NCBI GenBank assembly: GCA_021325515.1
Contig: JAJPHC010000054.1
Coordinates: 147,874-211,873, forward strand
Source: Acidobacteriota bacterium
GTDB lineage: Bacteria > Acidobacteriota > Thermoanaerobaculia > Gp7-AA8
Reading direction: 5' to 3'
DNA length: 64,000 nt
The translations under genes and the position numbers were made by a program. Numbering within the stretch: position 1 is the first letter of the stretch; each line of letters starts with the position of its first letter. Below are positions 1-64,000 of the stretch, piece by piece. Under the pieces are notes generated by a model. That model searched no databases, was not told where the DNA came from, and worked only from the letters and a program-made list of their open reading frames with translations.

Positions 1-1288
1 CAACACGCAGGTCTGTCCCACCTGCCTCGGTTACCCCGGAGCGCTGCCGGTGCTGAATCGAGAGGCGGTCGAGCTCGCGATCCGGATGGCGATCGCGACC
101 GGTTGCACAATTCATCACCGCTCGATCTTCGCACGAAAGAACTATTTCTATCCGGACTTGCCGAAGGGATACCAGATTTCCCAGTTCGACGAGCCCCTCG
201 CCACCGGCGGGAGTGTGAACGGCATTCGCATCCGCCGCATCCACATGGAAGAAGATGCGGGAAAGCTCATCCATCACGGCGACGCCTCACACGTCGACCT
301 GAACCGTGCGGGCACGCCGCTCATCGAGATCGTCTCCGAGCCCGACATTCGCTCGGCGGCGGAAGCCGATGCCTACCTCACGCGGCTGCGGCAGACATTG
401 ATGTACGCAGGGGTCTGCGACGGCAACATGGAAGAGGGATCACTGCGGTGCGACGCGAACGTGTCGGTCCATCGCGAAGGCGAGCCGCTCGGCACGCGGA
501 CGGAAGTGAAGAACGTGAACTCGTTCCGCTTTCTGCGCGCGGCGATCGACTTCGAGATCGCGCGGCAGATCCAGGTGCTCGAAGCCGGCGGCACGATCGT
601 ACAGGAGACGCGGCTCTTCGATCCGAACAGCGGTGAGACACGCGTGATGCGCTCGAAGGAAGAGGCGCACGACTACCGCTACTTCCCCGATCCCGATCTG
701 CTGCCGCTGGAGATCGAGGAGGAGTGGATCGACGACGTGCGCACGGCGCTGCCCGAGCTGCCGGCGGCGCGCGTCGCGCGATATCAGAACGAGCATGGCC
801 TCTCGGCAACCGACGCGGAGATTCTCGTGACCAGCCGCGAGATCGCCGAGTACTTCGATGCGGCAGCCGCCGCGAGCGGCAACGCGCGCGCCGCGGCCAA
901 CTGGGTTCGGAACGACGTGCTGCGGATTCAAAACGAGCGCGGCGCGTGCAGGCTGTCGGCGGAAGGACTCGCGCAGTTGATCCGGCTGATCGATGCCGGC
1001 ACGATCGGCAGCAAGGCCGCGAAGGAAATCTTCGACGAGATCGCCACGACCGGCGAAGATCCGCGCGCGGTGGTCGAGCGCAAGGGACTCGCGCAAGTCA
1101 GCGATCCGGCCGTCATCCGCGAAGCGGCAGCGAAGGTGATCGAGCGCAACACAACCCAGGTCGAACAGTACCGCGCCGGCAAAACGCAGATCTTCGGCTT
1201 CCTCGTCGGCCAGTTGATGAAGGAAACGCGGGGCAAGGCGAATGCCGAGATGGCGAATGCGATTCTGAAGGAGATGTTGGGGGGGTAG
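1..1288 (+). CDS. gatB: Asp-tRNA(Asn)/Glu-tRNA(Gln) amidotransferase subunit B, 3' portion (5' end lies outside the window)
   Basis: Translation contains GatB hallmarks ([14 protein letters not shown]..., NVNSFRFL, C-terminal GatB/YqeY-like tail). The ORF frame continues to the window edge, so the listed Met at 50 is internal. Confidence 0.9.
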
Positions 1289-1340
1289 GCACGCGGGCTC
1301 GCGGGTACGCGGGCTCGCGGGTACGCGGGATGAGCCCGAT
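1289..1340. repeat. 16-bp direct repeat (ACGCGGGCTCGCGGGT x about 2.4) immediately 3' of gatB, ending in a short CGGG..CCCG inverted repeat
   Basis: Read directly: gcacgcgggctcgcgggtacgcgggctcgcgggtacgcgggatgagcccg. Confidence 0.4.
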
Positions 1341-1424
1341 GTTTCGGTTCAACGATTTCTTGAATTGATTGCAGGTTGCCACCGCGAGCCCGCAAGCCCG
1401 CGCAACCGCGCAACCAATACCGTC

Positions 1425-2183
1425 TCAGTGCCCCGCAGTACCCATCATCCTCTCGATCGGATTCGGCACCTTCCTGAATCCCGGCGGCAACGCGAATGTG
1501 CTGGCGGTCGCCGGCTTCTCTTTTACGTTTGAAACCGAGGTGGTGGAGGTCATTTCGATCGTCGTCTTGCCGCCGCTCGCCATCCTTACGTGCGTCACCT
1601 GCTTCAGCGGAAAGCCTTTGATGCTGTCGTTCTGCGCCGCGATCAGCTTGTCGAGCACCGGCATCCCGGTGCTTCCTCCGCGGTGCTGCAGAAACGCTGC
1701 GGATTCGGCCGGGATCTTCGGCGTGGACCACGACTCCATCGTGACGTCGAGGCGCGTCTTCATGTTGCCGATCGCAACGTCGGCACCGGCCGTGATCATC
1801 ATCCGATGCGTCGGATAGCCTTCGATCACACCGCCGTCGCCGTTGTCCTTCACGCTCACTTTCTCATTGGAGAGCTTGAGCAACTCCATCATGCCCGGCG
1901 GCGCGACGGCGCCGAGATCGATCTCGTAGTACGTCTTCGCTTCAGGGTCGAGCACCTCGAGCGTGTTCCCGCCGTCGCGTGAGATCGCGATCGCGCCGTT
2001 CCTGAAAACGAGCCCGTCGCCCTGCTCGAAATCGAGTCGCACGTTCCTGCCGTCGACGGTCGCGTGAATCTTCTGTTCCGACGATTGTGCGCCGCTCGTC
2101 GCGGTATGAATGTCATAGGTGAGACCTGCCGTGGCGCGAATGCTGGCGAGGACGATAACGACTGAAGATAGAAGACTTTTCAT
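1425..2183 (-). CDS. secreted hypothetical protein with N-terminal signal peptide (about 252 aa)
   Basis: Internal Met of the 745-aa ORF begins MKSLLSSVVIVLASIRATAG (signal-peptide-like). The downstream part has coherent protein-like composition. The ORF portion upstream of 2183 overlaps the FadL gene on the opposite strand and is rejected. Confidence 0.55.
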   Translation of the reverse strand: MKSLLSSVVIVLASIRATAGLTYDIHTATSGAQSSEQKIHATVDGRNVRLDFEQGDGLVFRNGAIAISRDGGNTLEVLDPEAKTYYEIDLGAVAPPGMMELLKLSNEKVSVKDNGDGGVIEGYPTHRMMITAGADVAIGNMKTRLDVTMESWSTPKIPAESAAFLQHRGGSTGMPVLDKLIAAQNDSIKGFPLKQVTHVRMASGGKTTIEMTSTTSVSNVKEKPATASTFALPPGFRKVPNPIERMMGTAGH

Positions 2184-2264
2184 CTGGCTCTCCGGTGCTA
2201 TGATTCGCGCGAATCGAGCCCCGGTCAAATTCCTGAAGATCGTCGATTCCTTGAGGAGGTCATC

Positions 2265-3545
2265 TTGCGTCGTGTAAGACTGTTGATCCTGATTTCGGCG
2301 GTATCCCTTGCAGTGTGTGGTGCAGCGTATGGTTCGGGTTTTTCGATCTTCGAGCAGGGTGCGAAGGCTACTGCAATGGGTGGTGCTTTCGCGGCGACCG
2401 CAGATGACCCGACCGCGATCTTTTACAACGTCGCCGGTATCGCGCAATTGCGCAAAACGGAAGTGACCGCCGGCGGCACGGGCATCACCTTTTCGAACGA
2501 GTTTCGGGGTGATCCCAACGATCCGTTCACATCCGGCGCGAAGGGTGAGTACAAGCATCACCTCTTCATTCCGCCCAATGCCTACGCCGTCATGCCGATC
2601 GGTGAAAACCTGACGGTCGGAGTGGGCGCATTCACCGCGTACGGCCTTCGTACGAACTGGGACGATCCGTGGATCGGCCGCTTCATCTCGCGCGATGCGA
2701 ACGTGAAGACGATCTCGGTCGAACCGGCAATCGCCTGGAAGACGAGCGATGGCCGCCTCGCGATCGGCTTCGGTCCGGAGTATCGCCGTTCGCACATCAC
2801 GCTCGACCGCAACAACCCCGCCTACAACCCCTTCACGCAGCGCGTCGCCGACGTCGTCAATGCGCATCTCAACAGCGACTGGGACAGCGCGTGGGGCTGG
2901 AACGCCGGCGTCCTGTTCAAGCCTAACGATTCGTGGCGGCTCGGGCTTTCCTACCGCGCCGATATGAAGATTGATTACAAGGGCGATGCGACGTTCACGC
3001 AGATTCCGACAGGAAACGCGATCGTCGACGCCGGCGTGAAGGCACAGCTTCCGCCGAATCAGGGAATCTCCACCTCCATCGCGTACCCCGCCACCGCAAT
3101 CGGCGGCGTCGCGTGGACGCATGGCGCGTGGGACATCGAAGGCGACATCACCCACACGACGTGGAGCCGCTTCAAGTCGCTCGACGTCACGTTCCTTCAG
3201 ACTCCTGCCCTCAGCTTCTCCCGTCCGCAGAACTGGAAGGACACGTACTCCTACCGCCTCGGCGCGAACGGCCGTGTGGCCTCGCACTGGGATGTCCGCT
3301 TCGGTCTCATCTTCGATGAGAACCCGCAGCCGACCTCCGGCGTCGGCCCGCTCCTTCCGGATTCCGACCGCACCGCAGCGTGCTTCGGAATCGGCTACCA
3401 CAACGGTCCGTTCATCATCGATCTCGCCGAGATGGCGCTGCACTTCAAGACACGCAGCACGAACGGCATCAGCAGTGACAACTTCAACGGCACGTACAAG
3501 ACCGACGGCAACCTGATCGGGTTCAACGTCGGCTACAAGTTCTAA
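2265..3545 (+). CDS. outer membrane transporter, FadL/TodX (OmpP1) family
   Basis: Signal peptide. N-terminal motif GFSIFEQGAKATAMGGAFAATADDPTAIFYNVAG typical of the FadL family. Alternating beta-strand pattern. C-terminal aromatic residue (..GYKF). Confidence 0.8.
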   Translation: MRRVRLLILISAVSLAVCGAAYGSGFSIFEQGAKATAMGGAFAATADDPTAIFYNVAGIAQLRKTEVTAGGTGITFSNEFRGDPNDPFTSGAKGEYKHHLFIPPNAYAVMPIGENLTVGVGAFTAYGLRTNWDDPWIGRFISRDANVKTISVEPAIAWKTSDGRLAIGFGPEYRRSHITLDRNNPAYNPFTQRVADVVNAHLNSDWDSAWGWNAGVLFKPNDSWRLGLSYRADMKIDYKGDATFTQIPTGNAIVDAGVKAQLPPNQGISTSIAYPATAIGGVAWTHGAWDIEGDITHTTWSRFKSLDVTFLQTPALSFSRPQNWKDTYSYRLGANGRVASHWDVRFGLIFDENPQPTSGVGPLLPDSDRTAACFGIGYHNGPFIIDLAEMALHFKTRSTNGISSDNFNGTYKTDGNLIGFNVGYKF

Positions 3546-3555
3546 GGAGAAGCGA

Positions 3556-5016
3556 ATGACGCGCAACAGAAGCTTCGCACGCATTGCAGCGGCACTGCTG
3601 TTGGTAACGCTCGCGGCCGTACCGATGTTCGCCGCGCACGGCACTGCCGATTTCTCACACATCGTCGCGCTCGGCGACAGCTACACCGCCGGGTTCTCGA
3701 ATGGTTCACTCAATGAGCGCCATCAGGTGTTCAGCTTCGCGGCAATCCTCGCCGAGCAGACGGGCAACAAGCTCTGCCAGCCGAACAACACCGCGGCGGA
3801 CAACTGCTTTGCGCAGCCGCTCGTGACGTGGCCCGGCATCCCGTCCGAACTGATCCTCACCTCGCCGTCGCTGACGGGCGTCGTCAACGCGCCCGGTCTC
3901 GGCGCACCGGCGATGACCGGTTTCGGCCGTCCGTACAACAACCTCGCCGTTCCGGGTGCGATGCTCTATGACATCGCGAATACGACGGGCGCCGAGAAGA
4001 CTCCGGTGACCTTCGAGCAGGGCACTCCGTTCCCTGCCTTCATCCTGCGCGGCCTCGGGTCGGCCGTCGATCAGGCGATCGCGCAGAAGCCGACGTTCCT
4101 GCTCTCCTGGATCGGCGGCGATGATTTCTTCCTCGCGGCAACGAGTGGCTCCGCCGTCGACTGCGGCACGAAGCCGCCGTACGTGAGCTGCCTCTCGACG
4201 CCTGACGCGTTCGAGACGCAGTTCGCGGCGATTCTCGACAAGTTCATCGCCGGCGCACCGAATGCCGGCATCGTCGTCGGCGACTTCCCGCCGGCCGTGT
4301 TCACGCAGCTCCCCTACACGTCGCTGATTCCGGCGATCGTGCTCGATTCATCCCTCAAGCCGGTGCTCAACAACGGCGCGCCGATCCCTCTGTTCGGCAT
4401 CGTCAACGGTGCGCCCGCCGCACTGCCGCTCGGCTCCGTCGTGCTTCTGCCTTCGGCGCCGAAACTCTTCACGGGCCTCGGCATTCCTCCGCAGCTCGCA
4501 GCCCTTCCGCCGTTCAACACGCTGCCGAACGCCGGCAAGCCGCTCGCGGACAGCGATGTCATCACGCCCGCCGAGCAGGCGGCGATCGCTGCGCGCATCA
4601 CGGCCTATAACGCTTCGATCAAGAAGGTCGCGGCTGCGCGCAATATCCCCGTCGCCGACATCAGCGGCCTCTTCGACCGCATCAAGGCCGGCAAGGTCAA
4701 CGTTGCGGGCGTTCCGCTGAGCACCGCGTACATCACCGGCGGCATCGTCGGCCTCGACGCGAATCACCTGACGGATCTCGGCTACACGCTGATGGCGAAC
4801 GAGTTCATCAAGGCGATCAACGCCGGCTATGGCACTCACATCCCGCTGGCGCCGACCTCGCGCTTCCTGCAGAACAACGACCCCGGCACCTCGGCTGCCC
4901 TCGGACTGAGCCTGACGACGCTCCCGACGTTCTCGCCGGAAGCGCTGAAGACGATGTCGTTCTTCACCTGGACGCCGGCGCCGGCCCCGAGCCGCTTCCG
5001 GTCGATCAGCCACTAA
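3556..5016 (+). CDS. secreted SGNH/GDSL-family hydrolase (lipase/esterase-like)
   Basis: Signal peptide. GDSYTAG block I motif near the N-terminus. Starts 10 bp after the FadL stop with AGGAGA upstream, so translationally coupled. Confidence 0.8.
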   Translation: MTRNRSFARIAAALLLVTLAAVPMFAAHGTADFSHIVALGDSYTAGFSNGSLNERHQVFSFAAILAEQTGNKLCQPNNTAADNCFAQPLVTWPGIPSELILTSPSLTGVVNAPGLGAPAMTGFGRPYNNLAVPGAMLYDIANTTGAEKTPVTFEQGTPFPAFILRGLGSAVDQAIAQKPTFLLSWIGGDDFFLAATSGSAVDCGTKPPYVSCLSTPDAFETQFAAILDKFIAGAPNAGIVVGDFPPAVFTQLPYTSLIPAIVLDSSLKPVLNNGAPIPLFGIVNGAPAALPLGSVVLLPSAPKLFTGLGIPPQLAALPPFNTLPNAGKPLADSDVITPAEQAAIAARITAYNASIKKVAAARNIPVADISGLFDRIKAGKVNVAGVPLSTAYITGGIVGLDANHLTDLGYTLMANEFIKAINAGYGTHIPLAPTSRFLQNNDPGTSAALGLSLTTLPTFSPEALKTMSFFTWTPAPAPSRFRSISH

Positions 5017-5040
5017 CACTTCATTGCATCACGATACGAG

Positions 5041-5071
5041 AGGCGGCCTCCGGGCCGCCTTTCTTTTTTTG
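5041..5071 (+). terminator. intrinsic terminator after the SGNH hydrolase gene
   Basis: aggcggcc-tccg-ggccgcct stem-loop followed by ttcttttttt. Confidence 0.65.
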
Positions 5072-5154
5072 CGCATGGCGTTTCAGTGGGTAACTGCCTC
5101 GCTATCCGTCCTCGCGGCAGCATTCAGAAGAACTGCGGGTGCCGGATCACGGAT

Positions 5155-5502
5155 TCAAGCACCCGGCGATCTCCGGCCGCCGGTGAGCAATGGAAATGGA
5201 TTGATCGCGCCGCCGCGCCATCGATAGATCCCGTAGTGCAGATGCGGCGGTGTCGTGACCGAGGCACCCTGGTGATGGCGCCCGCCGGGACGCGGCGAGC
5301 CCCAGCTATCGCTGACGTCCGCGGCGCGGACTCCTGCGACCGGCACCGGCAGATGTGCCGGCGCATCGGCAAGGATCAGTCGAAGGGCTGCGATCGGATG
5401 GCGAAGTGCAGGACCAACTTCGTGTACGACAAACACGATCACAGCCGCGAGCAGCGCGAAGCCGCCCGCGACGGCGATCGGTCTGGTTCGATCGGGACGC
5501 AC
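5155..5502 (-). pseudogene. M23 (LytM-type) peptidase remnant: TM helix plus a collapsed catalytic domain
   Basis: The 115-aa ORF contains ..SDSWGSPRPGGRHHQG.. (resembling the FG.R.HP..G..H.G.D motif region) directly followed by TTPPHLHYGIYRWRGGAINPFPLL (the HxH motif end). The roughly 60 aa that normally separate these motifs are missing. Confidence 0.3.
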
Positions 5503-5567
5503 AGAACGAAGATTATGACGCTTGGATCGCTGCCGGTGTCACCGCCCGGCGCGCAACCGCGAGACGC

Positions 5568-5951
5568 CTACGTTCCGGCGGGCCGGCCTCGAGGCGACGG
5601 ACGCGAGATGTCGATCATCGCCATCCGCTCCTTCTCGTCGTACCAGCAGTGGAAGCGTTTGATGCCCGGCACTTCGATGTCGTAGAAGCGGAAAAAGCTC
5701 GGGACGTGCAGCGAGGTCGACTTGTCCGACTGACGGATCTTCGCCGCCCCTTCTTCCTTTTTGTCGAGCGCGCGAATGCCGATGACCTTGCGCTTCTTGT
5801 CGTAGTAAAGATTCGCGCTGGTCTTGCCGCGGAGCCGCAGCATGTTGGCCACGGGAGAGGGCAAACGGATCAGACGCGATTGGACGATGGTCGCCGAAGC
5901 TGGAAAACGTTCGAATTCAGGCTGCGGCTCCCATTTCTCAAAAGCCATCAC
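5568..5951 (-). CDS. hypothetical protein (127 aa)
   Basis: ORF with plausible composition ending before an AT-rich divergent promoter region. No family recognised. Confidence 0.45.
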   Translation of the reverse strand: MMAFEKWEPQPEFERFPASATIVQSRLIRLPSPVANMLRLRGKTSANLYYDKKRKVIGIRALDKKEEGAAKIRQSDKSTSLHVPSFFRFYDIEVPGIKRFHCWYDEKERMAMIDISRPSPRGRPAGT

Positions 5952-6034
5952 TCCGACTCCTCACCCATCACGAACCCCGGTGGCGCAGGTGATAAGATCA
6001 TAAAATTCCGAAAGTTTTTGTCAACAATTAATCG

Positions 6035-6062
6035 CACTCGTTTGCCATCCCAAAAACGAGTG
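6035..6062. promoter_or_regulatory. 9-bp perfect inverted repeat (CACTCGTTT-N10-AAACGAGTG) in AT-rich divergent promoter region
   Basis: Read directly in the 5950-6190 AT-rich intergenic region, upstream of the B12-radical SAM gene. Confidence 0.35.
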
Positions 6063-6186
6063 TTTGGAGTGGTTGATTCCAGGATTTATCTTATATTGCA
6101 GTATTTTCATGACGGCCTGAGGCGGATTCCAAAACACGGCTGAGCCCGCTTAAACCTTTGGTACTATTCGAGTTCCTGATAAACCC

Positions 6187-7905
6187 ATGCCGACCTTCTG
6201 TCTTGTTCTCGTCAAACCGTCGCACTACGACGACGACGGTTATGTCATCCAATGGTTCCGTTCGGCCATCCCCTCAAATTCTCTTGCGGCGCTCTACGGC
6301 CTGGCCCGTGACTGCGCCGCGCGACAGATTCTCGGCCCCGAAACCACGCTGGAAATCCATCCGATCGACGAGACGAATACTCGTGTACGTCCGGAGAAAC
6401 TCGCGCGAATGATCGAGCGCGCGGGCGCCGGAATGGTGATGCTCGCCGGCGTGCAGTCGAATCAGTTCCCGCGCGCGCTCGATCTCGCGCGCCCGTTGCG
6501 CGAGCGCGGCATTCAGGTCGCGATCGGCGGCTTTCACGTCTCCGGCACGATCAGCATGCTGCAGGGAAACGATCCCGATCTCGACAGAGCGCGCGCGATG
6601 GGCATCACGCTCTTCGCCGGCGAAGCAGAAGGCCGTCTGGAAGAAGTGCTGCGCGACGCTGCAGCCAATGCACTGAAGCCGATGTACAACTTCATGGCCG
6701 ACCTGCCGAACATTCAGGGGACGCCGATTCCGCTGATCACCGCGCTCCGCGCGTGGCGCACCGCGGGCGGCGTCACGAGCTTCGACGCAGGCCGCGGCTG
6801 CCCGTTCCAGTGCTCCTTCTGCACGATCATCAACGTGCAGGGACGCAAGTCACGGCGCCGTTCGGCCGACGACATCGAGAAAATCGTTCGTGAAAATGTT
6901 GCGCAGGGACTGCACAGCTTTTTCATCACGGACGACAACTTCGCGCGCAACACGGAATGGGAATCGATTCTCGATCGCCTCATCGCGCTGCGCGAAGAAG
7001 GAATCAAGATCCACTTCATCATTCAGGTCGACACGCTCTGCCATAAGATCCCGCGCTTCATCGAGAAATGTGCGAAGGCGGGCGTGCGGCGCGTCTTCAT
7101 CGGGCTGGAGAACATCAATCCCGACAGCCTCGCCGGCGCAAAGAAGCGGCAGAACAAGATCACTGAATACCGCAAGATGCTGCTTGCCTGGAAAGAGGCG
7201 CGCGTCATCACCTACGCCGGCTACATCCTCGGCTTCCCCAACGACACGATCGAGTCGATCCGCGAAGACATCGAGATCATCAAGCGCGAGCTGCCGGTCG
7301 ATCTGCTCGAGTTCTTCTTCCTCACTCCTCTCCCCGGATCCGAGGATCATCAGACGCTCGTGCGGAAGGGCGTGGAGCTGGATCCCGACATCAACAAGTA
7401 CGACCTCAATCACGTCTGCACCGGTCACTCGAAGATGTCGAAGGAGCAGTGGGAGGAAGCGTACCGGACGGCGTGGGATACGTATTACACGATGGACCAC
7501 GTCGACAAGGTGCTGCGCCGGCTCGTCGCGAAGCGCGCGAGCGCGAGCAACGCGATCCTGCTGATGACGTGGTTCAAAGGCTCGATCCACATCGAGGGCG
7601 TTCATCCGCTCGAGGCGGGCCTGTTCCGCTACAAGTTCCGCCGCGACCGCAGACCGGGGCTGCCGGTCGAGCCGGCGTGGAAGTTCTATCCCGGCTACAT
7701 TTTCGAATCGATCTCGAAGCTCAGGCGCTGGGCGAAGATCTACCTCAGCCTCCGCAAGATCTACGTCCGCATCAAGCACGATCCGAAGCGCTACGAGTAC
7801 ATGGATACGGCGCTGACGCCGGTGACGGACGATGAGCTCGAGACACTCGAGTTGTTTCACCACAACGCGGCTGCGGAGAAGTTCGTGGAGATGGTCAACG
7901 GCTGA
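6187..7905 (+). CDS. B12-binding domain-containing radical SAM protein (DUF4070-type C-terminus)
   Basis: CPFQCSFC (CxxxCxxC) radical SAM cluster motif around aa 205. N-terminal B12-binding-like domain. Long C-terminal extension as in the DUF4070 class. Confidence 0.85.
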   Translation: MPTFCLVLVKPSHYDDDGYVIQWFRSAIPSNSLAALYGLARDCAARQILGPETTLEIHPIDETNTRVRPEKLARMIERAGAGMVMLAGVQSNQFPRALDLARPLRERGIQVAIGGFHVSGTISMLQGNDPDLDRARAMGITLFAGEAEGRLEEVLRDAAANALKPMYNFMADLPNIQGTPIPLITALRAWRTAGGVTSFDAGRGCPFQCSFCTIINVQGRKSRRRSADDIEKIVRENVAQGLHSFFITDDNFARNTEWESILDRLIALREEGIKIHFIIQVDTLCHKIPRFIEKCAKAGVRRVFIGLENINPDSLAGAKKRQNKITEYRKMLLAWKEARVITYAGYILGFPNDTIESIREDIEIIKRELPVDLLEFFFLTPLPGSEDHQTLVRKGVELDPDINKYDLNHVCTGHSKMSKEQWEEAYRTAWDTYYTMDHVDKVLRRLVAKRASASNAILLMTWFKGSIHIEGVHPLEAGLFRYKFRRDRRPGLPVEPAWKFYPGYIFESISKLRRWAKIYLSLRKIYVRIKHDPKRYEYMDTALTPVTDDELETLELFHHNAAAEKFVEMVNG

Positions 7906-7985
7906 TGCTTCGGGCAGCGCTTGAGGTTCTCGTCATTCCGAGGTAGCCTCGGGCCGGGGATTTCCGCGGGTCGAAACGACCCGCC

Positions 7986-9521
7986 ATGCTGTCGAAAATC
8001 TGGACTGCCGCGACTCTCGGCATCGATGCCGTTCGCATCGTGATCGAGGTCAATGCCGCTACCTCCAATCAACCGGGATTCACACTCGTCGGTCTACCCG
8101 ACGCCGCCGTGCGCGAAGCGTATGCGCGCGTTCGTGCCGCGCTGCACAACTGCGGCTTTCATCTCCCGCCCCGCTACATCGTCGTCAATCTCTCGCCTGC
8201 CGATGTGAAGAAGGAGGGCTCGGGGTTCGATCTGCCGATCGCGATCGGTATGCTCCACGCGATGGAGTTTCTGAGTGAAGAGCATGTCACGGGACGCGTG
8301 TTCGCGGGCGAGCTTTCGCTGGACGGTACGCTCGCTCCGCTGCGCGGCGCGCTCTCGATCTCGGCGGCGATGGCAAGCGACGCGGCCGTGCGCGAGTTGA
8401 TCGTGCCGGAGGCGAACGCGAATGAAGCGGCGGCGGTCCGCGGCGTCCCGATCATCGGTGCGCGCAACCTCCCCTCGCTGCTGGCGCACCTCATCGGCCA
8501 CGCACCGATCGCACCTGCGGTCTCGGCAACGCAGGCCGAGACACCGGGCGATCATGCCGATTACGCCGAAGTGCGCGGCCAGGCCCAGGCCAAGCGTGCC
8601 CTCGAGGTTGCGGCCGCGGGCGGGCACAACGTGCTGATGATCGGCCCTCCCGGTTCGGGAAAGACCATGCTGGCCAAGCGGCTCCCGTCGATCCTCCCTA
8701 ACCTTTCGCTGCACGAGTCGATCGTGACGACGAAGATTCACTCCGTTGCGGGCACGCTTCCGACCGGCGGCGGACTGCTGACGCGGCGGCCGTTCCGCGC
8801 ACCGCATCACACGATCTCGACGGCGGGCCTCGTCGGCGGCGGCTCGCCGTTGCGGCCGGGCGAAGTGAGCCTCGCGCATCATGGCGTGCTGTTTCTCGAT
8901 GAGCTGGCAGAGTTCCGCCGCGATACGCTCGAAGTGATGCGCCAGCCGATGGAGGATGGAATGGTCACCCTCGCGCGTGCCGCCCGCACCCTCACCTATC
9001 CCTCGCGCTTCACTCTTGCCGCCGCGTTGAATCCATGTCCCTGCGGCTACTTCAACGACAAGCGGCGGGAGTGCATCTGCACTCCTCCGCAGATCTCGCG
9101 GTATCTCTCCAAGATCTCGGGGCCGCTGCTCGACCGCATCGATCTGCAGGTCGAGGTCGGCGCTTTGACGAGCGACGAGATCTCCTCGCTGACACCGGCC
9201 GAGCCATCCGACCGCATTCGCGAGCGTGTCGAATCGGCGCGCAGCATCCAACAACAGCGGTTCCGGCGCTCGGCGATCACCTGCAACGCTGAGATGACGG
9301 CGCGGCACATGCGGAAGTGGTGCGAGCTCGACGCTGCATCGAGGCGCCTGCTGGTCGCCGCGATCGAGCGCCTCGGCCTCTCGGCACGCGCGCACGACCG
9401 CGTCCTCAAGGTCGCGCGGACGATTGCCGATCTCTCGGCACTCGAGCACATCGAGCCCGCCCATGTCGCCGAAGCGGTGCAGTACCGCGCGCTCGATCGT
9501 GCCTACTTCCGGACGGGCTAG
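7986..9521 (+). CDS. YifB/ComM family Mg-chelatase-like AAA+ ATPase
   Basis: N-terminal Lon-protease-like domain (ML..TLGIDA..V.VE...G.P.F.LVGLPD). Walker A GPPGSGKTMLAKR. C-terminal ChlI-like domain. Confidence 0.9.
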   Translation: MLSKIWTAATLGIDAVRIVIEVNAATSNQPGFTLVGLPDAAVREAYARVRAALHNCGFHLPPRYIVVNLSPADVKKEGSGFDLPIAIGMLHAMEFLSEEHVTGRVFAGELSLDGTLAPLRGALSISAAMASDAAVRELIVPEANANEAAAVRGVPIIGARNLPSLLAHLIGHAPIAPAVSATQAETPGDHADYAEVRGQAQAKRALEVAAAGGHNVLMIGPPGSGKTMLAKRLPSILPNLSLHESIVTTKIHSVAGTLPTGGGLLTRRPFRAPHHTISTAGLVGGGSPLRPGEVSLAHHGVLFLDELAEFRRDTLEVMRQPMEDGMVTLARAARTLTYPSRFTLAAALNPCPCGYFNDKRRECICTPPQISRYLSKISGPLLDRIDLQVEVGALTSDEISSLTPAEPSDRIRERVESARSIQQQRFRRSAITCNAEMTARHMRKWCELDAASRRLLVAAIERLGLSARAHDRVLKVARTIADLSALEHIEPAHVAEAVQYRALDRAYFRTG

Positions 9522-9525
9522 TGCA

Positions 9526-9960
9526 CTATTCCTCGGCTCGCGGAGCGTCGCGCTGTTCCAGGCTCGCGCTCATGGTCCCATTGGCGCTCCTGTCCTTCGT
9601 GAGCGCGACTTCGCGAATCATCGCGACGAGCTGCGGCACGTCGAACGGCTTGCGCACGATCGCATGAACGTGCGAAGGGGGAAGCTGTCCAATGACGACG
9701 TCATCGAACGCGGTGATCACGATGATCGACGTCGCCGGCGCAGGCGACCTCTTCAGAAAGACGTCGAGAAACTCGAAACCATTGAAGCGCGGCATCATCA
9801 GATCGAGAACGATCACCGCGTAATCGGTCGAACTGCAGAGCTCGAGTGCCGCCAGCCCATCTTCCGCTGTGTCGATCTGCAACGGCTCGCGCTGCAAGGC
9901 CGCCACGAGCAGCGCACGGATGGCATCGTCATCCTCGACCACGAGTATCCTGGGTTGCAT
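9526..9960 (-). CDS. single-domain response regulator (CheY-like receiver)
   Basis: MQPRILVVEDDDAIRALL...DLMMP...RKPFD receiver motifs. The start is taken at the internal Met with the ILVVEDD motif. Confidence 0.8.
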   Translation of the reverse strand: MQPRILVVEDDDAIRALLVAALQREPLQIDTAEDGLAALELCSSTDYAVIVLDLMMPRFNGFEFLDVFLKRSPAPATSIIVITAFDDVVIGQLPPSHVHAIVRKPFDVPQLVAMIREVALTKDRSANGTMSASLEQRDAPRAEE

Positions 9961-10076
9961 CACAGAGAATCGAAACGTGAGATGCACGGAACGAGCCCGG
10001 AACTTGCTTTGATCCGCACTGATCCTGCTGTGCGCCTGTGATAAAAGGCGCCGACTCATTCCACTCGAGGAGAACC

Positions 10077-10373
10077 ATGAGAATCGCACTCCCCCACAAC
10101 ACCACTCGTGAAGAAGCCAAACGGAAGATTGAACAGCGCCTCTCGAACCTTGAACAGCAGTACGGCCACTACGCGACCGACATCGACAAGAACTGGGAAG
10201 GTGACCGTCTCAACTTCAACGTCAAGGCGAAGGGAATGACGGGCAGCGGTTTCGTCGAGGTGACGGACAGCGAAATCATCCTGGACGGAAAACTCCCGCT
10301 GATGGCCCGCCCCTTCGAATCGCGCATCAAGAGCACCATCGAGCGCGAAGCCGAATCGATGTTCAGGGCGTAA
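10077..10373 (+). CDS. polyhydroxyalkanoic acid system family protein (TIGR02610-like), about 98 aa
   Basis: Pattern ..NWEGDRLNFNVKAKGMTGSGFVEVTDSEIILDGKLPLMA..IKSTIERE matches the small PHA-system protein family as remembered. The start is taken at MRIALPH. Confidence 0.55.
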   Translation: MRIALPHNTTREEAKRKIEQRLSNLEQQYGHYATDIDKNWEGDRLNFNVKAKGMTGSGFVEVTDSEIILDGKLPLMARPFESRIKSTIEREAESMFRA

Positions 10374-10449
10374 CGCCTCATCCTGAGCGAGGCGAAGGAT
10401 CAACGAGGGGAAATGCTCGGGTGATCCCTCGCTTTCGCTCGGATACGAA

Positions 10450-10668
10450 TTACGCGTCGAGGTGCAGAATCTTCTTCAGCGCTTCGTAATTCGGATCGAC
10501 GAACAGGCGTCCATCGACTTCCACTGCGGGATCGGTCCCGAGGTGCACGGTGCTCGACTTAACGTCGTCGGCGCGCACAAGTTCATGATCCACGTGATAT
10601 CGCGACAGAAAGCCTGCGATCAGGCTCGTTTTCTGCCGTTTACTGCCGGGGAAAAACCGTACGGTCAT
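10450..10668 (-). CDS. small thioredoxin/glutaredoxin-fold-like protein lacking the CxxC motif (72 aa)
   Basis: Length and pattern (M.V.F..G.......A..L..Y.V.H..V..DDV) resemble glutaredoxin-like proteins but no cysteines are present. Weak call. Confidence 0.35.
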   Translation of the reverse strand: MTVRFFPGSKRQKTSLIAGFLSRYHVDHELVRADDVKSSTVHLGTDPAVEVDGRLFVDPNYEALKKILHLDA

Positions 10669-10752
10669 CTTCCCCTCCTCTCACACCCGGTTTACTGCGG
10701 GAGCTCTATGTAGTTAAACGAGTTTACGAACGGTAAGCCCGTTTGGTTCTGA

Positions 10753-11946
10753 ATGTCAAATAACGCCGGATTCCCGGCGTATACTCTCTCCAACGTGGGG
10801 TTCGTCCGCCTCATACTCAAGAACGCACTGCGAAATCGGCGCCGGACTGCGCTGACGATCCTCAGCGTCGCCGTTTCCCTCTTTCTCCTCGTCAGCCTGC
10901 GCACGCTCGTCCTCGAGATGCGGGGCGACACTCTCATGACGAAGCAGTCGAGCCAGCGGCTCATCACCCGCAGCGCCGTCTCGCTGCAGATCCCGCTGCC
11001 GATCGCCTACAAGGAGAAGCTGGCGCGCATTCCCGGCGTGCTACGCGTGTCGGAATACCAGTGGATTCCGAGCTGGTATCGCGAACCGAACGTGCCGCTG
11101 GTGATCATCGCGTGCGACCCGAAGTTCATGGGGACTGACCCGCAATATGCGATTCCGCCCGCCGAACTGGAAGCATTTCGCGCCGACCGCACCGGCATCA
11201 TCGTCCCCGAAAAGATGATGAAGAAGTACGACTGGAAGATCGGCCAGCGCATCACGTTGAAGAGCTCCGTCTTCCCCTTCGACGTCGAAGGAACGATTCG
11301 CGGGCGCTTCACCGGACCGTCGCAGAATGCGCTCTTCTGCTGGTTCGACTACTTCAACGAGATGGTGCGCCGCACGATCCCGGACCGCGCAGACAAGTCG
11401 ATGGCCTTCGTCGAGATGACGCGCAGCGCGGATGTCACGCCGCAGGTCGCGCGGGCGATCGACGAGATGTTCGCCAACTCGATCGCGCCCACGCGCAGCG
11501 AATCGGAGCACAACTTCGTGCAGGGCTTCTCCGCGATGCTCGGCAACGTGACGCTCTTCATCTCCGCAATCGCCGCCGCCGTGGTCTTCGCAATCGTGCT
11601 GGTCACCACGAACACGATGTCGATGACCGTCCGCGAGCGCCGGCAGGAGATCGCCGTGCTGAAGACGATCGGCTATCGCCCGCATCACGTCGTCGCGCTG
11701 ATCGCCGGCGAATCCCTCGCCATCTCGATCGCCGGCGGCATCCTCGGCATCGGCGGCGCGCGCCTCTTCTTCCGCGTCTTCGACATCTACGATCTGACCA
11801 ACACCGTGATCCAGCAGTTCAACGTGACGAGCGAGACGGTCTCCTTCGCCGCGCTGCTCGCACTGGCGATGGGGATCGTCAGCTCGCTCATTCCCGCCAT
11901 CGGCGCGGCTCGCTCGCCGATTGCGAACACGCTGCGGGAAATCTGA
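10753..11946 (+). CDS. ABC transporter permease, FtsX/MacB-like
   Basis: N-terminal TM helix, large periplasmic domain, C-terminal 3-TM FtsX domain. Confidence 0.8.
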   Translation: MSNNAGFPAYTLSNVGFVRLILKNALRNRRRTALTILSVAVSLFLLVSLRTLVLEMRGDTLMTKQSSQRLITRSAVSLQIPLPIAYKEKLARIPGVLRVSEYQWIPSWYREPNVPLVIIACDPKFMGTDPQYAIPPAELEAFRADRTGIIVPEKMMKKYDWKIGQRITLKSSVFPFDVEGTIRGRFTGPSQNALFCWFDYFNEMVRRTIPDRADKSMAFVEMTRSADVTPQVARAIDEMFANSIAPTRSESEHNFVQGFSAMLGNVTLFISAIAAAVVFAIVLVTTNTMSMTVRERRQEIAVLKTIGYRPHHVVALIAGESLAISIAGGILGIGGARLFFRVFDIYDLTNTVIQQFNVTSETVSFAALLALAMGIVSSLIPAIGAARSPIANTLREI

Positions 11947-13088
11947 TGTTCGTACCGCTCAAGTACAACCTCCGCAATCTCGCGGTCCGCCGCACCGCAA
12001 CGCTGCTGACCGCGTTCGGCATCGCGGTCAGCGTCGCGGTCTTCGTCGCCGTCATGGCACTCGTGGAAGGAATGAAGAGAACGTTCGTGGAGACGGGCGA
12101 TCCGCTGAACATCATCGCGTTGCGGCGCGGAGCGATCAGCGAGACCGGCAGCATCATCGACGTTTCCGCGCCGGCGCTCATCCGCAATCTGCCGGGCGTC
12201 GCGACGATGTCCGCGGAGCGAATGGTCTATGTCAACACGGCGCGCCGCGAGGACAACAGCAGCGCCAACGTGGTCATCCGCGGCGTCAGCGACACCGGAA
12301 GAACGATGCGCCCGGAAGTGAGGCTCGTGAGCGGACGGTGGTATCAGCCCGGCTTGAGCGAGCTCACCGTCAGCCGATCGATCGCCTCCCGCTTCCGCGA
12401 CTGCGGACTCGGCGAGGAGCTGAGGACAGGCAGCGCAACGTGGAAGGTCGTCGGCATCTACGATGCGGGACACACGGCGTACTCCTCCGAGATGTGGACC
12501 GAGCCGGAGAGCATCGCCGCGACGTTCGAGCGCCGCGCGTGGTCCGACATCTTCATCCGCGCCTCATCGGCCGGCCAGGTGCCGTCGATCATCGCGATGA
12601 TCGAAGCCGAGCCGCGTCTCGATCTGAACGCGCAACGCGAGCTCGCCTACTTCCACGAACAGACGAAAGCCGCCGCACCTGTGCAGATCCTCGGCAACAT
12701 CGTGGCCATCATCATGGCCGCCGGCTCTGCGTTTGCCGCAATGAACACGATGTACGCGGCCGTCGGCTCGCGCACTCGCGAGATCGCCGTCCTCCGCGCC
12801 CTCGGCTTCTCAGGACACGCGGTCGCGCTGTCATTCATGTCGGAGGCGGTGCTGCTTTCCGTCGCAGGAGGCATTGCCGGCGGTCTGTGCACGCTTCCGC
12901 TGAACGGACTCGCGACCGGAACCGCGAACTGGTTCACCTTCGCCGAGATGAATTTCGAGTTCGCCATCACTCCGCTGCTGCTCGCTGAAGGTGTGGCGTT
13001 CGCGATCGCGATGGGACTCGTCGGAGGCGTGCTGCCGGCGCTGCGTGCGAGCCGGCTATCGGCAGCCGCGGCGATGCGTGCGCTGTAG
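11946..13088 (+). CDS. ABC transporter permease, FtsX/MacB-like (second paralog)
   Basis: Same architecture as the preceding gene. The start overlaps the upstream stop (ATGA). Confidence 0.8.
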   Translation: MFVPLKYNLRNLAVRRTATLLTAFGIAVSVAVFVAVMALVEGMKRTFVETGDPLNIIALRRGAISETGSIIDVSAPALIRNLPGVATMSAERMVYVNTARREDNSSANVVIRGVSDTGRTMRPEVRLVSGRWYQPGLSELTVSRSIASRFRDCGLGEELRTGSATWKVVGIYDAGHTAYSSEMWTEPESIAATFERRAWSDIFIRASSAGQVPSIIAMIEAEPRLDLNAQRELAYFHEQTKAAAPVQILGNIVAIIMAAGSAFAAMNTMYAAVGSRTREIAVLRALGFSGHAVALSFMSEAVLLSVAGGIAGGLCTLPLNGLATGTANWFTFAEMNFEFAITPLLLAEGVAFAIAMGLVGGVLPALRASRLSAAAAMRAL

Positions 13089-13097
13089 AACGATGCG

Positions 13098-14936
13098 CTA
13101 CGCCACGACCGCTTCGCGGTACTGAATCTCGTACAGCTTGCGATAGAGGCCTTCGATCTCCATCAGCTCTTCGTGCGTTCCGCGCTCGCGGATCTCGCCG
13201 TGATGGAACACGAGGATCGAATCGGCAGAGCGGATCGTCGAGAGGCGGTGAGCGATCACGATCGACGTGCGGCCGGCGAGCAGCGTCTGGATCGCCTCCT
13301 GGATCAGCCGTTCCGTCTCCGTGTCGATGGACGACGTGGCTTCGTCGAGAATCAGCACGGGCGGATCGAAGGCGAGCGCGCGGGCAAACGAGAGCAGTTG
13401 TTTCTCCCCGACCGAAAAACCCGCACCGCGCTCGCGCACGGCCGAGGAGTAACCCTCCGGCAGCCGCGAGATGAAGCGATCGGCCTGCACGCGGCGCGCC
13501 GCTTCGCGGATGGTCTCTTCGCTGATGTCCGGATCGCCGAGGGAGATGTTCTGGCCGACGGAACCGGTGAAGAGGAAGAAGTCCTGCTGCACGATGGCGA
13601 AGAGCCGGCGCAGCGATGCGAGCTTGTACTTGCGGATGTCGAGGCCATTGATGAGGATCTCGCCCTTCTGCGGTTCGTAGAAACGCAGAAGCAGTGCGGT
13701 GATCGTCGTCTTTCCCGCGCCCGTGTGCCCGACGAGCGCGACGCGCTCTCCCCGCTTCACGCTGAACGAGACGTGCTTGAGGACCCACTCCGGCTCGTTG
13801 TACGCGAAACAGACATCGCGAAACTCGATCGAGTCGAAATGCTCGAGCTCCAGCGTCCCCTCATCCCGGATCTTCACCTCGGTGTCGATCAGTTTGAAGA
13901 TCCGCTCGCTCGCCGCCATCGCCGCCTGCAGGATGTTGTACTTCTCGGAGAGGTCGGAGATCGGCTCGTAGAAGCGCTGCGCATACTGGAAGAAGGCGAT
14001 CAGCGCGCCGACCGACAGCATCCCTCTCACCACTTGTCCGCCGCCGAACCAGAGGATCAGCGCGATGCCGGCCGACTGAATCAACTCGATCACCGGATAG
14101 AAGACTGCGTAATAGAAGATCGAATCGATGTTCGCGTCGCGATGGCGCGCGTTCAACTGCTCGAACTTCTCCGCCTCCTTCTCCTCGCGGTTGAAGAGCT
14201 GCACCGTGGCGACGCCGGAGATGTGCTCCTGCAGAAATGCGTTGATCGCCGCGATGCGCGCACGCACCTGGCGGTACGTCTTGCGGGCACCCTGCCGGAA
14301 CCAGATCGAGATCAGGATGATGAACGGCGTGATCGAGAAGAGGACCAGCGACAAGCGCCAGTTCATCCAGAAGAGGACGCCGACGATGCCGATCAGCACG
14401 AAGATGTCGCCGAAGATCGCGACGAAGCCTGCGGTGAACATCTCGTTGAGCGCATCGACGTCGGTCGTCACACGCGTCATCAGGCGGCCGACGGGATTGC
14501 GATCGAAGAACTGCACGTCGAGCCGCTGCAGGTGCTCGAAGATCTGCTTGCGAAGGTCGTACATGATGTACTGCCCCATCAGATTCATCAGCACCATCTG
14601 CGAGTAGAGCACCGCGAAATTGCCGCACAGCACGATCATGTAGATGAGCGCGGCGGCATTGATCCCCATCAGAGGATCGGCGTTCCATCCATGCGCGGTG
14701 AGAAACTCGCCGATGCGCGCCGAGAGCCCGACAGGCTGCGTCCCGAGAGGCTTCACGAAGAGATCGATCGCGACCGCAACGATGGCCGGCCCCGCGATCT
14801 CCAGGATCGAAGAGAAAATCACCAGGATGACGGAGACGATCGCCCGCGCGCGATACGGCCGGAGATAGCGCAGCAGACGCCGCGCAAGATGCGGGTCGAA
14901 GGCCCTGCTTCCTTCGTCTTCGTGTCGTTCGTCCAT
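13098..14936 (-). CDS. ABC transporter ATP-binding/permease fusion protein (type I exporter half-transporter)
   Basis: 6-TM N-terminal domain. Walker A GHTGAGKTT. Signature LSGGEKQ-like. Walker B ILDEATS. Confidence 0.9.
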   Translation of the reverse strand: MDERHEDEGSRAFDPHLARRLLRYLRPYRARAIVSVILVIFSSILEIAGPAIVAVAIDLFVKPLGTQPVGLSARIGEFLTAHGWNADPLMGINAAALIYMIVLCGNFAVLYSQMVLMNLMGQYIMYDLRKQIFEHLQRLDVQFFDRNPVGRLMTRVTTDVDALNEMFTAGFVAIFGDIFVLIGIVGVLFWMNWRLSLVLFSITPFIILISIWFRQGARKTYRQVRARIAAINAFLQEHISGVATVQLFNREEKEAEKFEQLNARHRDANIDSIFYYAVFYPVIELIQSAGIALILWFGGGQVVRGMLSVGALIAFFQYAQRFYEPISDLSEKYNILQAAMAASERIFKLIDTEVKIRDEGTLELEHFDSIEFRDVCFAYNEPEWVLKHVSFSVKRGERVALVGHTGAGKTTITALLLRFYEPQKGEILINGLDIRKYKLASLRRLFAIVQQDFFLFTGSVGQNISLGDPDISEETIREAARRVQADRFISRLPEGYSSAVRERGAGFSVGEKQLLSFARALAFDPPVLILDEATSSIDTETERLIQEAIQTLLAGRTSIVIAHRLSTIRSADSILVFHHGEIRERGTHEELMEIEGLYRKLYEIQYREAVVA

Positions 14937-14948
14937 GTTTAATGAAGC

Positions 14949-15047
14949 AGTGACGAGTGATGAGTGACGAGTGATGAGTGAGAAGTGCTCTTCAACTCTT
15001 CACTCGTCACTCGTCACTCTTCACTCTTCACTCGTCACTCGTCACTC
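14949..15047. repeat. heptamer-tandem inverted-repeat hairpin element, copy 1 (GTGACGA/GTGATGA x5 ... CTCGTCA/CTCTTCA x7)
   Basis: Read directly. Intergenic between the two co-directional ABC exporter genes. The arms are reverse complements at the heptamer level. Confidence 0.6.
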
Positions 15048-15049
15048 CC

Positions 15050-16795
15050 CTAAGCAATCTCCTCGATCTCGTCTTCCAGCGTCTGCCGGCGGTAGAGATC
15101 GGCGTAGTAACCGCCATGCGCGAGCAGCGACTCGTGCGTACCGCGCTCGACGATCCGGCCATCATCGAGCACGATGATGTGATCCGCATCCTTCACTGAC
15201 GAGACGCGATGCGAGACGACGAGCGCGGTTCTTCCCTTCCTCACCTCGCGCAGCGCGTTGAGGATCCGCTCTTCCGTGGCGGTGTCCACGGCGCTGAGCG
15301 AATCATCGAGAATGAGCACCAGCGGATTGCGGACGAGCGCACGCGCAATCGCGGTGCGCTGTTTCTGCCCGCCCGACAAGGTGATGCCTCGCTCGCCGAT
15401 CACGGTGCCGAGGCCCTGCGGAAATCCGGCAACGTCGGTGGAGAGTCCGGCCAGACGCGCCGCTTCGCCCACTTCCTCATCGGTCGCATCTCCACGCCCG
15501 AAGCGGATGTTCTCCGCAAGCGACTCCGAAAAGAGGAACGTCTCCTGCGGCACGATGCCGGTCAGTGAACGAAGCTGGCGCAACTGCATCGTCTCCACCG
15601 GCACACCGTCGAGAAAGATCGACGATGCGGGCGGCTCGAACGTGCGCGTGATCAGCGACAGCAGCGTCGACTTGCCGCTGCCGGTGCGGCCGACGATGCC
15701 GATCGTCTCTCCGGCACGAACCTGCATGTTGATGTTGCGCAGAACGGGCTGCGTTCCGGTCGGATAGGTGAACGTCAGATCGCGAATGTCGATGTCGCCG
15801 CGGATCTCTCCTTCGATGCGCGTGCCCGCATCCGGCGACACGCCGGACGAAATGGACCAGACGTCGTGCAGCCGCTGCATCGACGCCATTCCGCGCTGGA
15901 AGAGATTGATGACCCATCCGAGTGCGATCAGCGGCCAGATCATTCGCCCGAGATAGAACTGGAAGGCGACGAAGGAACCGATGGTCATCGAGTGCGCGAG
16001 GATGCGGCGCGACCCGAGGAAGAAGATGAAGACGAACATCAGACCGATGAGGGCGTGCAGTGCCGGATAGAACGTCGCGGTCAGCCGGATCAGCGAACGG
16101 TTGCGGTTCACGTACTCGCGATTCATCGCCTTGAACGCGCCGATCTCGTGCTGCTCCTGCGTGAAGGCGCGCACCACACGCACGCCGGAGAGGTTCTCCT
16201 GCACCCGCGCGGAGATATCGCCGAAGTAGTCCTGCACGGACTTGAAGCGGAGGTGAATCCGCTGGCCGAAGAACTTCACGAGGAAAACGATGACCGGCAC
16301 GGACGACAGCGCCGTGAGCGCCATCATTCGGTCGATGCGCAGCATCATGATGAACGCGCCGGCCACGACGATCAGCGAAGAAAACGAATGCATCACCGCC
16401 GGGCCGATCAGCATGCGCACCGAAGAGAGATCGTTGGTCGCACGCGACATCAGATCGCCGGTGCGCTGCTCCTGGTAATACGACACGGGCAGCTGCTGCA
16501 GGTGATCGTAGAAGTCGTTGCGCATCTCGTATTCGATGTGCCGCGACACTCCGATGATGATCCAGCGCTGGAGGTAGAGAAAGACGCCTTCGACGGCGGC
16601 GACGGCCACGAAGAGAAGTCCGTAACGGAAGAATGTCGCGCGCGTCGCGGCCTTCGACAGCTCATCCACGGCGTTGCCGACGATCGCCGGCTTCATCAGC
16701 GAGAACGCGGCGGAGCCCAGGACGCAGAGTCCACCGAGTAGAAGTGGCGTCCTGTGGCGAGCGAAGTAGTGCAGGAGGCGGCGAAGCGGGGTCAC
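15050..16795 (-). CDS. ABC transporter ATP-binding/permease fusion protein (partner half-transporter)
   Basis: 6-TM domain. Walker A GRTGSGKST. LSGGQKQR signature. Walker B ILDDSLS. Confidence 0.9.
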   Translation of the reverse strand: MTPLRRLLHYFARHRTPLLLGGLCVLGSAAFSLMKPAIVGNAVDELSKAATRATFFRYGLLFVAVAAVEGVFLYLQRWIIIGVSRHIEYEMRNDFYDHLQQLPVSYYQEQRTGDLMSRATNDLSSVRMLIGPAVMHSFSSLIVVAGAFIMMLRIDRMMALTALSSVPVIVFLVKFFGQRIHLRFKSVQDYFGDISARVQENLSGVRVVRAFTQEQHEIGAFKAMNREYVNRNRSLIRLTATFYPALHALIGLMFVFIFFLGSRRILAHSMTIGSFVAFQFYLGRMIWPLIALGWVINLFQRGMASMQRLHDVWSISSGVSPDAGTRIEGEIRGDIDIRDLTFTYPTGTQPVLRNINMQVRAGETIGIVGRTGSGKSTLLSLITRTFEPPASSIFLDGVPVETMQLRQLRSLTGIVPQETFLFSESLAENIRFGRGDATDEEVGEAARLAGLSTDVAGFPQGLGTVIGERGITLSGGQKQRTAIARALVRNPLVLILDDSLSAVDTATEERILNALREVRKGRTALVVSHRVSSVKDADHIIVLDDGRIVERGTHESLLAHGGYYADLYRRQTLEDEIEEIA

Positions 16796-16808
16796 GAGAT
16801 CCTCAACT

Positions 16809-17180
16809 CTACAACGGTTCCTTCAAGGGCAGACGGCGCATCTCCTGCAGCACGATGCGAAGAACAGACCCGAGCGTGAAACCGGGCGGGAATGCATGCG
16901 GAATGCGGAGCCCTGCGCCGGCGAGCTCGAGAAAGTCGATGGGCGGCTTCCGCCGCGCGAGGACATGCGCAAGACGCCGCGGCAGATCTTCTCGATCATC
17001 CGCATTGAGGTGCAGCGGCTGCAGGTAGTAGCCGAAGTGCATCCTCTGCAGCGAAGGCGTGCCGCCGGAGAATTCCGGCAGCGTGACGCTGAGCGTGAGC
17101 GAGCCGAAGATCCAGTTCTCCTGCGCGAACTCACCGCGCCAGTGATCTTCCTCCGCCTCGGTGAGATGCTCGAGTCGCAT
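16809..17180 (-). CDS. hypothetical protein (123 aa), translationally coupled upstream of the ABC exporter pair
   Basis: ORF ends 14 bp before the ABC gene start. No family recognised. Confidence 0.45.
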   Translation of the reverse strand: MRLEHLTEAEEDHWRGEFAQENWIFGSLTLSVTLPEFSGGTPSLQRMHFGYYLQPLHLNADDREDLPRRLAHVLARRKPPIDFLELAGAGLRIPHAFPPGFTLGSVLRIVLQEMRRLPLKEPL

Positions 17181-17446
17181 CAGGCCTGGGGCGACATCTT
17201 GCGCAGTCCGGCGACGATCTCATCCATCTTCGCCTGATGGAAGTCGTTGACCACGCGCTGCAGATCGGCCTCGGGCGTTGCGCTCAGATCTTCGTTGTAG
17301 ACCTTCTTGAGCGCGCCGGCGAGATAGACCTTGGTTTCGATGCGCCAGTTCGGATTCGAGAAGAACTCGGTCTGAATCGTCAGCTTCTTCGCACCGATGT
17401 CGAAGGCGTCGAGACGTCCCATAGGCGGGTTGGATGGTGCAGGCAT
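17180..17446 (-). CDS. small hypothetical protein (about 89 aa)
   Basis: C-terminal part of the 233-aa ORF starting at internal Met MPAPSNPPMGRLDAF. The region upstream is Arg-rich and looks like GC-driven artefact. Stop overlaps the next gene start (ATGA). Confidence 0.4.
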   Translation of the reverse strand: MPAPSNPPMGRLDAFDIGAKKLTIQTEFFSNPNWRIETKVYLAGALKKVYNEDLSATPEADLQRVVNDFHQAKMDEIVAGLRKMSPQA

Positions 17447-17583
17447 GGCGCAATCGTATGCCGAGCGAAGTCGAGGCATCAACGGCGGCGCCGCGTCAGG
17501 TTCGGCTGAGGCAGGGCAGGTGGCCAATCCAAGGGGGCGCCATCGCTGATCCCTCCGCTCGCTTCGCTCGGTCGGGATTGTGG

Positions 17584-18756
17584 CTACGTGCTTCTCCGCA
17601 CGCTCCTCCGGCACTTCGCTTCCGCGCGCTGTTCGATCTGGCGGACGCGCTCGCGCGAGAGATTCAGGATCTCGCCGATGTCGCGCAACGTGAGCTCGTC
17701 GTCCTGCATGACTCCGTAGCGGAGCTTGAGCACGGTCTTCTCTTCGAGCGTCAGTTCTTCGACGGCCTTCTGCACGCGGCCCTGTTGCTTGATCTGATCG
17801 AGGTAGGGAACGCGCGCCTGATCGATCTGCGGCGACATCCCCGGCGAGTGATCGCCGAGCTCGTACCAGAATCGCCACCACGCTTTCGCATTCGGGTTGG
17901 TGTACAGCAGCAGACCCGCCAGCTCGCTCTCGGTGATGTCGAGCGCGTCGCAGACCCGCCGCTTCGCGCGATCGAGGATGCTGCCGACATTTTCCGGTTC
18001 GCGCGTGAGGAACGACGCGATCTCTTCGACCTTCTTCGGCACGTTGTCCGTCACGCCGTGCCGCAGCGTCAGCACGAGCCGCTCTTTCGGCGAGAGCTCC
18101 GCGATGTGCAGCAGCAGCTCCTCGCGACGCGACTGCTCCTGCATCTCATCTTCCGCCGATGGAATCGAAGTCTGCTCGATCACGTCGGCGAGCTCCGTGT
18201 GCGACTCGTCATCGAGCTCCGCATTCAGCGAGAAGTTGTCGCTGTTCGCGTGCATCAGCGTCTGCACTTCCTTCACCGTGACGCCGAGCGTCACCGCCAG
18301 CTCTTCCGGCGTCGGAATGCGATTGCCCTCGGTGATCGCGTGCGCAATCGCCTTCTCGAGGCGATACATCAGATTGGCCCGCTTCGGAGGGAGACGGAAT
18401 GCGCCTCCCTGTTCCGAGAGCGCATGCAGAATCGCCTGGCGAATCCACCAGACCGCGTACGTGATGAACTTCACGTTCTTGTCGGGGTCGTACTTCTTCG
18501 CGGCATGGATGAGGCCGATGTTCCCCTCGTTGATCAGGTCGAGGAAGAGGACGTGCGCATTGCGATAGCGCTTGGCGTAGGAAACGACGAAGCGGAGATT
18601 CGCCTTGACGAGCTCCTCCAGTGCGATCTTGTCGTTCTGCTGCACACGGCGGCCGAGCTCCTTCTCGCGCTCAGGAGTCAGGCGCGGGATGCGCGCAATC
18701 TCCTGCAGATACTGATTCAGGAGATCGTAGTCCTCACGTTCGTCGAACCGGGCCAT
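17584..18756 (-). CDS. RNA polymerase sigma-70 family factor (RpoD-like group) with duplicated region-4-like segment
   Basis: Region 2 motifs DLINEGNIGLIHAAKKYDP..FITYAVWWIRQAI. Region 4 motif LTLEEKTVLKLRYG...TLRDIGEILNLSRERVRQIEQRA. An additional degenerate region-4-like LSPKERLVLTLRHG lies upstream. Confidence 0.85.
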   Translation of the reverse strand: MARFDEREDYDLLNQYLQEIARIPRLTPEREKELGRRVQQNDKIALEELVKANLRFVVSYAKRYRNAHVLFLDLINEGNIGLIHAAKKYDPDKNVKFITYAVWWIRQAILHALSEQGGAFRLPPKRANLMYRLEKAIAHAITEGNRIPTPEELAVTLGVTVKEVQTLMHANSDNFSLNAELDDESHTELADVIEQTSIPSAEDEMQEQSRREELLLHIAELSPKERLVLTLRHGVTDNVPKKVEEIASFLTREPENVGSILDRAKRRVCDALDITESELAGLLLYTNPNAKAWWRFWYELGDHSPGMSPQIDQARVPYLDQIKQQGRVQKAVEELTLEEKTVLKLRYGVMQDDELTLRDIGEILNLSRERVRQIEQRAEAKCRRSVRRST

Positions 18757-18808
18757 GCATTCTCTTGAGGAGCAGACATTCTACGCCCTCACGGTAGAAT
18801 CGAAGTTC

Positions 18809-20611
18809 ATGACCCGTGTTTGCGCCGTTCTCGTCACTCTCGCTATCGGCATTCCGGCGCTTGCACAGACCACGTACTACGTCAGTCCCGCGGGATCGGA
18901 CGCGAATACGGGAAAGTCTCGCGGCAGCGCGTGGCGCACGCTCACCCGCAGCGGCGAGTTGCGCGCGGGAGACCGGCTGCTGCTCGCCGGCGGCGCGACT
19001 TTCAACGGATCCATCCATCTGAAGGCATCGCAGATCGCGCTCGGCAGCTATGGCGCAGGACGCGCGACGATCGACTCGGGCGATGAGACCGCGATCGACG
19101 GAAGCGATCTCTCGAATCTGACGATCTCGAATCTCCGCCTGCGCGGCGCGAGCCTCGCGCACATGGTTCTGAATCGCAACGGCATCGACCTGACGAATCG
19201 AAACGGGCGCGCCCGTTCGATCCGCATCGAGAACGTCGAGATCACCGGATTCAGTTTTGCGGCGATTCAGGTGCAGGCCGGCGATCGCCTCACGGGCGTC
19301 GACGTCATCGCGATCGAGAATGCGCTCATTCACGAGATCGGTTACGCCGGCATCGTGATCGACTGCGACGAACCCGGAGCGTTCACCGATGTCAGCGTGC
19401 GCCACTCCGACATCGGCCCCATCACCGGCTACCGCAATTCGTATGGCGTCGTGGTCCAGGGCTCCGGCAGCGGCATCAGCGTCAAGGGAGCGTACGGCGG
19501 ATCGATCAGCGGGAACGTCGTCCACGACAGCGGCACGACGGCGGGCGGCGGAAATTTCGGGATCGAGATCATCCGCACGATCGGCATCGAGGTCGATTCG
19601 AACGAAGTTCGCAACATGCACAAGGACGACGTGCCGGGAGCGGTGGCCGGCGCGATCGACATCGACGGCGGAACGTCGGCCTCCGTTCGCTACAACTACA
19701 CGCACGACAACGATGGACCCGGCATCCGGCTCTGCTCATGCTCGGCCGCGCTGAAAGAGACCTTCGTTCATCACAACATCAGCCAGAACGATGGATCGCC
19801 GGCTGCGATCGACATCGAGGGAAGCATTTCATCGAGCGCGATCGTCGTGGCGCACAACACCGTCGAGGCGCGCAGCGGCACGGCTCTTCTGGTCACGGGC
19901 CTCACGAGCACGCTCGTCGCAAACAACCTGCTGCTCACGCACGGCGGCACGGCGGCAGACATCGTCAGCGGCACGACGATGAAGGCGAACGATTACTACG
20001 ACTATGCCGGTGCGCCGCGCCTCGTCATGAACGGCAGCGCGTCGTCATCGCTCGCCGGATGGGGACAGGATTCGCTGGGCCTCTCGGCCGATCCGCAACT
20101 CATCGGAGGCGCCGGCGGTGCTTTGCTCCCGTCAGCGTCGCTCAGCGATCTCAACGCATTCCGCATCACACCGAACTCGCCGCTGATCGACAAGGCAATC
20201 GATCTTCAGCCGTCCGGCTACAGCATCGGGCCTCGCGATTTCTTCGGCGGGGAGAGCGCGACACTGTTCGGAAGCGACATCGGTGCGTACGAGTACAGGC
20301 CGGACCCGTATCCGCCTTCCATCGATCCGGTTGCATCGCAGGCGGTCATCGCCGGTGACACGCAGGATGTCGATGTCTGGTTCCATGACGCCGACGGCAC
20401 GAGCGGACTGGTGCTGTCTCTTGTGAATCCTCCCGCGGGCGTCACGCTGCGGCGCGCCGGCGGCGAGCACGCGATCGTGACCCTCGCCCCGCTGTCGGCG
20501 GGCAAGGCCACGGTGACCGTGCGAGTGAAAGACGAGAGCGGATTTGCGGACGAGGTCTCGTTCGCGGTCACCGCGACGGGCGGATCTCGCGTACGCGCCG
20601 TACGCCACTGA
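18809..20611 (+). CDS. secreted right-handed parallel beta-helix repeat protein (pectate-lyase-like fold)
   Basis: Signal peptide (MTRVCAVLVTLAIGIPALA). Repeated G-rich N.V..N/ISGN motifs typical of beta-helix proteins. Confidence 0.7.
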   Translation: MTRVCAVLVTLAIGIPALAQTTYYVSPAGSDANTGKSRGSAWRTLTRSGELRAGDRLLLAGGATFNGSIHLKASQIALGSYGAGRATIDSGDETAIDGSDLSNLTISNLRLRGASLAHMVLNRNGIDLTNRNGRARSIRIENVEITGFSFAAIQVQAGDRLTGVDVIAIENALIHEIGYAGIVIDCDEPGAFTDVSVRHSDIGPITGYRNSYGVVVQGSGSGISVKGAYGGSISGNVVHDSGTTAGGGNFGIEIIRTIGIEVDSNEVRNMHKDDVPGAVAGAIDIDGGTSASVRYNYTHDNDGPGIRLCSCSAALKETFVHHNISQNDGSPAAIDIEGSISSSAIVVAHNTVEARSGTALLVTGLTSTLVANNLLLTHGGTAADIVSGTTMKANDYYDYAGAPRLVMNGSASSSLAGWGQDSLGLSADPQLIGGAGGALLPSASLSDLNAFRITPNSPLIDKAIDLQPSGYSIGPRDFFGGESATLFGSDIGAYEYRPDPYPPSIDPVASQAVIAGDTQDVDVWFHDADGTSGLVLSLVNPPAGVTLRRAGGEHAIVTLAPLSAGKATVTVRVKDESGFADEVSFAVTATGGSRVRAVRH

Positions 20612-20614
20612 GGC

Positions 20615-21166
20615 TCAACGCCAGGTGAAGTCCCAGCGGCACTCCTCGGCGCCTTCCGCCTTGCACGAGTGGAGCATGCGGCCTTCCTTGGCACCCGCGC
20701 GCTCCGCGATCAACTCGAACCAGCCGGTGATCCGGCCACATCCGGCGATGTTCGATGGGAAGTCGCGCACGTGAAAAACGGCGCGGCTCGGCATGATGTC
20801 GACGCTCACCGATCCGCCGTCATACACGCGCGTCCAGACGAACGGAGCCTTCTTGAGAACCGCCTCGAGCGACAGAACCGCGAGCACGAAGCGATACACC
20901 GACTTCAGCCCGACCTCCGCGCCGAACCGTCCCGCACGTTTCGCGAATGTCTTCACCGGTTCCTTCTTCGCTTCTGCAGCGTACTCGGTGAAGCGATTCA
21001 CGATCGCCAGAGGAACGACCTCGTGCGCGAGCAGATGTCCGGTGAAGTAGCGCGCGTCGCCGCCCATCTTCTCCAGCACTCCGCGCAACTGCTCCGGCGT
21101 GAGCTCACCGGAGACGAACTGAAAGAGACCATTGACAGGTACAGCTTTCACGTGGATCTCGGGCAT
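20615..21166 (-). CDS. hypothetical protein (183 aa), possibly DUF2378/TIGR02265-like
   Basis: Coherent ORF last in the nuoAEF-cytochrome c string. The family assignment is from memory only. Confidence 0.5.
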   Translation of the reverse strand: MPEIHVKAVPVNGLFQFVSGELTPEQLRGVLEKMGGDARYFTGHLLAHEVVPLAIVNRFTEYAAEAKKEPVKTFAKRAGRFGAEVGLKSVYRFVLAVLSLEAVLKKAPFVWTRVYDGGSVSVDIMPSRAVFHVRDFPSNIAGCGRITGWFELIAERAGAKEGRMLHSCKAEGAEECRWDFTWR

Positions 21167-21224
21167 GGAGAAATAGTACGCCGTTTCCCTGTGAAGTGCG
21201 GACGTATCGTCCGCATCCGCTCCG

Positions 21225-21650
21225 TCAGTGGCCCGGCTGCTCGTCCAGGTTGATCGCCGGCACCTCGGGAATCACTTTCCCGCGATGGCACGTCATGCAG
21301 ACGACATCCTGCTTGCGGTCCTTGATCGTCGAGATGTAGTCGCCGTTGATCTTCTTCACCATCCGCAGCATCGTGCGTGCGATCTTCTTCTCCGGCTTCG
21401 CATCGTTCGGAAAGTCGAACTCCGGCTTCGGGCTCTCCGCCGTCTGCACGTGGCAGTGATTGCAGCGGACGCCGAGCGAGCGGGCAATCGTCCGCATGTT
21501 GCGGATCAGCTCTTCACGCGGGATGTTCTGCGGGAACACCTGCAGGTTGTGGAAATGAAGGTCGTCCGGTTTTGCCGGCTCAGCCTTCTGTTTCTGGATC
21601 GTCGTACAGCCGAAGAGAATGGCGAGTGCAAGAACGATCGAGCGTCGCAT
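21225..21650 (-). CDS. diheme c-type cytochrome lipoprotein
   Basis: Lipoprotein signal (LAILFGCTT). Two CxxCH motifs (CNHCH, CMTCH). Confidence 0.75.
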   Translation of the reverse strand: MRRSIVLALAILFGCTTIQKQKAEPAKPDDLHFHNLQVFPQNIPREELIRNMRTIARSLGVRCNHCHVQTAESPKPEFDFPNDAKPEKKIARTMLRMVKKINGDYISTIKDRKQDVVCMTCHRGKVIPEVPAINLDEQPGH

Positions 21651-21659
21651 CCGCGAATG

Positions 21660-22970
21660 CTAATGCACAGCCATCGCCACATCGAGACGGCGATACCGCG
21701 TCGTGCCCGGCAGGCAGCTCTTGTGCTCGACGTGATACAGGTACTCGTCGCGGAACTTCTTCACGCTCGAGATCACCGGACCGATTGCGGCGTCGCCCAG
21801 TGCGCAGAGCGACTTGCCGCCGATGTTGTCGGCCATGTCGAGCAGCAGATCCGCGTCCTGCTGGCGGCCATGTCCGCGCTCCAGCCGGTCGAGCACCGTC
21901 TCCATCCAGTTGGTTCCTTCACGGCACGGCGTGCACTGCCCGCAGGATTCATGTGCGAAGAACTTCGCGAGACGCCACACGGCGTCGACGATGCACATCG
22001 ACTCGTCGATCACGATGATTCCCGCCGAGCCGAGCATCGATCCGGCCTTCATGACCGCATCGAAGTTCAGCGGAAGATCGAGCTCGTCCGCCGTCAGCAT
22101 CGGCGCGGAAGCACCGCCGGGAATCACGGCCTTCACCTTGCGATCGCCGGTGATGCCGCCGCAGTGCTCGTAGATCAGCTCCTTGAGGGAGATGCCCATC
22201 GGGAACTCGTAGACACCCGGCTTCTTCACCGCGCCCGAAACGCAGTAGAGCTTCGGCCCGGTGTTCTTCGGGCTGCCAAAGCCTTTGAACCATTCCGCGC
22301 CGTTGTTGATGATCAGCGGCACGCAGGCCAGTGTCTCGACGTTGTTGACGACCGTCGGTCCGCCGAACACGCCGACGACCGCGGGGAAGGGCGGCTTCAC
22401 GCGCGGCTGGCCGCGATGTCCTTCGACGGACTCGATGAGTCCCGTCTCTTCGCCGCAGATGTACGCACCCGCGCCGCGATGCACGGTGATGTCGAAGTCG
22501 AATCCGCTTCCGAAAATATTCTTGCCGAGGAAGCCCTTGGCGCGCGCTTCTTCGAGAGCTTTGTCGAGAACGGTTGCGCCGAAGTAGAACTCACCGCGGA
22601 TGTAGATGTACGACATCGGACAGGAGCCGATCGCGTACGCGGAGATGATCATCCCTTCGATCAGCAGATGCGGATCGCGCTCGATGATCACGCGGTCCTT
22701 GAAGGTACCCGGCTCCGACTCGTCGGCATTGCAGAGGAGATACGTCGGACGCGGCGCGTTCTTCGGCACGAACGACCACTTCATGCCGGTGGGAAAGCCT
22801 GCGCCTCCCCTTCCACGAAGCTCGGAGTCTTTCACGATCTGCGTGACTTCCTCCGGCTTCATCTTCAATGCTTTTTCAGCGGCCTTGTAGCCGCCGCCGG
22901 CGAGATAGACATCGATCGATGCCGAGTTCGGCTTGTCGATGTTGGCGGTGAGGACTTTGATTGGTTCCAT
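21660..22970 (-). CDS. nuoF: NADH-quinone oxidoreductase subunit F
   Basis: GGAGFPTGMKWSF FMN/NADH-binding motifs. C-terminal 4Fe-4S cysteines (ESCGQCTPCREG). Confidence 0.95.
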   Translation of the reverse strand: MEPIKVLTANIDKPNSASIDVYLAGGGYKAAEKALKMKPEEVTQIVKDSELRGRGGAGFPTGMKWSFVPKNAPRPTYLLCNADESEPGTFKDRVIIERDPHLLIEGMIISAYAIGSCPMSYIYIRGEFYFGATVLDKALEEARAKGFLGKNIFGSGFDFDITVHRGAGAYICGEETGLIESVEGHRGQPRVKPPFPAVVGVFGGPTVVNNVETLACVPLIINNGAEWFKGFGSPKNTGPKLYCVSGAVKKPGVYEFPMGISLKELIYEHCGGITGDRKVKAVIPGGASAPMLTADELDLPLNFDAVMKAGSMLGSAGIIVIDESMCIVDAVWRLAKFFAHESCGQCTPCREGTNWMETVLDRLERGHGRQQDADLLLDMADNIGGKSLCALGDAAIGPVISSVKKFRDEYLYHVEHKSCLPGTTRYRRLDVAMAVH

Positions 22971-23501
22971 TTACTTGAGCGTCTTCAGCAGCGCGTCGAC
23001 TTTCTCGACGGTCATGTTCTCGTGGTAGTCGTTGTTGATCTGCACGACCGGTGCGGTGCCGCAGGAGCCGAGGCACTCGACTTCCGTGATCGTGAATTTA
23101 CCGTCCGGCGTCGTCTGGCCCGGCTGCACGTTCATCTTCTCGCACAGGCCTTCGTAGATGTCGTACGCACGGCCGATCATGCACGACAGATTCGTGCAGA
23201 CCTGGACGTGGTACTTCCCGACGGGCTTCTGGTTGTACATGTTGTAGAACGACACGACACCGAAAACCGTCGCCGGCGAAAGATCGAGCAGTCCGCCGAT
23301 GTAGTGGACGGCTTCCGGAGAAATCCATCCCCACTCTTCCTGTGCGAGATGCAGCACCGGAAGCAGCGCCGCCTCTTTGTTGGGGTATCTCGTCAGCAGA
23401 TAGTCGAACTTCTTCTTCGCCTCGGGCGAGAACTCGACTTTCTTCGCGGGATCCGCGAAGCGTTCAGGGGCATATGCACTATCGGGGTGGAGCTCAGCCA
23501 T
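22971..23501 (-). CDS. nuoE: NADH-quinone oxidoreductase subunit E
   Basis: Thioredoxin-like 2Fe-2S motifs (CTNLSC...CLGSCGTAP). Confidence 0.9.
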   Translation of the reverse strand: MAELHPDSAYAPERFADPAKKVEFSPEAKKKFDYLLTRYPNKEAALLPVLHLAQEEWGWISPEAVHYIGGLLDLSPATVFGVVSFYNMYNQKPVGKYHVQVCTNLSCMIGRAYDIYEGLCEKMNVQPGQTTPDGKFTITEVECLGSCGTAPVVQINNDYHENMTVEKVDALLKTLK

Positions 23502-23504
23502 CGA

Positions 23505-23897
23505 TCATTTCCAGTCAAACGCCTTCTTCTTCCAGACGTAGGCATAGCCGACGGCGAGCAGCACGATGAACAGCAGCATCTCGCCGAAGAGGAACATCCC
23601 GGCATTTCCGTACGTAGCCCGGCGATAGATCACCGCCCACGGATAGAGAAACGCGGCTTCGATGTCGAACAGGATGAACAACATCGCAATCTGGTAGAAG
23701 CGCACGTTGACGCGCTTTCTATTGGTGTCGAGCAGCGGCACGCCGCTCTCGTAGGGAGCGAGCTTCGACGGCGTCCGCTGATGACGGCCGATGACCCAGT
23801 TGAGACTGAGAAACACCACACCGAGCCCGACAGCCACGATGAGCAGGAGAAGGACGGGGACAAAGCTCGTGGTCATAAAACGGGCGCATGCTACCAA
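23505..23897 (-). CDS. nuoA: NADH-quinone oxidoreductase subunit A (start may be internal Met at 23876)
   Basis: 3-TM protein with conserved YESG.P and FDIE..FLYPWA motifs. Confidence 0.85.
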   Translation of the reverse strand: MVACARFMTTSFVPVLLLLIVAVGLGVVFLSLNWVIGRHQRTPSKLAPYESGVPLLDTNRKRVNVRFYQIAMLFILFDIEAAFLYPWAVIYRRATYGNAGMFLFGEMLLFIVLLAVGYAYVWKKKAFDWK

Positions 23898-23984
23898 AGG
23901 ATGGGGTCAGGTCGAAACTCGAAACATCACGCGAGGTGATGCGGAGGCCAGCCGGAGGCCGATCACCGGCTGGCCTCCACCGTC

Positions 23985-26900
23985 TCACTGTCCGTTCACC
24001 GGATTCGGCGCCGCCGCCGGCGCGCCCGTGTTTGCGACCTGGCCGCCGACCGTATCGCGATGGAACAACGCAGGTCCGATCCCCGCGCCCCAGCGCAGCG
24101 CCAGCGTGCCGGTGTAGCTCCGCGTCATCTGGTGGGAGGACGCTGCGAATGAGCTCTCGCTTCGATTGCGGTTCCAGTTCGAAGAAAGCTGCAGCGAAGC
24201 GATGGAGCTCAGCCACACCGGATGCCAGTCGACCAGACCCGAATACTGTTCGCTCGTGTTCTCCGTCTTCCGCAGGTCGTTGCGCATCTTCGTGAACGTC
24301 ACGCGCGGCTGGAGGGAGAGATGGAGCGCCGGAACTGCGTAGACCGGCTGCAATCCGAAGTTGAACGTGTCGGTCTTCCCTACGGTTGCCTGAACGCCTT
24401 CCGAGCTCGTCGCGCTCAGGTTCGCCGACAGGTTGAAGTTCGTGAAGAGTGCACCGCCGCCGGTCAGCGAAACGGAATTCGTGTCGTTCTTCGCCGTCGC
24501 ATGAATGTGATCGCGCAACTGCTGATGCGCGACACTCTGCGAGAAGCTGAAGCGGCCGGCGGTCTCGCTCAGCGACAGCGTGACACCCGCCTGCTGCCGG
24601 TCGGTGGCAGGGAGAAAGCGCGTCTTGTCGGGCGTTCCCTGATCATCGTTGTGATTGCCCGACAGCGAGAAGTTCGCACGGCTGCCGAGGCGATGGTTGT
24701 AGGTGAGATTGACGCCGGTCGCGCTGCTGTGCGACGTGGGACGCGATTGCTCCTGGCGGCGGAGCTGCGCGGAGAGCGTGCCGCCGGCGATCATCTTCGT
24801 CAGCGAGAGATCTGCGCCGGTCCGATCGGGAATGCCGCCATACGTGAAGCCGCGATTCGCCGGATTCACGAATCCGGAGTCGGTGTGGTTCAGATTGAGG
24901 CGATAGGTGAACGTCTGCCTGCTGCCGCTGATGCCGAGTCTGTAGGCGCTGCCATTGCGATTCTGCGTCCGGTCGGAAGTCATCTCGAGCTTTCCGCGCG
25001 CCGCTTCTGCGAGGATCTCGAAGCGCGGCGTGACCTTGAATCGCGTGAAGAATCCGAGTGAGCGTCCCGTCGACGCAGGCGCGTAGGCGGTGGCCAGATC
25101 TTCGACGCGCAATCCGAGAATCTTGAAGGTCAGCCGCTTCGTCCGCGGCAACTCGAAGGCGGCTGCTTCCACTTTCTGCCGCGTTGAGAACTCGCCCGGA
25201 ATCACACCCGATAAAAGCGAGTCGAACGTCGAGTAGTACGAGAGCGTGCCGAACCGGGTGCCGGCTTTGGCCAGCGCTCCGCCCTGCGAGAACGAAGCAT
25301 TGATGTACTGCGACTCTGCGAAGAACGCCGGCGGCGCATACCCGACGACTGCCTCGGGCCTGATCAACGAAGTGGATTTCGCAGCGTTGCCGAAGTTCGC
25401 GATCCAGTTGCGGCTCGACTTCGCCGTGAAATGTTCGCCGTACAGATTCACGCCATTGAGATCCGTCGTGTACTTCAGAGCCGCCGGCGCCATGCCGAGA
25501 TCCGCCTGACTCGAGACCTGCACGATCCCCTGCTGATCGGACGCATGCTCGGTGTACGTCGACGTCACGCTGGGAACGATCAGCCAGTCGCGGCGGAATG
25601 GATTCTTCTTCGCAACGACGTTCGACGGCCCGGCGTCCGCATCGACATCACCGGACAGCTCCGCACCGGCCAGCGATGCCGTCTGCACCGGCGCGTGCGC
25701 GCGGCGGACGGCGGAGCTGAGCGGAATCGGCAGAGGCGCCCAATCGCTCCACTTGATGTCGTCGAAGTCGCCCGCGTACTTCGCCTTCACTCTCCAGCGG
25801 AACGTGCTTGCGCGCAGCGCCGAGAGTTGATCGGCGGTCACGACATCGTTGTCGCCCGGCGTGTCGCGCGTCGTCAGCGAGACGAGATCGAGATCGATCT
25901 CTCCACGATGCGTGTCATACGCCTCGCACGAAATACCGTTGCGCAATTCCTCTTCCGAGCAGGCACCGACATGCTTGAAGGTATGGCCGTCCTTTTCGAT
26001 CTCCACCGTGTAGCCGATCGCTCCCGGAACGAGCGACCAGCGCAACGTGATCGGCGAGCTTCCGTCGCTTTGATCGGCCGACGCAGTCGGTGATGCAGGC
26101 GCTCCCGCTGCGGCGGCGCTGAGGTCCGGCAGCGGACCGAGAACCGTGAGATCGCTCGCACACGGCACGGCCGACATCAGCAGTTCGACTTCTGCGAAAC
26201 GCGCGAGAGCCGGCTGATCGATGACGAGCCGCAAACGATGGATACCTGCCGAAGCGCGTGGCACCGGCATCTTCGCATCCACAGGTGTCGGCTCCCCTGC
26301 CTGCACGGTCAATGTGAATGTGCTGAACGGAGTGAATGAGCCTCCATCTTCGATCTCCCAGTGTCCGGAGATCGTTCCCGTTCCGCTCGTGGCCACGATG
26401 CCATGCGCATAGACCTCGGAGTTGCCATCGAGGCACTTTCCGGAGAGCGGCGAGAGAATCGCGGCGCCGGTGACGCCGAGAGGCGCACCGATCGAGCCGC
26501 TGTCGTAGACGAAGAAATCGAGCGATGAAGAGCTGGGGCCGTTCGGCGGATCGTTCTGAATCCGGATCGAGTAGCGCCCCGCAGGCGTGCCGGGCTTCGC
26601 GCGGACGATCGCGCTGGCGAGTGTGCCCGGAACGAGCACCATCGACGACTCGACTGTGATGCGCGGATCGCTCGTGATGACACGCACGCTGCTCGCGAAA
26701 TTCTGCCCGGAGAGAAGAACCGTGCTCGCTGCGGCACCGCTCACGATGCCGTCCGGTGCGATGGCAGTCAGCACCGGCGCATTCCCCGCCGCCGCCGGTT
26801 GCACATTGACGGAGAGCGCAACGCTCTGCTGTTTGTTGAGCGACGGCGCCGACGCGGTGATGGTGATCAGCGCCAGCGAGGCGGCAGAGAGATTCGGCGC

Positions 26901-28136
26901 GGCAGTCACGACGACCGTGCGAGTGCTCTCGCCGCTTCCCAGCGTGCTCGACGGAGTGAACTGAACCTGAACGTCCGGAGAAGAGCTCGTTGCGGTGAGG
27001 TCGACCGGGCCGTTGAAACCGTTGAGCCTCGTCAGCGTGAGCAGCGACGTCGCTGATGCGCCGCTGCGGACCGTGAGCGCCGGCGGCGCGAGTGCGACAT
27101 TGAAGTCACCCGCCGGTTGCGCGGCGTTGATCGTGATCGCAAGTGGAACACTCTTCGGCGCACCCGGGCCCGACTGCGCAGTGAACGCCGCATTCACGAC
27201 TCCCGCCGCTGCACTCGATTGGGCGCTGACGTTGATGGAGTGCGTCTGTCCCGCGCTCAGCGTGAATTGCGACTCGCTGAAGGTCACGCCGGGAATCGCA
27301 GGCGCCGTCACCGTGATCTGGCCGCTGAACCCATTGATGCCGGTCGCGCTGAAGAGAATCGGAACGACGGCTCCGCCGGCAGTCAGACTGATCGACGGGG
27401 GCGCAACCGACACGGTGAAGTCCGGCTGTGCGGGAGGCGCGGTCACCATGACGACGATGCTGTGCGTCAGCGTCGTGGAACCGCCGGTCGCGGTGATGTT
27501 GATGCTCGTCGAGCTCCCGACAGGCGCGTTCGCGGGGATGGAAATCGTGAAGTCGATATTCGGATACGGCGCGGAGATCGTCTGTGCCGGCTTGTCGATC
27601 GGATAGCCGGATGGATTGTCGAACTGGTAGTTGATCGGCGAGGTGAAGCCGGAGTCCGCCGTCGTGGAGAGGATGAACTTCTGCGACGTGCCCGCCTGAA
27701 TGTTGATGGGACTCGTCTCGGGATTGAGCGTGAATGAGAAGGCGCCCGCGACGTCGAGCGTCAGGTTGTACGCCGTGTTGAGCGTGCCCCCGATCGCACG
27801 CACCGGAAACGTATACCTCCCGGGCACTGCCGACGCCGTTGCGCGAAACGTGAACGTCAGATCGGGATATGTCCCGTCACCCTGCTTGTTCGTCGTCAGA
27901 TTGCTCTGATCGACGATGATCCCGCTGGGCGGTTGCGGCGCGTAGGTAATCGACGAGTCTGTGCAACCCGAGCTCGTGCTGACCACGACGTTGACGAAGT
28001 TGCCGAAGTTCGGCTTCAGCACTCCCGGAGCGGGAAGATTCGGCGTCAGTGTTGCCGTGCATTGTGCATACGCACCCGTGGCGATGAAGAGCACGGCGAC
28101 CACCGAGCAGACAGCGAGAGAACGAGCCAGACGCAT
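23985..28136 (-). CDS. 1383-aa secreted protein: signal peptide, multiple Ig-like/Big-like repeat domains, C-terminal putative outer-membrane beta-barrel-like domain
   Basis: Signal peptide MRLARSLAVCSVVAVLFIATGAYA. Repeated roughly 90-100-aa S/T/A/V-rich beta-sandwich-like units. The C-terminal roughly 550 aa shows alternating hydrophobic dyad patterns (e.g. RFSFSQSVAH, TLALRWGAG) typical of beta-barrel strands. Confidence 0.8.
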   Translation of the reverse strand: MRLARSLAVCSVVAVLFIATGAYAQCTATLTPNLPAPGVLKPNFGNFVNVVVSTSSGCTDSSITYAPQPPSGIIVDQSNLTTNKQGDGTYPDLTFTFRATASAVPGRYTFPVRAIGGTLNTAYNLTLDVAGAFSFTLNPETSPINIQAGTSQKFILSTTADSGFTSPINYQFDNPSGYPIDKPAQTISAPYPNIDFTISIPANAPVGSSTSINITATGGSTTLTHSIVVMVTAPPAQPDFTVSVAPPSISLTAGGAVVPILFSATGINGFSGQITVTAPAIPGVTFSESQFTLSAGQTHSINVSAQSSAAAGVVNAAFTAQSGPGAPKSVPLAITINAAQPAGDFNVALAPPALTVRSGASATSLLTLTRLNGFNGPVDLTATSSSPDVQVQFTPSSTLGSGESTRTVVVTAAPNLSAASLALITITASAPSLNKQQSVALSVNVQPAAAGNAPVLTAIAPDGIVSGAAASTVLLSGQNFASSVRVITSDPRITVESSMVLVPGTLASAIVRAKPGTPAGRYSIRIQNDPPNGPSSSSLDFFVYDSGSIGAPLGVTGAAILSPLSGKCLDGNSEVYAHGIVATSGTGTISGHWEIEDGGSFTPFSTFTLTVQAGEPTPVDAKMPVPRASAGIHRLRLVIDQPALARFAEVELLMSAVPCASDLTVLGPLPDLSAAAAGAPASPTASADQSDGSSPITLRWSLVPGAIGYTVEIEKDGHTFKHVGACSEEELRNGISCEAYDTHRGEIDLDLVSLTTRDTPGDNDVVTADQLSALRASTFRWRVKAKYAGDFDDIKWSDWAPLPIPLSSAVRRAHAPVQTASLAGAELSGDVDADAGPSNVVAKKNPFRRDWLIVPSVTSTYTEHASDQQGIVQVSSQADLGMAPAALKYTTDLNGVNLYGEHFTAKSSRNWIANFGNAAKSTSLIRPEAVVGYAPPAFFAESQYINASFSQGGALAKAGTRFGTLSYYSTFDSLLSGVIPGEFSTRQKVEAAAFELPRTKRLTFKILGLRVEDLATAYAPASTGRSLGFFTRFKVTPRFEILAEAARGKLEMTSDRTQNRNGSAYRLGISGSRQTFTYRLNLNHTDSGFVNPANRGFTYGGIPDRTGADLSLTKMIAGGTLSAQLRRQEQSRPTSHSSATGVNLTYNHRLGSRANFSLSGNHNDDQGTPDKTRFLPATDRQQAGVTLSLSETAGRFSFSQSVAHQQLRDHIHATAKNDTNSVSLTGGGALFTNFNLSANLSATSSEGVQATVGKTDTFNFGLQPVYAVPALHLSLQPRVTFTKMRNDLRKTENTSEQYSGLVDWHPVWLSSIASLQLSSNWNRNRSESSFAASSHQMTRSYTGTLALRWGAGIGPALFHRDTVGGQVANTGAPAAAPNPVNGQ

Positions 28137-28250
28137 GACGTCTCCTTATGTGGGGTTACTTGTCTCTCTACGCGCAGGGAGTCGCGAAGAGGGGCCAGAC
28201 AAAAACGCCGCACGAATTCGTGCGGCGTTTTCAAATCCGGAAAGAGCGGG

Positions 28251-37327: not shown

Positions 37328-38438
37328 CGACGATCTGCCGTTTCGAGAGCTCGTCCATGAACAACTGCGGCGGAATGCACCGCTCCTGCGGCAACGCACC
37401 CTTCGAAGTCGTCTGCCCGCGCGCCATCATCAGCGCGACGATCGACGCGGGGAACGCGGTCGTCCGCATCATCGCCGACAATCCGGTCTGCGGATCGAGA
37501 TGATCGATGATGTCGTAGCGGAGCTTCTTCCCGCCGCCTGCGACTTCCACGCGAACGAGCACGGCATCGGGACCATCGTGCGGAAGATTCTTGATCAGCA
37601 GCTCGCCCAGCACGCGGCGCGGCTTCACCTTCGCGCCGTCCACGTCGATCGGATTGCTGGAGCAGAGGCCGAGATCGATCATCGTCTTGAACTTCGAGCA
37701 GTGGCCCGGATAGCGGATCGTCTTGTAATCGAGCTCGCGCACTTTGCCGAGGTAGGTCTCCACGAGAGTGGAGGTTCCGCCTGAGGTCTGAAAGGCCTCC
37801 ATCCGTCCGAACGGCTCCGGAAACTCCAGCAACTCGATCTCCGTCATCGACTCGACCTCGACGACGCGGCCGTCGCGAATGACTCGCGCCGGCTCGATGT
37901 ACTCGTTGATGAGTCCCTCGACCGAGAACACGAGTTGATAGTCGAGCGGCGGCTCAGGGTTCTGCGGCAGGCCGCCGACACGGATGTGCACTTCCTGCGC
38001 ATTCTCGACGCGCTCGATTGCATGCGCGACGAGCACCGCCACCATTCCCGGAGCGAGTCCGCAATCGGGAATGATGTTCAGCCCCGCGGCCTTCGCCTCG
38101 GCGTCGAGCGCCAGCTCCTTGTCCACGACCGTGTTGTTGCCGCCGAGATCACAGAAGTGCGAGCCGGCTTCGATCGCCGCCTTGGCCAGCCGCTCGTTGA
38201 GCCAGTAGTTGACGCAACTGATCGTCGACGCATGGCCGCGCATCAGCTTCACCACCGCGGCCTGATCATCGCAATCGATCTGCGCGGCATCGACTTTTCT
38301 TCCGACACGCGAAGCGACGCGCTCCGCCGCATGAAGACTCATGTCGGCCACGGTGATTTTCTCGACGTCACTCTGCTGCGCGAGATCGTAAACAGCGCCG
38401 AGGCCCATGCGGCCGGCACCAAGGACAAGGATGTTCAT
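37308..38438 (-). CDS. saccharopine dehydrogenase family NAD(P)-dependent oxidoreductase
   Basis: N-terminal Rossmann motif ILVLGAGRMG. Overall similarity to the saccharopine/carboxynorspermidine dehydrogenase family. Confidence 0.75.
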   Translation of the reverse strand: MNILVLGAGRMGLGAVYDLAQQSDVEKITVADMSLHAAERVASRVGRKVDAAQIDCDDQAAVVKLMRGHASTISCVNYWLNERLAKAAIEAGSHFCDLGGNNTVVDKELALDAEAKAAGLNIIPDCGLAPGMVAVLVAHAIERVENAQEVHIRVGGLPQNPEPPLDYQLVFSVEGLINEYIEPARVIRDGRVVEVESMTEIELLEFPEPFGRMEAFQTSGGTSTLVETYLGKVRELDYKTIRYPGHCSKFKTMIDLGLCSSNPIDVDGAKVKPRRVLGELLIKNLPHDGPDAVLVRVEVAGGGKKLRYDIIDHLDPQTGLSAMMRTTAFPASIVALMMARGQTTSKGALPQERCIPPQLFMDELSKRQIVVSETWV

Positions 38439-38451
38439 GAAAGCTCCAGAT

Positions 38452-38538
38452 TAACGATGAACGATGAACGATGAACGATGAACATGGGACCGCGGAGCGG
38501 TTCACCGTTCATCGTTCATCGTTCATCGTTCATCGTTA
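38452..38538. repeat. heptamer-tandem inverted-repeat hairpin element, copy 2 (GATGAAC x4 - loop - GTTCATC x4, near perfect)
   Basis: Read directly: aacgatgaacgatgaacgatgaacgatgaac-atgggaccgcggagcggttcacc-gttcatcgttcatcgttcatcgttcatcgtt. Intergenic between two minus-strand genes. Confidence 0.7.
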
Positions 38539-38913
38539 CTTCAAGTATTGTTCGATCGAGCTGATGAACGTCTTCACGTCGATCGGCTTGGAGATGTATC
38601 CGTCGCAGCCGGCTTCGAGGAAGCGGTCTTTGTCGCCGCGCATCGCGTGCGCGGTCAGCGCGAGGATCGGAATGCGCGAGGTGCGGTCGTTCGATTTCAT
38701 GCGGCGAACGACGCTCAGCCCGTCCATCCCCGGCAGGTGGATGTCCATGAGGATCAGATCGAAGGATGCGAGATCGTCGTCGTTGCTCGTGATGGCCAGC
38801 GCCTCTTCGCCGCTCGTGGCTTTCACGATGTCGTATCCGCCCTCTTCGAGCAGGTACTCGACGAGCTGCATGTTCATGTCGTTGTCTTCGACGACCAGGA
38901 TTTTTGCGCTCAT
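38536..38913 (-). CDS. single-domain response regulator (CheY-like receiver)
   Basis: KILVVEDNDMN...DLILMDIHLPGMDG...LTAHAM..D...GCDGYISKP. Confidence 0.85.
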   Translation of the reverse strand: MSAKILVVEDNDMNMQLVEYLLEEGGYDIVKATSGEEALAITSNDDDLASFDLILMDIHLPGMDGLSVVRRMKSNDRTSRIPILALTAHAMRGDKDRFLEAGCDGYISKPIDVKTFISSIEQYLK

Positions 38914-38937
38914 GCGGGAGTGATCTCAGTGTATCAG

Positions 38938-39900
38938 CTACGACGGATTTTTCGGACTCTCCTTCGCCGCCTTCGCACCGAAGAAGGAAGGATCGAGATA
39001 AATATCAGCGGCCTTCTTGATGCGGTCGACCGTTGCCCGCGCGACGTCCTGCCGCCCTTCCGCTTCGAGCTGCGGCCGCGCTTCCTCGAACGTCGGAGTC
39101 TTGCGCGCGCCGACTTTGAAAATGTGAATTCCGTACGGCGTCTTCAACGGGCCGCTGATCTCTCCCGGCTTCATCGAGAAGACGAGATCCGCAACGTCGG
39201 GCGGGAGCGCCTGGCGTCCGACTGCGCCGATGTTGCCGCCCTGCCGCGCGGTCGCAACATCATCCGAGATCGCCTGCGCGACGAGCTCGAAGTCCTGGCC
39301 CGCGCGGATCTGGGCCTCGATCTCCCGCGCCTTCTTCATCGCGTCATCGAATGACAACGGCTTCGTTCCCGGCCGCGAGGGAACCTGCCCTCCCTGATAC
39401 GCGATGAGAATGTGCTTGAGCTCGACCGACTCCAGACCTTTCTTCTGCTGTTCGTACTCGGAACGGAGCGCGGCTTCATTCGGCTTGGTCAGCTTGTTGA
39501 GCGCGCTCATCGCCAACTGGTTCGTCGCTTCCGCCTGAAGCCGCATCGTCGCTTCAGGATCGCGATCGAGTCCCATCTTCCGGCCTTCCTGAGCGAGCGC
39601 GACGACACTCGCGATCTGATCGGCGATCATCCGCCGCCCCTCGGCGCTCGCCGTCATCTGCTGCACGTTCTCCGGCATTCCGGAGACATACGTCTGGAAC
39701 TGGCGATCCGTAACCGGCTCACCGTTCACGCGCATGACGACTTTTCCCGGCGCGGCAGGCGCGCCTGCTGCTGCCGCGTCGTCGAGACGGAAAGGCTCGG
39801 ATGGTGTTGGCTTGAAAGTGGGCCGGGCATGTGCGAGTCCGAAACAGACACCACCGACGGCGACGATCGCGACGAATGCGATGAGCAGGTCCTTCTTCAT
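38938..39900 (-). CDS. peptidyl-prolyl cis-trans isomerase, parvulin (PpiC/SurA-like) family, secreted
   Basis: N-terminal TM/signal segment. SurA-like N-domain. PpiC-type domain (..ELKHILIAYQG...). Confidence 0.7.
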   Translation of the reverse strand: MKKDLLIAFVAIVAVGGVCFGLAHARPTFKPTPSEPFRLDDAAAAGAPAAPGKVVMRVNGEPVTDRQFQTYVSGMPENVQQMTASAEGRRMIADQIASVVALAQEGRKMGLDRDPEATMRLQAEATNQLAMSALNKLTKPNEAALRSEYEQQKKGLESVELKHILIAYQGGQVPSRPGTKPLSFDDAMKKAREIEAQIRAGQDFELVAQAISDDVATARQGGNIGAVGRQALPPDVADLVFSMKPGEISGPLKTPYGIHIFKVGARKTPTFEEARPQLEAEGRQDVARATVDRIKKAADIYLDPSFFGAKAAKESPKNPS

Positions 39901-39997
39901 ACGGCGCGAACAATATCAGGCAACTGCCAGCGGGCAACAGGTTACGGGAGTCCGCTCACGCATTGACGCCCTGAAACGCCATGAGTATGCTGCGCGC

Positions 39998-40015
39998 TTG
40001 TGAAACTTTTCACGC
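39998..40015. promoter_or_regulatory. putative Rex operator upstream of nuoG (TTGTGAAACTTTTCACGC)
   Basis: Matches the Rex consensus TTGTGAA-N4-TTCACAA with 2 mismatches in the right half. Lies about 50 bp upstream of the nuoG start. A rex gene is present downstream of nuoN. Confidence 0.5.
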
Positions 40016-40066
40016 GATTTTTGCGTGACGAGTTGCCCGCCGAAACTGCAGTCTGCACAAGCACCT

Positions 40067-41629
40067 ATGGCTAAAGTCACCATCGACGGAATCGAAGTCG
40101 AAGTCCAGGACGGCATCAATTGCATCGAGGCCGCGAAGGCCGCTGATGTCCACGTCCCGCACTTCTGCTACCACCCCTCTCTGACAGTCGTCGGACAGTG
40201 CCGCATGTGCCTCGTCGAAGTCGAGGGCATGCCGAAACTGCAGGCCGGCTGCGCCACCCCTGTGAAGGACGGGATGAAGATCCACGTCTGGAACGAGAAG
40301 GTCGACAAAGCCCGCAAGGGCCAGATGGAGTTCCTCCTCATCAACCACCCGCTGGACTGTCCGATCTGCGACAAGGCCGGCGAGTGCCCGCTGCAGGACT
40401 ACTCCTTCAACTACGGCTCTGTGGAGTCGCGCTACGGCGAAGTGAAGCGCACGTATCCCGGCATGGATCGCACGCCGATCGGCCCGCATGTCGTGCAGAA
40501 CATGAATCGCTGCATCCACTGCACGCGATGCATCCGCTTCACGCAGGAGATCACCGGCACGAGCGAGCTCGCTTTCTTCAAGCGCGGCGCCTCGACGGAA
40601 GTCGGCGTCTTCGCCGGCGTCCCGCTCGACAACTGGATGTCCGCCTGCGTCACCGACATCTGCCCCACCGGCGCACTGACGACGCGCGAATTCCGCTTCG
40701 AATCGCGCGTCTGGAATCTCGATTCCGCGGAATCGGTCTGCAATGGCTGCGATGTCGGCTGCAACATCTTCATCGGCAGCCGCAGCGGCCAGGTCTACCG
40801 CTATCGCCCGCGCGTCAATCCCGAAGTCAACGATCACTGGCTGTGTGATTACGGCCGCTTCTCGCACGAGAAGTACGACACCGATCGCGTCGTCGTTCCG
40901 AAGGTCCGGCAGGACGACTATCTCGGAATCTCGACCTGGGGCGAGGCGCTCGAGGCCATCACCTCCGCCGTGCGCGGCGCGAAGTCGATCGGTGTCATCG
41001 CTTCCGCACAGATGACGAACGAGGAAGCGTGGCTCGCCAAGCAGCTCTTCGTCGATCAGATGAAGGCGAAGGCCACCGTCACCGTCGATCCGATCGGCCC
41101 GATCAAGATGAAGTCGCGCACGGAGTGGCTCGCCGGCGAACAGGCCGGCCCGAACTTCCGCGGCGTCTCCGCAATCCTGGGTGCAGGTCAGGCGACCTCG
41201 CCTGACAAACAGGCGGAGGCGCCTGTCGTACACGACGTGCTCTTCGTTCTCGACGCGCAGTTCAGCGAGCGCGCAAAAGATCCTTCCTACATCGCGCAGC
41301 TTCGCAAGTCGAAGTTCCTCGTCGTCATCTCCTGGGATGCCAATCATCCGCTTGCAGATGCCGCCGACGTCCTCCTCCCCGGCACGATTCATCCGGAGAA
41401 GGAAGGGACATACACGAATCTGCAGAACCGCGTGCAGCGAATCCATCAGGCATTCCCGCCGAAGGGACAGGCGGTCAGCGAGCTCGAGCTCTTCCGCCGG
41501 ATCGGCGCCGCTCTCTATCCGGATGCGGCGGAGTTCCGCAGCGCCGATGCGTATGACGTCTTCGCTTCGCTGCGGCAGTCGATGCCTGCGATGCAGATCT
41601 CCGAAGAAATGTCTGCCGAGGCTGTGTAA
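40067..41629 (+). CDS. nuoG: NADH-quinone oxidoreductase subunit G (short form, about 520 aa)
   Basis: N-terminal 2Fe-2S ferredoxin fold (CYHP..C..C). 4Fe-4S motifs (CPICDKAGECPLQ; CIHCTRCIRF). The start is taken at MAKVTIDGIEV. Confidence 0.85.
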   Translation: MAKVTIDGIEVEVQDGINCIEAAKAADVHVPHFCYHPSLTVVGQCRMCLVEVEGMPKLQAGCATPVKDGMKIHVWNEKVDKARKGQMEFLLINHPLDCPICDKAGECPLQDYSFNYGSVESRYGEVKRTYPGMDRTPIGPHVVQNMNRCIHCTRCIRFTQEITGTSELAFFKRGASTEVGVFAGVPLDNWMSACVTDICPTGALTTREFRFESRVWNLDSAESVCNGCDVGCNIFIGSRSGQVYRYRPRVNPEVNDHWLCDYGRFSHEKYDTDRVVVPKVRQDDYLGISTWGEALEAITSAVRGAKSIGVIASAQMTNEEAWLAKQLFVDQMKAKATVTVDPIGPIKMKSRTEWLAGEQAGPNFRGVSAILGAGQATSPDKQAEAPVVHDVLFVLDAQFSERAKDPSYIAQLRKSKFLVVISWDANHPLADAADVLLPGTIHPEKEGTYTNLQNRVQRIHQAFPPKGQAVSELELFRRIGAALYPDAAEFRSADAYDVFASLRQSMPAMQISEEMSAEAV

Positions 41630-41632
41630 GAG

Positions 41633-42937
41633 ATGGCATTCGACGCAACAGACATCGCACTCTCGCTCCTCAAGATCGTCGTCGTTCTTGCCGCACTGCT
41701 GAATGTCACGCCGATCATGGTCTGGATCGAGCGCCGCGGCAGCGCGCTGATTCAGGATCGTCCGGGACCGAATCGCGTCGGCCCCTTCGGGCTCATTCAG
41801 TCGTTCGCGGACGCGCTGAAGTTCATCCTGAAGGAAGACCTGATCCCGGAGCAGTCGCACAAGTGGCTCTACACCATCGCGCCGATGTTCGGCCTGCTGC
41901 CCGCGCTGACCACGATCTCGGTCATCCCCTGGGGCGAGCCGTTCCGGCTGCCGGATGACATCGCGTACGGCGGCAAGCTGTCGCTCGCGCTGATGATCGC
42001 CGCCGGTGTGATGCTGATGGCCGGTCTGCTCATCGCAGGCTTCGCCGTTCATCCGAAGGAAGGCGTCGGGCGGATGCCGCTCAACCTCACGATTCGGTGG
42101 ATGGTCGCGATCGGTCTCATCCTCGGCGGCTTCGCAGTCGGCGGACTCGTGATCGCGCTTCGCCAGTTCGGCCCGTTCCACCTGCCGGGCGCCGGCCGCA
42201 TCTTCGAACCGATCGTCGCCGATCTCAACATCGGAATCCTGCTGATCTTCGCCCTCGCATCGCTGGGCGTCTACGGCATCGTCACCGCGGGCTGGGCCTC
42301 ATCGAACAAGTACTCGCTCTTCGGCGGTATCCGCGCTTCGGCACAGATGATCTCGTACGAGCTCGCGCTCACACTCGCAGCGGTGAGCACACTGCTCGCC
42401 GCGGGATCGCTGCGGCTGACCGACGTGGTCTGGCAGCAGACCGGTTACTTCTACATCTTCAACACGATCAAGATCCCGGCGTGGAACGTCTTCTCGCCGG
42501 CGATGTGGCTCAGCTTCATCATCTTCACCGTCTCCGCATTCGCAGAGACCAATCGTCTGCCGTTCGACTTCGCCGAAGCGGAAGCGGAGCTCGTCGCCGG
42601 ATACCACACCGAGTATTCGTCGATGAAGTTCGCGCTCTTCTTCATGGCCGAGTACATGTCGATGGCCGCGATCTCCGCCCTCATCGCGACGCTCTATCTC
42701 GGCGGATGGGACATCCCCTACTTCGCGGAAACCGCCACCTGGTGGTCGTCGGTGCTGTCGATGGGCTGCTTCGTGACGAAGGTCGTGGCGCTGCTGCTCG
42801 TCTTCGTCTGGGTGCGCTGGACGATCCCCCGGCTCAAGTACGACATCCTGATGCGCCTTGGCTGGAAGGTGTTCCTGCCGCTGGCGATCGTGAACATCGT
42901 GATCGTTGCATTCTTCGTTGCCAAACACTGGATATGA
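41633..42937 (+). CDS. nuoH: NADH-quinone oxidoreductase subunit H
   Basis: Conserved ...VWIERRGSALIQDRPGPNRVGPFGLIQSFADALK motif region. Multi-TM. Confidence 0.95.
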   Translation: MAFDATDIALSLLKIVVVLAALLNVTPIMVWIERRGSALIQDRPGPNRVGPFGLIQSFADALKFILKEDLIPEQSHKWLYTIAPMFGLLPALTTISVIPWGEPFRLPDDIAYGGKLSLALMIAAGVMLMAGLLIAGFAVHPKEGVGRMPLNLTIRWMVAIGLILGGFAVGGLVIALRQFGPFHLPGAGRIFEPIVADLNIGILLIFALASLGVYGIVTAGWASSNKYSLFGGIRASAQMISYELALTLAAVSTLLAAGSLRLTDVVWQQTGYFYIFNTIKIPAWNVFSPAMWLSFIIFTVSAFAETNRLPFDFAEAEAELVAGYHTEYSSMKFALFFMAEYMSMAAISALIATLYLGGWDIPYFAETATWWSSVLSMGCFVTKVVALLLVFVWVRWTIPRLKYDILMRLGWKVFLPLAIVNIVIVAFFVAKHWI

Positions 42938-43034
42938 GAGATGGTCACGCGGTCGCGCGGTTTCGCGGGCTCGCGGTGGTTCGGTCCACCTGCGCGCCCG
43001 CGGACCCGCGTGACCGCGTAACCCCGTAACCAAC

Positions 43035-43535
43035 ATGTTCGAATTCGCGATCTTCTTCTTCTTCGCCGCCATCGCCGTGATTTTCGCGCTGGTGGTCGTA
43101 CTGCACCGGAATCCGGTGGTAGGAGCGCTGTCCCTCGTGGCGTCGTTCTTCTCGCTGGCGGTGATGTACGTACTGCTCGAGGCGCCGTTTCTCGCAGCGC
43201 TGCAGGTGATCGTTTACGCAGGCGCGATCATGGTCCTCTTTCTCTTCGTGATCATGCTGCTGAATCTGCAGCACCAGGAGGAAGCGCCGACGCGGCCCGT
43301 GCAGCAATTCCTCGGCTACTCGTCGAGCGCCGCCTTCGTTCTCGGGCTCGTCTACTACATCGTCAAGTACGCGGCGTTCACGTCGCTTCCTTCCGGTCCG
43401 TTCAAGACGGACGCGATGCTCATCGGGGCCGACCTCTTCCAGGCGTACGTCTTCCCCTTCGAGATGGTCTCGATCCTTCTGCTGGCGGCGATCGTCGGCG
43501 CGCTGCTGCTCAGCGCACGGAGTGTGGCGCGATGA
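43035..43535 (+). CDS. nuoJ: NADH-quinone oxidoreductase subunit J
   Basis: Typical NuoJ N-terminus ([26 protein letters not shown]) and size. Confidence 0.85.
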
Positions 43536-43834
43536 TTCCGACTCATTACTTTCTGATTCTGAGCGCGGTTCTCTTCTCCATCGGCGTCTGCGGCGTGCTC
43601 ACGCGGAAGAACGGCATCACGATCTTCATGTCGATCGAGCTGATGGTGAACGCCGTCAATCTCACGTTCCTCGCCTACGCGAGGCAGTTTCATCAGCTCC
43701 ACGGACTGATCTTCGTATTCTTCGTGATGGCGATCGCGGCAGCAGAAGCAGCGGTCGGGCTCGCCATCTTCATCTCTCTCTTCCACCACAAGGAAACGAT
43801 CGATGTGGACGAAGCGAATCTGATGCACTGGTGA
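43532..43834 (+). CDS. nuoK: NADH-quinone oxidoreductase subunit K
   Basis: 100 aa, 3 TM, conserved [16 protein letters not shown]. Overlaps the nuoJ stop (ATGA). Confidence 0.9.
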
Positions 43835-43908
43835 GTGGAACGGGCTGAGGGCTCAACACTCAGCACCTGGAACACAGGTCGCATCTTGTAATCGGTGGAG
43901 ACTGCAAG

Positions 43909-44316
43909 ATGCGAAAGACAGAAAAGCTCATTGACTGGCAGGAAAACGAGAGGAAGGACCGCAATCGCAACGGTCTCGATGATCGAATCGAGCCGCCGAT
44001 CCCCGATGTATCGCAGGGCTCGAAACGATTGGCGGAACGGCTTCGCGACGATGGACTGGCCGACCCGGCCGTAACGGCGGGCGACCTCGACGCACGGTGG
44101 GAAGCAGCGCAATTCACCGGCGACGAATCAGCCATCAGCTCGATGCCGACTCCGGAGCCGAATGTGGTCGACGAAATCGGAGCATCGATCGGAATCAACT
44201 ACGCGGCAGATGAAGAGCTGAAGGCCGGCGAGAAGGAACGCGAACGCGACCGGCATCGTTGGGAGCTCGATCCGGCTTCCTCCGAGGATTATCAGGATCG
44301 CAGTAGAGAACGATAG
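43909..44316 (+). CDS. small highly charged hypothetical protein (135 aa) inserted between nuoK and nuoL; atypical composition
   Basis: ORF with E/D/R-rich, low-complexity product and visibly lower third-position GC than flanking nuo genes. May be foreign or non-coding. Confidence 0.3.
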   Translation: MRKTEKLIDWQENERKDRNRNGLDDRIEPPIPDVSQGSKRLAERLRDDGLADPAVTAGDLDARWEAAQFTGDESAISSMPTPEPNVVDEIGASIGINYAADEELKAGEKERERDRHRWELDPASSEDYQDRSRER

Positions 44317-44367
44317 AGAGCGGCTCGGGGAAGACTCCTCGCGCCGTATCAAAAGACGCGAGGAGAT

Positions 44368-44445
44368 CAACGATGGACGATGAACGATGAATGATGAACG
44401 GGGCAGTTCCCTCGTTCGTCGTTCATCGTTCGTCGTTCATCGTCC
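44368..44445. repeat. heptamer-tandem inverted-repeat hairpin element, copy 3 (GATGGAC GATGAAC GATGAAT GATGAAC - loop - inverted)
   Basis: Read directly, immediately upstream of the nuoL start codon (44452). Confidence 0.65.
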
Positions 44446-44451
44446 CCTGCA

Positions 44452-46353
44452 ATGCTGACAAAACTCTGGCTCATCCCCCTGCTACCGTTCATCGGTTTCG
44501 TGCTGAACGGGCTGTTCGGCAAGCGGCTCGGAAAGGCGTTCGTCACCGGTGTTGCGCTGGTGTCGACGTTCGGAGCTGCGGTCGTCGGAACGATGGCTGC
44601 GTTCCAGTATCACGCTCAGTACCCCGAGGGTGAGCGGTACGTCCAGACGGTATTCAACTGGTTCACGTCGGGGAGCATTCATGCCGACGTCGCCTTCCAG
44701 CTCGACCCGCTGTCGATCGTGATGCTGATGGTCGTGACGTGGATCGGCGCGCTCATCCATCTCTACTCCGTCGGCTACATGGCGCACGAAGATGGGTACT
44801 GGCGCTACTTCGCGTACCTCAACCTCTTTCTCTCCGAGATGCTCGTGCTCATCCTCGGCGCGAACTACCTCGTGATGTTCGTCGGCTGGGAAGGCGTCGG
44901 ACTCTGCTCGTATCTCCTCATCGGCTTCTACTACAAGACCGACTACGCGCCGGCCGCCGGCAAGAAGGCGTTCGTCGTCAACCGCATCGGCGACTTCGGT
45001 TTCCTCATCGCAGTCTTCCTGATGTTCGCGTATCTCGGGACGGCGGATTTCGGCCTCGTCTCGCATCGCGCGGCCGCGGGCGTCGACGCGTGGCTCCTCA
45101 CCGCAATCTGTCTGCTGCTCTTCCTCGGCGCGTGCGGTAAGTCGGCGCAGATTCCGTTGTACGTGTGGCTGCCGGACGCGATGGCCGGCCCGACGCCGGT
45201 CTCCGCACTCATCCACGCGGCGACGATGGTCACCGCGGGCGTCTACATGATCGCGCGCAGCAACGCGCTCTACCGGCTTGCACCCGACGCGATGATGGTC
45301 GTCGCAATCGTCGGCTCGGTCACTGCGCTGTTCGCAGCAACCATCGGCATCCGGCAGTGGGACATCAAGAAGGTCCTCGCCTACTCCACCGTCTCGCAGC
45401 TCGGCTTCATGTTCATCGGCGTCGGCGTCGGCGCATTCACCGCCGGCGTGTTCCATCTCGTCACGCACGCCTTCTTCAAGGCCTGTCTCTTCCTCGGCTC
45501 GGGCTCGGTGATTCACGCGATGTCGGGCGAGCAGGACATCCGCAAGATGGGCGGGCTGAGGTCGAAGATCCCCATCACCTACTGGACGTTCCTGATCGCG
45601 ACGATCGCGATCGCAGGCTTCCCGCCGTTCGCAGGCTTCTTCTCGAAAGACGAGATCCTCGGTTCCGCGCTCTCGTCGCCGTATCTCCCGGCCGGCGTCC
45701 GCTACCTCGTGTGGGGCCTCGGCAGCGTCGCCGCGCTCTGCACCGCGTACTACATGTTCCGCCTCGTGTTCCTGACGTTCTTCGGCGACTTCCGTGGAAC
45801 ACACGAACAGGAGCACCACCTCCACGAATCGCCGGCAACGATGACGATTCCGCTGATCGTTCTCGCAACTCTGTCGACGATCGGCGGGTTCGCGCTCGCG
45901 TGGCATCACACGCTGGCGAAGTGGCTCGAGCCGATTTATCCGAAGATCGAAGGCCGCGAGAGCGAGTTCGCGATCGCCAACGAAGTCCCGCTCATGATCG
46001 TCGCCACGATCATCGCGGCGATTGGTACCTGGCTCGCCTACGTCCGCTTCTACAAGCGCGGGCTCGCAGCCGACGAATCGTTCGCGCAGAGCTCTCCCGC
46101 CATCGCACGCGGCATGGAGAACAAGTGGTACGTCGACGAGCTCTATGAAGCGATCATCGTCCGTCCGCTCGAAAAGATCTCTCTCTTCTTCTGGAAGTTC
46201 ATCGACGCGATCATCGACGGCCTCGCGGCCATGCTCGGCTACATCGTGCAGGGCTTCGGGGATCTGATGCGCTTCTTTCAAACCGGCAACGTTCGCAACT
46301 ACGCGCTGATGCTGTTCCTCGGCGTGATCGTCTTCATGTGGGTGATCTCGTGA
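44452..46353 (+). CDS. nuoL: NADH-quinone oxidoreductase subunit L
   Basis: 633 aa. Antiporter-like multi-TM with conserved WLPDAMAGPTPVSALIHAATMVTAGVY. Confidence 0.95.
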   Translation: MLTKLWLIPLLPFIGFVLNGLFGKRLGKAFVTGVALVSTFGAAVVGTMAAFQYHAQYPEGERYVQTVFNWFTSGSIHADVAFQLDPLSIVMLMVVTWIGALIHLYSVGYMAHEDGYWRYFAYLNLFLSEMLVLILGANYLVMFVGWEGVGLCSYLLIGFYYKTDYAPAAGKKAFVVNRIGDFGFLIAVFLMFAYLGTADFGLVSHRAAAGVDAWLLTAICLLLFLGACGKSAQIPLYVWLPDAMAGPTPVSALIHAATMVTAGVYMIARSNALYRLAPDAMMVVAIVGSVTALFAATIGIRQWDIKKVLAYSTVSQLGFMFIGVGVGAFTAGVFHLVTHAFFKACLFLGSGSVIHAMSGEQDIRKMGGLRSKIPITYWTFLIATIAIAGFPPFAGFFSKDEILGSALSSPYLPAGVRYLVWGLGSVAALCTAYYMFRLVFLTFFGDFRGTHEQEHHLHESPATMTIPLIVLATLSTIGGFALAWHHTLAKWLEPIYPKIEGRESEFAIANEVPLMIVATIIAAIGTWLAYVRFYKRGLAADESFAQSSPAIARGMENKWYVDELYEAIIVRPLEKISLFFWKFIDAIIDGLAAMLGYIVQGFGDLMRFFQTGNVRNYALMLFLGVIVFMWVIS

Positions 46354-47927
46354 TTCTGCTGCTCAGCTCCCTGATCTGGATTCCGATCATCGCGGCTCTC
46401 GTGCTGGCGCTCATGCCCGGCTCGTGGGTGAACGCGATCAAAGGAATCGGCCTCTTCGTCTCCGCCGCGATGTTCGTCGTCTCGCTCGGCCTCGTCACGG
46501 GCTGGAGAGAAGGCTTCGCCGGCATGCAGTTCCCCGAGGAGCTCGACTGGATTCCTCAATGGGGGATCCGCTACGGCCTCGGCGTCGACGGCATTTCGCT
46601 CTGGCTGGTTCTCCTCACGACGCTGCTCACGCCGGTCGTCTTCCTCGCATCGTGGAACACGATTCACAAACATCCGAAGGCGTATGTGATCGCGTTCCTG
46701 ATCATGGAAGCGGGCACCGTCGGCGTCTTCGCCGCGACCGATCTCTTCCTCTTCTACGTCTTCTTCGAGCTGACGCTGCTGCCGATGTACGTGATCATCG
46801 GCGTTTGGGGCGGCAAGAACCGCATCTACGCCGCGGTGAAGTTCTTCCTCTTCACGATCGCCGGCTCGCTGCTGATGCTGCTCGGCATCATCTATCTCGT
46901 CTTCCAGCACTACCACGAAACGCAGCTCATCTCGTTCACGATCACCGATCTCTACGGCACCGCCGCGAATCTGTCGTCGTACACGCAGGCGCTGCTCTTC
47001 TTCGCCTTCGCGCTCGCGTTCGCGATCAAGGTTCCGCTGTTCCCGCTGCACACCTGGCTGCCTGACGCTCACGTCGAGGCGCCGACCGGCGGCTCGATCA
47101 TCCTCGCCGGCGTCATGCTGAAGATGGGGACGTACGGGTTTCTCCGCTTCGTCCTGCCGTTCTTCCCCGAGGCGACGGCGAAGTATGCGGGGGTGCTGAT
47201 CGCGCTGAGCGTCATCGGCATCATCTACGGCGCGCTGGTCGCCTGGGTGCAGCCCGACATGAAGAAGCTCGTCGCTTACTCATCGGTGTCGCATCTCGGC
47301 TTCTGCGTCCTCGGCATCTTCGCGCTGAATCAGACGTCGATCGAAGGATCGATTCTGCAGATGGTGAATCACGGTCTGTCGACGGGCGCGCTCTTCCTTC
47401 TGGTCGGCGTCGTATACGAGCGGCGCCACACCCGGCTTCTCGCCGACTACGGCGGCCTCGCGGAGACGATGCCGGTCTATGCGGTCTGCTTCGTGATCGC
47501 GATGCTGTCGTCGGTTGGGCTGCCGGGTCTCAACGGATTCGTCGGTGAGTTCCTGATTCTCAGCGGCTCGTTCCAGACGCACCCCACGGCGGCGATTCTC
47601 TCCGCAACGGGTGTGATCCTCGCCGCGATCTATCTGCTCTGGCTCATCCAGCGCGTCTTCTACGGCCCGATCACGAACGAGGAAAACAGGAACGTGCCGG
47701 AGATCGCATGGAACGAGATCGGCGCGCTCGTGCCGCTCTTCGTCTTCATCGTCTGGATCGGCGTGCACCCCAATACGTTCCTCAGCAGGATGTCGCCGAG
47801 CGTGCAGCAGTTGCTGTCGCAAGTGCAGCACGAGCGGGAGCACAAAGTCTTGCAGGCACGTGTAGGACAACCACCCGCGTTGTCCGGGCAAGCTGGAGAG
47901 CTTGCCATTCATGGAGGTGCGCGATGA
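46338..47927 (+). CDS. nuoM: NADH-quinone oxidoreductase subunit M (GTG start; may start at GTG 46350)
   Basis: Antiporter-like. Conserved WLPDAHVEAPTGGSIILAGVMLKMGTYG. Overlaps the nuoL end. Confidence 0.9.
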   Translation: MGDLVILLLSSLIWIPIIAALVLALMPGSWVNAIKGIGLFVSAAMFVVSLGLVTGWREGFAGMQFPEELDWIPQWGIRYGLGVDGISLWLVLLTTLLTPVVFLASWNTIHKHPKAYVIAFLIMEAGTVGVFAATDLFLFYVFFELTLLPMYVIIGVWGGKNRIYAAVKFFLFTIAGSLLMLLGIIYLVFQHYHETQLISFTITDLYGTAANLSSYTQALLFFAFALAFAIKVPLFPLHTWLPDAHVEAPTGGSIILAGVMLKMGTYGFLRFVLPFFPEATAKYAGVLIALSVIGIIYGALVAWVQPDMKKLVAYSSVSHLGFCVLGIFALNQTSIEGSILQMVNHGLSTGALFLLVGVVYERRHTRLLADYGGLAETMPVYAVCFVIAMLSSVGLPGLNGFVGEFLILSGSFQTHPTAAILSATGVILAAIYLLWLIQRVFYGPITNEENRNVPEIAWNEIGALVPLFVFIVWIGVHPNTFLSRMSPSVQQLLSQVQHEREHKVLQARVGQPPALSGQAGELAIHGGAR

Positions 47928-49381
47928 ACCTCACACCTCTGGTCGAAGCGGGGTGGATCAATGCGCTGATGCCGGAGCTGCTGCTCTGCGTTGGCGGCAT
48001 GCTGCTGATTCTGATCGACGCGTTTGCGCCGAAGAGCCGCAGCGTTCTCTCCGCGATCGCGGTCATCATCCTGGTCGCCACCGTGTGGGTCGAGCGGGCG
48101 ATTCCGGGCGGCCTGTTCTTCGGCGGCACGTACCAGATCAGCGAGATCACGCAGCTCTTCGACATGACGTTCCTCCTCGCCGCGATTCTCGCGACGCTCT
48201 TTGCGGGCGATTACCTGCAGCGGGAAGGAATCGATGGCGGAGAGTTCTACGCATTGTTGATGTGGGGCACGGTCGGCCTGATGATGATGGCCAAGGGCCT
48301 CGACCTCCTGATCGTCATCCTCGGTCTCGAGCTCGTCTCCATCTGCATCTTCGTGCTCGTCGGCTATCACCGCCGGCTCGTCATCGCCAATGAGGCGAGC
48401 CTGAAGTACTTCCTCATGGGGGCGTTCGCCACGGGATTCATCCTGTACGGCACGGCGCTCTTCTACGGCGCAACGCAATCGACGAACCTCACCGCGATGG
48501 CGCAGTGGTTCGCGACGAATGACGCGGCAGCGAATCCGATGCTGACCGTGGCGTTCGTCCTGCTGATGGCCGGGCTCGGGTTCAAGCTCGCGCTCGCGCC
48601 GTTCCACGGCTGGGCGCCGGACGTCTACCAGGGTGCGCCGTCGCCCGTCGCCGGCTGGCTGTCGGTCGCGCCGAAGGCGGCGACGCTCATCGCGCTCGCG
48701 CGCATCTTCTATGCGATGTCGCCGGCGCTTCCCCACGTGCAGTGGATGAAGATGGTCACCGCGCTGTCGGTGCTGTCGATGATCGTCGGCAACGCCGTTG
48801 CGATCGTGCAGCGCGACCTCAAGCGCATGCTCGCCTACTCCGGCATCGCGCACGTCGGCTACATGATGATCGCCATGATCACGCTGCGCGACGATTCCGT
48901 CGCCGCGATCGCGATTTATACGATCGTCTACGCGCTGATGAACATCGGCGCCTTCGGCGTCGTGTCGCTGCTGTCGAAGAATCAGAACGATCCGCAGACG
49001 CTGGACGACATCGCAGGGCTCTTCTGGCGGCGGCCGTTCCAGGGCTTCGCGATGACGATCTGCATGTTCTCGCTGTCCGGCCTTCCGCCGACGGCAGGGT
49101 TCATGTCGAAGTTCTACATCTTCAAGAACGCGATCGAGTCGGGCCATACGGCGATTGCTCTGACCGGCATCATCACCAGCATCGTCTCGGTCTACTACTA
49201 TCTCCGCGTCGTCTACTTCATGTTCATGAAGGATGCGACGGAGGCGACTCCGGGAACCGACAGCGGCGTTTTTGCGACGGGTGCGATGGCGATCTCGATT
49301 CTGGGCATCATCGGCATCGGCTTGTTCCCCGGACCGCTCTTCAGGATTGCAGGACAGGCAGCAAGCGAAATCTTCCGTTGA
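47924..49381 (+). CDS. nuoN: NADH-quinone oxidoreductase subunit N
   Basis: The start at MNLTPLVEAGW overlaps the nuoM stop (ATGA). Conserved GWAPDVYQGAPSPV motif. Confidence 0.9.
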   Translation: MNLTPLVEAGWINALMPELLLCVGGMLLILIDAFAPKSRSVLSAIAVIILVATVWVERAIPGGLFFGGTYQISEITQLFDMTFLLAAILATLFAGDYLQREGIDGGEFYALLMWGTVGLMMMAKGLDLLIVILGLELVSICIFVLVGYHRRLVIANEASLKYFLMGAFATGFILYGTALFYGATQSTNLTAMAQWFATNDAAANPMLTVAFVLLMAGLGFKLALAPFHGWAPDVYQGAPSPVAGWLSVAPKAATLIALARIFYAMSPALPHVQWMKMVTALSVLSMIVGNAVAIVQRDLKRMLAYSGIAHVGYMMIAMITLRDDSVAAIAIYTIVYALMNIGAFGVVSLLSKNQNDPQTLDDIAGLFWRRPFQGFAMTICMFSLSGLPPTAGFMSKFYIFKNAIESGHTAIALTGIITSIVSVYYYLRVVYFMFMKDATEATPGTDSGVFATGAMAISILGIIGIGLFPGPLFRIAGQAASEIFR

Positions 49382-49385
49382 TCTC

Positions 49386-50051
49386 ATGTCCCAACGCGCG
49401 CCTGAACGCGAAGCGATCTCGGAGCTGACCACCGGCCGGCTGTCCGTCTATCTCCGCTGCCTGACCTTTCTCGAATCGATCGGGCAGCGGACCGTGTCTT
49501 CGCACGAGCTCGCGGAGCGCTTCCATCTCAACTCCGCGCAGATCCGCAAGGACCTCGCGATCTTCGGCGAGTTCGGCACGCGCGGCGTCGGCTACAACGT
49601 GGCGACACTGCGCGAGCACCTCATCCACACACTCGGTCTCGATCGCACCCGTAACGTGATCATCGCCGGCGCCGGCAACCTCGGCATGGCGCTCGCCGAC
49701 TACGGCGGCTTCAACGAGGGCGGCTTTCACATCATCGCGCTCGCCGACAGCGATCCCGCAAAGTTCGGCAAGACCTCCCGCAGCGGCATCCCCGTCGTAC
49801 CGTTCGCGTCTCTCAGCACCACGATCCGCACGAGCTCCGTCGAGATCGGCATCATCGCCGTCCCTTCCCCCGCGGCCCAGCACACCTACGACGCACTGGT
49901 CGATGCCGGCATCTGCGCAGTACTCAACTTCGCGCCGATTCAGATTCGCCTACGCCCCGGCGTGAAGCTGAAGTCCGTCGACCTGCGCATCAACCTCGAG
50001 TCCCTCTCGTTCTATCTTAAGAACGTGGAAGACGGCACCTGCGGCTTCTGA
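49386..50051 (+). CDS. rex: redox-sensing transcriptional repressor Rex
   Basis: N-terminal winged helix (RLSVYLRCL...). Rossmann/CoA-binding fold (VIIAGAGNLGMALADY). Immediately follows nuoN. Confidence 0.8.
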   Translation: MSQRAPEREAISELTTGRLSVYLRCLTFLESIGQRTVSSHELAERFHLNSAQIRKDLAIFGEFGTRGVGYNVATLREHLIHTLGLDRTRNVIIAGAGNLGMALADYGGFNEGGFHIIALADSDPAKFGKTSRSGIPVVPFASLSTTIRTSSVEIGIIAVPSPAAQHTYDALVDAGICAVLNFAPIQIRLRPGVKLKSVDLRINLESLSFYLKNVEDGTCGF

Positions 50052-50053
50052 TG

Positions 50054-50395
50054 TCAGGGATGAGGCGCGCTTCCCCGAAGCGCAACATCGATGCGCGCAA
50101 GAAGTTCGTCGAGTGCAACGGATAGTTGGGGAACCAGCTGGCGGGCACGATCGAGATCGTCTTCTGCTGCGGCTGCTTCGACGGCCGCCGCAATGTCGAT
50201 CACCGCGGCCCCCGGAAAGTTGCTGACACTCCCCTTCAACTTGTGCGCCGCCAGGTACAACGCGCGCGCATCGCTGCGCTCCAGAGCCGACTGAATGTCC
50301 GCGAGCGACAAGGGCGTCTGGCGCGCGAGCACCTCACGCACACGCGCGAGGAGGCGCAGGTTGCTGCCGACTGCCGCCAGAATCGAATCGCTCAA
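50054..50395 (-). CDS. HPt (histidine phosphotransfer) domain protein
   Basis: 113 aa with AHKLKGS phospho-His motif. Overlaps the upstream SARP-receiver gene (ATGA). Confidence 0.65.
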   Translation of the reverse strand: MSDSILAAVGSNLRLLARVREVLARQTPLSLADIQSALERSDARALYLAAHKLKGSVSNFPGAAVIDIAAAVEAAAAEDDLDRARQLVPQLSVALDELLARIDVALRGSAPHP

Positions 50396-51531
50396 AGCGC
50401 TGCGCGCTCACGCCGCTGCAGGATGCTGCGAATGCGGGGCAGCAATGCATCCTTGCGGATCGGTTTCCGGAGGAACCCCGCGGCACCGAGCTCCAGCGAC
50501 CTTGCCTCGATCTCCGCACCGGCGACTCCGGTAATGAAGATCGCCGGCGTCTGAATCCCCTTCTGCATCATGATCTCGAACAGGCGGAGACCATTCAGCG
50601 TCGGGAGATTGATGTCGACGATCAGCAGATCGAAGCGCCGCCGCCCGAGCTCGAGGAGCGCCTCTCCTCCATCGGGCACGACCACGACTTCATAGCCCGC
50701 ATCGATCAGATACTCCTCGATGAGAGCCGAGGAGACGGCGTCGTCTTCGACGAGAAGGACGAGCACCGGGCCATCGGGACGGGCGGTCTGCACTTCGCGC
50801 GGCGCAGGCGAGCGCTCGAGCGCGGCGACGATCTCTTCGTGCACACGCTCGGTCTCCTGACTCGGCTCGCGCTTGAAGTCGCGCCGGAGAATCTCTGCAC
50901 ATTCCTGATACCGCCGCAGCGCAGAGTCGGGCCGTCCCTGCTCGAGCTGGAGCCGCATCAGCGTACGATGCACGACTTCCTGCGACGGATCGAGCGAGAG
51001 CAGCCGCCCCGCCGTGTCCACCGCGTTTTCCCACCAGCCGGCCTTCACCTGCGCTGCGAGCAAACGGCCGAAGACGGCAATCGCAGCGTGCCAGTACTTG
51101 AGACGCTGTACCGCCACCCACGCATCGAACGGTTCGATCTCGCTGATGAAATTCTCGAGCAGGCTGCCGCGGTACAACTCCGCCGCTTCGCGAACGGCGT
51201 TGATCGACTCCGACTCCCACAGCACGTCGAATCGCTGCGTGTCGACCACGACATTGTCAGGATGAAAGCGGACGGATTCCGAATCTTCGATGATGACGTC
51301 GGGCGGCAGAAAGCGGAGGGCGTACTGGATGTCGAGGATGAGTGCCCGCAGCGCCGTCACGTCGCCGGTTCCGAAGATCAGCTCGCTTGCCTCGGCCAGC
51401 GAGCTCTTCTCTCCCCTCAGCGCCAGGTAGACGATCAGCGCTCTCGCTTTGCGATTGCCGATCGAAAGAGCGTTGCCCCGGTGATCGATCGCTGACAGAC
51501 CACCGAACAACCGAATACGTAGCAGCGTCAT
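50392..51531 (-). CDS. SARP/AfsR-like regulator (winged-helix DNA-binding plus BTAD) fused to a C-terminal receiver domain
   Basis: N-terminus LRIRLFGGLSA...NRKARALIVYLAL (OmpR-like wHTH of SARPs) then a TPR-like BTAD. C-terminus VLVLLVEDD...DLLIVDINLP...RKP receiver motifs. Confidence 0.75.
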   Translation of the reverse strand: MTLLRIRLFGGLSAIDHRGNALSIGNRKARALIVYLALRGEKSSLAEASELIFGTGDVTALRALILDIQYALRFLPPDVIIEDSESVRFHPDNVVVDTQRFDVLWESESINAVREAAELYRGSLLENFISEIEPFDAWVAVQRLKYWHAAIAVFGRLLAAQVKAGWWENAVDTAGRLLSLDPSQEVVHRTLMRLQLEQGRPDSALRRYQECAEILRRDFKREPSQETERVHEEIVAALERSPAPREVQTARPDGPVLVLLVEDDAVSSALIEEYLIDAGYEVVVVPDGGEALLELGRRRFDLLIVDINLPTLNGLRLFEIMMQKGIQTPAIFITGVAGAEIEARSLELGAAGFLRKPIRKDALLPRIRSILQRRERAAL

Positions 51532-51616
51532 GAGAAGACCGCGAACGAGATTAGCACAAGATTCCGAGGAAGGACTGGCTCGCCACTTGCTCTTCCAGCG
51601 AACAGGAGAACATGAA

Positions 51617-51907
51617 ATGAAGACGTCGATTTACTCGCTGATCGCAGCCGCTTCGCTTGTGGTTTCGCTCAATGCATGCTCGAACTGGAACCGTGTCACA
51701 CCCAAGCCGCTCGACAATACGGCGATCGAAACCGAGGTGCGTAAGAACCTCACCGCCGACGGCATCACCGGCCTCCATATCGATGTGAACGGCGGGGTCG
51801 TCACGCTCGACGGCCATCTCAGCGCATCCGACAGATCGAAAGCGGTTGCGGACACGCAGAAGGTGCCCGGCGTCACGCGCGTCGTCGATCACATCAGCGT
51901 GCCGTAG
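51617..51907 (+). CDS. BON-domain lipoprotein (OsmY-like)
   Basis: Lipobox (SLNAC). BON-domain pattern (..LHIDVNGGVVTLDGHLSASDRSKAVADTQKVPGVTRVVDHI). Confidence 0.7.
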   Translation: MKTSIYSLIAAASLVVSLNACSNWNRVTPKPLDNTAIETEVRKNLTADGITGLHIDVNGGVVTLDGHLSASDRSKAVADTQKVPGVTRVVDHISVP

Positions 51908-51921
51908 TTGGATCGGCAACA

Positions 51922-51956
51922 GGCAGCAGGAGAGGACCAGCTCCATCCTGCTGCCT
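51922..51956. terminator. 10-bp-stem hairpin between the convergent BON gene and 51956..52723 (possible bidirectional terminator)
   Basis: ggcagcagga-N15-tcctgctgcc then tcattt. Confidence 0.45.
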
Positions 51957-52723
51957 CATTTCGCCGGCGCGTCGAACGCCCCCTTCGGCGGCTCAGGGAG
52001 AACCTTCAGGTCGTCGAGGTGAATGCTGCTCGCCTTTCCGCGAATCTCGCGCTTCGTCGAGATCAACAATCCTCCGACGCGCCGGTAGTCGTGAAAGTAG
52101 ACCGACATCGGCACGTCGTCCGCCTTCATCGTCTGCAGCCGCATGTCCCATTCGTCGACGATGCCGCTGTCGCGATTGATCCACATCCAGTACACATCGT
52201 TGGGCGTGAGGCCGTAGTTCGCATCGAACGTGAGCTTCACCACGTCCCACGAGTGGCCGCAGGAGTCGTCTCGCTCTCCGACGTACTCGCGATGGACGCC
52301 GGCATCCATCGACTTGAGCGGCATGAGCAGCCAGTACGTGTCGTTGATGAAATGGCGGAAGCCGAGGTCGAAGATGCCTGACTCGTTGATCTCGATGCCG
52401 TTCTTCCATGCACGTCCCTGCTTCGTGTTGACGTTCATGATGACAACGAAATCATTTCCCTGCGGATCGCGGCCGCTGACGCGGTACTGGCCGGTGACGC
52501 GGTCCCATCGCTGCGGAAAGGACGCCGTAATCTTTCCGTCGTGAACGATGTTGTACGCGAAGGAAAAGTAGCGCGCTTTCTCCCACGCCGGTCCGGCGAG
52601 CACGTCGATTGCACGTCTGGCGAGATCATCCGCCGCCGGCGCAGCCGTTGCCGGCTGCTGTGCCCGTAAAGGCGTCATGATCGATGAAAGAATGATTGCG
52701 CTGAAAATGATGCGGACACGCAC
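51956..52723 (-). CDS. secreted hypothetical protein (255 aa)
   Basis: Signal peptide (MRVRIIFSAIILSSIMTPLRAQQ). No family recognised. Confidence 0.55.
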   Translation of the reverse strand: MRVRIIFSAIILSSIMTPLRAQQPATAAPAADDLARRAIDVLAGPAWEKARYFSFAYNIVHDGKITASFPQRWDRVTGQYRVSGRDPQGNDFVVIMNVNTKQGRAWKNGIEINESGIFDLGFRHFINDTYWLLMPLKSMDAGVHREYVGERDDSCGHSWDVVKLTFDANYGLTPNDVYWMWINRDSGIVDEWDMRLQTMKADDVPMSVYFHDYRRVGGLLISTKREIRGKASSIHLDDLKVLPEPPKGAFDAPAK

Positions 52724-52785
52724 GGTTACACCTCACGAGAGATTTGGGGCGCGATGCTACCATCGCGCTTCGAAGCAAAAGGCGA

Positions 52786-54033
52786 ATGAACGACGAGCGG
52801 ATCGTCATCAGCGGGCTCGGCGCACTGAGTCCGAACGGCATAGGACGCGAGCAGTATTTCGCCGCGCTGAGCGCGGGGCGCAGCGGCGTGCGCAGGATCA
52901 CGCAGTTCGACGCCTCTTCGCTTCCCTGCCGCGTCGCCGGCGAGATCGACTTCGACCCCGCGACGTGGATCGATTCGAAAAACCTCAAGCACGTCGGACG
53001 CGTCGTGCCGATGGCGATCGCCGCAACCGATGAAGCGCTGCGCGACGCGCGGCTCGACCCGCCGGCCATGACCCTCGAAGAACGCCGCAACATCGGCGTG
53101 ATGCTCGGCTCGGGCGGCGGCGCGATCGAGTTCAGCGAGCGCATGTACGAGCTCTGGTATCGCGGCGCGTACAAGCAGGCCTCGGTCTATGCCATCCCAT
53201 CGGGAACTCCGGGAACACTCGCCTCTGAAATCTCGATGGCCTATGACCTTCACGGTTTCTCGCATCTCATCTCCACCGGCTGCACGTCTTCGACGGATGC
53301 ACTGGGCTACGCGTTTCGCAACCTGAAGCTCGGCGTGGTTGATTACGTCATCGCCGGCGGTGCGGACGCGACGATCACCGAAGGGATCATGACCGGCTTC
53401 TGCATCATGCGAATCGTCTCGAGCTCCTACAACAGCAATCCCGAAGCGGCGTCGCGGCCCTTCACGAGGAACAGGGATGGATTCGTGCTCGGCGAAGGTG
53501 CATGGATGTTCGTGATGGAGCGCGAGTCGACGGCACGCGCGCGCGGCGCGCATGTCTACGCCGTCGTCTCAGGCTATGGATCGACGTGCGATGCGTATCA
53601 TCGTGTACGGATGGATGACTCCGGCGAAGAGCCCGCGCGCGCGATGCAACTGGCGATGAAGGAAGCGGGTGTCGCGCCGGAGCAGATCGGCTACATCAAC
53701 TATCACGGCACGTCGACGGAGCTGAACGATCGCATCGAAACGCGTGCCGTGAAGCGCGCGTTCGGCAGACATGCGGCGCGTCTCGCGGGCTCGGCGACGA
53801 AGTCGATGATCGGACATCCGCAAGGAGCCTGCGGTGCCGCGGGAGTCGCAGCGACGCTGATGGCCTTCCGCGACGGCGTCTTCCCTCCGACGATCAATCT
53901 CGACACGCCGGATCCGGAGTGCGATCTCGACTACATCCCTGATTTCGGACGGCGCGCCGAGCTCGAGGCGGCGGTCTGCAATACGATCGCGTTCGGCTCA
54001 AAAAACTCCGCGCTGGTGCTGACGCGGCCGTGA
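52786..54033 (+). CDS. beta-ketoacyl-[ACP] synthase I/II-like (KAS), stand-alone
   Basis: IVISGLGALSPNG...; active-site Cys region (STGCTSS); HGTST and GH..GA..A motifs. The start is taken at MNDERIV. Confidence 0.9.
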   Translation: MNDERIVISGLGALSPNGIGREQYFAALSAGRSGVRRITQFDASSLPCRVAGEIDFDPATWIDSKNLKHVGRVVPMAIAATDEALRDARLDPPAMTLEERRNIGVMLGSGGGAIEFSERMYELWYRGAYKQASVYAIPSGTPGTLASEISMAYDLHGFSHLISTGCTSSTDALGYAFRNLKLGVVDYVIAGGADATITEGIMTGFCIMRIVSSSYNSNPEAASRPFTRNRDGFVLGEGAWMFVMERESTARARGAHVYAVVSGYGSTCDAYHRVRMDDSGEEPARAMQLAMKEAGVAPEQIGYINYHGTSTELNDRIETRAVKRAFGRHAARLAGSATKSMIGHPQGACGAAGVAATLMAFRDGVFPPTINLDTPDPECDLDYIPDFGRRAELEAAVCNTIAFGSKNSALVLTRP

Positions 54034-54677
54034 AGCGCATCGACGAGCCGGAGCTTCTCGACGAGCAGGACGCGCCGCGCGAGGACATGGAGCGCTCGCT
54101 TCGCGACCTTCGCCGCATCAACAAATACCTCGGCGGCCGCGCGATCTATCGCCGGCTGCTCGCGAAATGGGCCGGCAGCAGTCCGGCGCCGGCCAGCGTG
54201 ATCGATATCGGCACCGGGACGTCCGACCTCCTCGAGCAACTCGGCGGATTCCGCGTCGGAGTCGACTTCAAGATCGAGCACCTTCGATACTTCCGCGATC
54301 CGAAGATCCATCGCGTCGTCGGCGACGCGCGGCATCTTCCCTTTCGCGACAACGCCGCCGATGTCGTGACGTCCGCTCACTTCTTTCATCACTTCACGCC
54401 GGACGGCAACGCGCACATCCTGACGGAATCTCTCCGTGTCGCGAGCAGGGGCGTCGTCGTGAACGACACGCAGCGGCACAGGCTTCCGCTGCTGTTCGTC
54501 CAGTTCCTCTGCCTCGTGCGCGTGTTCGGCCGCATCACCCGCTTCGACGCACCCGGCTCGATCCGGCGGGGCTACACGATCGATGAAGTCCAGCACATCG
54601 TCGATCGGATCACGGCGGCGAAGAAGCGGATCGTGAGCGCATGGCCGTTTCGATTCGGGATTCTGTTGTGGAAGTAG
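54030..54677 (+). CDS. class I SAM-dependent methyltransferase
   Basis: VIDIGTGTSDL SAM-binding motif. Overlaps the KAS stop. Confidence 0.75.
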   Translation: MKRIDEPELLDEQDAPREDMERSLRDLRRINKYLGGRAIYRRLLAKWAGSSPAPASVIDIGTGTSDLLEQLGGFRVGVDFKIEHLRYFRDPKIHRVVGDARHLPFRDNAADVVTSAHFFHHFTPDGNAHILTESLRVASRGVVVNDTQRHRLPLLFVQFLCLVRVFGRITRFDAPGSIRRGYTIDEVQHIVDRITAAKKRIVSAWPFRFGILLWK

Positions 54678-55783
54678 ACGTCGCGATCATCGGCGCGGGA
54701 CCGGCCGGCTCCACGCTGGCCGCGCTGCTCGCGAAGCGCGGCCACGCCGTCCTGCTGATCGACCGCGACACCTTCCCGCGCGACAAGGTGTGCGGCGAGT
54801 TTCTCTCGTACGACGCGCTCCCGGTGCTGGAGCGCATGGGAGTCGATCTCCGCGGCGCATCGGCCATCGATCGCTGCCGGATCGTTTCGCGGCGTCGCAC
54901 GTACGAGTTCCCGTTTCCAAACGAAGCGCGCGGCATCTCGCGGATGCTGTTCGACGATCTGCTGTATCGCACGGCGCTCGCGAATGGGGCGGTGGCACTC
55001 GAAGGCGAGCCTGCGATCGGCGATCATCGGGCGCTCACCTGCAACGGAGTCGAGATCAGGAGCAAAGTGATTGCCGGCGCCTGGGGGCGCTGGGGCCGCT
55101 TCGATCAGCAGCTGTCGCGAGCCTTTATCCGCGACCGCACGCATCGCAGCTTCGGATTCAAAAGGCACTATCGGGGAAGACACGAACCGGGTGTCATCGA
55201 GCTCTACTCCTTCGCCCGCGGCTATCTCGGCGTCAATGATGTCGAAGATGGAATCACGAACATCTGCGGACTCGTGCACGGCGATCGTCTCCGGCAGCAC
55301 CGGGGAAAGTGGGAGAGCTTCGTCGAGGAGATCCGGCGAGAGGAGCAGCCGCTCGACGCGTTGTACGGACGCTTTGCGCCGGCGCAGCAGAGTTTTCTTT
55401 CCAGCGATCCGGTGATCTTCCGCGCGCGTTCGGCCGTGGAGCAGGGAGTGTTCATGGTCGGCGATGCGTCGGGAGTCATCGATCCGCTGACCGGCAACGG
55501 GATGGCGATGGCGATCCAGTCCGCGCTCCTCGCTGCGCCGCACATCGAGAAGGCGCTGCACGATCGCGGTGCGGCGGAGGATGCCTACCGCCGCGCACAC
55601 GCGGCGATGTTCGCGCCGCGAATCGCATGGAGCCGGAGCGTGGCGCGGCTCCTCTCCCATCCGGCGGCACTCGATCAGGCGCTGCGCTTCGCGCGAACGC
55701 CGGCCATCGGCGGCTTCCTGCTGCGCCGCACGCGTGCCGCGCGCGAACAGATCGAACGTATGGCCGATCGATGGTTTGTGTAG
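54641..55783 (+). CDS. FAD-dependent oxidoreductase (geranylgeranyl-reductase / halogenase-like family)
   Basis: DVAIIGAGPAGS dinucleotide-binding motif. GD..G..DP motif (GDASGVIDPLTGNGM). Confidence 0.8.
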   Translation: MAVSIRDSVVEVDVAIIGAGPAGSTLAALLAKRGHAVLLIDRDTFPRDKVCGEFLSYDALPVLERMGVDLRGASAIDRCRIVSRRRTYEFPFPNEARGISRMLFDDLLYRTALANGAVALEGEPAIGDHRALTCNGVEIRSKVIAGAWGRWGRFDQQLSRAFIRDRTHRSFGFKRHYRGRHEPGVIELYSFARGYLGVNDVEDGITNICGLVHGDRLRQHRGKWESFVEEIRREEQPLDALYGRFAPAQQSFLSSDPVIFRARSAVEQGVFMVGDASGVIDPLTGNGMAMAIQSALLAAPHIEKALHDRGAAEDAYRRAHAAMFAPRIAWSRSVARLLSHPAALDQALRFARTPAIGGFLLRRTRAAREQIERMADRWFV

Positions 55784-55789
55784 GACACT

Positions 55790-56461
55790 ATGTGCATGGC
55801 ACCGATTCCGGAGGGGGAGTTTCTGCTGCCTCTCTTCCCCCTGCCCAACATGGTGTTCTTTCCGAACACGCGAGTGCCGCTTCATGTCTTCGAGCAGCGC
55901 TACCGGCAGATGATCACCGACGCGCTCGATACCGATCAGCGAGTCGGGATCGTGCTGCTGAGACCCGGATGGGAAGCTGACTACTTCGGCGCGCCGCCGA
56001 TCCATCTCTGCGGAACCGTCGGGACGATCGAGCAGGCGGTGCCGCTCGAGGATGGGCGCTTCAACATCCTCCTGCATGGTGATGTGCGATTCCGCGTCGT
56101 CGATGAGGTATCGAGCATTCCTTATCGGACGGCGCGCGTGATCGCACAACCCGAATCGCATCGAACCGTGGATCAGGCGTACGCGCAACGGGAGTGGCTC
56201 GCGGATCTCTCGCGGCAGTACCTGCGATATCTGCCCGAACAGTCGGCAGTGCCGGAGATCGACACCGTCGGTCTCGACGCGCTGACGAATGCGCTCATCA
56301 TGTCGCTCAATCTGGAGGTCGAGGAGAAGCAGCGCCTCCTCGAGATCGACGACATGATCAGCCGCGCCGAAAGCGTCGGCAACGAGCTCACGTCACGCAT
56401 CGAGAGCCTTCGCTTCCTGGCCCCCTACCGCCGCGAAGGCGGCGACCCCGCCCAAAATTAA
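55790..56461 (+). CDS. Lon protease N-terminal (LON substrate-binding) domain protein
   Basis: LPLFPLPNMVFFP..PLHVFE.RY..M motif of the Lon N-domain. 223 aa with no ATPase or protease domain. Confidence 0.75.
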   Translation: MCMAPIPEGEFLLPLFPLPNMVFFPNTRVPLHVFEQRYRQMITDALDTDQRVGIVLLRPGWEADYFGAPPIHLCGTVGTIEQAVPLEDGRFNILLHGDVRFRVVDEVSSIPYRTARVIAQPESHRTVDQAYAQREWLADLSRQYLRYLPEQSAVPEIDTVGLDALTNALIMSLNLEVEEKQRLLEIDDMISRAESVGNELTSRIESLRFLAPYRREGGDPAQN

Positions 56462-56561
56462 GTTGGTTTTCGGGGGTCACACCTGGAAAATCAACTTAAC
56501 TCCGCGCCACACCTCGCCGTTAAGTTGATTTTCCAGGTGTGACCCCCGAAAACCAACTTAA
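56458..56561. repeat. 104-bp perfect palindrome (42-bp arms, 20-bp spacer) between convergent genes; both stop codons lie in the arm ends
   Basis: Left arm ttaagttggttttcgggggtcacacctggaaaatcaacttaa (56458-56499) is the exact reverse complement of the right arm at 56520-56561. Each arm is itself an imperfect hairpin. Confidence 0.85.
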
Positions 56562-57049
56562 CGGTGCTTCTTGCCTTCGATTTTGAAGGGGTAGTCGCGC
56601 TCTTCGTTCATGCCCCAGTAGCAGACGGCGTGATAGGTGCCGGGGGCCAGTTTCGATGTGTCCAGGCGCTGCGTGATGACTTTCTTGCCATTCATGTTCG
56701 TCTTCGGCCAGGCGACTTCCTTGTCGTGTGCGTCGAGGAACCGGACGCTCGTCTGCAGGCCTCCCGGCGACTCCTTCAGCCACATCGTCACATACACCGG
56801 CTCGCCCACCTGGAACGTGTCCTTCGAGTCGATCACCTTCCCGCTCGGATCGACCTTCGAACCCATCGCAGATCGCTCCAGCACCGAGATATCGACCGGG
56901 AGCGTCTCGTTGATGTGGGCCTTGCTGCCGTCCGACGGTACAACCTTCGTGCGAACGACCGTTTTTCCGGCGGCAGGAGCATTCCCCTTTTGCGGACACG
57001 CAACCAGCAGCGCAACGATCGGAATCAGAAACAGACTTCGTACTCGCAT
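56558..57049 (-). CDS. hypothetical lipoprotein (about 163 aa)
   Basis: Internal Met start MRVRSLFLIPIVALLVAC (lipobox). Downstream of and co-directional with the radical SAM gene. Confidence 0.6.
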   Translation of the reverse strand: MRVRSLFLIPIVALLVACPQKGNAPAAGKTVVRTKVVPSDGSKAHINETLPVDISVLERSAMGSKVDPSGKVIDSKDTFQVGEPVYVTMWLKESPGGLQTSVRFLDAHDKEVAWPKTNMNGKKVITQRLDTSKLAPGTYHAVCYWGMNEERDYPFKIEGKKHR

Positions 57050-57068
57050 CCGCGAAATATTAGCAACC

Positions 57069-58130
57069 TCAGCGCCCGCGAGCGAAGATGCAGTTGCGGC
57101 ACATGAAGTCATCGGGAGCGTCCTCGATTCCGTATACCCACCGCCTCAGCGTCGCAATCTCCGGGCCTGCCAGCACCTCGGCGATCGATGATTTCGTCAG
57201 GTCGCCGACGACATACTTCTCGTCGTAGTCCTCACAGCAGAGCACGCATCTGCCGTGAGGCGTGATGTGCAGATGCTGCAGCGGCCTCGAGCCGACATTG
57301 TCGCAGCCGGCGAGGCGGCTTTTCCGCTCGTCGGGCCGGATCCCCACTTCGAGCCAGCCGGCGCGATCCATCACGACGTCCTTGCGAATCTCGAAGCGGC
57401 TGCCGGCGAAGCGCTCACGGATCGCCTGGTAATCGCTTTCATGCGCATCGTTGCCGGTACCGAGGACGACGATGGCCATCTGGGTGGCGAGAGGCTTGTC
57501 GCGCATGTAATCGAGATTGCGCAGCACGGCAGGAAGATGATCCTCGCCCCGATCGCGCTGATACCGCTCCCGATCGAGCGTCGAAAGGTTGATGCAGAGA
57601 TAGCGAAGCGGTCCGGCTTCGATCAGCGCATCCGTCTTGGCCGGGGTGAAACCCGAGCCATTGCTCAGGACCGCGACGGGAAGGCCTGCGGCAAAAATGC
57701 GCCGGCATTGATCGACGAATCGCCGGTCGAGCGTCGGCTCGTTGTAGCTCTGCAGAAAAACGCTCTCGATCGTGTCGCGCCAGTTCGTCAACTGGTTGAC
57801 GATGTCCTCGAACAGCGAATCGGGCATCGCGTAGTCGGCGCGCGGTGCAATCGAAACGGGACAGAAGTAGCACTTCTGATTGCACGTCGTCAGCGTCTCG
57901 AGCGAGACGATCTTCAGGCGGTGCGACGCCGACAGATCGCTCCCCGCGGGCACGATCCATCCCTCGCGCTCGAGGACAACATCGGAACCACTCCCCTCTT
58001 CGAACGCGCGGAAATGCGCATACAGCGGGTCTCCCGGAACGAGCGTGCGGTCGGTCAGCGGGTTATAGATCCGCTCTTCATCGATGTGAAGAAACGGATT
58101 GACGATATGCGTGGCGGAGACGGTGGACAT
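57069..58130 (-). CDS. radical SAM protein with C-terminal SPASM/twitch-like Cys cluster and roughly 90-aa N-terminal extension
   Basis: CNQKCYFC (CxxxCxxC) at about aa 100. C-terminal cysteines GCDN...GRCVLCCEDYD...CRNC. Confidence 0.8.
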   Translation of the reverse strand: MSTVSATHIVNPFLHIDEERIYNPLTDRTLVPGDPLYAHFRAFEEGSGSDVVLEREGWIVPAGSDLSASHRLKIVSLETLTTCNQKCYFCPVSIAPRADYAMPDSLFEDIVNQLTNWRDTIESVFLQSYNEPTLDRRFVDQCRRIFAAGLPVAVLSNGSGFTPAKTDALIEAGPLRYLCINLSTLDRERYQRDRGEDHLPAVLRNLDYMRDKPLATQMAIVVLGTGNDAHESDYQAIRERFAGSRFEIRKDVVMDRAGWLEVGIRPDERKSRLAGCDNVGSRPLQHLHITPHGRCVLCCEDYDEKYVVGDLTKSSIAEVLAGPEIATLRRWVYGIEDAPDDFMCRNCIFARGR

Positions 58131-58153
58131 CTGCGGCGATCGTAACAGGTAGT

Positions 58154-59326
58154 ATGTGCGCCGCTATGCCCGGTTCGCCGTCCATCCTTTACCCCCGGTT
58201 CGATCATCCGGCCATCGAGGAGCGCTATGCCTCGTGGCAAACACAACTGCTGCTCCGCGCCGGCGGCGGCGATCTCGTATTCTACGATCCGGAAGAGCCG
58301 GCCTCCCTCGCCGCGGCGGAGGTGGCCAGCGACGATGTTCTCGTCGTCACCGATCCTCTCGTCGTCCCTCCGCGAAATCTCGCGCAGCGGCTGGGAGAAG
58401 TGCTCGATGCGACCGGTGCGGCGGCTGCTCTTCCGGTGACGAATGAGCCGGAGAACGACAAACAGCGCGGCACGCCGGTCTCGCCATACCTCACGCTTCG
58501 CGAACTGCAGGACGTCGCGAGCGACATGCAGAAGCGGCCGGACCACGTCGAACGGGTGAAGTGGGATCGCTCGAATCCCGCGATCTATCTCTGTCCCACC
58601 GCGTTTCTCGAGGAAGCGGATGAAGTTCCGCGCCGCGCTCTGGCAGGGCTCGACGTGGCGATCTCGATGAATGACTACGTCCATCGCTGGAGCTCGCTGC
58701 GCGGCCAGGCTCGGCTCGATCTGCTCGCGCGGATCTCCACGGACGCGCGTTCCGTCCTCGAATTCGGCTGCGGCGAAGCTCCGCTCGGCGAGGCTCTGAA
58801 GCGAAGACAGAAATGCCGCGTCGTCGGAATCGAGATCGATCCGCGCGCCGCAGCGATTGCGCGGAAGAGAATCGACGAGGTCTTCTGCGGCGATGTCCGC
58901 GAAGTCGTCTCGCTGATTCACGAGCGCTTCGACTGGATCATCGGCGGTGACATCGTCGAGCACCTCGACGAGCCCTGGTCGTTCCTCTCCGAGTTGCGCC
59001 GCGTCACCGCGCCCGGCGGGCGCCTCCTCCTCTCACTTCCCAACATCGCCAACGCGGCGATCATCTCCGACCTGCTGCACGGCCGCTTCGACTACGTCTA
59101 CATGGGGCTGACCTGCGTCGGGCATCTGCGATTCTTCACGCGACGCACGATCGAAGAGATGCTGACCATTGCGGGGTGGGAAGCCATCACGATCGAGCCG
59201 CAGGAAGTGATCGCGACCACGGGCCGCGACGATCTTCTCCGCATTCTCGAGCACGCGCGCGTGCCGATCGCCCGCGAGGATCTGCTGCCCGCCGGCTTCT
59301 ACGTCATCGCCCGGAATCCGGCGTGA
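58154..59326 (+). CDS. two-domain protein: N-terminal unknown domain plus C-terminal class I SAM methyltransferase
   Basis: VLEFGCGEAPLG SAM motif at about aa 205. Methyltransf_11/12-like tail (DWIIGGDIVEHL). Confidence 0.7.
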   Translation: MCAAMPGSPSILYPRFDHPAIEERYASWQTQLLLRAGGGDLVFYDPEEPASLAAAEVASDDVLVVTDPLVVPPRNLAQRLGEVLDATGAAAALPVTNEPENDKQRGTPVSPYLTLRELQDVASDMQKRPDHVERVKWDRSNPAIYLCPTAFLEEADEVPRRALAGLDVAISMNDYVHRWSSLRGQARLDLLARISTDARSVLEFGCGEAPLGEALKRRQKCRVVGIEIDPRAAAIARKRIDEVFCGDVREVVSLIHERFDWIIGGDIVEHLDEPWSFLSELRRVTAPGGRLLLSLPNIANAAIISDLLHGRFDYVYMGLTCVGHLRFFTRRTIEEMLTIAGWEAITIEPQEVIATTGRDDLLRILEHARVPIAREDLLPAGFYVIARNPA

Positions 59327-60212
59327 CGAAGATCGTGTCATGCGCCGGCGAGCGCTCTTCCTCCGGCCGTCCGGCCGTGTAGTAGTAGAGCGAGACCGAC
59401 TTCCGCGTCATTCCCGGCGGCGAGTTCAGCGGATGCGGATGCCCGTGAAACGAGCGATCGCTCGTCGAGAAGATCACGGTTCGGTTGAAGAGAGGCAGGA
59501 TCTTCTTCCTGCATTCTTTCATCGAAGAGTCCCACAGCTCGAGATGCCCGCCGTATTCTTCGCGCCAATCCTTGTTCATGTAGATCAGCATGTTGAGCCG
59601 CCGGTCGAGCTTCAGCTTCGGATGGACGTTGAAGTCCGCGTGAATCTTCAGATACCCGCCCGGCTCGATCTGATGCAGCCCTCCGCCGCCGAAGTACGGA
59701 TCCGGAATCAGACCTTCGATTCCGGTGAGCGACTCGAGGAACAGCAGCATCTCGAACGAATTCATCGCGTCGAGAAAGCGGCGCACGGTCTCCGTGATCG
59801 TGCTCGTCGCATAGAAAAAGCCGAGCTTCTTCTCCTGCGCGTTGTCGAATCGGACCCACTTCGTCTCCTCGGGTGACGGAAAGTCCCGAAGCACAGCCTC
59901 GAGGATCGCATCCTCGAAGAGCCCATCCAACGCGATGTGCGGGAATGGATCGGCATGACGATATTCGTCGCGAAACGCGCCAGGATCGTAGCGAAGGAGC
60001 ACGCCGAGAACGTAACACAGGCAGCGGGCGACAGACAGCGCGAGTGCCTGCCTCTCGCCGCGCCGGTTGCCTGTATCATGCGCGACCGCATGACCGCCTC
60101 TTCCAAACAGAGCTGGCTCGACGCGCTCGCGGCATTCGTGCTTGCGATCGTGCCGCTCGTTCTCTACCGGAAAATCGTCCGGCTCTGGTGGACGTATGAC
60201 GACCCTTTTCAC
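59304..60212 (-). CDS. 2OG-Fe(II) oxygenase family protein (N-terminus uncertain; true start probably internal, about 59.95-60.08 kb)
   Basis: HxD (LKIHADFN) and distal His (RSFHGHP) of the 2OG-Fe(II) oxygenase fold. PFPHIALDGLF N-terminal motif. The first roughly 60 aa of the track ORF would overlap the divergent membrane-protein gene, so are doubtful. Confidence 0.6.
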   Translation of the reverse strand: MKRVVIRPPEPDDFPVENERHDRKHECRERVEPALFGRGGHAVAHDTGNRRGERQALALSVARCLCYVLGVLLRYDPGAFRDEYRHADPFPHIALDGLFEDAILEAVLRDFPSPEETKWVRFDNAQEKKLGFFYATSTITETVRRFLDAMNSFEMLLFLESLTGIEGLIPDPYFGGGGLHQIEPGGYLKIHADFNVHPKLKLDRRLNMLIYMNKDWREEYGGHLELWDSSMKECRKKILPLFNRTVIFSTSDRSFHGHPHPLNSPPGMTRKSVSLYYYTAGRPEEERSPAHDTIFVTPDSGR

Positions 60213-61700
60213 CTGCGGCGCGTCATCGTCTATGACTACCCCGCGCTCTTCTTCGATCGCCCGCTATGGCACGGCATCCCGGCGCGCGTATTCACACCGC
60301 TGCTGCTGGCGTCGATGAAGTTCGACTATGCGCGGTTTGGCCTGAATGCACGGGCGTTCTATCTCCACCAGTTGATCGCCTTCGCGATCATCCCGGTGAT
60401 GTTCTACTTCTTCCTGCGTCTCTGGCTGACGCGCGCGTGGTCATTCGCGGCTGCGCTGACGTCGATCCTCGCGCCGCCGATGATCGAGATCGTGCAGCAG
60501 ATCATGCTGCGCCACTACGTCGAAGGAATCAGCATCGCGATCGGCGCGGCGATCCTCGCCGTCATCGGCTTCCGCCGCGATGACCGCCGCTTCACGCTCG
60601 CCTCTGCCGCGCTCTACCTCGTCGCGATGTCTGCGAAGGAAGTATTCGTTCCGCTCCCGTTCGTGCTAGCGGTCATGCCGGAAGGCGATCTGCGACGGCG
60701 GCTCAAGCATCTCCTGCCGCATGGCATTCTGCTCGCGCTCTATTCGGTCTGGCGAACCGTGATGCTCGGCCAGGGTGTGAAGCCTTACGGCTGGACGCTG
60801 CGCCCGAACGAATGGCCTCTGGTTCTCACGAAGGTGCCGGTCCGCGTCCTCAAGCAGTTCGTGGCGACGGGCGGCGCAGCGGGAATCGTGATGGTGATCG
60901 CGCTGCTCGTGTGCATCGTCATCGCCACGCTGCGGCTGCGGGGCGCGATCTTCGTCGCCCTGATGGCCGCCGCTGCCGCGGTTCTTCCCATCGTGCCGCT
61001 GGCAGTCGACATGAAAGTGCGCTTCGGTCTGATGAGCTGGATCGTGGCGATCCTCGGCGCGGCATTCATCTCACGCACGAACATCCGCCCAGCGATCAGC
61101 GCAATGCTGTTCGGCATCGTGATGGTCTGCGCCGTGCTCGTGAACCGGGCGCAGTGGTCATCCACCTACCGCTTCATGAAGCGAATGAGCGATGAGACGC
61201 GCACCGTGCGCGACCTCGCTCCGGATGAGCTTCTGCGCGATCCCGCCACGCCGCCGCCCACCATGGACGAGATGATCGCGCTCTACAACGCGAAGGGCCG
61301 CGCGCTCTACGATGACCGGCCGCTGTGTGACGGCTCGCTGAATGCCCGTCGCCTCTTCAACTGGGATCCGGGGATGCACGTCGTGCGCGAGATTCAGCGC
61401 TCGGAGCTCGATCCGATCTGCAAGTCGATCCGCGTCGAACCGCTGCGCGCGGATCTCACCGTCGAAGATGGTGTGCTCTTCTGGAACCTCGGCCCCTATC
61501 CCAATGGTCAATACAGCTTCATCTTCCGCGACGGGTTTCAGTCGTTCGACGTCCGGCCGCGCCTCGGCTATCGCCTCGAGCATGTGCCGGTTCTGCCGCT
61601 GATCGTCCGCTATCGCTCGCCGGATGGTTGGACGACCTACTCGCCTCAGCTCGTCGTCGACTTCGAGCACCCGAAGCCGATCCATTGGGAGCGCAAATGA
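60078..61700 (+). CDS. polytopic membrane protein, GT-C-like (ArnT/PMT-like) putative glycosyltransferase with C-terminal soluble domain
   Basis: About 10 TM helices in the N-terminal 350 aa, then a hydrophilic roughly 190-aa domain. The start is taken at MRDRMTASS. The family assignment is inference. Confidence 0.55.
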   Translation: MRDRMTASSKQSWLDALAAFVLAIVPLVLYRKIVRLWWTYDDPFHLRRVIVYDYPALFFDRPLWHGIPARVFTPLLLASMKFDYARFGLNARAFYLHQLIAFAIIPVMFYFFLRLWLTRAWSFAAALTSILAPPMIEIVQQIMLRHYVEGISIAIGAAILAVIGFRRDDRRFTLASAALYLVAMSAKEVFVPLPFVLAVMPEGDLRRRLKHLLPHGILLALYSVWRTVMLGQGVKPYGWTLRPNEWPLVLTKVPVRVLKQFVATGGAAGIVMVIALLVCIVIATLRLRGAIFVALMAAAAAVLPIVPLAVDMKVRFGLMSWIVAILGAAFISRTNIRPAISAMLFGIVMVCAVLVNRAQWSSTYRFMKRMSDETRTVRDLAPDELLRDPATPPPTMDEMIALYNAKGRALYDDRPLCDGSLNARRLFNWDPGMHVVREIQRSELDPICKSIRVEPLRADLTVEDGVLFWNLGPYPNGQYSFIFRDGFQSFDVRPRLGYRLEHVPVLPLIVRYRSPDGWTTYSPQLVVDFEHPKPIHWERK

Positions 61701-62446
61701 CGCTTCCCTATCGCGACTTCTATTACCCGTTGAATGTGTTCATGCACATCCTGACGCTGGAAGAGGGCGGCGTCGCAGCCCTTCATTACGGCCTGTTCGA
61801 AAGCGCCGGCGATTCGATCGCGATCGCGCAGCGGCGCTCGACGGATCTGCTGCTGTCACGCCTGCCGCAACCTCCGGCCACGCTGCTCGAAGTCGGGATC
61901 GGACTCGGCGACACGCTCGCGGAGCTGACTCGCAGAGGATTCGCGGCGACAGGCATCACGCCCGACGACAAGCAGATCGTCTTCGCGAGGAAGCGCCACG
62001 GTGAAGCCGTTCGGATCGTGCACGAGCCGCTCGAGACCTTCCCATCGGATCAGCAATTCGACGTCGTCGTCTTTCAGGAGTCGTCGCAATACATTCCGGC
62101 GGCTTCTTTGTGGGCGCGCATGAGGGAGCTCGCGCGCGACCTCGTCATCGTGCTCGACGAGTTCTCGCTGCGGCCGGGCGGCACGCTGCATCCGCTCGCG
62201 GAATTTCTCGAACAGGCGGAGGCCCACGGCTTCACGAAACGCGAGGAGCTCGATCTCTCCGCGCAGGCCGCGCCGACGATCGACTACTTCCGCCAACGCC
62301 TTCCCCGCTACCGCGCGGCACTCACGCTCGACCTCGGCCTCTCCGACGCGCAGGTCGATGAGCTGGTCGATGGCGGCGTGAACTACCGCGCGCATTACGA
62401 TCAGGGTGTGTACGGGTACCGGCTGCTCGTATTCCGGCGCGCATGA
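61697..62446 (+). CDS. class I SAM-dependent methyltransferase
   Basis: LLEVGIGLGDT SAM motif. Overlaps the upstream stop (ATGA). Confidence 0.7.
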   Translation: MTLPYRDFYYPLNVFMHILTLEEGGVAALHYGLFESAGDSIAIAQRRSTDLLLSRLPQPPATLLEVGIGLGDTLAELTRRGFAATGITPDDKQIVFARKRHGEAVRIVHEPLETFPSDQQFDVVVFQESSQYIPAASLWARMRELARDLVIVLDEFSLRPGGTLHPLAEFLEQAEAHGFTKREELDLSAQAAPTIDYFRQRLPRYRAALTLDLGLSDAQVDELVDGGVNYRAHYDQGVYGYRLLVFRRA

Positions 62447-63435
62447 ACATCACGTACCTGATGGAAGACACGGAGCTGTCCGGCGGAATCCGGATTCAGC
62501 TCGCACATGCCGACGCGCTCATCGCGCGCGGGCATCGCGTGCGGATCGTGACGAAGGGACTGCCGCTCACGTGGCGGGCGACACGCGCCGAATGGGTGTA
62601 CGTCGACAACTTCCTCGACTATCGCGCGAAGGATGACGACTTCGTCGTCGGCACGTTCTGGCCGACCGTTCCGGCTGCATACGAGATCGCAGGCAAGCGC
62701 GCCGTCCATCTCTGCCAGGGATACGAAGGCGCCTTCTCCGCGTACGAGGCGATCAAGGAGCAGATCGACGCGGCCTATCGCCTTCCGATCCCCAAGCTCG
62801 TCGTGTCGAAGCACCTCGCCGATGTCTGCCGCCAGTTCAGCGGCGACGTGACCTGGATTGGTCAAGTAGTTGACGATGAGCTGTATCGCGATCGCACGCC
62901 GCGCGAGCATGAGCCGCTCCGCGTGCTCCTCTCCGGACAGTCCCAGGGCGACATGAAAGGCATCCCCGATGGTTACGGCGCGGCCGCTCACGCCCGCTGG
63001 TTTCATCAGAAGTTCGATCTCATCCGCGTGTCGCCATGGGCGCCGTCGCGCGAAGAGCCGCTGGACAGCGTGCAGGAATTTCATGTCGCGCTGACGACGG
63101 CGGAGATGACGCGGCTGATGCATTCGTGTGACGTTCTCCTTGCGCCGAATCACGGCGCCGAAGGATTCGGGCTCCCCGCTGCGGAAGCGATGGCGTCGGG
63201 GGTCCCGGTGATCCTGACGGAGATCCCGTCCTATCTCTCCTGGGATGAGACGCGCGACTACGCGCTCTTCGCTCCCGAGCGCAATCCGGTCGAGCTCGGC
63301 GAACGCCTGATCGAGATGCTGAGCGACGAAGCGCTGCGCGAGCGCCTGCGCCGGCGAGGACGCGGGGTAGCGGAACAATGGCGCTCGGCGAACGTGGCGG
63401 ACCGGCTGGAATCGTTTTTCCTGGCGAGGCGATAG
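62443..63435 (+). CDS. glycosyltransferase family 4 (GT-B, group 1)
   Basis: C-terminal EGFGLPAAEAMASGVPVI motif. Overlaps the upstream stop. Confidence 0.85.
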   Translation: MNITYLMEDTELSGGIRIQLAHADALIARGHRVRIVTKGLPLTWRATRAEWVYVDNFLDYRAKDDDFVVGTFWPTVPAAYEIAGKRAVHLCQGYEGAFSAYEAIKEQIDAAYRLPIPKLVVSKHLADVCRQFSGDVTWIGQVVDDELYRDRTPREHEPLRVLLSGQSQGDMKGIPDGYGAAAHARWFHQKFDLIRVSPWAPSREEPLDSVQEFHVALTTAEMTRLMHSCDVLLAPNHGAEGFGLPAAEAMASGVPVILTEIPSYLSWDETRDYALFAPERNPVELGERLIEMLSDEALRERLRRRGRGVAEQWRSANVADRLESFFLARR

Positions 63436-63486
63436 AGCTCCGGCTCGATGTGCGGACGGGGCGTTCGCAATCCCCCTTCCGGCGCC

Positions 63487-63504
63487 TTGTGAAAACTTTC
63501 TCAA
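63487..63504. promoter_or_regulatory. putative Rex operator upstream of nuoB (TTGTGAAAACTTTCTCAA)
   Basis: TTGTGAA-N4-TTCTCAA, one mismatch from the TTGTGAA-N4-TTCACAA consensus. About 60 bp upstream of the nuoB start. Shares the cTTGTGAAAacTTT core with the nuoG upstream site. Confidence 0.5.
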
Positions 63505-63563
63505 GTTCATAAAATGCCGCCGCCTTCCCGCCGCAACCCGCGGCAAGCGCGTGAATTCAAGTT

Positions 63564-64000
63564 ATGCCAGCTCAAAAGATTGAACATCCCGACTCGATCA
63601 TTCCCCGCAAGGCGGGCGTCGCTCCCGGTGAAGGTCCGGAGAAGGGTCTGATCACCCTTCCGGGCGAGACGTCGCGCGAGGCCGAAGACCTCGCAGGCGG
63701 CACGTACCTCACCACCAAACTCGACACGATGGTGAACTGGGCGCGCGGCAACTCGCTCTGGCCGCTCCCCTTCGGCACCGCATGCTGCGCCATCGAGTTC
63801 ATGTCGATGGTCTCCTCGCACTACGACGTCGCGCGGTTCGGCGCCGAGGTCGTGCGGTTCTCGCCGCGGCAGGCCGATCTCATGATCGTCGCCGGCACCA
63901 TCGTCGACAAAATGGGTCCCGTCCTCAAGAAGATCTACGACCAGATGCCGGAACCGAAGTACGTGCTCGCCATGGGTGCGTGCGCGACGTCGGGCGGCTT
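63564..64000 (+). CDS. nuoB: NADH-quinone oxidoreductase subunit B, 5' portion (runs off the window end)
   Basis: [15 protein letters not shown] and GACATSGG N2-cluster motifs. Confidence 0.9.

Follow-up and report, generated by a model that had tools for sequence, protein, structure and literature searches.

The five tandem-repeat hairpins of the window (the whole 64,000-nt stretch of Acidobacteriota DNA analyzed here, which belongs to a metagenome contig of Thermoanaerobaculia) appear, with a probability of roughly 0.55, to belong to one large Acidobacteriota population of intergenic palindromic short tandem repeats. These would be REP-like, selfish or neutral elements of the DNA level, shaped by slippage and by copying between loci, and not dedicated regulatory RNAs.

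Hairpins in the window

The first-pass annotation of this DNA had described three intergenic hairpins, each made of tandem heptamers, a short loop, and the same heptamers inverted. TRF, inverted-repeat calls and folds recovered all three in place (copies 1 to 3, Table 1), with inverted repeats of 34-42 nt, 85-90% complementarity, and 4.6-7.6 tandem units per arm. The count of three holds for the heptamers; two octamer analogues had been overlooked, which brings the window to at least five such structures. The annotation had also set the hairpins apart from CRISPR repeats, and rightly: the window units are 7-8 nt long and contiguous, unlike the spacer-separated repeats of 23-50 nt in CRISPR arrays.

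The arms of copy 1 are unequal in unit number; a 14-nt period runs through its 5' arm and another higher-order pattern through its 3' arm. Its unit GATGAGT is joined to GATGAAC via mixed arrays in relatives (L008). At the apex of copy 2, a GGACCGC/GCGGTTC mini-stem lies between the two arms, and on the - strand the outermost unit is formed by the TAA with which the response-regulator gene ends. Copy 3 combines GATGGAC, GATGAAC, and GATGAAT units in its 5' arm with GTTCGTC and GTTCATC units in its 3' arm, which has a 14-nt period, around a GGGG..CCCT apex. Elsewhere in the window, a 43-nt perfect inverted repeat at 56458 had no copy among the 214 fetched loci.

Table 1. Hairpins and flanking genes discussed in the text (window coordinates)
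Feature	Position	Strand	Description
Copy 1	14949..15047	.	Heptamer tandem-inverted hairpin; TRF, inverted-repeat calls, folds
Copy 1, 5' arm	14949-14981/87		(AGTGAYG), 4.7 (~5) units
Copy 1, loop	about 14988-14994		
Copy 1, 3' arm	14995-15047		(ACTCKTC), 7.6 units
Copy 2	38449..38538	.	(GATGAAC)x5, 38449-38483; (GTTCATC)x5.4, 38500-38537
Copy 3	44365..44445	.	GATGRAY x5, 44365-44400; x4.6, 44412-44443
Octamer analogue	42943..43031	.	GGTCNCGC units and complement; nuoH/nuoJ gap
Octamer analogue	1285..1410	.	GGSWCGCG units ... CCGCGMRC units; loop 48-60 nt; convergent gene ends
Conserved small hairpin	44335..44365	+	CTCCTCGCG / CGCGAGGAG; pairs nuoL SD; directly 5' of copy 3
Upstream ABC exporter gene	15050..16795	-	ABC_membrane + ABC_tran; TAG stop 2 nt before copy 1 on sense strand
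Downstream ABC exporter gene	13098..14936	-	ATG 12 nt past copy 1; no obvious SD
Response-regulator gene	38536..38913	-	Upstream of copy 2
Saccharopine dehydrogenase gene	37308..38438	-	Downstream of copy 2; SD (GGAG) between hairpin and ATG
DUF6335 gene	43909..44316	+	Upstream of copy 3
nuoL	44452..46353	+	Downstream of copy 3

The gene contexts had been assigned correctly as well: copy 1 separates an ABC gene pair (-), copy 2 the response-regulator and saccharopine dehydrogenase genes (-), and copy 3 the DUF6335 gene and nuoL (+). The window hairpins sit inside nuo and ABC operons, and the products of the two ABC exporter genes probably form a heterodimer. Copy 3 lies within the spacer from the nuoL SD (GAGGAGA) to its ATG. 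The small hairpin that pairs this SD is kept in about 60 relatives, with or without copy 3.

RNA folding, a check proposed in the first-pass annotation, gave -59 to -67 kcal/mol for the window hairpins (z -6 to -12.7), and 0/200 shuffles folded equally well; DNA folds gave z -6.8 to -12. Tandem-inverted hairpins of period >=7 numbered four in the window vs. none in 60 dinucleotide-shuffled windows; none of the heptamer and octamer hairpins is expected by chance. Matches of period 5 were treated as noise, being found about once per shuffled window. Furthermore, the hairpins are not assembly artefacts: an ENA contig has the identical sequence, the 3' arm of copy 2 is included in a Logan assembly (that contig stops in the hairpin loop), and like elements also occur in genomes of isolates (Larkinella humicola, Bacteroides hominis).

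Distribution, units, and polarity

The dispersed family of shared architecture that had been suspected is real and larger than guessed. The GATGAAC hairpin was found at >120 loci in public genomes; most are in MAGs of Thermoanaerobaculia, Pyrinomonadaceae, and other Acidobacteriota, and further ones in isolates from other phyla. In single MAGs, the portions that were fetched contained at least ten copies. The possibility raised at the outset, that the genome holds only three copies and relatives none, does not apply, as the family is kept in relatives. In related DNA, hairpins of heptamers or octamers occur roughly once every 10 kb. The GATGAAC loci (about 0.9 Mb) contained, as by-catch, 91 hairpins with 61 other units. 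Overall, 191 hairpins had a period of 7 and 10 a period of 8; the number of units per arm ranged from 2.7 to 11.6, with a median of about 4.6. Viral contigs held no GATGAAC hairpin and just two GAGTGAC hairpins, and therefore phages are not an obvious vector.

The hairpins are strongly polar: G exceeded C in the 5' arm in 66 vs. 5 and in 74 vs. 26 cases. A stop triplet was also enriched in the 5' arm (42/91 vs. 21/91). As it is not always present there, the idea of an all-frame stop codon was dropped. Stop triplets cannot account for the polarity, because the G-rich arm also comes first in divergent gaps (8/8).

Turnover at orthologous junctions

About 60 syntenic relatives were compared at the junctions of the window; they are phylogenetically non-independent, and the counts therefore overstate the number of events. 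At each of four junctions (response regulator to saccharopine dehydrogenase, nuoH to nuoJ, nuoK to DUF6335, and DUF6335 to nuoL), tandem hairpins are present in 40-50% of the relatives, and clean empties of 0-14 nt are seen in others. The filled ones hold many different units, and octamer hairpins are found at the same sites as heptamer ones. Orthologous hairpins stay complementary across lineages with 77-90% identity of the flanking proteins, the units changing in a compensatory manner in both arms.

The junction of copy 1 behaves similarly. It holds an orthologous GAGTGAC hairpin in L209, GAGTGCT units with an unchanged 3' flank in L213, and another unit in L214, and it is empty in L210-212, where the two ABC genes overlap as TAATG. 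In a single case, the end of the ABC1 gene is seemingly duplicated 3' of the hairpins of L209 and L213.

Copying between loci

Whole elements, identical in the order of variant units and in the loop, recur at different junctions in either orientation. The order [GATGAAC][GCGGAAC][GATGAAC]2 ... [GTTCATC]2[GTTCCGC][GTTCATC], for instance, is found across many loci and genomes. In L096, two copies 1.7 kb apart have the same arms and a reverse-complemented loop, and the loops of L048 and L116 are 100% identical once flipped. Units are also shared within genomes: this was so for 8/75 junction pairs vs. 2% expected (p < 0.0005), and AGTGCTG hairpins occupy at least four junctions of the genome represented by L213 and L123. 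Furthermore, other palindromic elements sit nested in hairpin loops.

Proposed origin and maintenance

The elements are built as 5'-(unit)n - loop - (reverse-complement unit)n-3'; the unit measures 7 nt or, less often, 8 nt. In the first step of the mechanism proposed for them, replication slippage expands and contracts each arm separately and homogenizes its variants. Slippage is shown by close relatives that differ in unit number and by higher-order periods that are particular to one arm: between L135 and L138, either arm has gained or lost whole units on its own, and the arms differ by at least one unit in 73/201 hairpins. In a second step, the complementarity of the arms may be upheld by template switching within the hairpin or by selection on the stem; structural selection would account for it at least as simply as templated correction. 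In a third step, whole elements would be copied or converted between junctions of one genome, leaving no target-site duplication. The recurrence described above is the pattern expected of this step, and its enzyme is putative: none was identified, and nothing in the window hints at one. New elements would enter occupied junctions or the loops of old hairpins, which would give layered hairpins and genome-specific "dialects" of units. In a fourth step, the closed stem in the transcript would return stop codon, SD, and start codon to their original spacing. The elements could persist in very short operon junctions because closure of the stem would spare the expression of the flanking genes. At the copy 3 junction such conservation of the residual spacer was indeed observed: left and right remainders add up to 11-13 nt vs. 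12-13 nt at four empty sites (L133, L151, L158, L163). As a by-product, stems of 30 bp in mRNA probably affect its decay or processing.

The REP-like model does not account for the strong polarity, nor for why periods of 7 and 8 are preferred. Both would follow from a more tentative and less probable reading, in which a copying process specific to hairpins creates the palindromes and keeps rewriting them. Candidates are an enzyme acting on single-strand DNA and template-switching replication. Such a process would target stop-proximal junctions and loops, leave no duplication, place the G-rich arm first, proceed in steps of 7-8 nt, and give each genome its "dialect". If true, the elements would represent a class of mobile or self-propagating DNA that is new for bacteria. 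A further possibility is that cells exploit the hairpins as operon punctuation, with ribosomes re-initiating across the closed stem.

Alternative explanations

Operon punctuation by RNA elements under selection, whether through protection from 3' exonucleases, as RNase III sites, or by stop/start coupling across the closed stem, is a rather unlikely role for the hairpins, although several observations agree with it. Perfect or near-perfect stems of at least 30 bp lie inside operons; in co-directional gaps the hairpin begins a median of 3 nt past the upstream stop, with RBS and ATG directly after it. At empty orthologous junctions, stop and start codons overlap or adjoin (TGATG, TAATG), and the flanking genes are therefore coupled. 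The conserved SD-ATG residual spacer around copy 3 fits as well, as does the fact that junctions remain filled, with both arms compensating, over 73-100% protein identity. In copy 3, every difference between the arms is a G·U pair on the sense (+) strand (-62.1 vs. -49.5 kcal/mol).

Selection on the sense-strand RNA, as suggested by copy 3, is not general, however. The sense strand was the better-folding one in 57 of 133 hairpins and the antisense strand in 64; for the 104 hairpins at junctions of known orientation, the figures were 34 and 61, with 254 G·U pairs on the sense and 317 on the antisense strand. Gene-orientation contexts (133/20/20) did not differ from the baseline of adjacent gene pairs (126/22/24, p = 0.50), and divergent, promoter-side gaps carry hairpins at the baseline rate. 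For the 120 genome loci behind these contexts, genes were called with a dicodon model and interval scheduling; strands were checked against annotated loci, and start positions are unreliable. An apparent enrichment between convergent genes, suggested by a greedy longest-ORF caller that picked antisense ORFs in GC-rich DNA, was gone with the dicodon model. Moreover, unit sequence and number vary freely, close relatives with all four junctions empty do well, and Rfam gave no match across the whole window at gathering thresholds. The RNA-level regulatory or stability structure considered in the first-pass annotation thus found no backing in strand preference, G·U pairs, or gene orientation.

That the arrays are purely local simple sequence repeats, born by duplication of 7-8 nt at a stop codon followed by inverted duplication and changed by slippage alone, is improbable. 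Heptamers are described as the most over-represented class of long SSRs in bacteria, for which polymerase slippage has been put forward as an explanation (Mrazek 2007, as cited in PMC4679880 and PMC4692102), and the whole-unit differences between close relatives agree with such an origin. In 14/43 cases vs. 16% expected (p = 0.004), the first unit and the stop codon upstream of it share one register, AGT-initial units at the junction upstream of ABC1 resemble the empty spacer, and a one-unit GATAGCA hairpin in L140 corresponds to a four-unit one in L159. The register and the likeness of the AGT units to the spacer suggest that birth in situ may explain part of the apparent copying. The idea of a stop-codon-seeded array, which arose from the response regulator to saccharopine dehydrogenase junction, holds elsewhere only in part (the same 14/43). 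Movement between loci is nevertheless indicated by heptamers, variant-unit orders, and loops that unrelated junctions and different genomes have in common, and by the significant sharing of units within genomes. In addition, the 91 by-catch hairpins use just 61 unit types, with recurrent families (AAATCGT, AGGCAGT, AGTGCCG), out of ~2,340 possible heptamer necklaces.

Equally improbable are DNA-level arrays bound cooperatively by a protein, with a ribbon-helix-helix protein of the omega repressor type, gyrase, IHF, or another nucleoid protein as candidates. Omega repressor reads 7-bp heptads, and gyrase and IHF act at REP/BIME elements. The strict 7-bp periodicity (3 units make 2 helical turns), the presence of both arm orientations, the symmetry of the strands, and the independence of transcription direction would suit such binding, and the unit CRTCACT in the 3' arm of copy 1 contains ATCAC, which we take to be the core of the omega heptad. 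Against this stand >60 unit sequences across related genomes, several within one; a sequence-specific binder cannot read all of them. Octamer versions occur at the same sites, and no candidate protein was identified.

The first-pass annotation had also spoken of a "MITE-like mobile element". The recurrence of whole elements and the sharing of units within genomes support the mobile part of this description; classical MITEs, i.e., non-autonomous derivatives of DDE-transposase IS with the heptamer arrays as terminal inverted repeats, are very improbable. Like MITEs, the hairpins are small (60-200 bp here, <~500 bp for MITEs) and non-coding, with terminal inverted repeats, many dispersed copies, and presence/absence polymorphism, and the CAGTAGG-armed elements of Pyrinomonadaceae have partly conserved cores of 60-90 nt. 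However, the search for target-site duplications that had been proposed gave nothing above the null: direct repeats flanking the hairpins equalled those of shuffled pairs (mean 2.6 vs. 2.5), and a comparison of filled and empty sites showed no duplication. The foot of the stem lacks conserved terminal nucleotides, and most copies have no internal sequence except a short variable loop. No parent IS was seen, and we know of no insertion sequence related to the hairpins.

Finally, the hairpins can hardly be intrinsic (Rho-independent) terminators or attenuators: they are stable GC-containing stem-loops directly behind stop codons, and an apical module in Pyrinomonadaceae (A-tract, GC stem, T-tract) resembles a small bidirectional terminator, but a terminator scan called none of the three window hairpins, whose tails (GCTTCATTAAAC, AATCTGGAGC, and CCCCTGCAATG) have no T-run, and the elements stand between obligately co-expressed subunit genes (nuoH/J, nuoK/L, the two ABC exporter genes) and are neither enriched between convergent genes nor depleted between divergent ones. 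The missing U-tract, the lack of a sense-strand G·U excess, and the baseline orientations together argue against terminators and strand-specific RNA structure alike.

Implications

Bacterial heptamer over-representation has gone nearly twenty years without an accepted explanation, and the inverted-pair form has received no more than a short mention, in Xanthomonas. In this lineage, dozens of related genomes have a given junction empty, filled, nested, or filled anew with other units; they amount to a natural experiment, which makes testable how the arrays originate (slippage vs. copying), why the unit is 7 nt long, and why the G-rich arm comes first. The placement of hairpins between obligately co-expressed genes, and between SD and start codon, is a test case for the structure tolerated in translation initiation and coupling. 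On the practical side, short-read assemblies of Acidobacteriota MAGs break at the elements, which also show up as spurious ORFs and lead terminator predictors astray.

Comparison with known systems

The closest precedents are the GGGAATC inverted heptamer pairs of Xanthomonas and the STRR repeats of cyanobacteria; the literature searched gave no account of such elements in Acidobacteria. The cyanobacterial STRR heptamers reportedly go back to work by Mazel in 1990, and Elhai and co-workers reportedly dealt in 2008 with small dispersed repeats that have inserted into the heptamer repeats of cyanobacteria.

Inverted pairs of heptamer arrays are thus already described: (GGGAATC)n pairs in Xanthomonas, next to GGGGAYT repeats in Nostoc (Rehm et al. 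2015, PMC4692102). Each Xanthomonas genome has 70-75 cases of two nearby "convergent" arrays, one per strand, with the G-rich array first; 83% keep their position from one species to a second, with varying length, and they are transcribed (PMC4692102). The hairpins described here share with those pairs the intergenic tandem heptamers, the two arrays on opposite strands, the G-rich-first order, and the conserved position with length variation. They differ in their Acidobacteriota host, in having dozens of unit types and octamers too, and in units that are not G-tracts able to form G-quadruplexes (GATGAAC and AGTGAYG have no GGG run). For Xanthomonas or Nostoc, there is no report of one junction being used by different units in different genomes, of hairpins that are layered or nested, of units shared within a genome, or of insertion into an SD-ATG spacer.

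The TAACTGA heptamer repeats of Beggiatoaceae, cyanobacteria, and Bacteroidetes are similar in several respects (MacGregor 2015, PMC4679880). Both consist of TGA-containing heptamers and therefore put a stop codon into each of the three frames; both lie between genes, near start codons, and are patchy across phyla, including Bacteroidetes. The TAACTGA repeats differ in being direct repeats (1 inverted case in 170 sets, PMC4679880) with a single unit sequence and no hairpin. Regarding MITEs, the main differences remain the missing target-site duplication and the missing conserved termini.

The position of copy 3 between SD and start codon calls for a comparison of another kind. In phage T4, genes 38 and 25 have split Shine-Dalgarno hairpins, the folding of which brings SD and start codon to a normal distance. 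Copy 3 may work like these, in the sense that its closed stem would be compatible with initiation. Unlike the T4 hairpins, which are single, short, and specific, the hairpins described here occupy many insertion contexts.

The behaviour of the hairpins comes closest to that of REP/REPIN elements. REP, BIME, and REPIN are repetitive extragenic palindromes mobilized by RAYT Y1 transposases (PMC3116915, PMC3733652). Like them, the hairpins are short, extragenic, imperfect palindromes with tens to hundreds of copies, often located between co-transcribed genes just behind stop codons; they make no target-site duplication, form lineage-specific sequence families, and have loops that other elements target. 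Unlike REP/REPIN, they show no unpaired GTAG/CGTC tag at the foot (either tag in 8/199 hairpins vs. 1-11 at control positions, and no conserved 4-mer), have many unit families per genome, and are armed with tandem heptamers or octamers of variable number. The earlier judgement that the elements are unlike REP/BIME therefore holds for their anatomy, namely the heptad arms; in behaviour they are closer to REP/REPIN than to any other system compared.

Results

Hairpins in the window

The three heptamer hairpins described in the first-pass annotation were confirmed on re-reading of the sequence, as were the gene contexts it had given. The flanking genes are two ABC exporter genes (copy 1), a response-regulator (RR) and a saccharopine dehydrogenase (SacDH) gene (copy 2), and DUF6335 and nuoL (copy 3). 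Two unlisted analogues with an octamer period also occur in the window. The positions are summarized in the table.

Repeat and palindromic features of the window and associated genes (arrays of copies 1-3: period 7, Tandem Repeats Finder)
Feature	Window position	Unit or arms	Location
Copy 1	14949-14981 + 14995-15047		ABC1/ABC2
Copy 2	38449-38483 + 38500-38537		RR/SacDH
Copy 3	44365-44400 + 44412-44443		DUF6335/nuoL
Octamer analogue	42943-43031	GGTCNCGC	between nuoH and nuoJ
Octamer analogue, same tandem-inverted architecture	1285-1410	GGSWCGCG	
SD hairpin	44335-44365	CTCCTCGC/GCGAGGAG; CTCCTCGCG / CGCGAGGAG	pairs nuoL Shine-Dalgarno sequence (SD)
Perfect inverted repeat, 43 nt, 18-nt loop	56458-56561	TTAAGTTGGTTTTCGGGGGTCACACCTGGAAAATCAACTTAAC + complement	short gap after ORF 55790-56461 (+)
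nuoG-nuoH-nuoJ-nuoK-DUF6335-nuoL-nuoM-nuoN	40025-46353		
nuoH, first-start ORF	41633-42937		
DUF6335 gene	43909-44316		between nuoK and nuoL

The arrays of each copy pair as inverted repeats of 34-42 nt with 85-90% complementarity according to a repeat finder. The proposed stems were borne out by RNA folding (-59 to -67 kcal/mol, z = -6 to -12.7 against dinucleotide shuffles), and DNA folding gave z = -6.8 to -12. A custom detector for a tandem array, a loop and a complementary tandem array found four hairpins of period ≥7 in the real window and none in 60 shuffled windows; its period-5 hits are noise. The 3' foot of the hairpin lies 12, ~13, and ~7 nt from the ATG in copies 1, 2, and 3, respectively.

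The window sequence is identical to part of a 480-kb ENA metagenome contig, and its NuoJ and ABC proteins have their nearest named homologues in Thermoanaerobaculia MAGs. A Logan contig from an independent short-read assembly (L002, SRR5581483) stops at window position 38509, within the copy 2 loop. Palindromes usually interrupt short-read assembly in this way, and heptamer-type palindromes probably fragment many Acidobacteriota MAGs. As the isolates Larkinella humicola and Bacteroides hominis and many independent MAGs also carry the element type, the hairpins are not an assembly artefact; the feature is real and widespread.

Scale and unit diversity

Scanning 185,579 species genomes for (GATGAAC)2-N0-30-(GTTCATC)2 revealed at least 120 loci. 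The majority of the listed matches belong to Thermoanaerobaculia, Pyrinomonadaceae, other Acidobacteriota, and Vicinamibacterales, the minority to Planctomycetota, Saprospiraceae, Chloroflexales, Alcaligenaceae, and the two isolates; among the matches listed, single MAGs contributed at least 10 loci. No GATGAAC-type hairpin was found among 2.9 million viral contigs (IMG/VR), where the GAGTGAC type occurred only in two contigs of ~65% GC each (L216, 3386-3435; L217, 4652-4702).

The same ~0.9 Mb of fetched loci contained 91 additional period-7/8 hairpins, which represent 61 other units. Of all hairpins, 191 have period 7, 10 have period 8, and six have periods 9-10, with periods 5-6 at noise level. 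Arms comprise 2.7-11.6 units (median ~4.6); in 73 of 201 hairpins, the two arms are unequal by one unit or more. It is thus the heptad (sometimes octad) palindromic architecture that defines the feature, not one sequence. The GATGAGT unit of copy 1 is connected to GATGAGC and GATGAAC via mixed arrays in the fetched locus L008; copies 1, 2, and 3 therefore belong together, in agreement with the single family proposed earlier.

In one 8-kb Pyrinomonadaceae MAG locus (L011), seven heptamer hairpins built from four different units stand at one junction after another of a single gene cluster; each directly abuts a stop codon, and the next start codon comes after it. The most MITE-like subfamily seen is that with CAGTAGG arms (L028, 100-229; L043, 247-371, 1034-1183, and 5322-5448; L063, 2827-2949), whose members have a common CAGATGG variant unit and partly conserved cores of 60-90 nt.

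Orthologous junctions in relatives

Six syntenic loci were obtained via NuoJ homologues and 80 via one metagenome scan (73-90% NuoJ identity), and junctions were placed by tblastn. At RR-SacDH, nuoH-nuoJ, nuoK-DUF6335, and DUF6335-nuoL, tandem hairpins occupy each junction in 40-50% of relatives, and some genomes are hairpin-free at all four. Among the 18 distinct RR-SacDH sequences are tandem hairpins that use no fewer than nine different 7- or 8-nt units, clean empty sites of 10-14 nt, and a single-unit hairpin (GATAGCAG..CTGCTATC) whose unit forms a four-unit array in another relative. One RR-SacDH junction (L171) carries two hairpins in tandem with reversed polarity, in which the C-rich units (CCTCCNRG) lead and the 3' arms consist of repeated GGAGG, SD-like units right before the start codon.

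Among ~60 distinct nuoH-nuoJ sequences, about half contain tandem hairpins and one third are empty; at these empty sites, the stop and start codons either overlap or are separated by 0-6 nt. The octamer type of the window recurs here in relatives of only 77-80% identity. The ABC1-ABC2 junction was compared in six relatives. A 93%-identical one (NCBI GCA_016853205.1) has an orthologous hairpin with GAGTGAC units. In an 88% relative, the units are GAGTGCT and the 3' flank is the same, an 83% relative has CGGTTGT units, and in the other three the genes overlap as TAATG with no spacer.

Where present, the DUF6335-nuoL tandem hairpin sits within the SD-ATG spacer. The left and right remainders of this spacer add up to 11-13 nt, matching those empty sites that retain a spacer of 12-13 nt. 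Its units form an NNTGARN series: GATGAAC (window and six relatives), GATGAAG, GATGAGY, GCTGAGT, ACTGAGG, and CCTGAGT. The small SD hairpin is kept in every relative compared (~60), whether the heptamer hairpin is present or absent, and may serve to control nuoL translation.

In the nuo cluster of the window, nuoH is followed by nuoJ without an intervening nuoI, and the DUF6335 gene keeps its place in all syntenic relatives. The first-start nuoH ORF encodes 434 aa, compared to 366 aa calls in relatives; the actual start codon probably lies around 41837.

Slippage and sharing between loci

Two close relatives (L135 and L138) differ by whole units, each arm independently of the other. Arms also have higher-order periods of their own, the 3' arm of copy 3 being a perfect 14-mer repeat. 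Both features bear the signature of replication slippage.

Entire elements also recur at unrelated junctions. The variant order GATGAAC-GCGGAAC-GATGAAC-GATGAAC ... GTTCATC-GTTCATC-GTTCCGC-GTTCATC was found in seven or more loci belonging to two classes. One locus (L096) has two copies 1.7 kb apart with the same arms and reverse-complemented loops, and two further loci have loops identical once flipped. Different junctions within a genome shared a unit in 8 of 75 pairs, compared to 2% of pairs when permuted (p < 0.0005). In one genome, at least four junctions contain AGTGCTG/AGTTCTG hairpins. The suggested MITE-like origin found no backing in target-site duplications, flanking direct repeats being no longer than in shuffled pairs. 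Neither conserved nucleotides at the stem foot nor a GTAG/CGTC tag abutting the stem was found.

Other palindromic elements

The junctions and hairpin loops are hot spots for several element types. Several DUF6335-nuoL hairpins hold other palindromic elements nested in their loops. Non-tandem palindromes of 100-300 nt (e.g., GTCATCCTGAGTCGCCGGAGCC...GGCTCAGGATGAC) lie in heptamer-hairpin loops or in the same junctions, at DUF6335-nuoL (L144, L180, L184, L202, L204, L206) and nuoH-nuoJ (L134, L169, L194, L208). Pyrinomonadaceae hairpins with different arm units (L009, L027, L028, L032, L048, L055, L063, L075, L078, L079, L108, L111, L116) have in common an apical module that consists of an A-tract, a short GC stem, and a T-tract (TGAAAGAC..GTCTTTCA) and may face either way. 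This module looks like a small, putative bidirectional intrinsic terminator within the long stem.

The 43-nt inverted repeat of the window (-83 kcal/mol, z = -17) lacks tandem units and had no copy in the 214 fetched loci; predicted minus-strand ORFs begin at ~56520-56558. This repeat may represent another kind of palindromic element that was inserted recently.

Discussion

Position, strand, and interpretation

In co-directional gaps, hairpins start a median of 3 nt past the upstream stop codon, and the next ribosome-binding site or ATG follows a few to ~25 nt after them. They thus occupy junctions whose length would otherwise be 0-15 nt. We consider them DNA-level, REP-like palindromic heptamer-repeat elements, with a probability of roughly 55%. 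Their arms grow and shrink by slippage, and template switching would keep the arms complementary. A putative copying mechanism would copy or convert elements between junctions and into one another's loops, without duplication. They may persist because the closed stem keeps flanking signals juxtaposed, which would make them tolerable for translation.

The main rival, an RNA stem selected for stability, processing, or coupling, accounts better for how long the hairpins persist and for the compensatory changes in their arms. It is weakened by strand symmetry and context neutrality, and we regard it as unlikely. The RNA-level role suggested in the first-pass annotation left no sign of sense-strand selection: the sense strand folded better in 57 and the antisense strand in 64 cases. 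Of 104 junction hairpins whose orientation is known, 61 folded better as the antisense and 34 as the sense strand, and the sense strand had fewer G·U pairs. Orientation contexts, assigned with a self-trained gene caller, showed no preference, 173 hairpins matching the adjacent-gene-pair baseline of the same loci (p = 0.50). On both strands, it is the 5' arm that is rich in G (66 vs. 5, and 74 vs. 26; p < 1e-5), also in divergent gaps. Rfam gave no match in the window. A terminator function was rejected, as no T-run follows the hairpins, a terminator scan made no call, and they lie between co-expressed subunit genes.

Comparison with known systems

A literature search found no account of such elements in Acidobacteriota. 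Heptamer simple sequence repeats are over-represented in bacteria, with polymerase slippage as the proposed cause, according to work cited in PMC4679880 and PMC4692102. Direct TAACTGA heptamer repeats occur near start codons in other phyla (MacGregor 2015, PMC4679880). In behaviour, REP/REPIN elements come closest, but the present hairpins lack their tag. The closest precedent is found in Xanthomonas, with 70-75 inverted 'convergent' GGGAATC array pairs per genome, which are conserved in position, variable in length, and transcribed, their function being not known (Rehm et al. 2015, PMC4692102); their polarity is common to the hairpins described here.

What the first reader, a model, noticed from the sequence alone, without database searches (positions are those of the whole stretch)
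39998..40015. Rex regulon signature: Rex-box-like operators upstream of nuoG and nuoB, with rex encoded directly after nuoN
TTGTGAAACTTTTCACGC (upstream of nuoG) and TTGTGAAAACTTTCTCAA (63487-63504, upstream of nuoB) both fit the established Rex operator consensus TTGTGAA-N4-TTCACAA and share an extended cTTGTGAAAacTTT core. A rex gene (49386-50051) is fused to the end of the nuoG-N operon. This suggests NADH/NAD+-responsive repression of the separated complex I sub-operons, with rex co-transcribed with its target. The nuoA-E-F locus shows no obvious box.
Basis: partly seen in the sequence, partly recalled or inferred. Interest (0 to 1): 0.6.

Follow-up and report, generated by a model that had tools for sequence, protein, structure and literature searches.

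The report
Rex operators controlling split complex I operons
Two conserved 18-bp DNA sites in front of respiratory complex I genes of a soil acidobacterium are almost certainly binding sites for the NADH-sensing repressor Rex, whose gene ends one of the operons; this extends a well-known circuit to a new phylum.

Summary
Both boxes are at the stated coordinates. Two matches with at most 2 mismatches to TTGTGAA-N4-TTCACAA occur in the window, against 0.04 expected. The window comes from a Thermoanaerobaculia (Acidobacteriota) genome.

In 78 of 80 related genomes the nuoG box (TTGTGAAAnnTTTCACGG) is nearly invariant. It starts 6 nt after a conserved -10 hexamer, so it covers the transcription start, and its flanks are unconserved. 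In 70 of 79 metagenome relatives the nuoB box (TTGTGAAAnnTTTCTCAA) overlaps the -35 hexamer and spacer of a conserved promoter. The core motif occurs nowhere else in 1.78 Mb of related DNA, and it is absent upstream of nuoA-E-F in 33 of 33 loci.

rex follows nuoN within a few bases in 48 of 48 loci. The protein passes NCBIfam Rex cut-offs and aligns end to end with crystallised Rex proteins. It keeps their DNA base-contact and NADH-switch residues.

The most likely mechanism is this. Rex represses nuoG-N-rex and nuoB-CD when NADH/NAD+ is low. NADH releases Rex, and rex is autoregulated. Binding itself is inferred, not shown. Rex control of nuo is already proven in Streptomyces, so this is a new member of a known kind and of moderate interest.

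The parts
39963..39991 (+). nuoG promoter: -35 TTGACG, 17-nt spacer, -10 TATGCT
   Evidence: Promoter scan. Both hexamers are conserved in the box-anchored alignment of 78 loci, whereas the spacer and upstream DNA carry about 0.1 bit per position.
39998..40015 (+). Rex operator O-nuoG, TTGTGAAACTTTTCACGC. It starts 6 nt after the -10 hexamer and so covers the predicted transcription start.
   Evidence: PWM score 32.3 bits. Present in 78 of 80 related genomes, and the core GTGAA/TTCAC is invariant in 78 of 78.
40023..40030 (+). Auxiliary element GCGTGACG, the inverted complement of the operator's right arm (TCACGC). It is either a degenerate extra Rex half-site or the 3' arm of a 5'-UTR hairpin.
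   Evidence: At least 6 of 8 bases complementary in 52 of 78 loci against about 3 expected. A GTGA[AG] half-site lies within 22 nt downstream in 38 of 78 loci against 1.1 expected. The hairpin is predicted in the RNA fold but the energy is not exceptional, z = -1.17.
40067..41629 (+). nuoG
   Evidence: Pfam Fer2_4, NADH-G_4Fe-4S_3 and Fer4_Nqo3. NCBIfam TIGR01973 NuoG E = 2.5e-138, 462.5 bits, just under its 470 cut-off.
41633..42937 (+). nuoH (434 aa, longer than the family profile)
   Evidence: Pfam NADHdh E = 1.2e-110, matched in two stretches.
43035..43535 (+). nuoJ. No nuoI lies between nuoH and nuoJ.
   Evidence: Pfam Oxidored_q3. No NuoI-type Cys motif in any frame of the window.
43532..43834 (+). 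nuoK
   Evidence: Pfam Oxidored_q2.
43909..44316 (+). DUF6335 gene embedded between nuoK and nuoL
   Evidence: Pfam PF19861 E = 1.9e-27. It keeps this position in nearly all related loci.
44452..46353 (+). nuoL
   Evidence: Pfam Proton_antipo_M and Proton_antipo_N.
46338..47927 (+). nuoM
   Evidence: Pfam Proton_antipo_M and Oxidored_q5_N.
47924..49381 (+). nuoN. Its start ATG overlaps the nuoM stop (ATGA) and is preceded by GGAGG.
   Evidence: Pfam Proton_antipo_M. Start codon analysis.
49386..50051 (+). rex, the last cistron, 4 nt after the nuoN stop. It is followed by a convergent Hpt gene.
   Evidence: NCBIfam NF003995, 236.7 bits against a cut-off of 126, and NF003993, 226.2 against 217. 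Pfam PF06971 and PF02629. Full-length match to T. maritima and Thermus Rex structures. rex follows nuoN in 48 of 48 loci. No promoter-like or terminator-like site in 49200-50500.
63487..63504 (+). Rex operator O-nuoB, TTGTGAAAACTTTCTCAA. Its first six bases serve as the -35 hexamer, and its right half is the variant GAGAAA.
   Evidence: PWM score 19.0 bits. Present in 70 of 79 evaluable metagenome loci, 62 distinct sequences, with position 15 = T in 59 of 62.
63510..63515 (+). -10 hexamer TAAAAT of the nuoB promoter, 17 nt after TTGTGA
   Evidence: Promoter scan. A TAGAAT-like hexamer lies 5 nt after the box in most relatives.
63564..64000 (+). nuoB, cut by the window end. In relatives it is followed by a fused nuoCD.
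   Evidence: CCAIEFM motif. Pfam Oxidored_q6 for L084 nuoB, and Complex1_30kDa plus Complex1_49kDa in the single 590-aa ORF that follows.
21660..23876 (-). nuoA-nuoE-nuoF, a complex I sub-operon that has no box (negative comparison)
   Evidence: NuoF and NuoE motifs. ORFs. Best PWM score upstream of nuoA is -20.9 bits in the window and at most -4.2 bits in 32 relatives. No site of at least 12 bits in 1.19 Mb of genome loci other than the nuoG sites.

Best explanation
The two 18-bp inverted repeats are operators for the Rex repressor encoded by the last gene of the nuoG-H-J-K-DUF6335-L-M-N-rex operon. When the NADH/NAD+ ratio is low, a Rex dimer sits on the nuoG operator, which covers the transcription start just downstream of the -10 hexamer. 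It also sits on the nuoB operator, which overlaps the -35 hexamer and spacer. In both places it blocks RNA polymerase. When NADH accumulates, NADH binding closes the dimer and Rex leaves the DNA. The membrane arm plus NuoG, and the NuoB-NuoCD module, of complex I are then made to re-oxidise NADH. Because rex is co-transcribed with nuoG-N, it is negatively autoregulated, so repressor supply rises with derepression. The nuoA-E-F sub-operon is outside this control. What is shown here: the motifs, their promoter positions, their conservation and exclusivity, the operon structure, and the Rex family identity with conserved DNA-contact and NADH-switch residues. What is inferred: physical binding, the direction of regulation and the NADH response.
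For: Match to the consensus: 2 hits with at most 2 mismatches against 0.04 expected. A lineage PWM gives 32.3 and 19.0 bits, and shuffles give 0.01 hits of at least 16 bits per window. Footprinting: the nuoG box is present in 78 of 80 genomes with 69-93% NuoG identity, at a fixed 6 nt after a conserved -10, and its flanks carry about 0.1 bit per position. The nuoB box is present in 70 of 79 loci, with a -10 hexamer 5 nt downstream. Exclusivity: the core TTGTGAAANNTTTC occurs exactly once in 140 of 160 loci, always upstream of nuoG or nuoB, and nowhere else in 1.78 Mb. The same palindrome sits at two different promoter positions, and box-less natural variants keep the promoter hexamers, so it is not a core promoter element. 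The core is invariant with no covariation, and the nuoB copy lies upstream of its -10, so it is a DNA element and not an RNA element. The regulator is linked: rex lies -35 to +17 nt (82 nt in one locus) after nuoN in 47 of the 48 loci with a complete nuoN; the 48th (L071) has a rex match but no start codon could be placed. All 48 carry the nuoG box. Rex identity: NCBIfam models above cut-off and full-length alignment to T. maritima Rex at E = 1e-44. By that alignment the T. maritima base contacts R48/K49/R60/G61 correspond to R54/K55/R66/G67 here, and the NADH-switch residues Y100/D191 correspond to Y106/D199 (PMC8836258). Precedent: Rex binds and represses nuoA1-N1 in S. avermitilis through an operator over the -35, and cydA1 through one downstream of the start site (PMC5355995). 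T. maritima Rex was crystallised on TTGAGAAATTTATCACAA, which has the same GAGAAA variant half-site as the nuoB box (PMC8836258).
Against: There is no binding or expression data for this lineage. The TGTGA-N6-TCACA spacing is shared with CRP-family sites, so another regulator is not formally excluded. There were no informative negative cases: contigs of the box-less relatives end before rex, so co-loss of box and regulator could not be tested. The promoter hexamers and the transcription start are predicted, not mapped. The outer bases of the nuoG box are asymmetric (TT on the left, GG on the right, instead of AA), and the nuoB right half is consistently non-consensus. Both point to extra, unexplained constraints. 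The box also lies in the divergent intergenic region shared with a PPIase gene, which could be a co-target or the real target.
Confidence: 0.85

Rival explanations
1. The boxes are operators, but for a CRP/FNR-family regulator, which also recognises TGTGA-N6-TCACA. The adjacency of rex would then be coincidental.
For: The spacing of the TGTGA and TCAC pentamers in both boxes equals that of CRP-type sites (read directly from the sequences). No binding data discriminate between the two.
Against: The conserved inner A/T runs (GTGAAA-nn-TTTCAC) and the outer TT fit the Rex consensus TTGTGAA(W4)TTCACAA (PMC2883068, PMC5355995), not the outer A/T flanks of CRP sites (from my own knowledge). rex is linked to the box-bearing operon in 48 of 48 loci. 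No cNMP-binding/Crp-type gene appeared among the window ORFs scanned with Pfam, though the scan was not exhaustive.
Confidence: 0.06
2. The conserved sequence is a promoter or 5'-UTR feature rather than a repressor site. For example, it could be an unusual extended -35 element, or an RNA stem-loop that stabilises the nuoG mRNA.
For: TTGTGA serves as the predicted -35 hexamer of the nuoB promoter. The right arm of the nuoG box pairs with a downstream complement in 52 of 78 loci, some apparently with compensatory GC/GC versus GG/CC ends. A hairpin is predicted in the putative 5' UTR.
Against: The same palindrome lies at +1 in one promoter and at -35 in the other. Relatives that lost the box keep functional-looking hexamers. 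The palindrome core shows zero covariation, and its own loop would be only 2-4 nt. The nuoB copy lies upstream of its -10 and would not be transcribed. The fold energy is unexceptional, z = -1.17. The hairpin may coexist with operator function but does not replace it.
Confidence: 0.05
3. The boxes are chance matches or relics with no current function.
For: Each is a short motif. About 10% of relatives lack one of the two boxes.
Against: Expected 0.04 per window against 2 observed. Near-invariance across 140 loci with unconserved flanks.
Confidence: 0.01

Closest known systems
Rex control of nuoA-N in Streptomyces (S. coelicolor; S. avermitilis, PMC5355995)
   Same: The same repressor family and the same operator consensus TTGTGAANNNNTTCACAA. 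The same target enzyme, NADH dehydrogenase I. The operator positions also match: over the -35 and spacer (nuoA1 there, nuoB here) or at or just downstream of the start site (cydA1 there, nuoG here). rex is autoregulated as part of a target operon.
   Different: Here the host is a Gram-negative acidobacterium. The complex I genes are split into at least three transcription units, of which two carry a box and one (nuoA-E-F) does not. rex is the 3'-terminal cistron of the nuo operon itself, rather than the first gene of rex-hemACD. Nothing has been tested experimentally here.
Thermotoga maritima Rex and its operator complex (PDB 5ZZ5 and 7WB3; PMC8836258)
   Same: It is the closest solved homologue (E = 1e-44, full length). 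The base-contact residues R48/K49/R60/G61 and the NADH-switch residues Y100/D191 are conserved. The crystallised operator TTGAGAAATTTATCACAA carries the same GAGAAA half-site as the nuoB box.
   Different: Different phylum and different regulon (fermentation and hydrogenase genes in Thermotogales). The T. maritima operator has a different centre and a different right arm.
Staphylococcus aureus Rex box TTGTGAAW4TTCACAA (PMC2883068)
   Same: An A/T-rich centre, as in the lineage motif GTGAAA-nn-TTTCAC.
   Different: In S. aureus the targets are anaerobic and fermentative genes, not complex I, and the outer bases are symmetric.
Comparative Rex regulon reconstruction (Ravcheev et al. 2012, J Bacteriol 194:1145; seen here only through citations in PMC6391272)
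   Same: The same approach and conclusion type: a Rex box plus a conserved regulon of energy-metabolism genes.
   Different: As I recall, Acidobacteriota were not among the taxa analysed. The paper itself was not available, so this is unverified. Full-text searches found no description of Rex in Acidobacteriota.

Membership tests
Rex protein family (redox-sensing transcriptional repressor) | N-terminal winged-helix DNA-binding domain (Pfam PF06971) | tested here: met
   PF06971 E = 2.8e-16, 59.8 bits against a cut-off of 27.
Rex protein family (redox-sensing transcriptional repressor) | C-terminal Rossmann-fold NAD(H)-binding domain with GxGxxG and an acidic residue at the end of beta-2 | tested here: met
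   PF02629 E = 1.1e-16. G95-A-G97-N-L-G100 and D121 align with T. maritima G-A-G-N-I-G and D115 (PMC8836258).
Rex protein family (redox-sensing transcriptional repressor) | Score above the curated cut-off of a Rex-specific HMM | tested here: met
   NF003995, 236.7 bits against 126. NF003993 (equivalog), 226.2 against 217.
Rex protein family (redox-sensing transcriptional repressor) | Base-contacting residues of the recognition helix and wing (T. maritima R48, K49, R60, G61) | tested here: met
   They correspond to R54, K55, R66, G67 here in the ungapped alignment. Residue roles are from PMC8836258. The region is at least 90% conserved among the 49 Rex sequences of the clade (window plus 48 loci).
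Rex protein family (redox-sensing transcriptional repressor) | NADH-switch residues (T. maritima Tyr100' and Asp191) and the C-terminal swapped helix | tested here: met
   Y106 and D199. The alignment runs to residue 211 of 221, covering helix alpha-9 (PMC8836258).
Rex protein family (redox-sensing transcriptional repressor) | DNA binding that is relieved by NADH | not testable with these tools
   Needs EMSA or ITC with purified protein.
Rex operator (ROP) | 18-bp inverted repeat matching TTGTGAA-N4-TTCACAA | tested here: met
   1 and 2 mismatches. 2 hits against 0.04 expected.
Rex operator (ROP) | Position overlapping the promoter or transcription start of the regulated gene | tested here: met
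   The nuoG box starts 6 nt after the -10 hexamer. The nuoB box overlaps the -35 hexamer and spacer. The hexamers are predicted, not mapped.
Rex operator (ROP) | Conservation upstream of orthologous genes in genomes that encode Rex | tested here: met
   78 of 80 nuoG loci and 70 of 79 nuoB loci. All 48 loci with rex carry the nuoG box.
Rex operator (ROP) | Physical occupancy by Rex (footprint or ChIP) | not testable with these tools
   No experimental data exist for this lineage.
CRP/FNR-type binding site (rival filing) | TGTGA-N6-TCACA palindrome together with a cognate cNMP-binding/Crp-family regulator | tested here: inconclusive
   The spacing is compatible. However, the conserved inner A/T runs and outer TT fit Rex, and no Crp-family gene was found among the window ORFs scanned. 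Whole genomes were not available.

The most novel reading that the evidence does not exclude
In Thermoanaerobaculia, complex I may be regulated module by module. The NADH-oxidising NuoE-F pair (with NuoA) would be expressed independently of Rex. NuoG plus the membrane arm, and the NuoB-NuoCD quinone module, would be gated by NADH/NAD+ through two operators of deliberately different strength and position: a perfect core at +1, and a conserved GAGAAA variant over the -35. Rex dosage would be tied to membrane-arm transcription because rex is the operon's last cistron. The conserved extra half-site or hairpin after the nuoG operator would add a second layer, either cooperative Rex binding or mRNA stabilisation. 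Repeated natural loss of one box would mark lineages that have rewired this control.
Probability: 0.4. Interest if true: 0.45.

Novelty: new member of a known kind. Interest (0 to 1): 0.35.

Why it matters
Acidobacteriota are among the most abundant soil bacteria, yet little of their gene regulation has been described. This finding gives a concrete, testable regulatory circuit for a whole uncultured class. It names the regulator, gives two operators at base resolution, and identifies two target operons and one non-target operon. The circuit links cellular redox state to synthesis of the main NADH-oxidising enzyme. It also supplies a lineage-specific Rex motif that can be used to map the rest of the regulon in complete MAGs. 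Finally, it shows that Rex control of complex I, known from Actinobacteria, also exists in a Gram-negative phylum, in a different operon layout in which rex sits inside the target operon and the complex I genes are split.

Tried and rejected
1. I first translated nuoG and nuoB one base out of frame. The corrected starts are 40067 and 63564. The first tblastn map therefore had no NuoB query, and nuoB was later studied through a separate metagenome scan.

2. I looked for nuoA-E-F in three wrong places before a motif search located it on the minus strand at 21660-23876.

3. The third consensus match (20986-21003, 3 mismatches) is rejected as chance. It lies inside an ORF, scores below 8 bits with the PWM, and has no conserved counterpart of at least 12 bits in relatives.

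4. An RNA-structure reading of the palindrome is rejected. RNAalifold finds only the 5-bp core, with no covariation in 78 sequences.

5. The 5'-UTR hairpin formed by the operator's right arm and a downstream complement is real as a sequence pattern. It is not energetically exceptional, and it is equally explained by a degenerate second operator. It remains open.

6. The Rex homologue search returned only close relatives (72-91% identity, all Thermoanaerobaculia-like). It therefore could not show how far the nuoN-rex linkage extends, and it gave no negative controls.

7. Ravcheev et al. 2012 could not be retrieved.

Full report
OBSERVATION. The window reads TTGTGAAACTTTTCACGC at 39998-40015 and TTGTGAAAACTTTCTCAA at 63487-63504. 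Against the Rex operator consensus TTGTGAANNNNTTCACAA these have 2 and 1 mismatches. At up to 2 mismatches the window holds exactly these two hits, against 0.04 expected, and none of 100 dinucleotide shuffles reaches two. At up to 3 mismatches a third hit appears (20986-21003), against 0.79 expected. That hit lies inside an ORF and is not conserved in relatives, so I treat it as chance.

Pfam and NCBIfam confirm the genes. They are nuoG (40067-41629), nuoH, nuoJ, nuoK, a DUF6335 gene, nuoL, nuoM, nuoN (47924-49381) and rex (49386-50051). The rex product scores 236.7 bits on NF003995 (cut-off 126) and 226.2 bits on NF003993 (cut-off 217). rex begins 4 nt after the nuoN stop. No promoter-like or terminator-like site lies around the junction. 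A convergent Hpt gene closes the unit. nuoB starts at 63564 and is cut by the window end. nuoA-E-F lies on the minus strand at 23876-21660.

ORGANISM AND RELATIVES. A scan of one genome per species with NuoG returned 80 loci with 69-93% identity. All are Thermoanaerobaculia or Acidobacteriota MAGs. A metagenome scan with the NuoB N-terminus returned 80 further loci with 81-99% identity.

THE nuoG BOX IS A DEEP FOOTPRINT ON A PROMOTER. In 78 of 80 genome loci the best consensus match within 300 nt upstream of nuoG is TTGTGAAAnnTTTCAC(GG), with at most 2 mismatches. I anchored the 78 upstream regions on the box. Only three conserved blocks appear:
- TTGACg;
- 17 nt later, (a)gTATnCT;
- after a further 6 nt (ccgcnc), the box, at 1.7-2.4 bits per position.
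Everything else is at about 0.1 bit. In the window the hexamers are TTGACG and TATGCT at 39963-39991. The box therefore covers the predicted transcription start. The core GTGAA/TTCAC is identical in all 78 sequences, while the two central bases vary freely.

THE nuoB BOX IS A SECOND FOOTPRINT AT A DIFFERENT PROMOTER POSITION. In 70 of 79 evaluable metagenome loci (62 distinct sequences), TTGTGAAAnnTTTCTC(A/T)A precedes nuoB. It is followed after 5 nt by a TAGAAT-like -10 hexamer. TTGTGA is thus the -35 hexamer, and the rest of the box fills the spacer. In the window this is TTGTGA-17-TAAAAT at 63487-63515. The right half is consistently TTTCTC rather than TTTCAC: position 15 is T in 59 of 62 sequences.

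EXCLUSIVITY.
- A PWM built only from the relatives' nuoG sites finds two hits of at least 8 bits in the window, 32.3 and 19.0 bits. Shuffles give 0.01 hits of at least 16 bits per window.
- In 1.19 Mb of genome loci there is no further site of at least 12 bits.
- In 0.58 Mb of nuoB loci there is one further site, at 11.4 bits.
- The core TTGTGAAANNTTTC occurs exactly once in 140 of the 160 loci. It is always on the coding strand upstream of nuoG or nuoB.
- Upstream of nuoA the best PWM score is -20.9 bits in the window and at most -4.2 bits in 32 relatives. Only a TAGCAT-like -10 is conserved there.

NOT A CORE PROMOTER ELEMENT AND NOT AN RNA ELEMENT.
- The same palindrome sits at +1 in one promoter and over the -35 in the other.
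- Natural variants have lost the box but kept the hexamers. L028 keeps TTGACG-17-gACTATcCT but has no box upstream of nuoG.
- L083, L085, L089 and L093 have an extended -10 (TGTAGAAT) and no box upstream of nuoB. In L089 and L093, TTGTG is joined directly to TAGAAT, as if the box had been excised.
- The palindrome shows sequence invariance rather than covariation.
- The nuoB copy lies upstream of its -10 and would not be transcribed.

THE REGULATOR. All 48 genome loci that contain a complete nuoN have rex directly downstream. Where the rex start could be placed (47 loci) the gap is 3-17 nt in 43, with extremes of -35 and +82. All 48 carry the nuoG box. The window's Rex aligns over its full length with solved Rex structures:
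- T. maritima 5ZZ5/7WB3, E = 1e-44;
- Thermus 3IKT/1XCB, E = 4e-40;
- T. ethanolicus, S. agalactiae and B. subtilis.
In the ungapped alignment to T. maritima Rex, the residues reported to read the bases (Arg48, Lys49, Arg60, Gly61) correspond to R54, K55, R66 and G67 here. The NADH-switch pair Tyr100'/Asp191 corresponds to Y106/D199. The dinucleotide fold keeps G95-x-G97-x-x-G100, D121 and K126 (residue roles from PMC8836258). The recognition region is at least 90% conserved across the 49 Rex sequences of the clade, the window's plus 48 from the loci. The operator in the T. maritima crystal, TTGAGAAATTTATCACAA, contains the same GAGAAA half-site that characterises the nuoB box.

MECHANISM. The best-supported model is classical Rex repression. 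At a low NADH/NAD+ ratio, Rex occupies both operators and blocks RNA polymerase, at the start site for nuoG and at the -35 and spacer for nuoB. NADH binding releases it. The cell then makes NuoG, the membrane arm and NuoB-NuoCD, and NADH oxidation capacity rises. In L084 nuoB is followed by a single 590-aa ORF carrying both the 30-kDa and 49-kDa domains, which is the fused NuoCD. rex, as the last cistron, is autoregulated.

The operator positions have direct experimental precedents in Streptomyces avermitilis. There Rex protects -42 to -16 of nuoA1 (an operator over the -35) and -3 to +25 of cydA1, NADH abolishes binding, and a rex deletion raises nuoA1 transcripts (PMC5355995). Shown here: the motifs, their positions, conservation and exclusivity, the operon structure and the family membership. 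Inferred: binding, the sign of regulation and the effector response. I put the model at 0.85.

RIVALS.
- A CRP/FNR-type regulator shares the TGTGA-N6-TCACA spacing. However, the conserved inner A/T runs and outer TT are Rex-like (compare TTGTGAAW4TTCACAA in S. aureus, PMC2883068). rex is linked in 48 of 48 loci. No Crp-family gene was seen among the ORFs scanned. I give this 0.06.
- A promoter or RNA feature is contradicted by the points above. I give it 0.05.
- Chance is excluded by the conservation data.
- A caveat: the nuoG box lies in a 166-nt divergent intergenic region shared with a PPIase gene (38938-39900, minus strand). That gene could be co-regulated.

OPEN DETAILS.
- The nuoG box is asymmetric at its ends: TT on the left, and GG or GC on the right instead of AA.
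- In 52 of 78 loci the right arm TTTCACGG is followed after 5-11 nt by its complement CCGTGAAA, against about 3 loci expected. In the window this is TCACGC-gattttt-GCGTGA.
- 38 of 78 loci have a GTGA[AG] half-site within 22 nt downstream, against 1.1 expected.
- 19 of 78 loci have a whole degenerate GTGA-N4-8-TCAC repeat, against 0.13 expected.
These features could be an auxiliary Rex half-site, as described for S. avermitilis cydA1 (PMC5355995). They could also be a 5'-terminal mRNA hairpin; that hairpin is predicted but unexceptional, z = -1.17. The conserved weakness of the nuoB right half, and the loss of one box in roughly 10% of lineages, suggest tuning of operator strength. This was not tested.

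NOVELTY. The Rex family, its operator and its control of complex I genes are established (PMC5355995, PMC2883068, PMC8836258, and Ravcheev et al. 2012 as cited in PMC6391272). Reviews describe Rex as mainly Gram-positive and 'absent from most Gram-negative bacteria' (PMC8376106). Full-text searches found nothing on Rex in Acidobacteriota. This is therefore a new member of a known kind. It describes a class-wide Rex circuit in Thermoanaerobaculia, with rex embedded at the 3' end of a split nuo system and with selective control of two of three sub-operons. It is a solid and useful annotation but would not surprise a specialist. Interest is 0.35.

Noticed in passing
window 41633-43535; L084 6001-8357: The complex I genes are scattered. 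nuoI is missing between nuoH and nuoJ, and no NuoI-type 2x[4Fe-4S] Cys motif occurs in any frame of the 64-kb window. nuoB is followed by a fused nuoCD (590 aa) and then by unrelated genes (rubrerythrin, DinB-like, a class V aminotransferase). The location of nuoI is unknown.
   Followed up: partly
window 43909-44316: A 135-aa DUF6335 (PF19861) gene sits between nuoK and nuoL. It keeps that position in nearly all of the roughly 70 related loci long enough to show it. It may be a lineage-specific accessory subunit or assembly factor of complex I.
   Followed up: partly
window 41633-42937: NuoH is 434 aa, about 90-100 aa longer than usual. The Pfam NADHdh match is split into two stretches, and tblastn identity to relatives is confined to the C-terminal 250 aa or so. 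This suggests a variable insertion or N-terminal region.
   Followed up: no
window 40008-40030; L003 1545-1566 and many others: The right arm of the nuoG operator and a downstream complement (TTTCACGG-N5-11-CCGTGAAA) form a conserved inverted repeat in 52 of 78 loci. Some loci show GG/CC versus GC/GC changes on both arms. It is either an auxiliary Rex half-site, a degenerate second operator, or a 5'-UTR hairpin.
   Followed up: partly
L028 9800-10000; L083, L085, L089, L093 5800-6000: Natural box-loss variants. L028 keeps the nuoG promoter hexamers but lacks the box. Four nuoB loci (91-97% NuoB identity to the window) lack the box and instead have an extended -10, TGTAGAAT. In L089 and L093, TTGTG abuts TAGAAT, as if the 18-bp operator had been deleted precisely.
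   Followed up: partly
window 21225-21650 (-) and 20615-21166 (-): Directly downstream of nuoF and co-oriented with it lies a 141-aa ORF with a signal-like N-terminus and two CxxCH motifs (CNHCH, CMTCH), which looks like a small c-type cytochrome. It is followed by a 183-aa ORF without Pfam hits. Both may belong to the nuoA-E-F transcription unit.
   Followed up: no
window 50054-51531 (-): An Hpt-domain gene and a 379-aa response-regulator gene (receiver domain at the C-terminus) converge on rex. The Hpt stop lies 2 nt from the rex stop. The Hpt-RR pair recurs downstream of rex in several relatives (for example L018, L027, L031, L047, L052).
   Followed up: no
window 34383-37327: An ECF sigma factor gene (PF07638) overlaps the start of an 807-aa Ser/Thr kinase with TPR repeats. 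I recall this pairing as typical of Acidobacteria and Planctomycetes.
   Followed up: no
window 23985-32081 (-): Two very large ORFs lie upstream of nuoA: 1383 aa with no Pfam hit, and 1276 aa with three ricin-type lectin domains. A GC-rich terminator-like hairpin separates the first from the nuoA promoter.
   Followed up: no
window 38938-39900 (-): A PPIC-type peptidyl-prolyl isomerase gene is transcribed divergently from nuoG. It keeps that position in most relatives, so the Rex box lies in a shared divergent control region about 98 nt upstream of its start codon.
   Followed up: no
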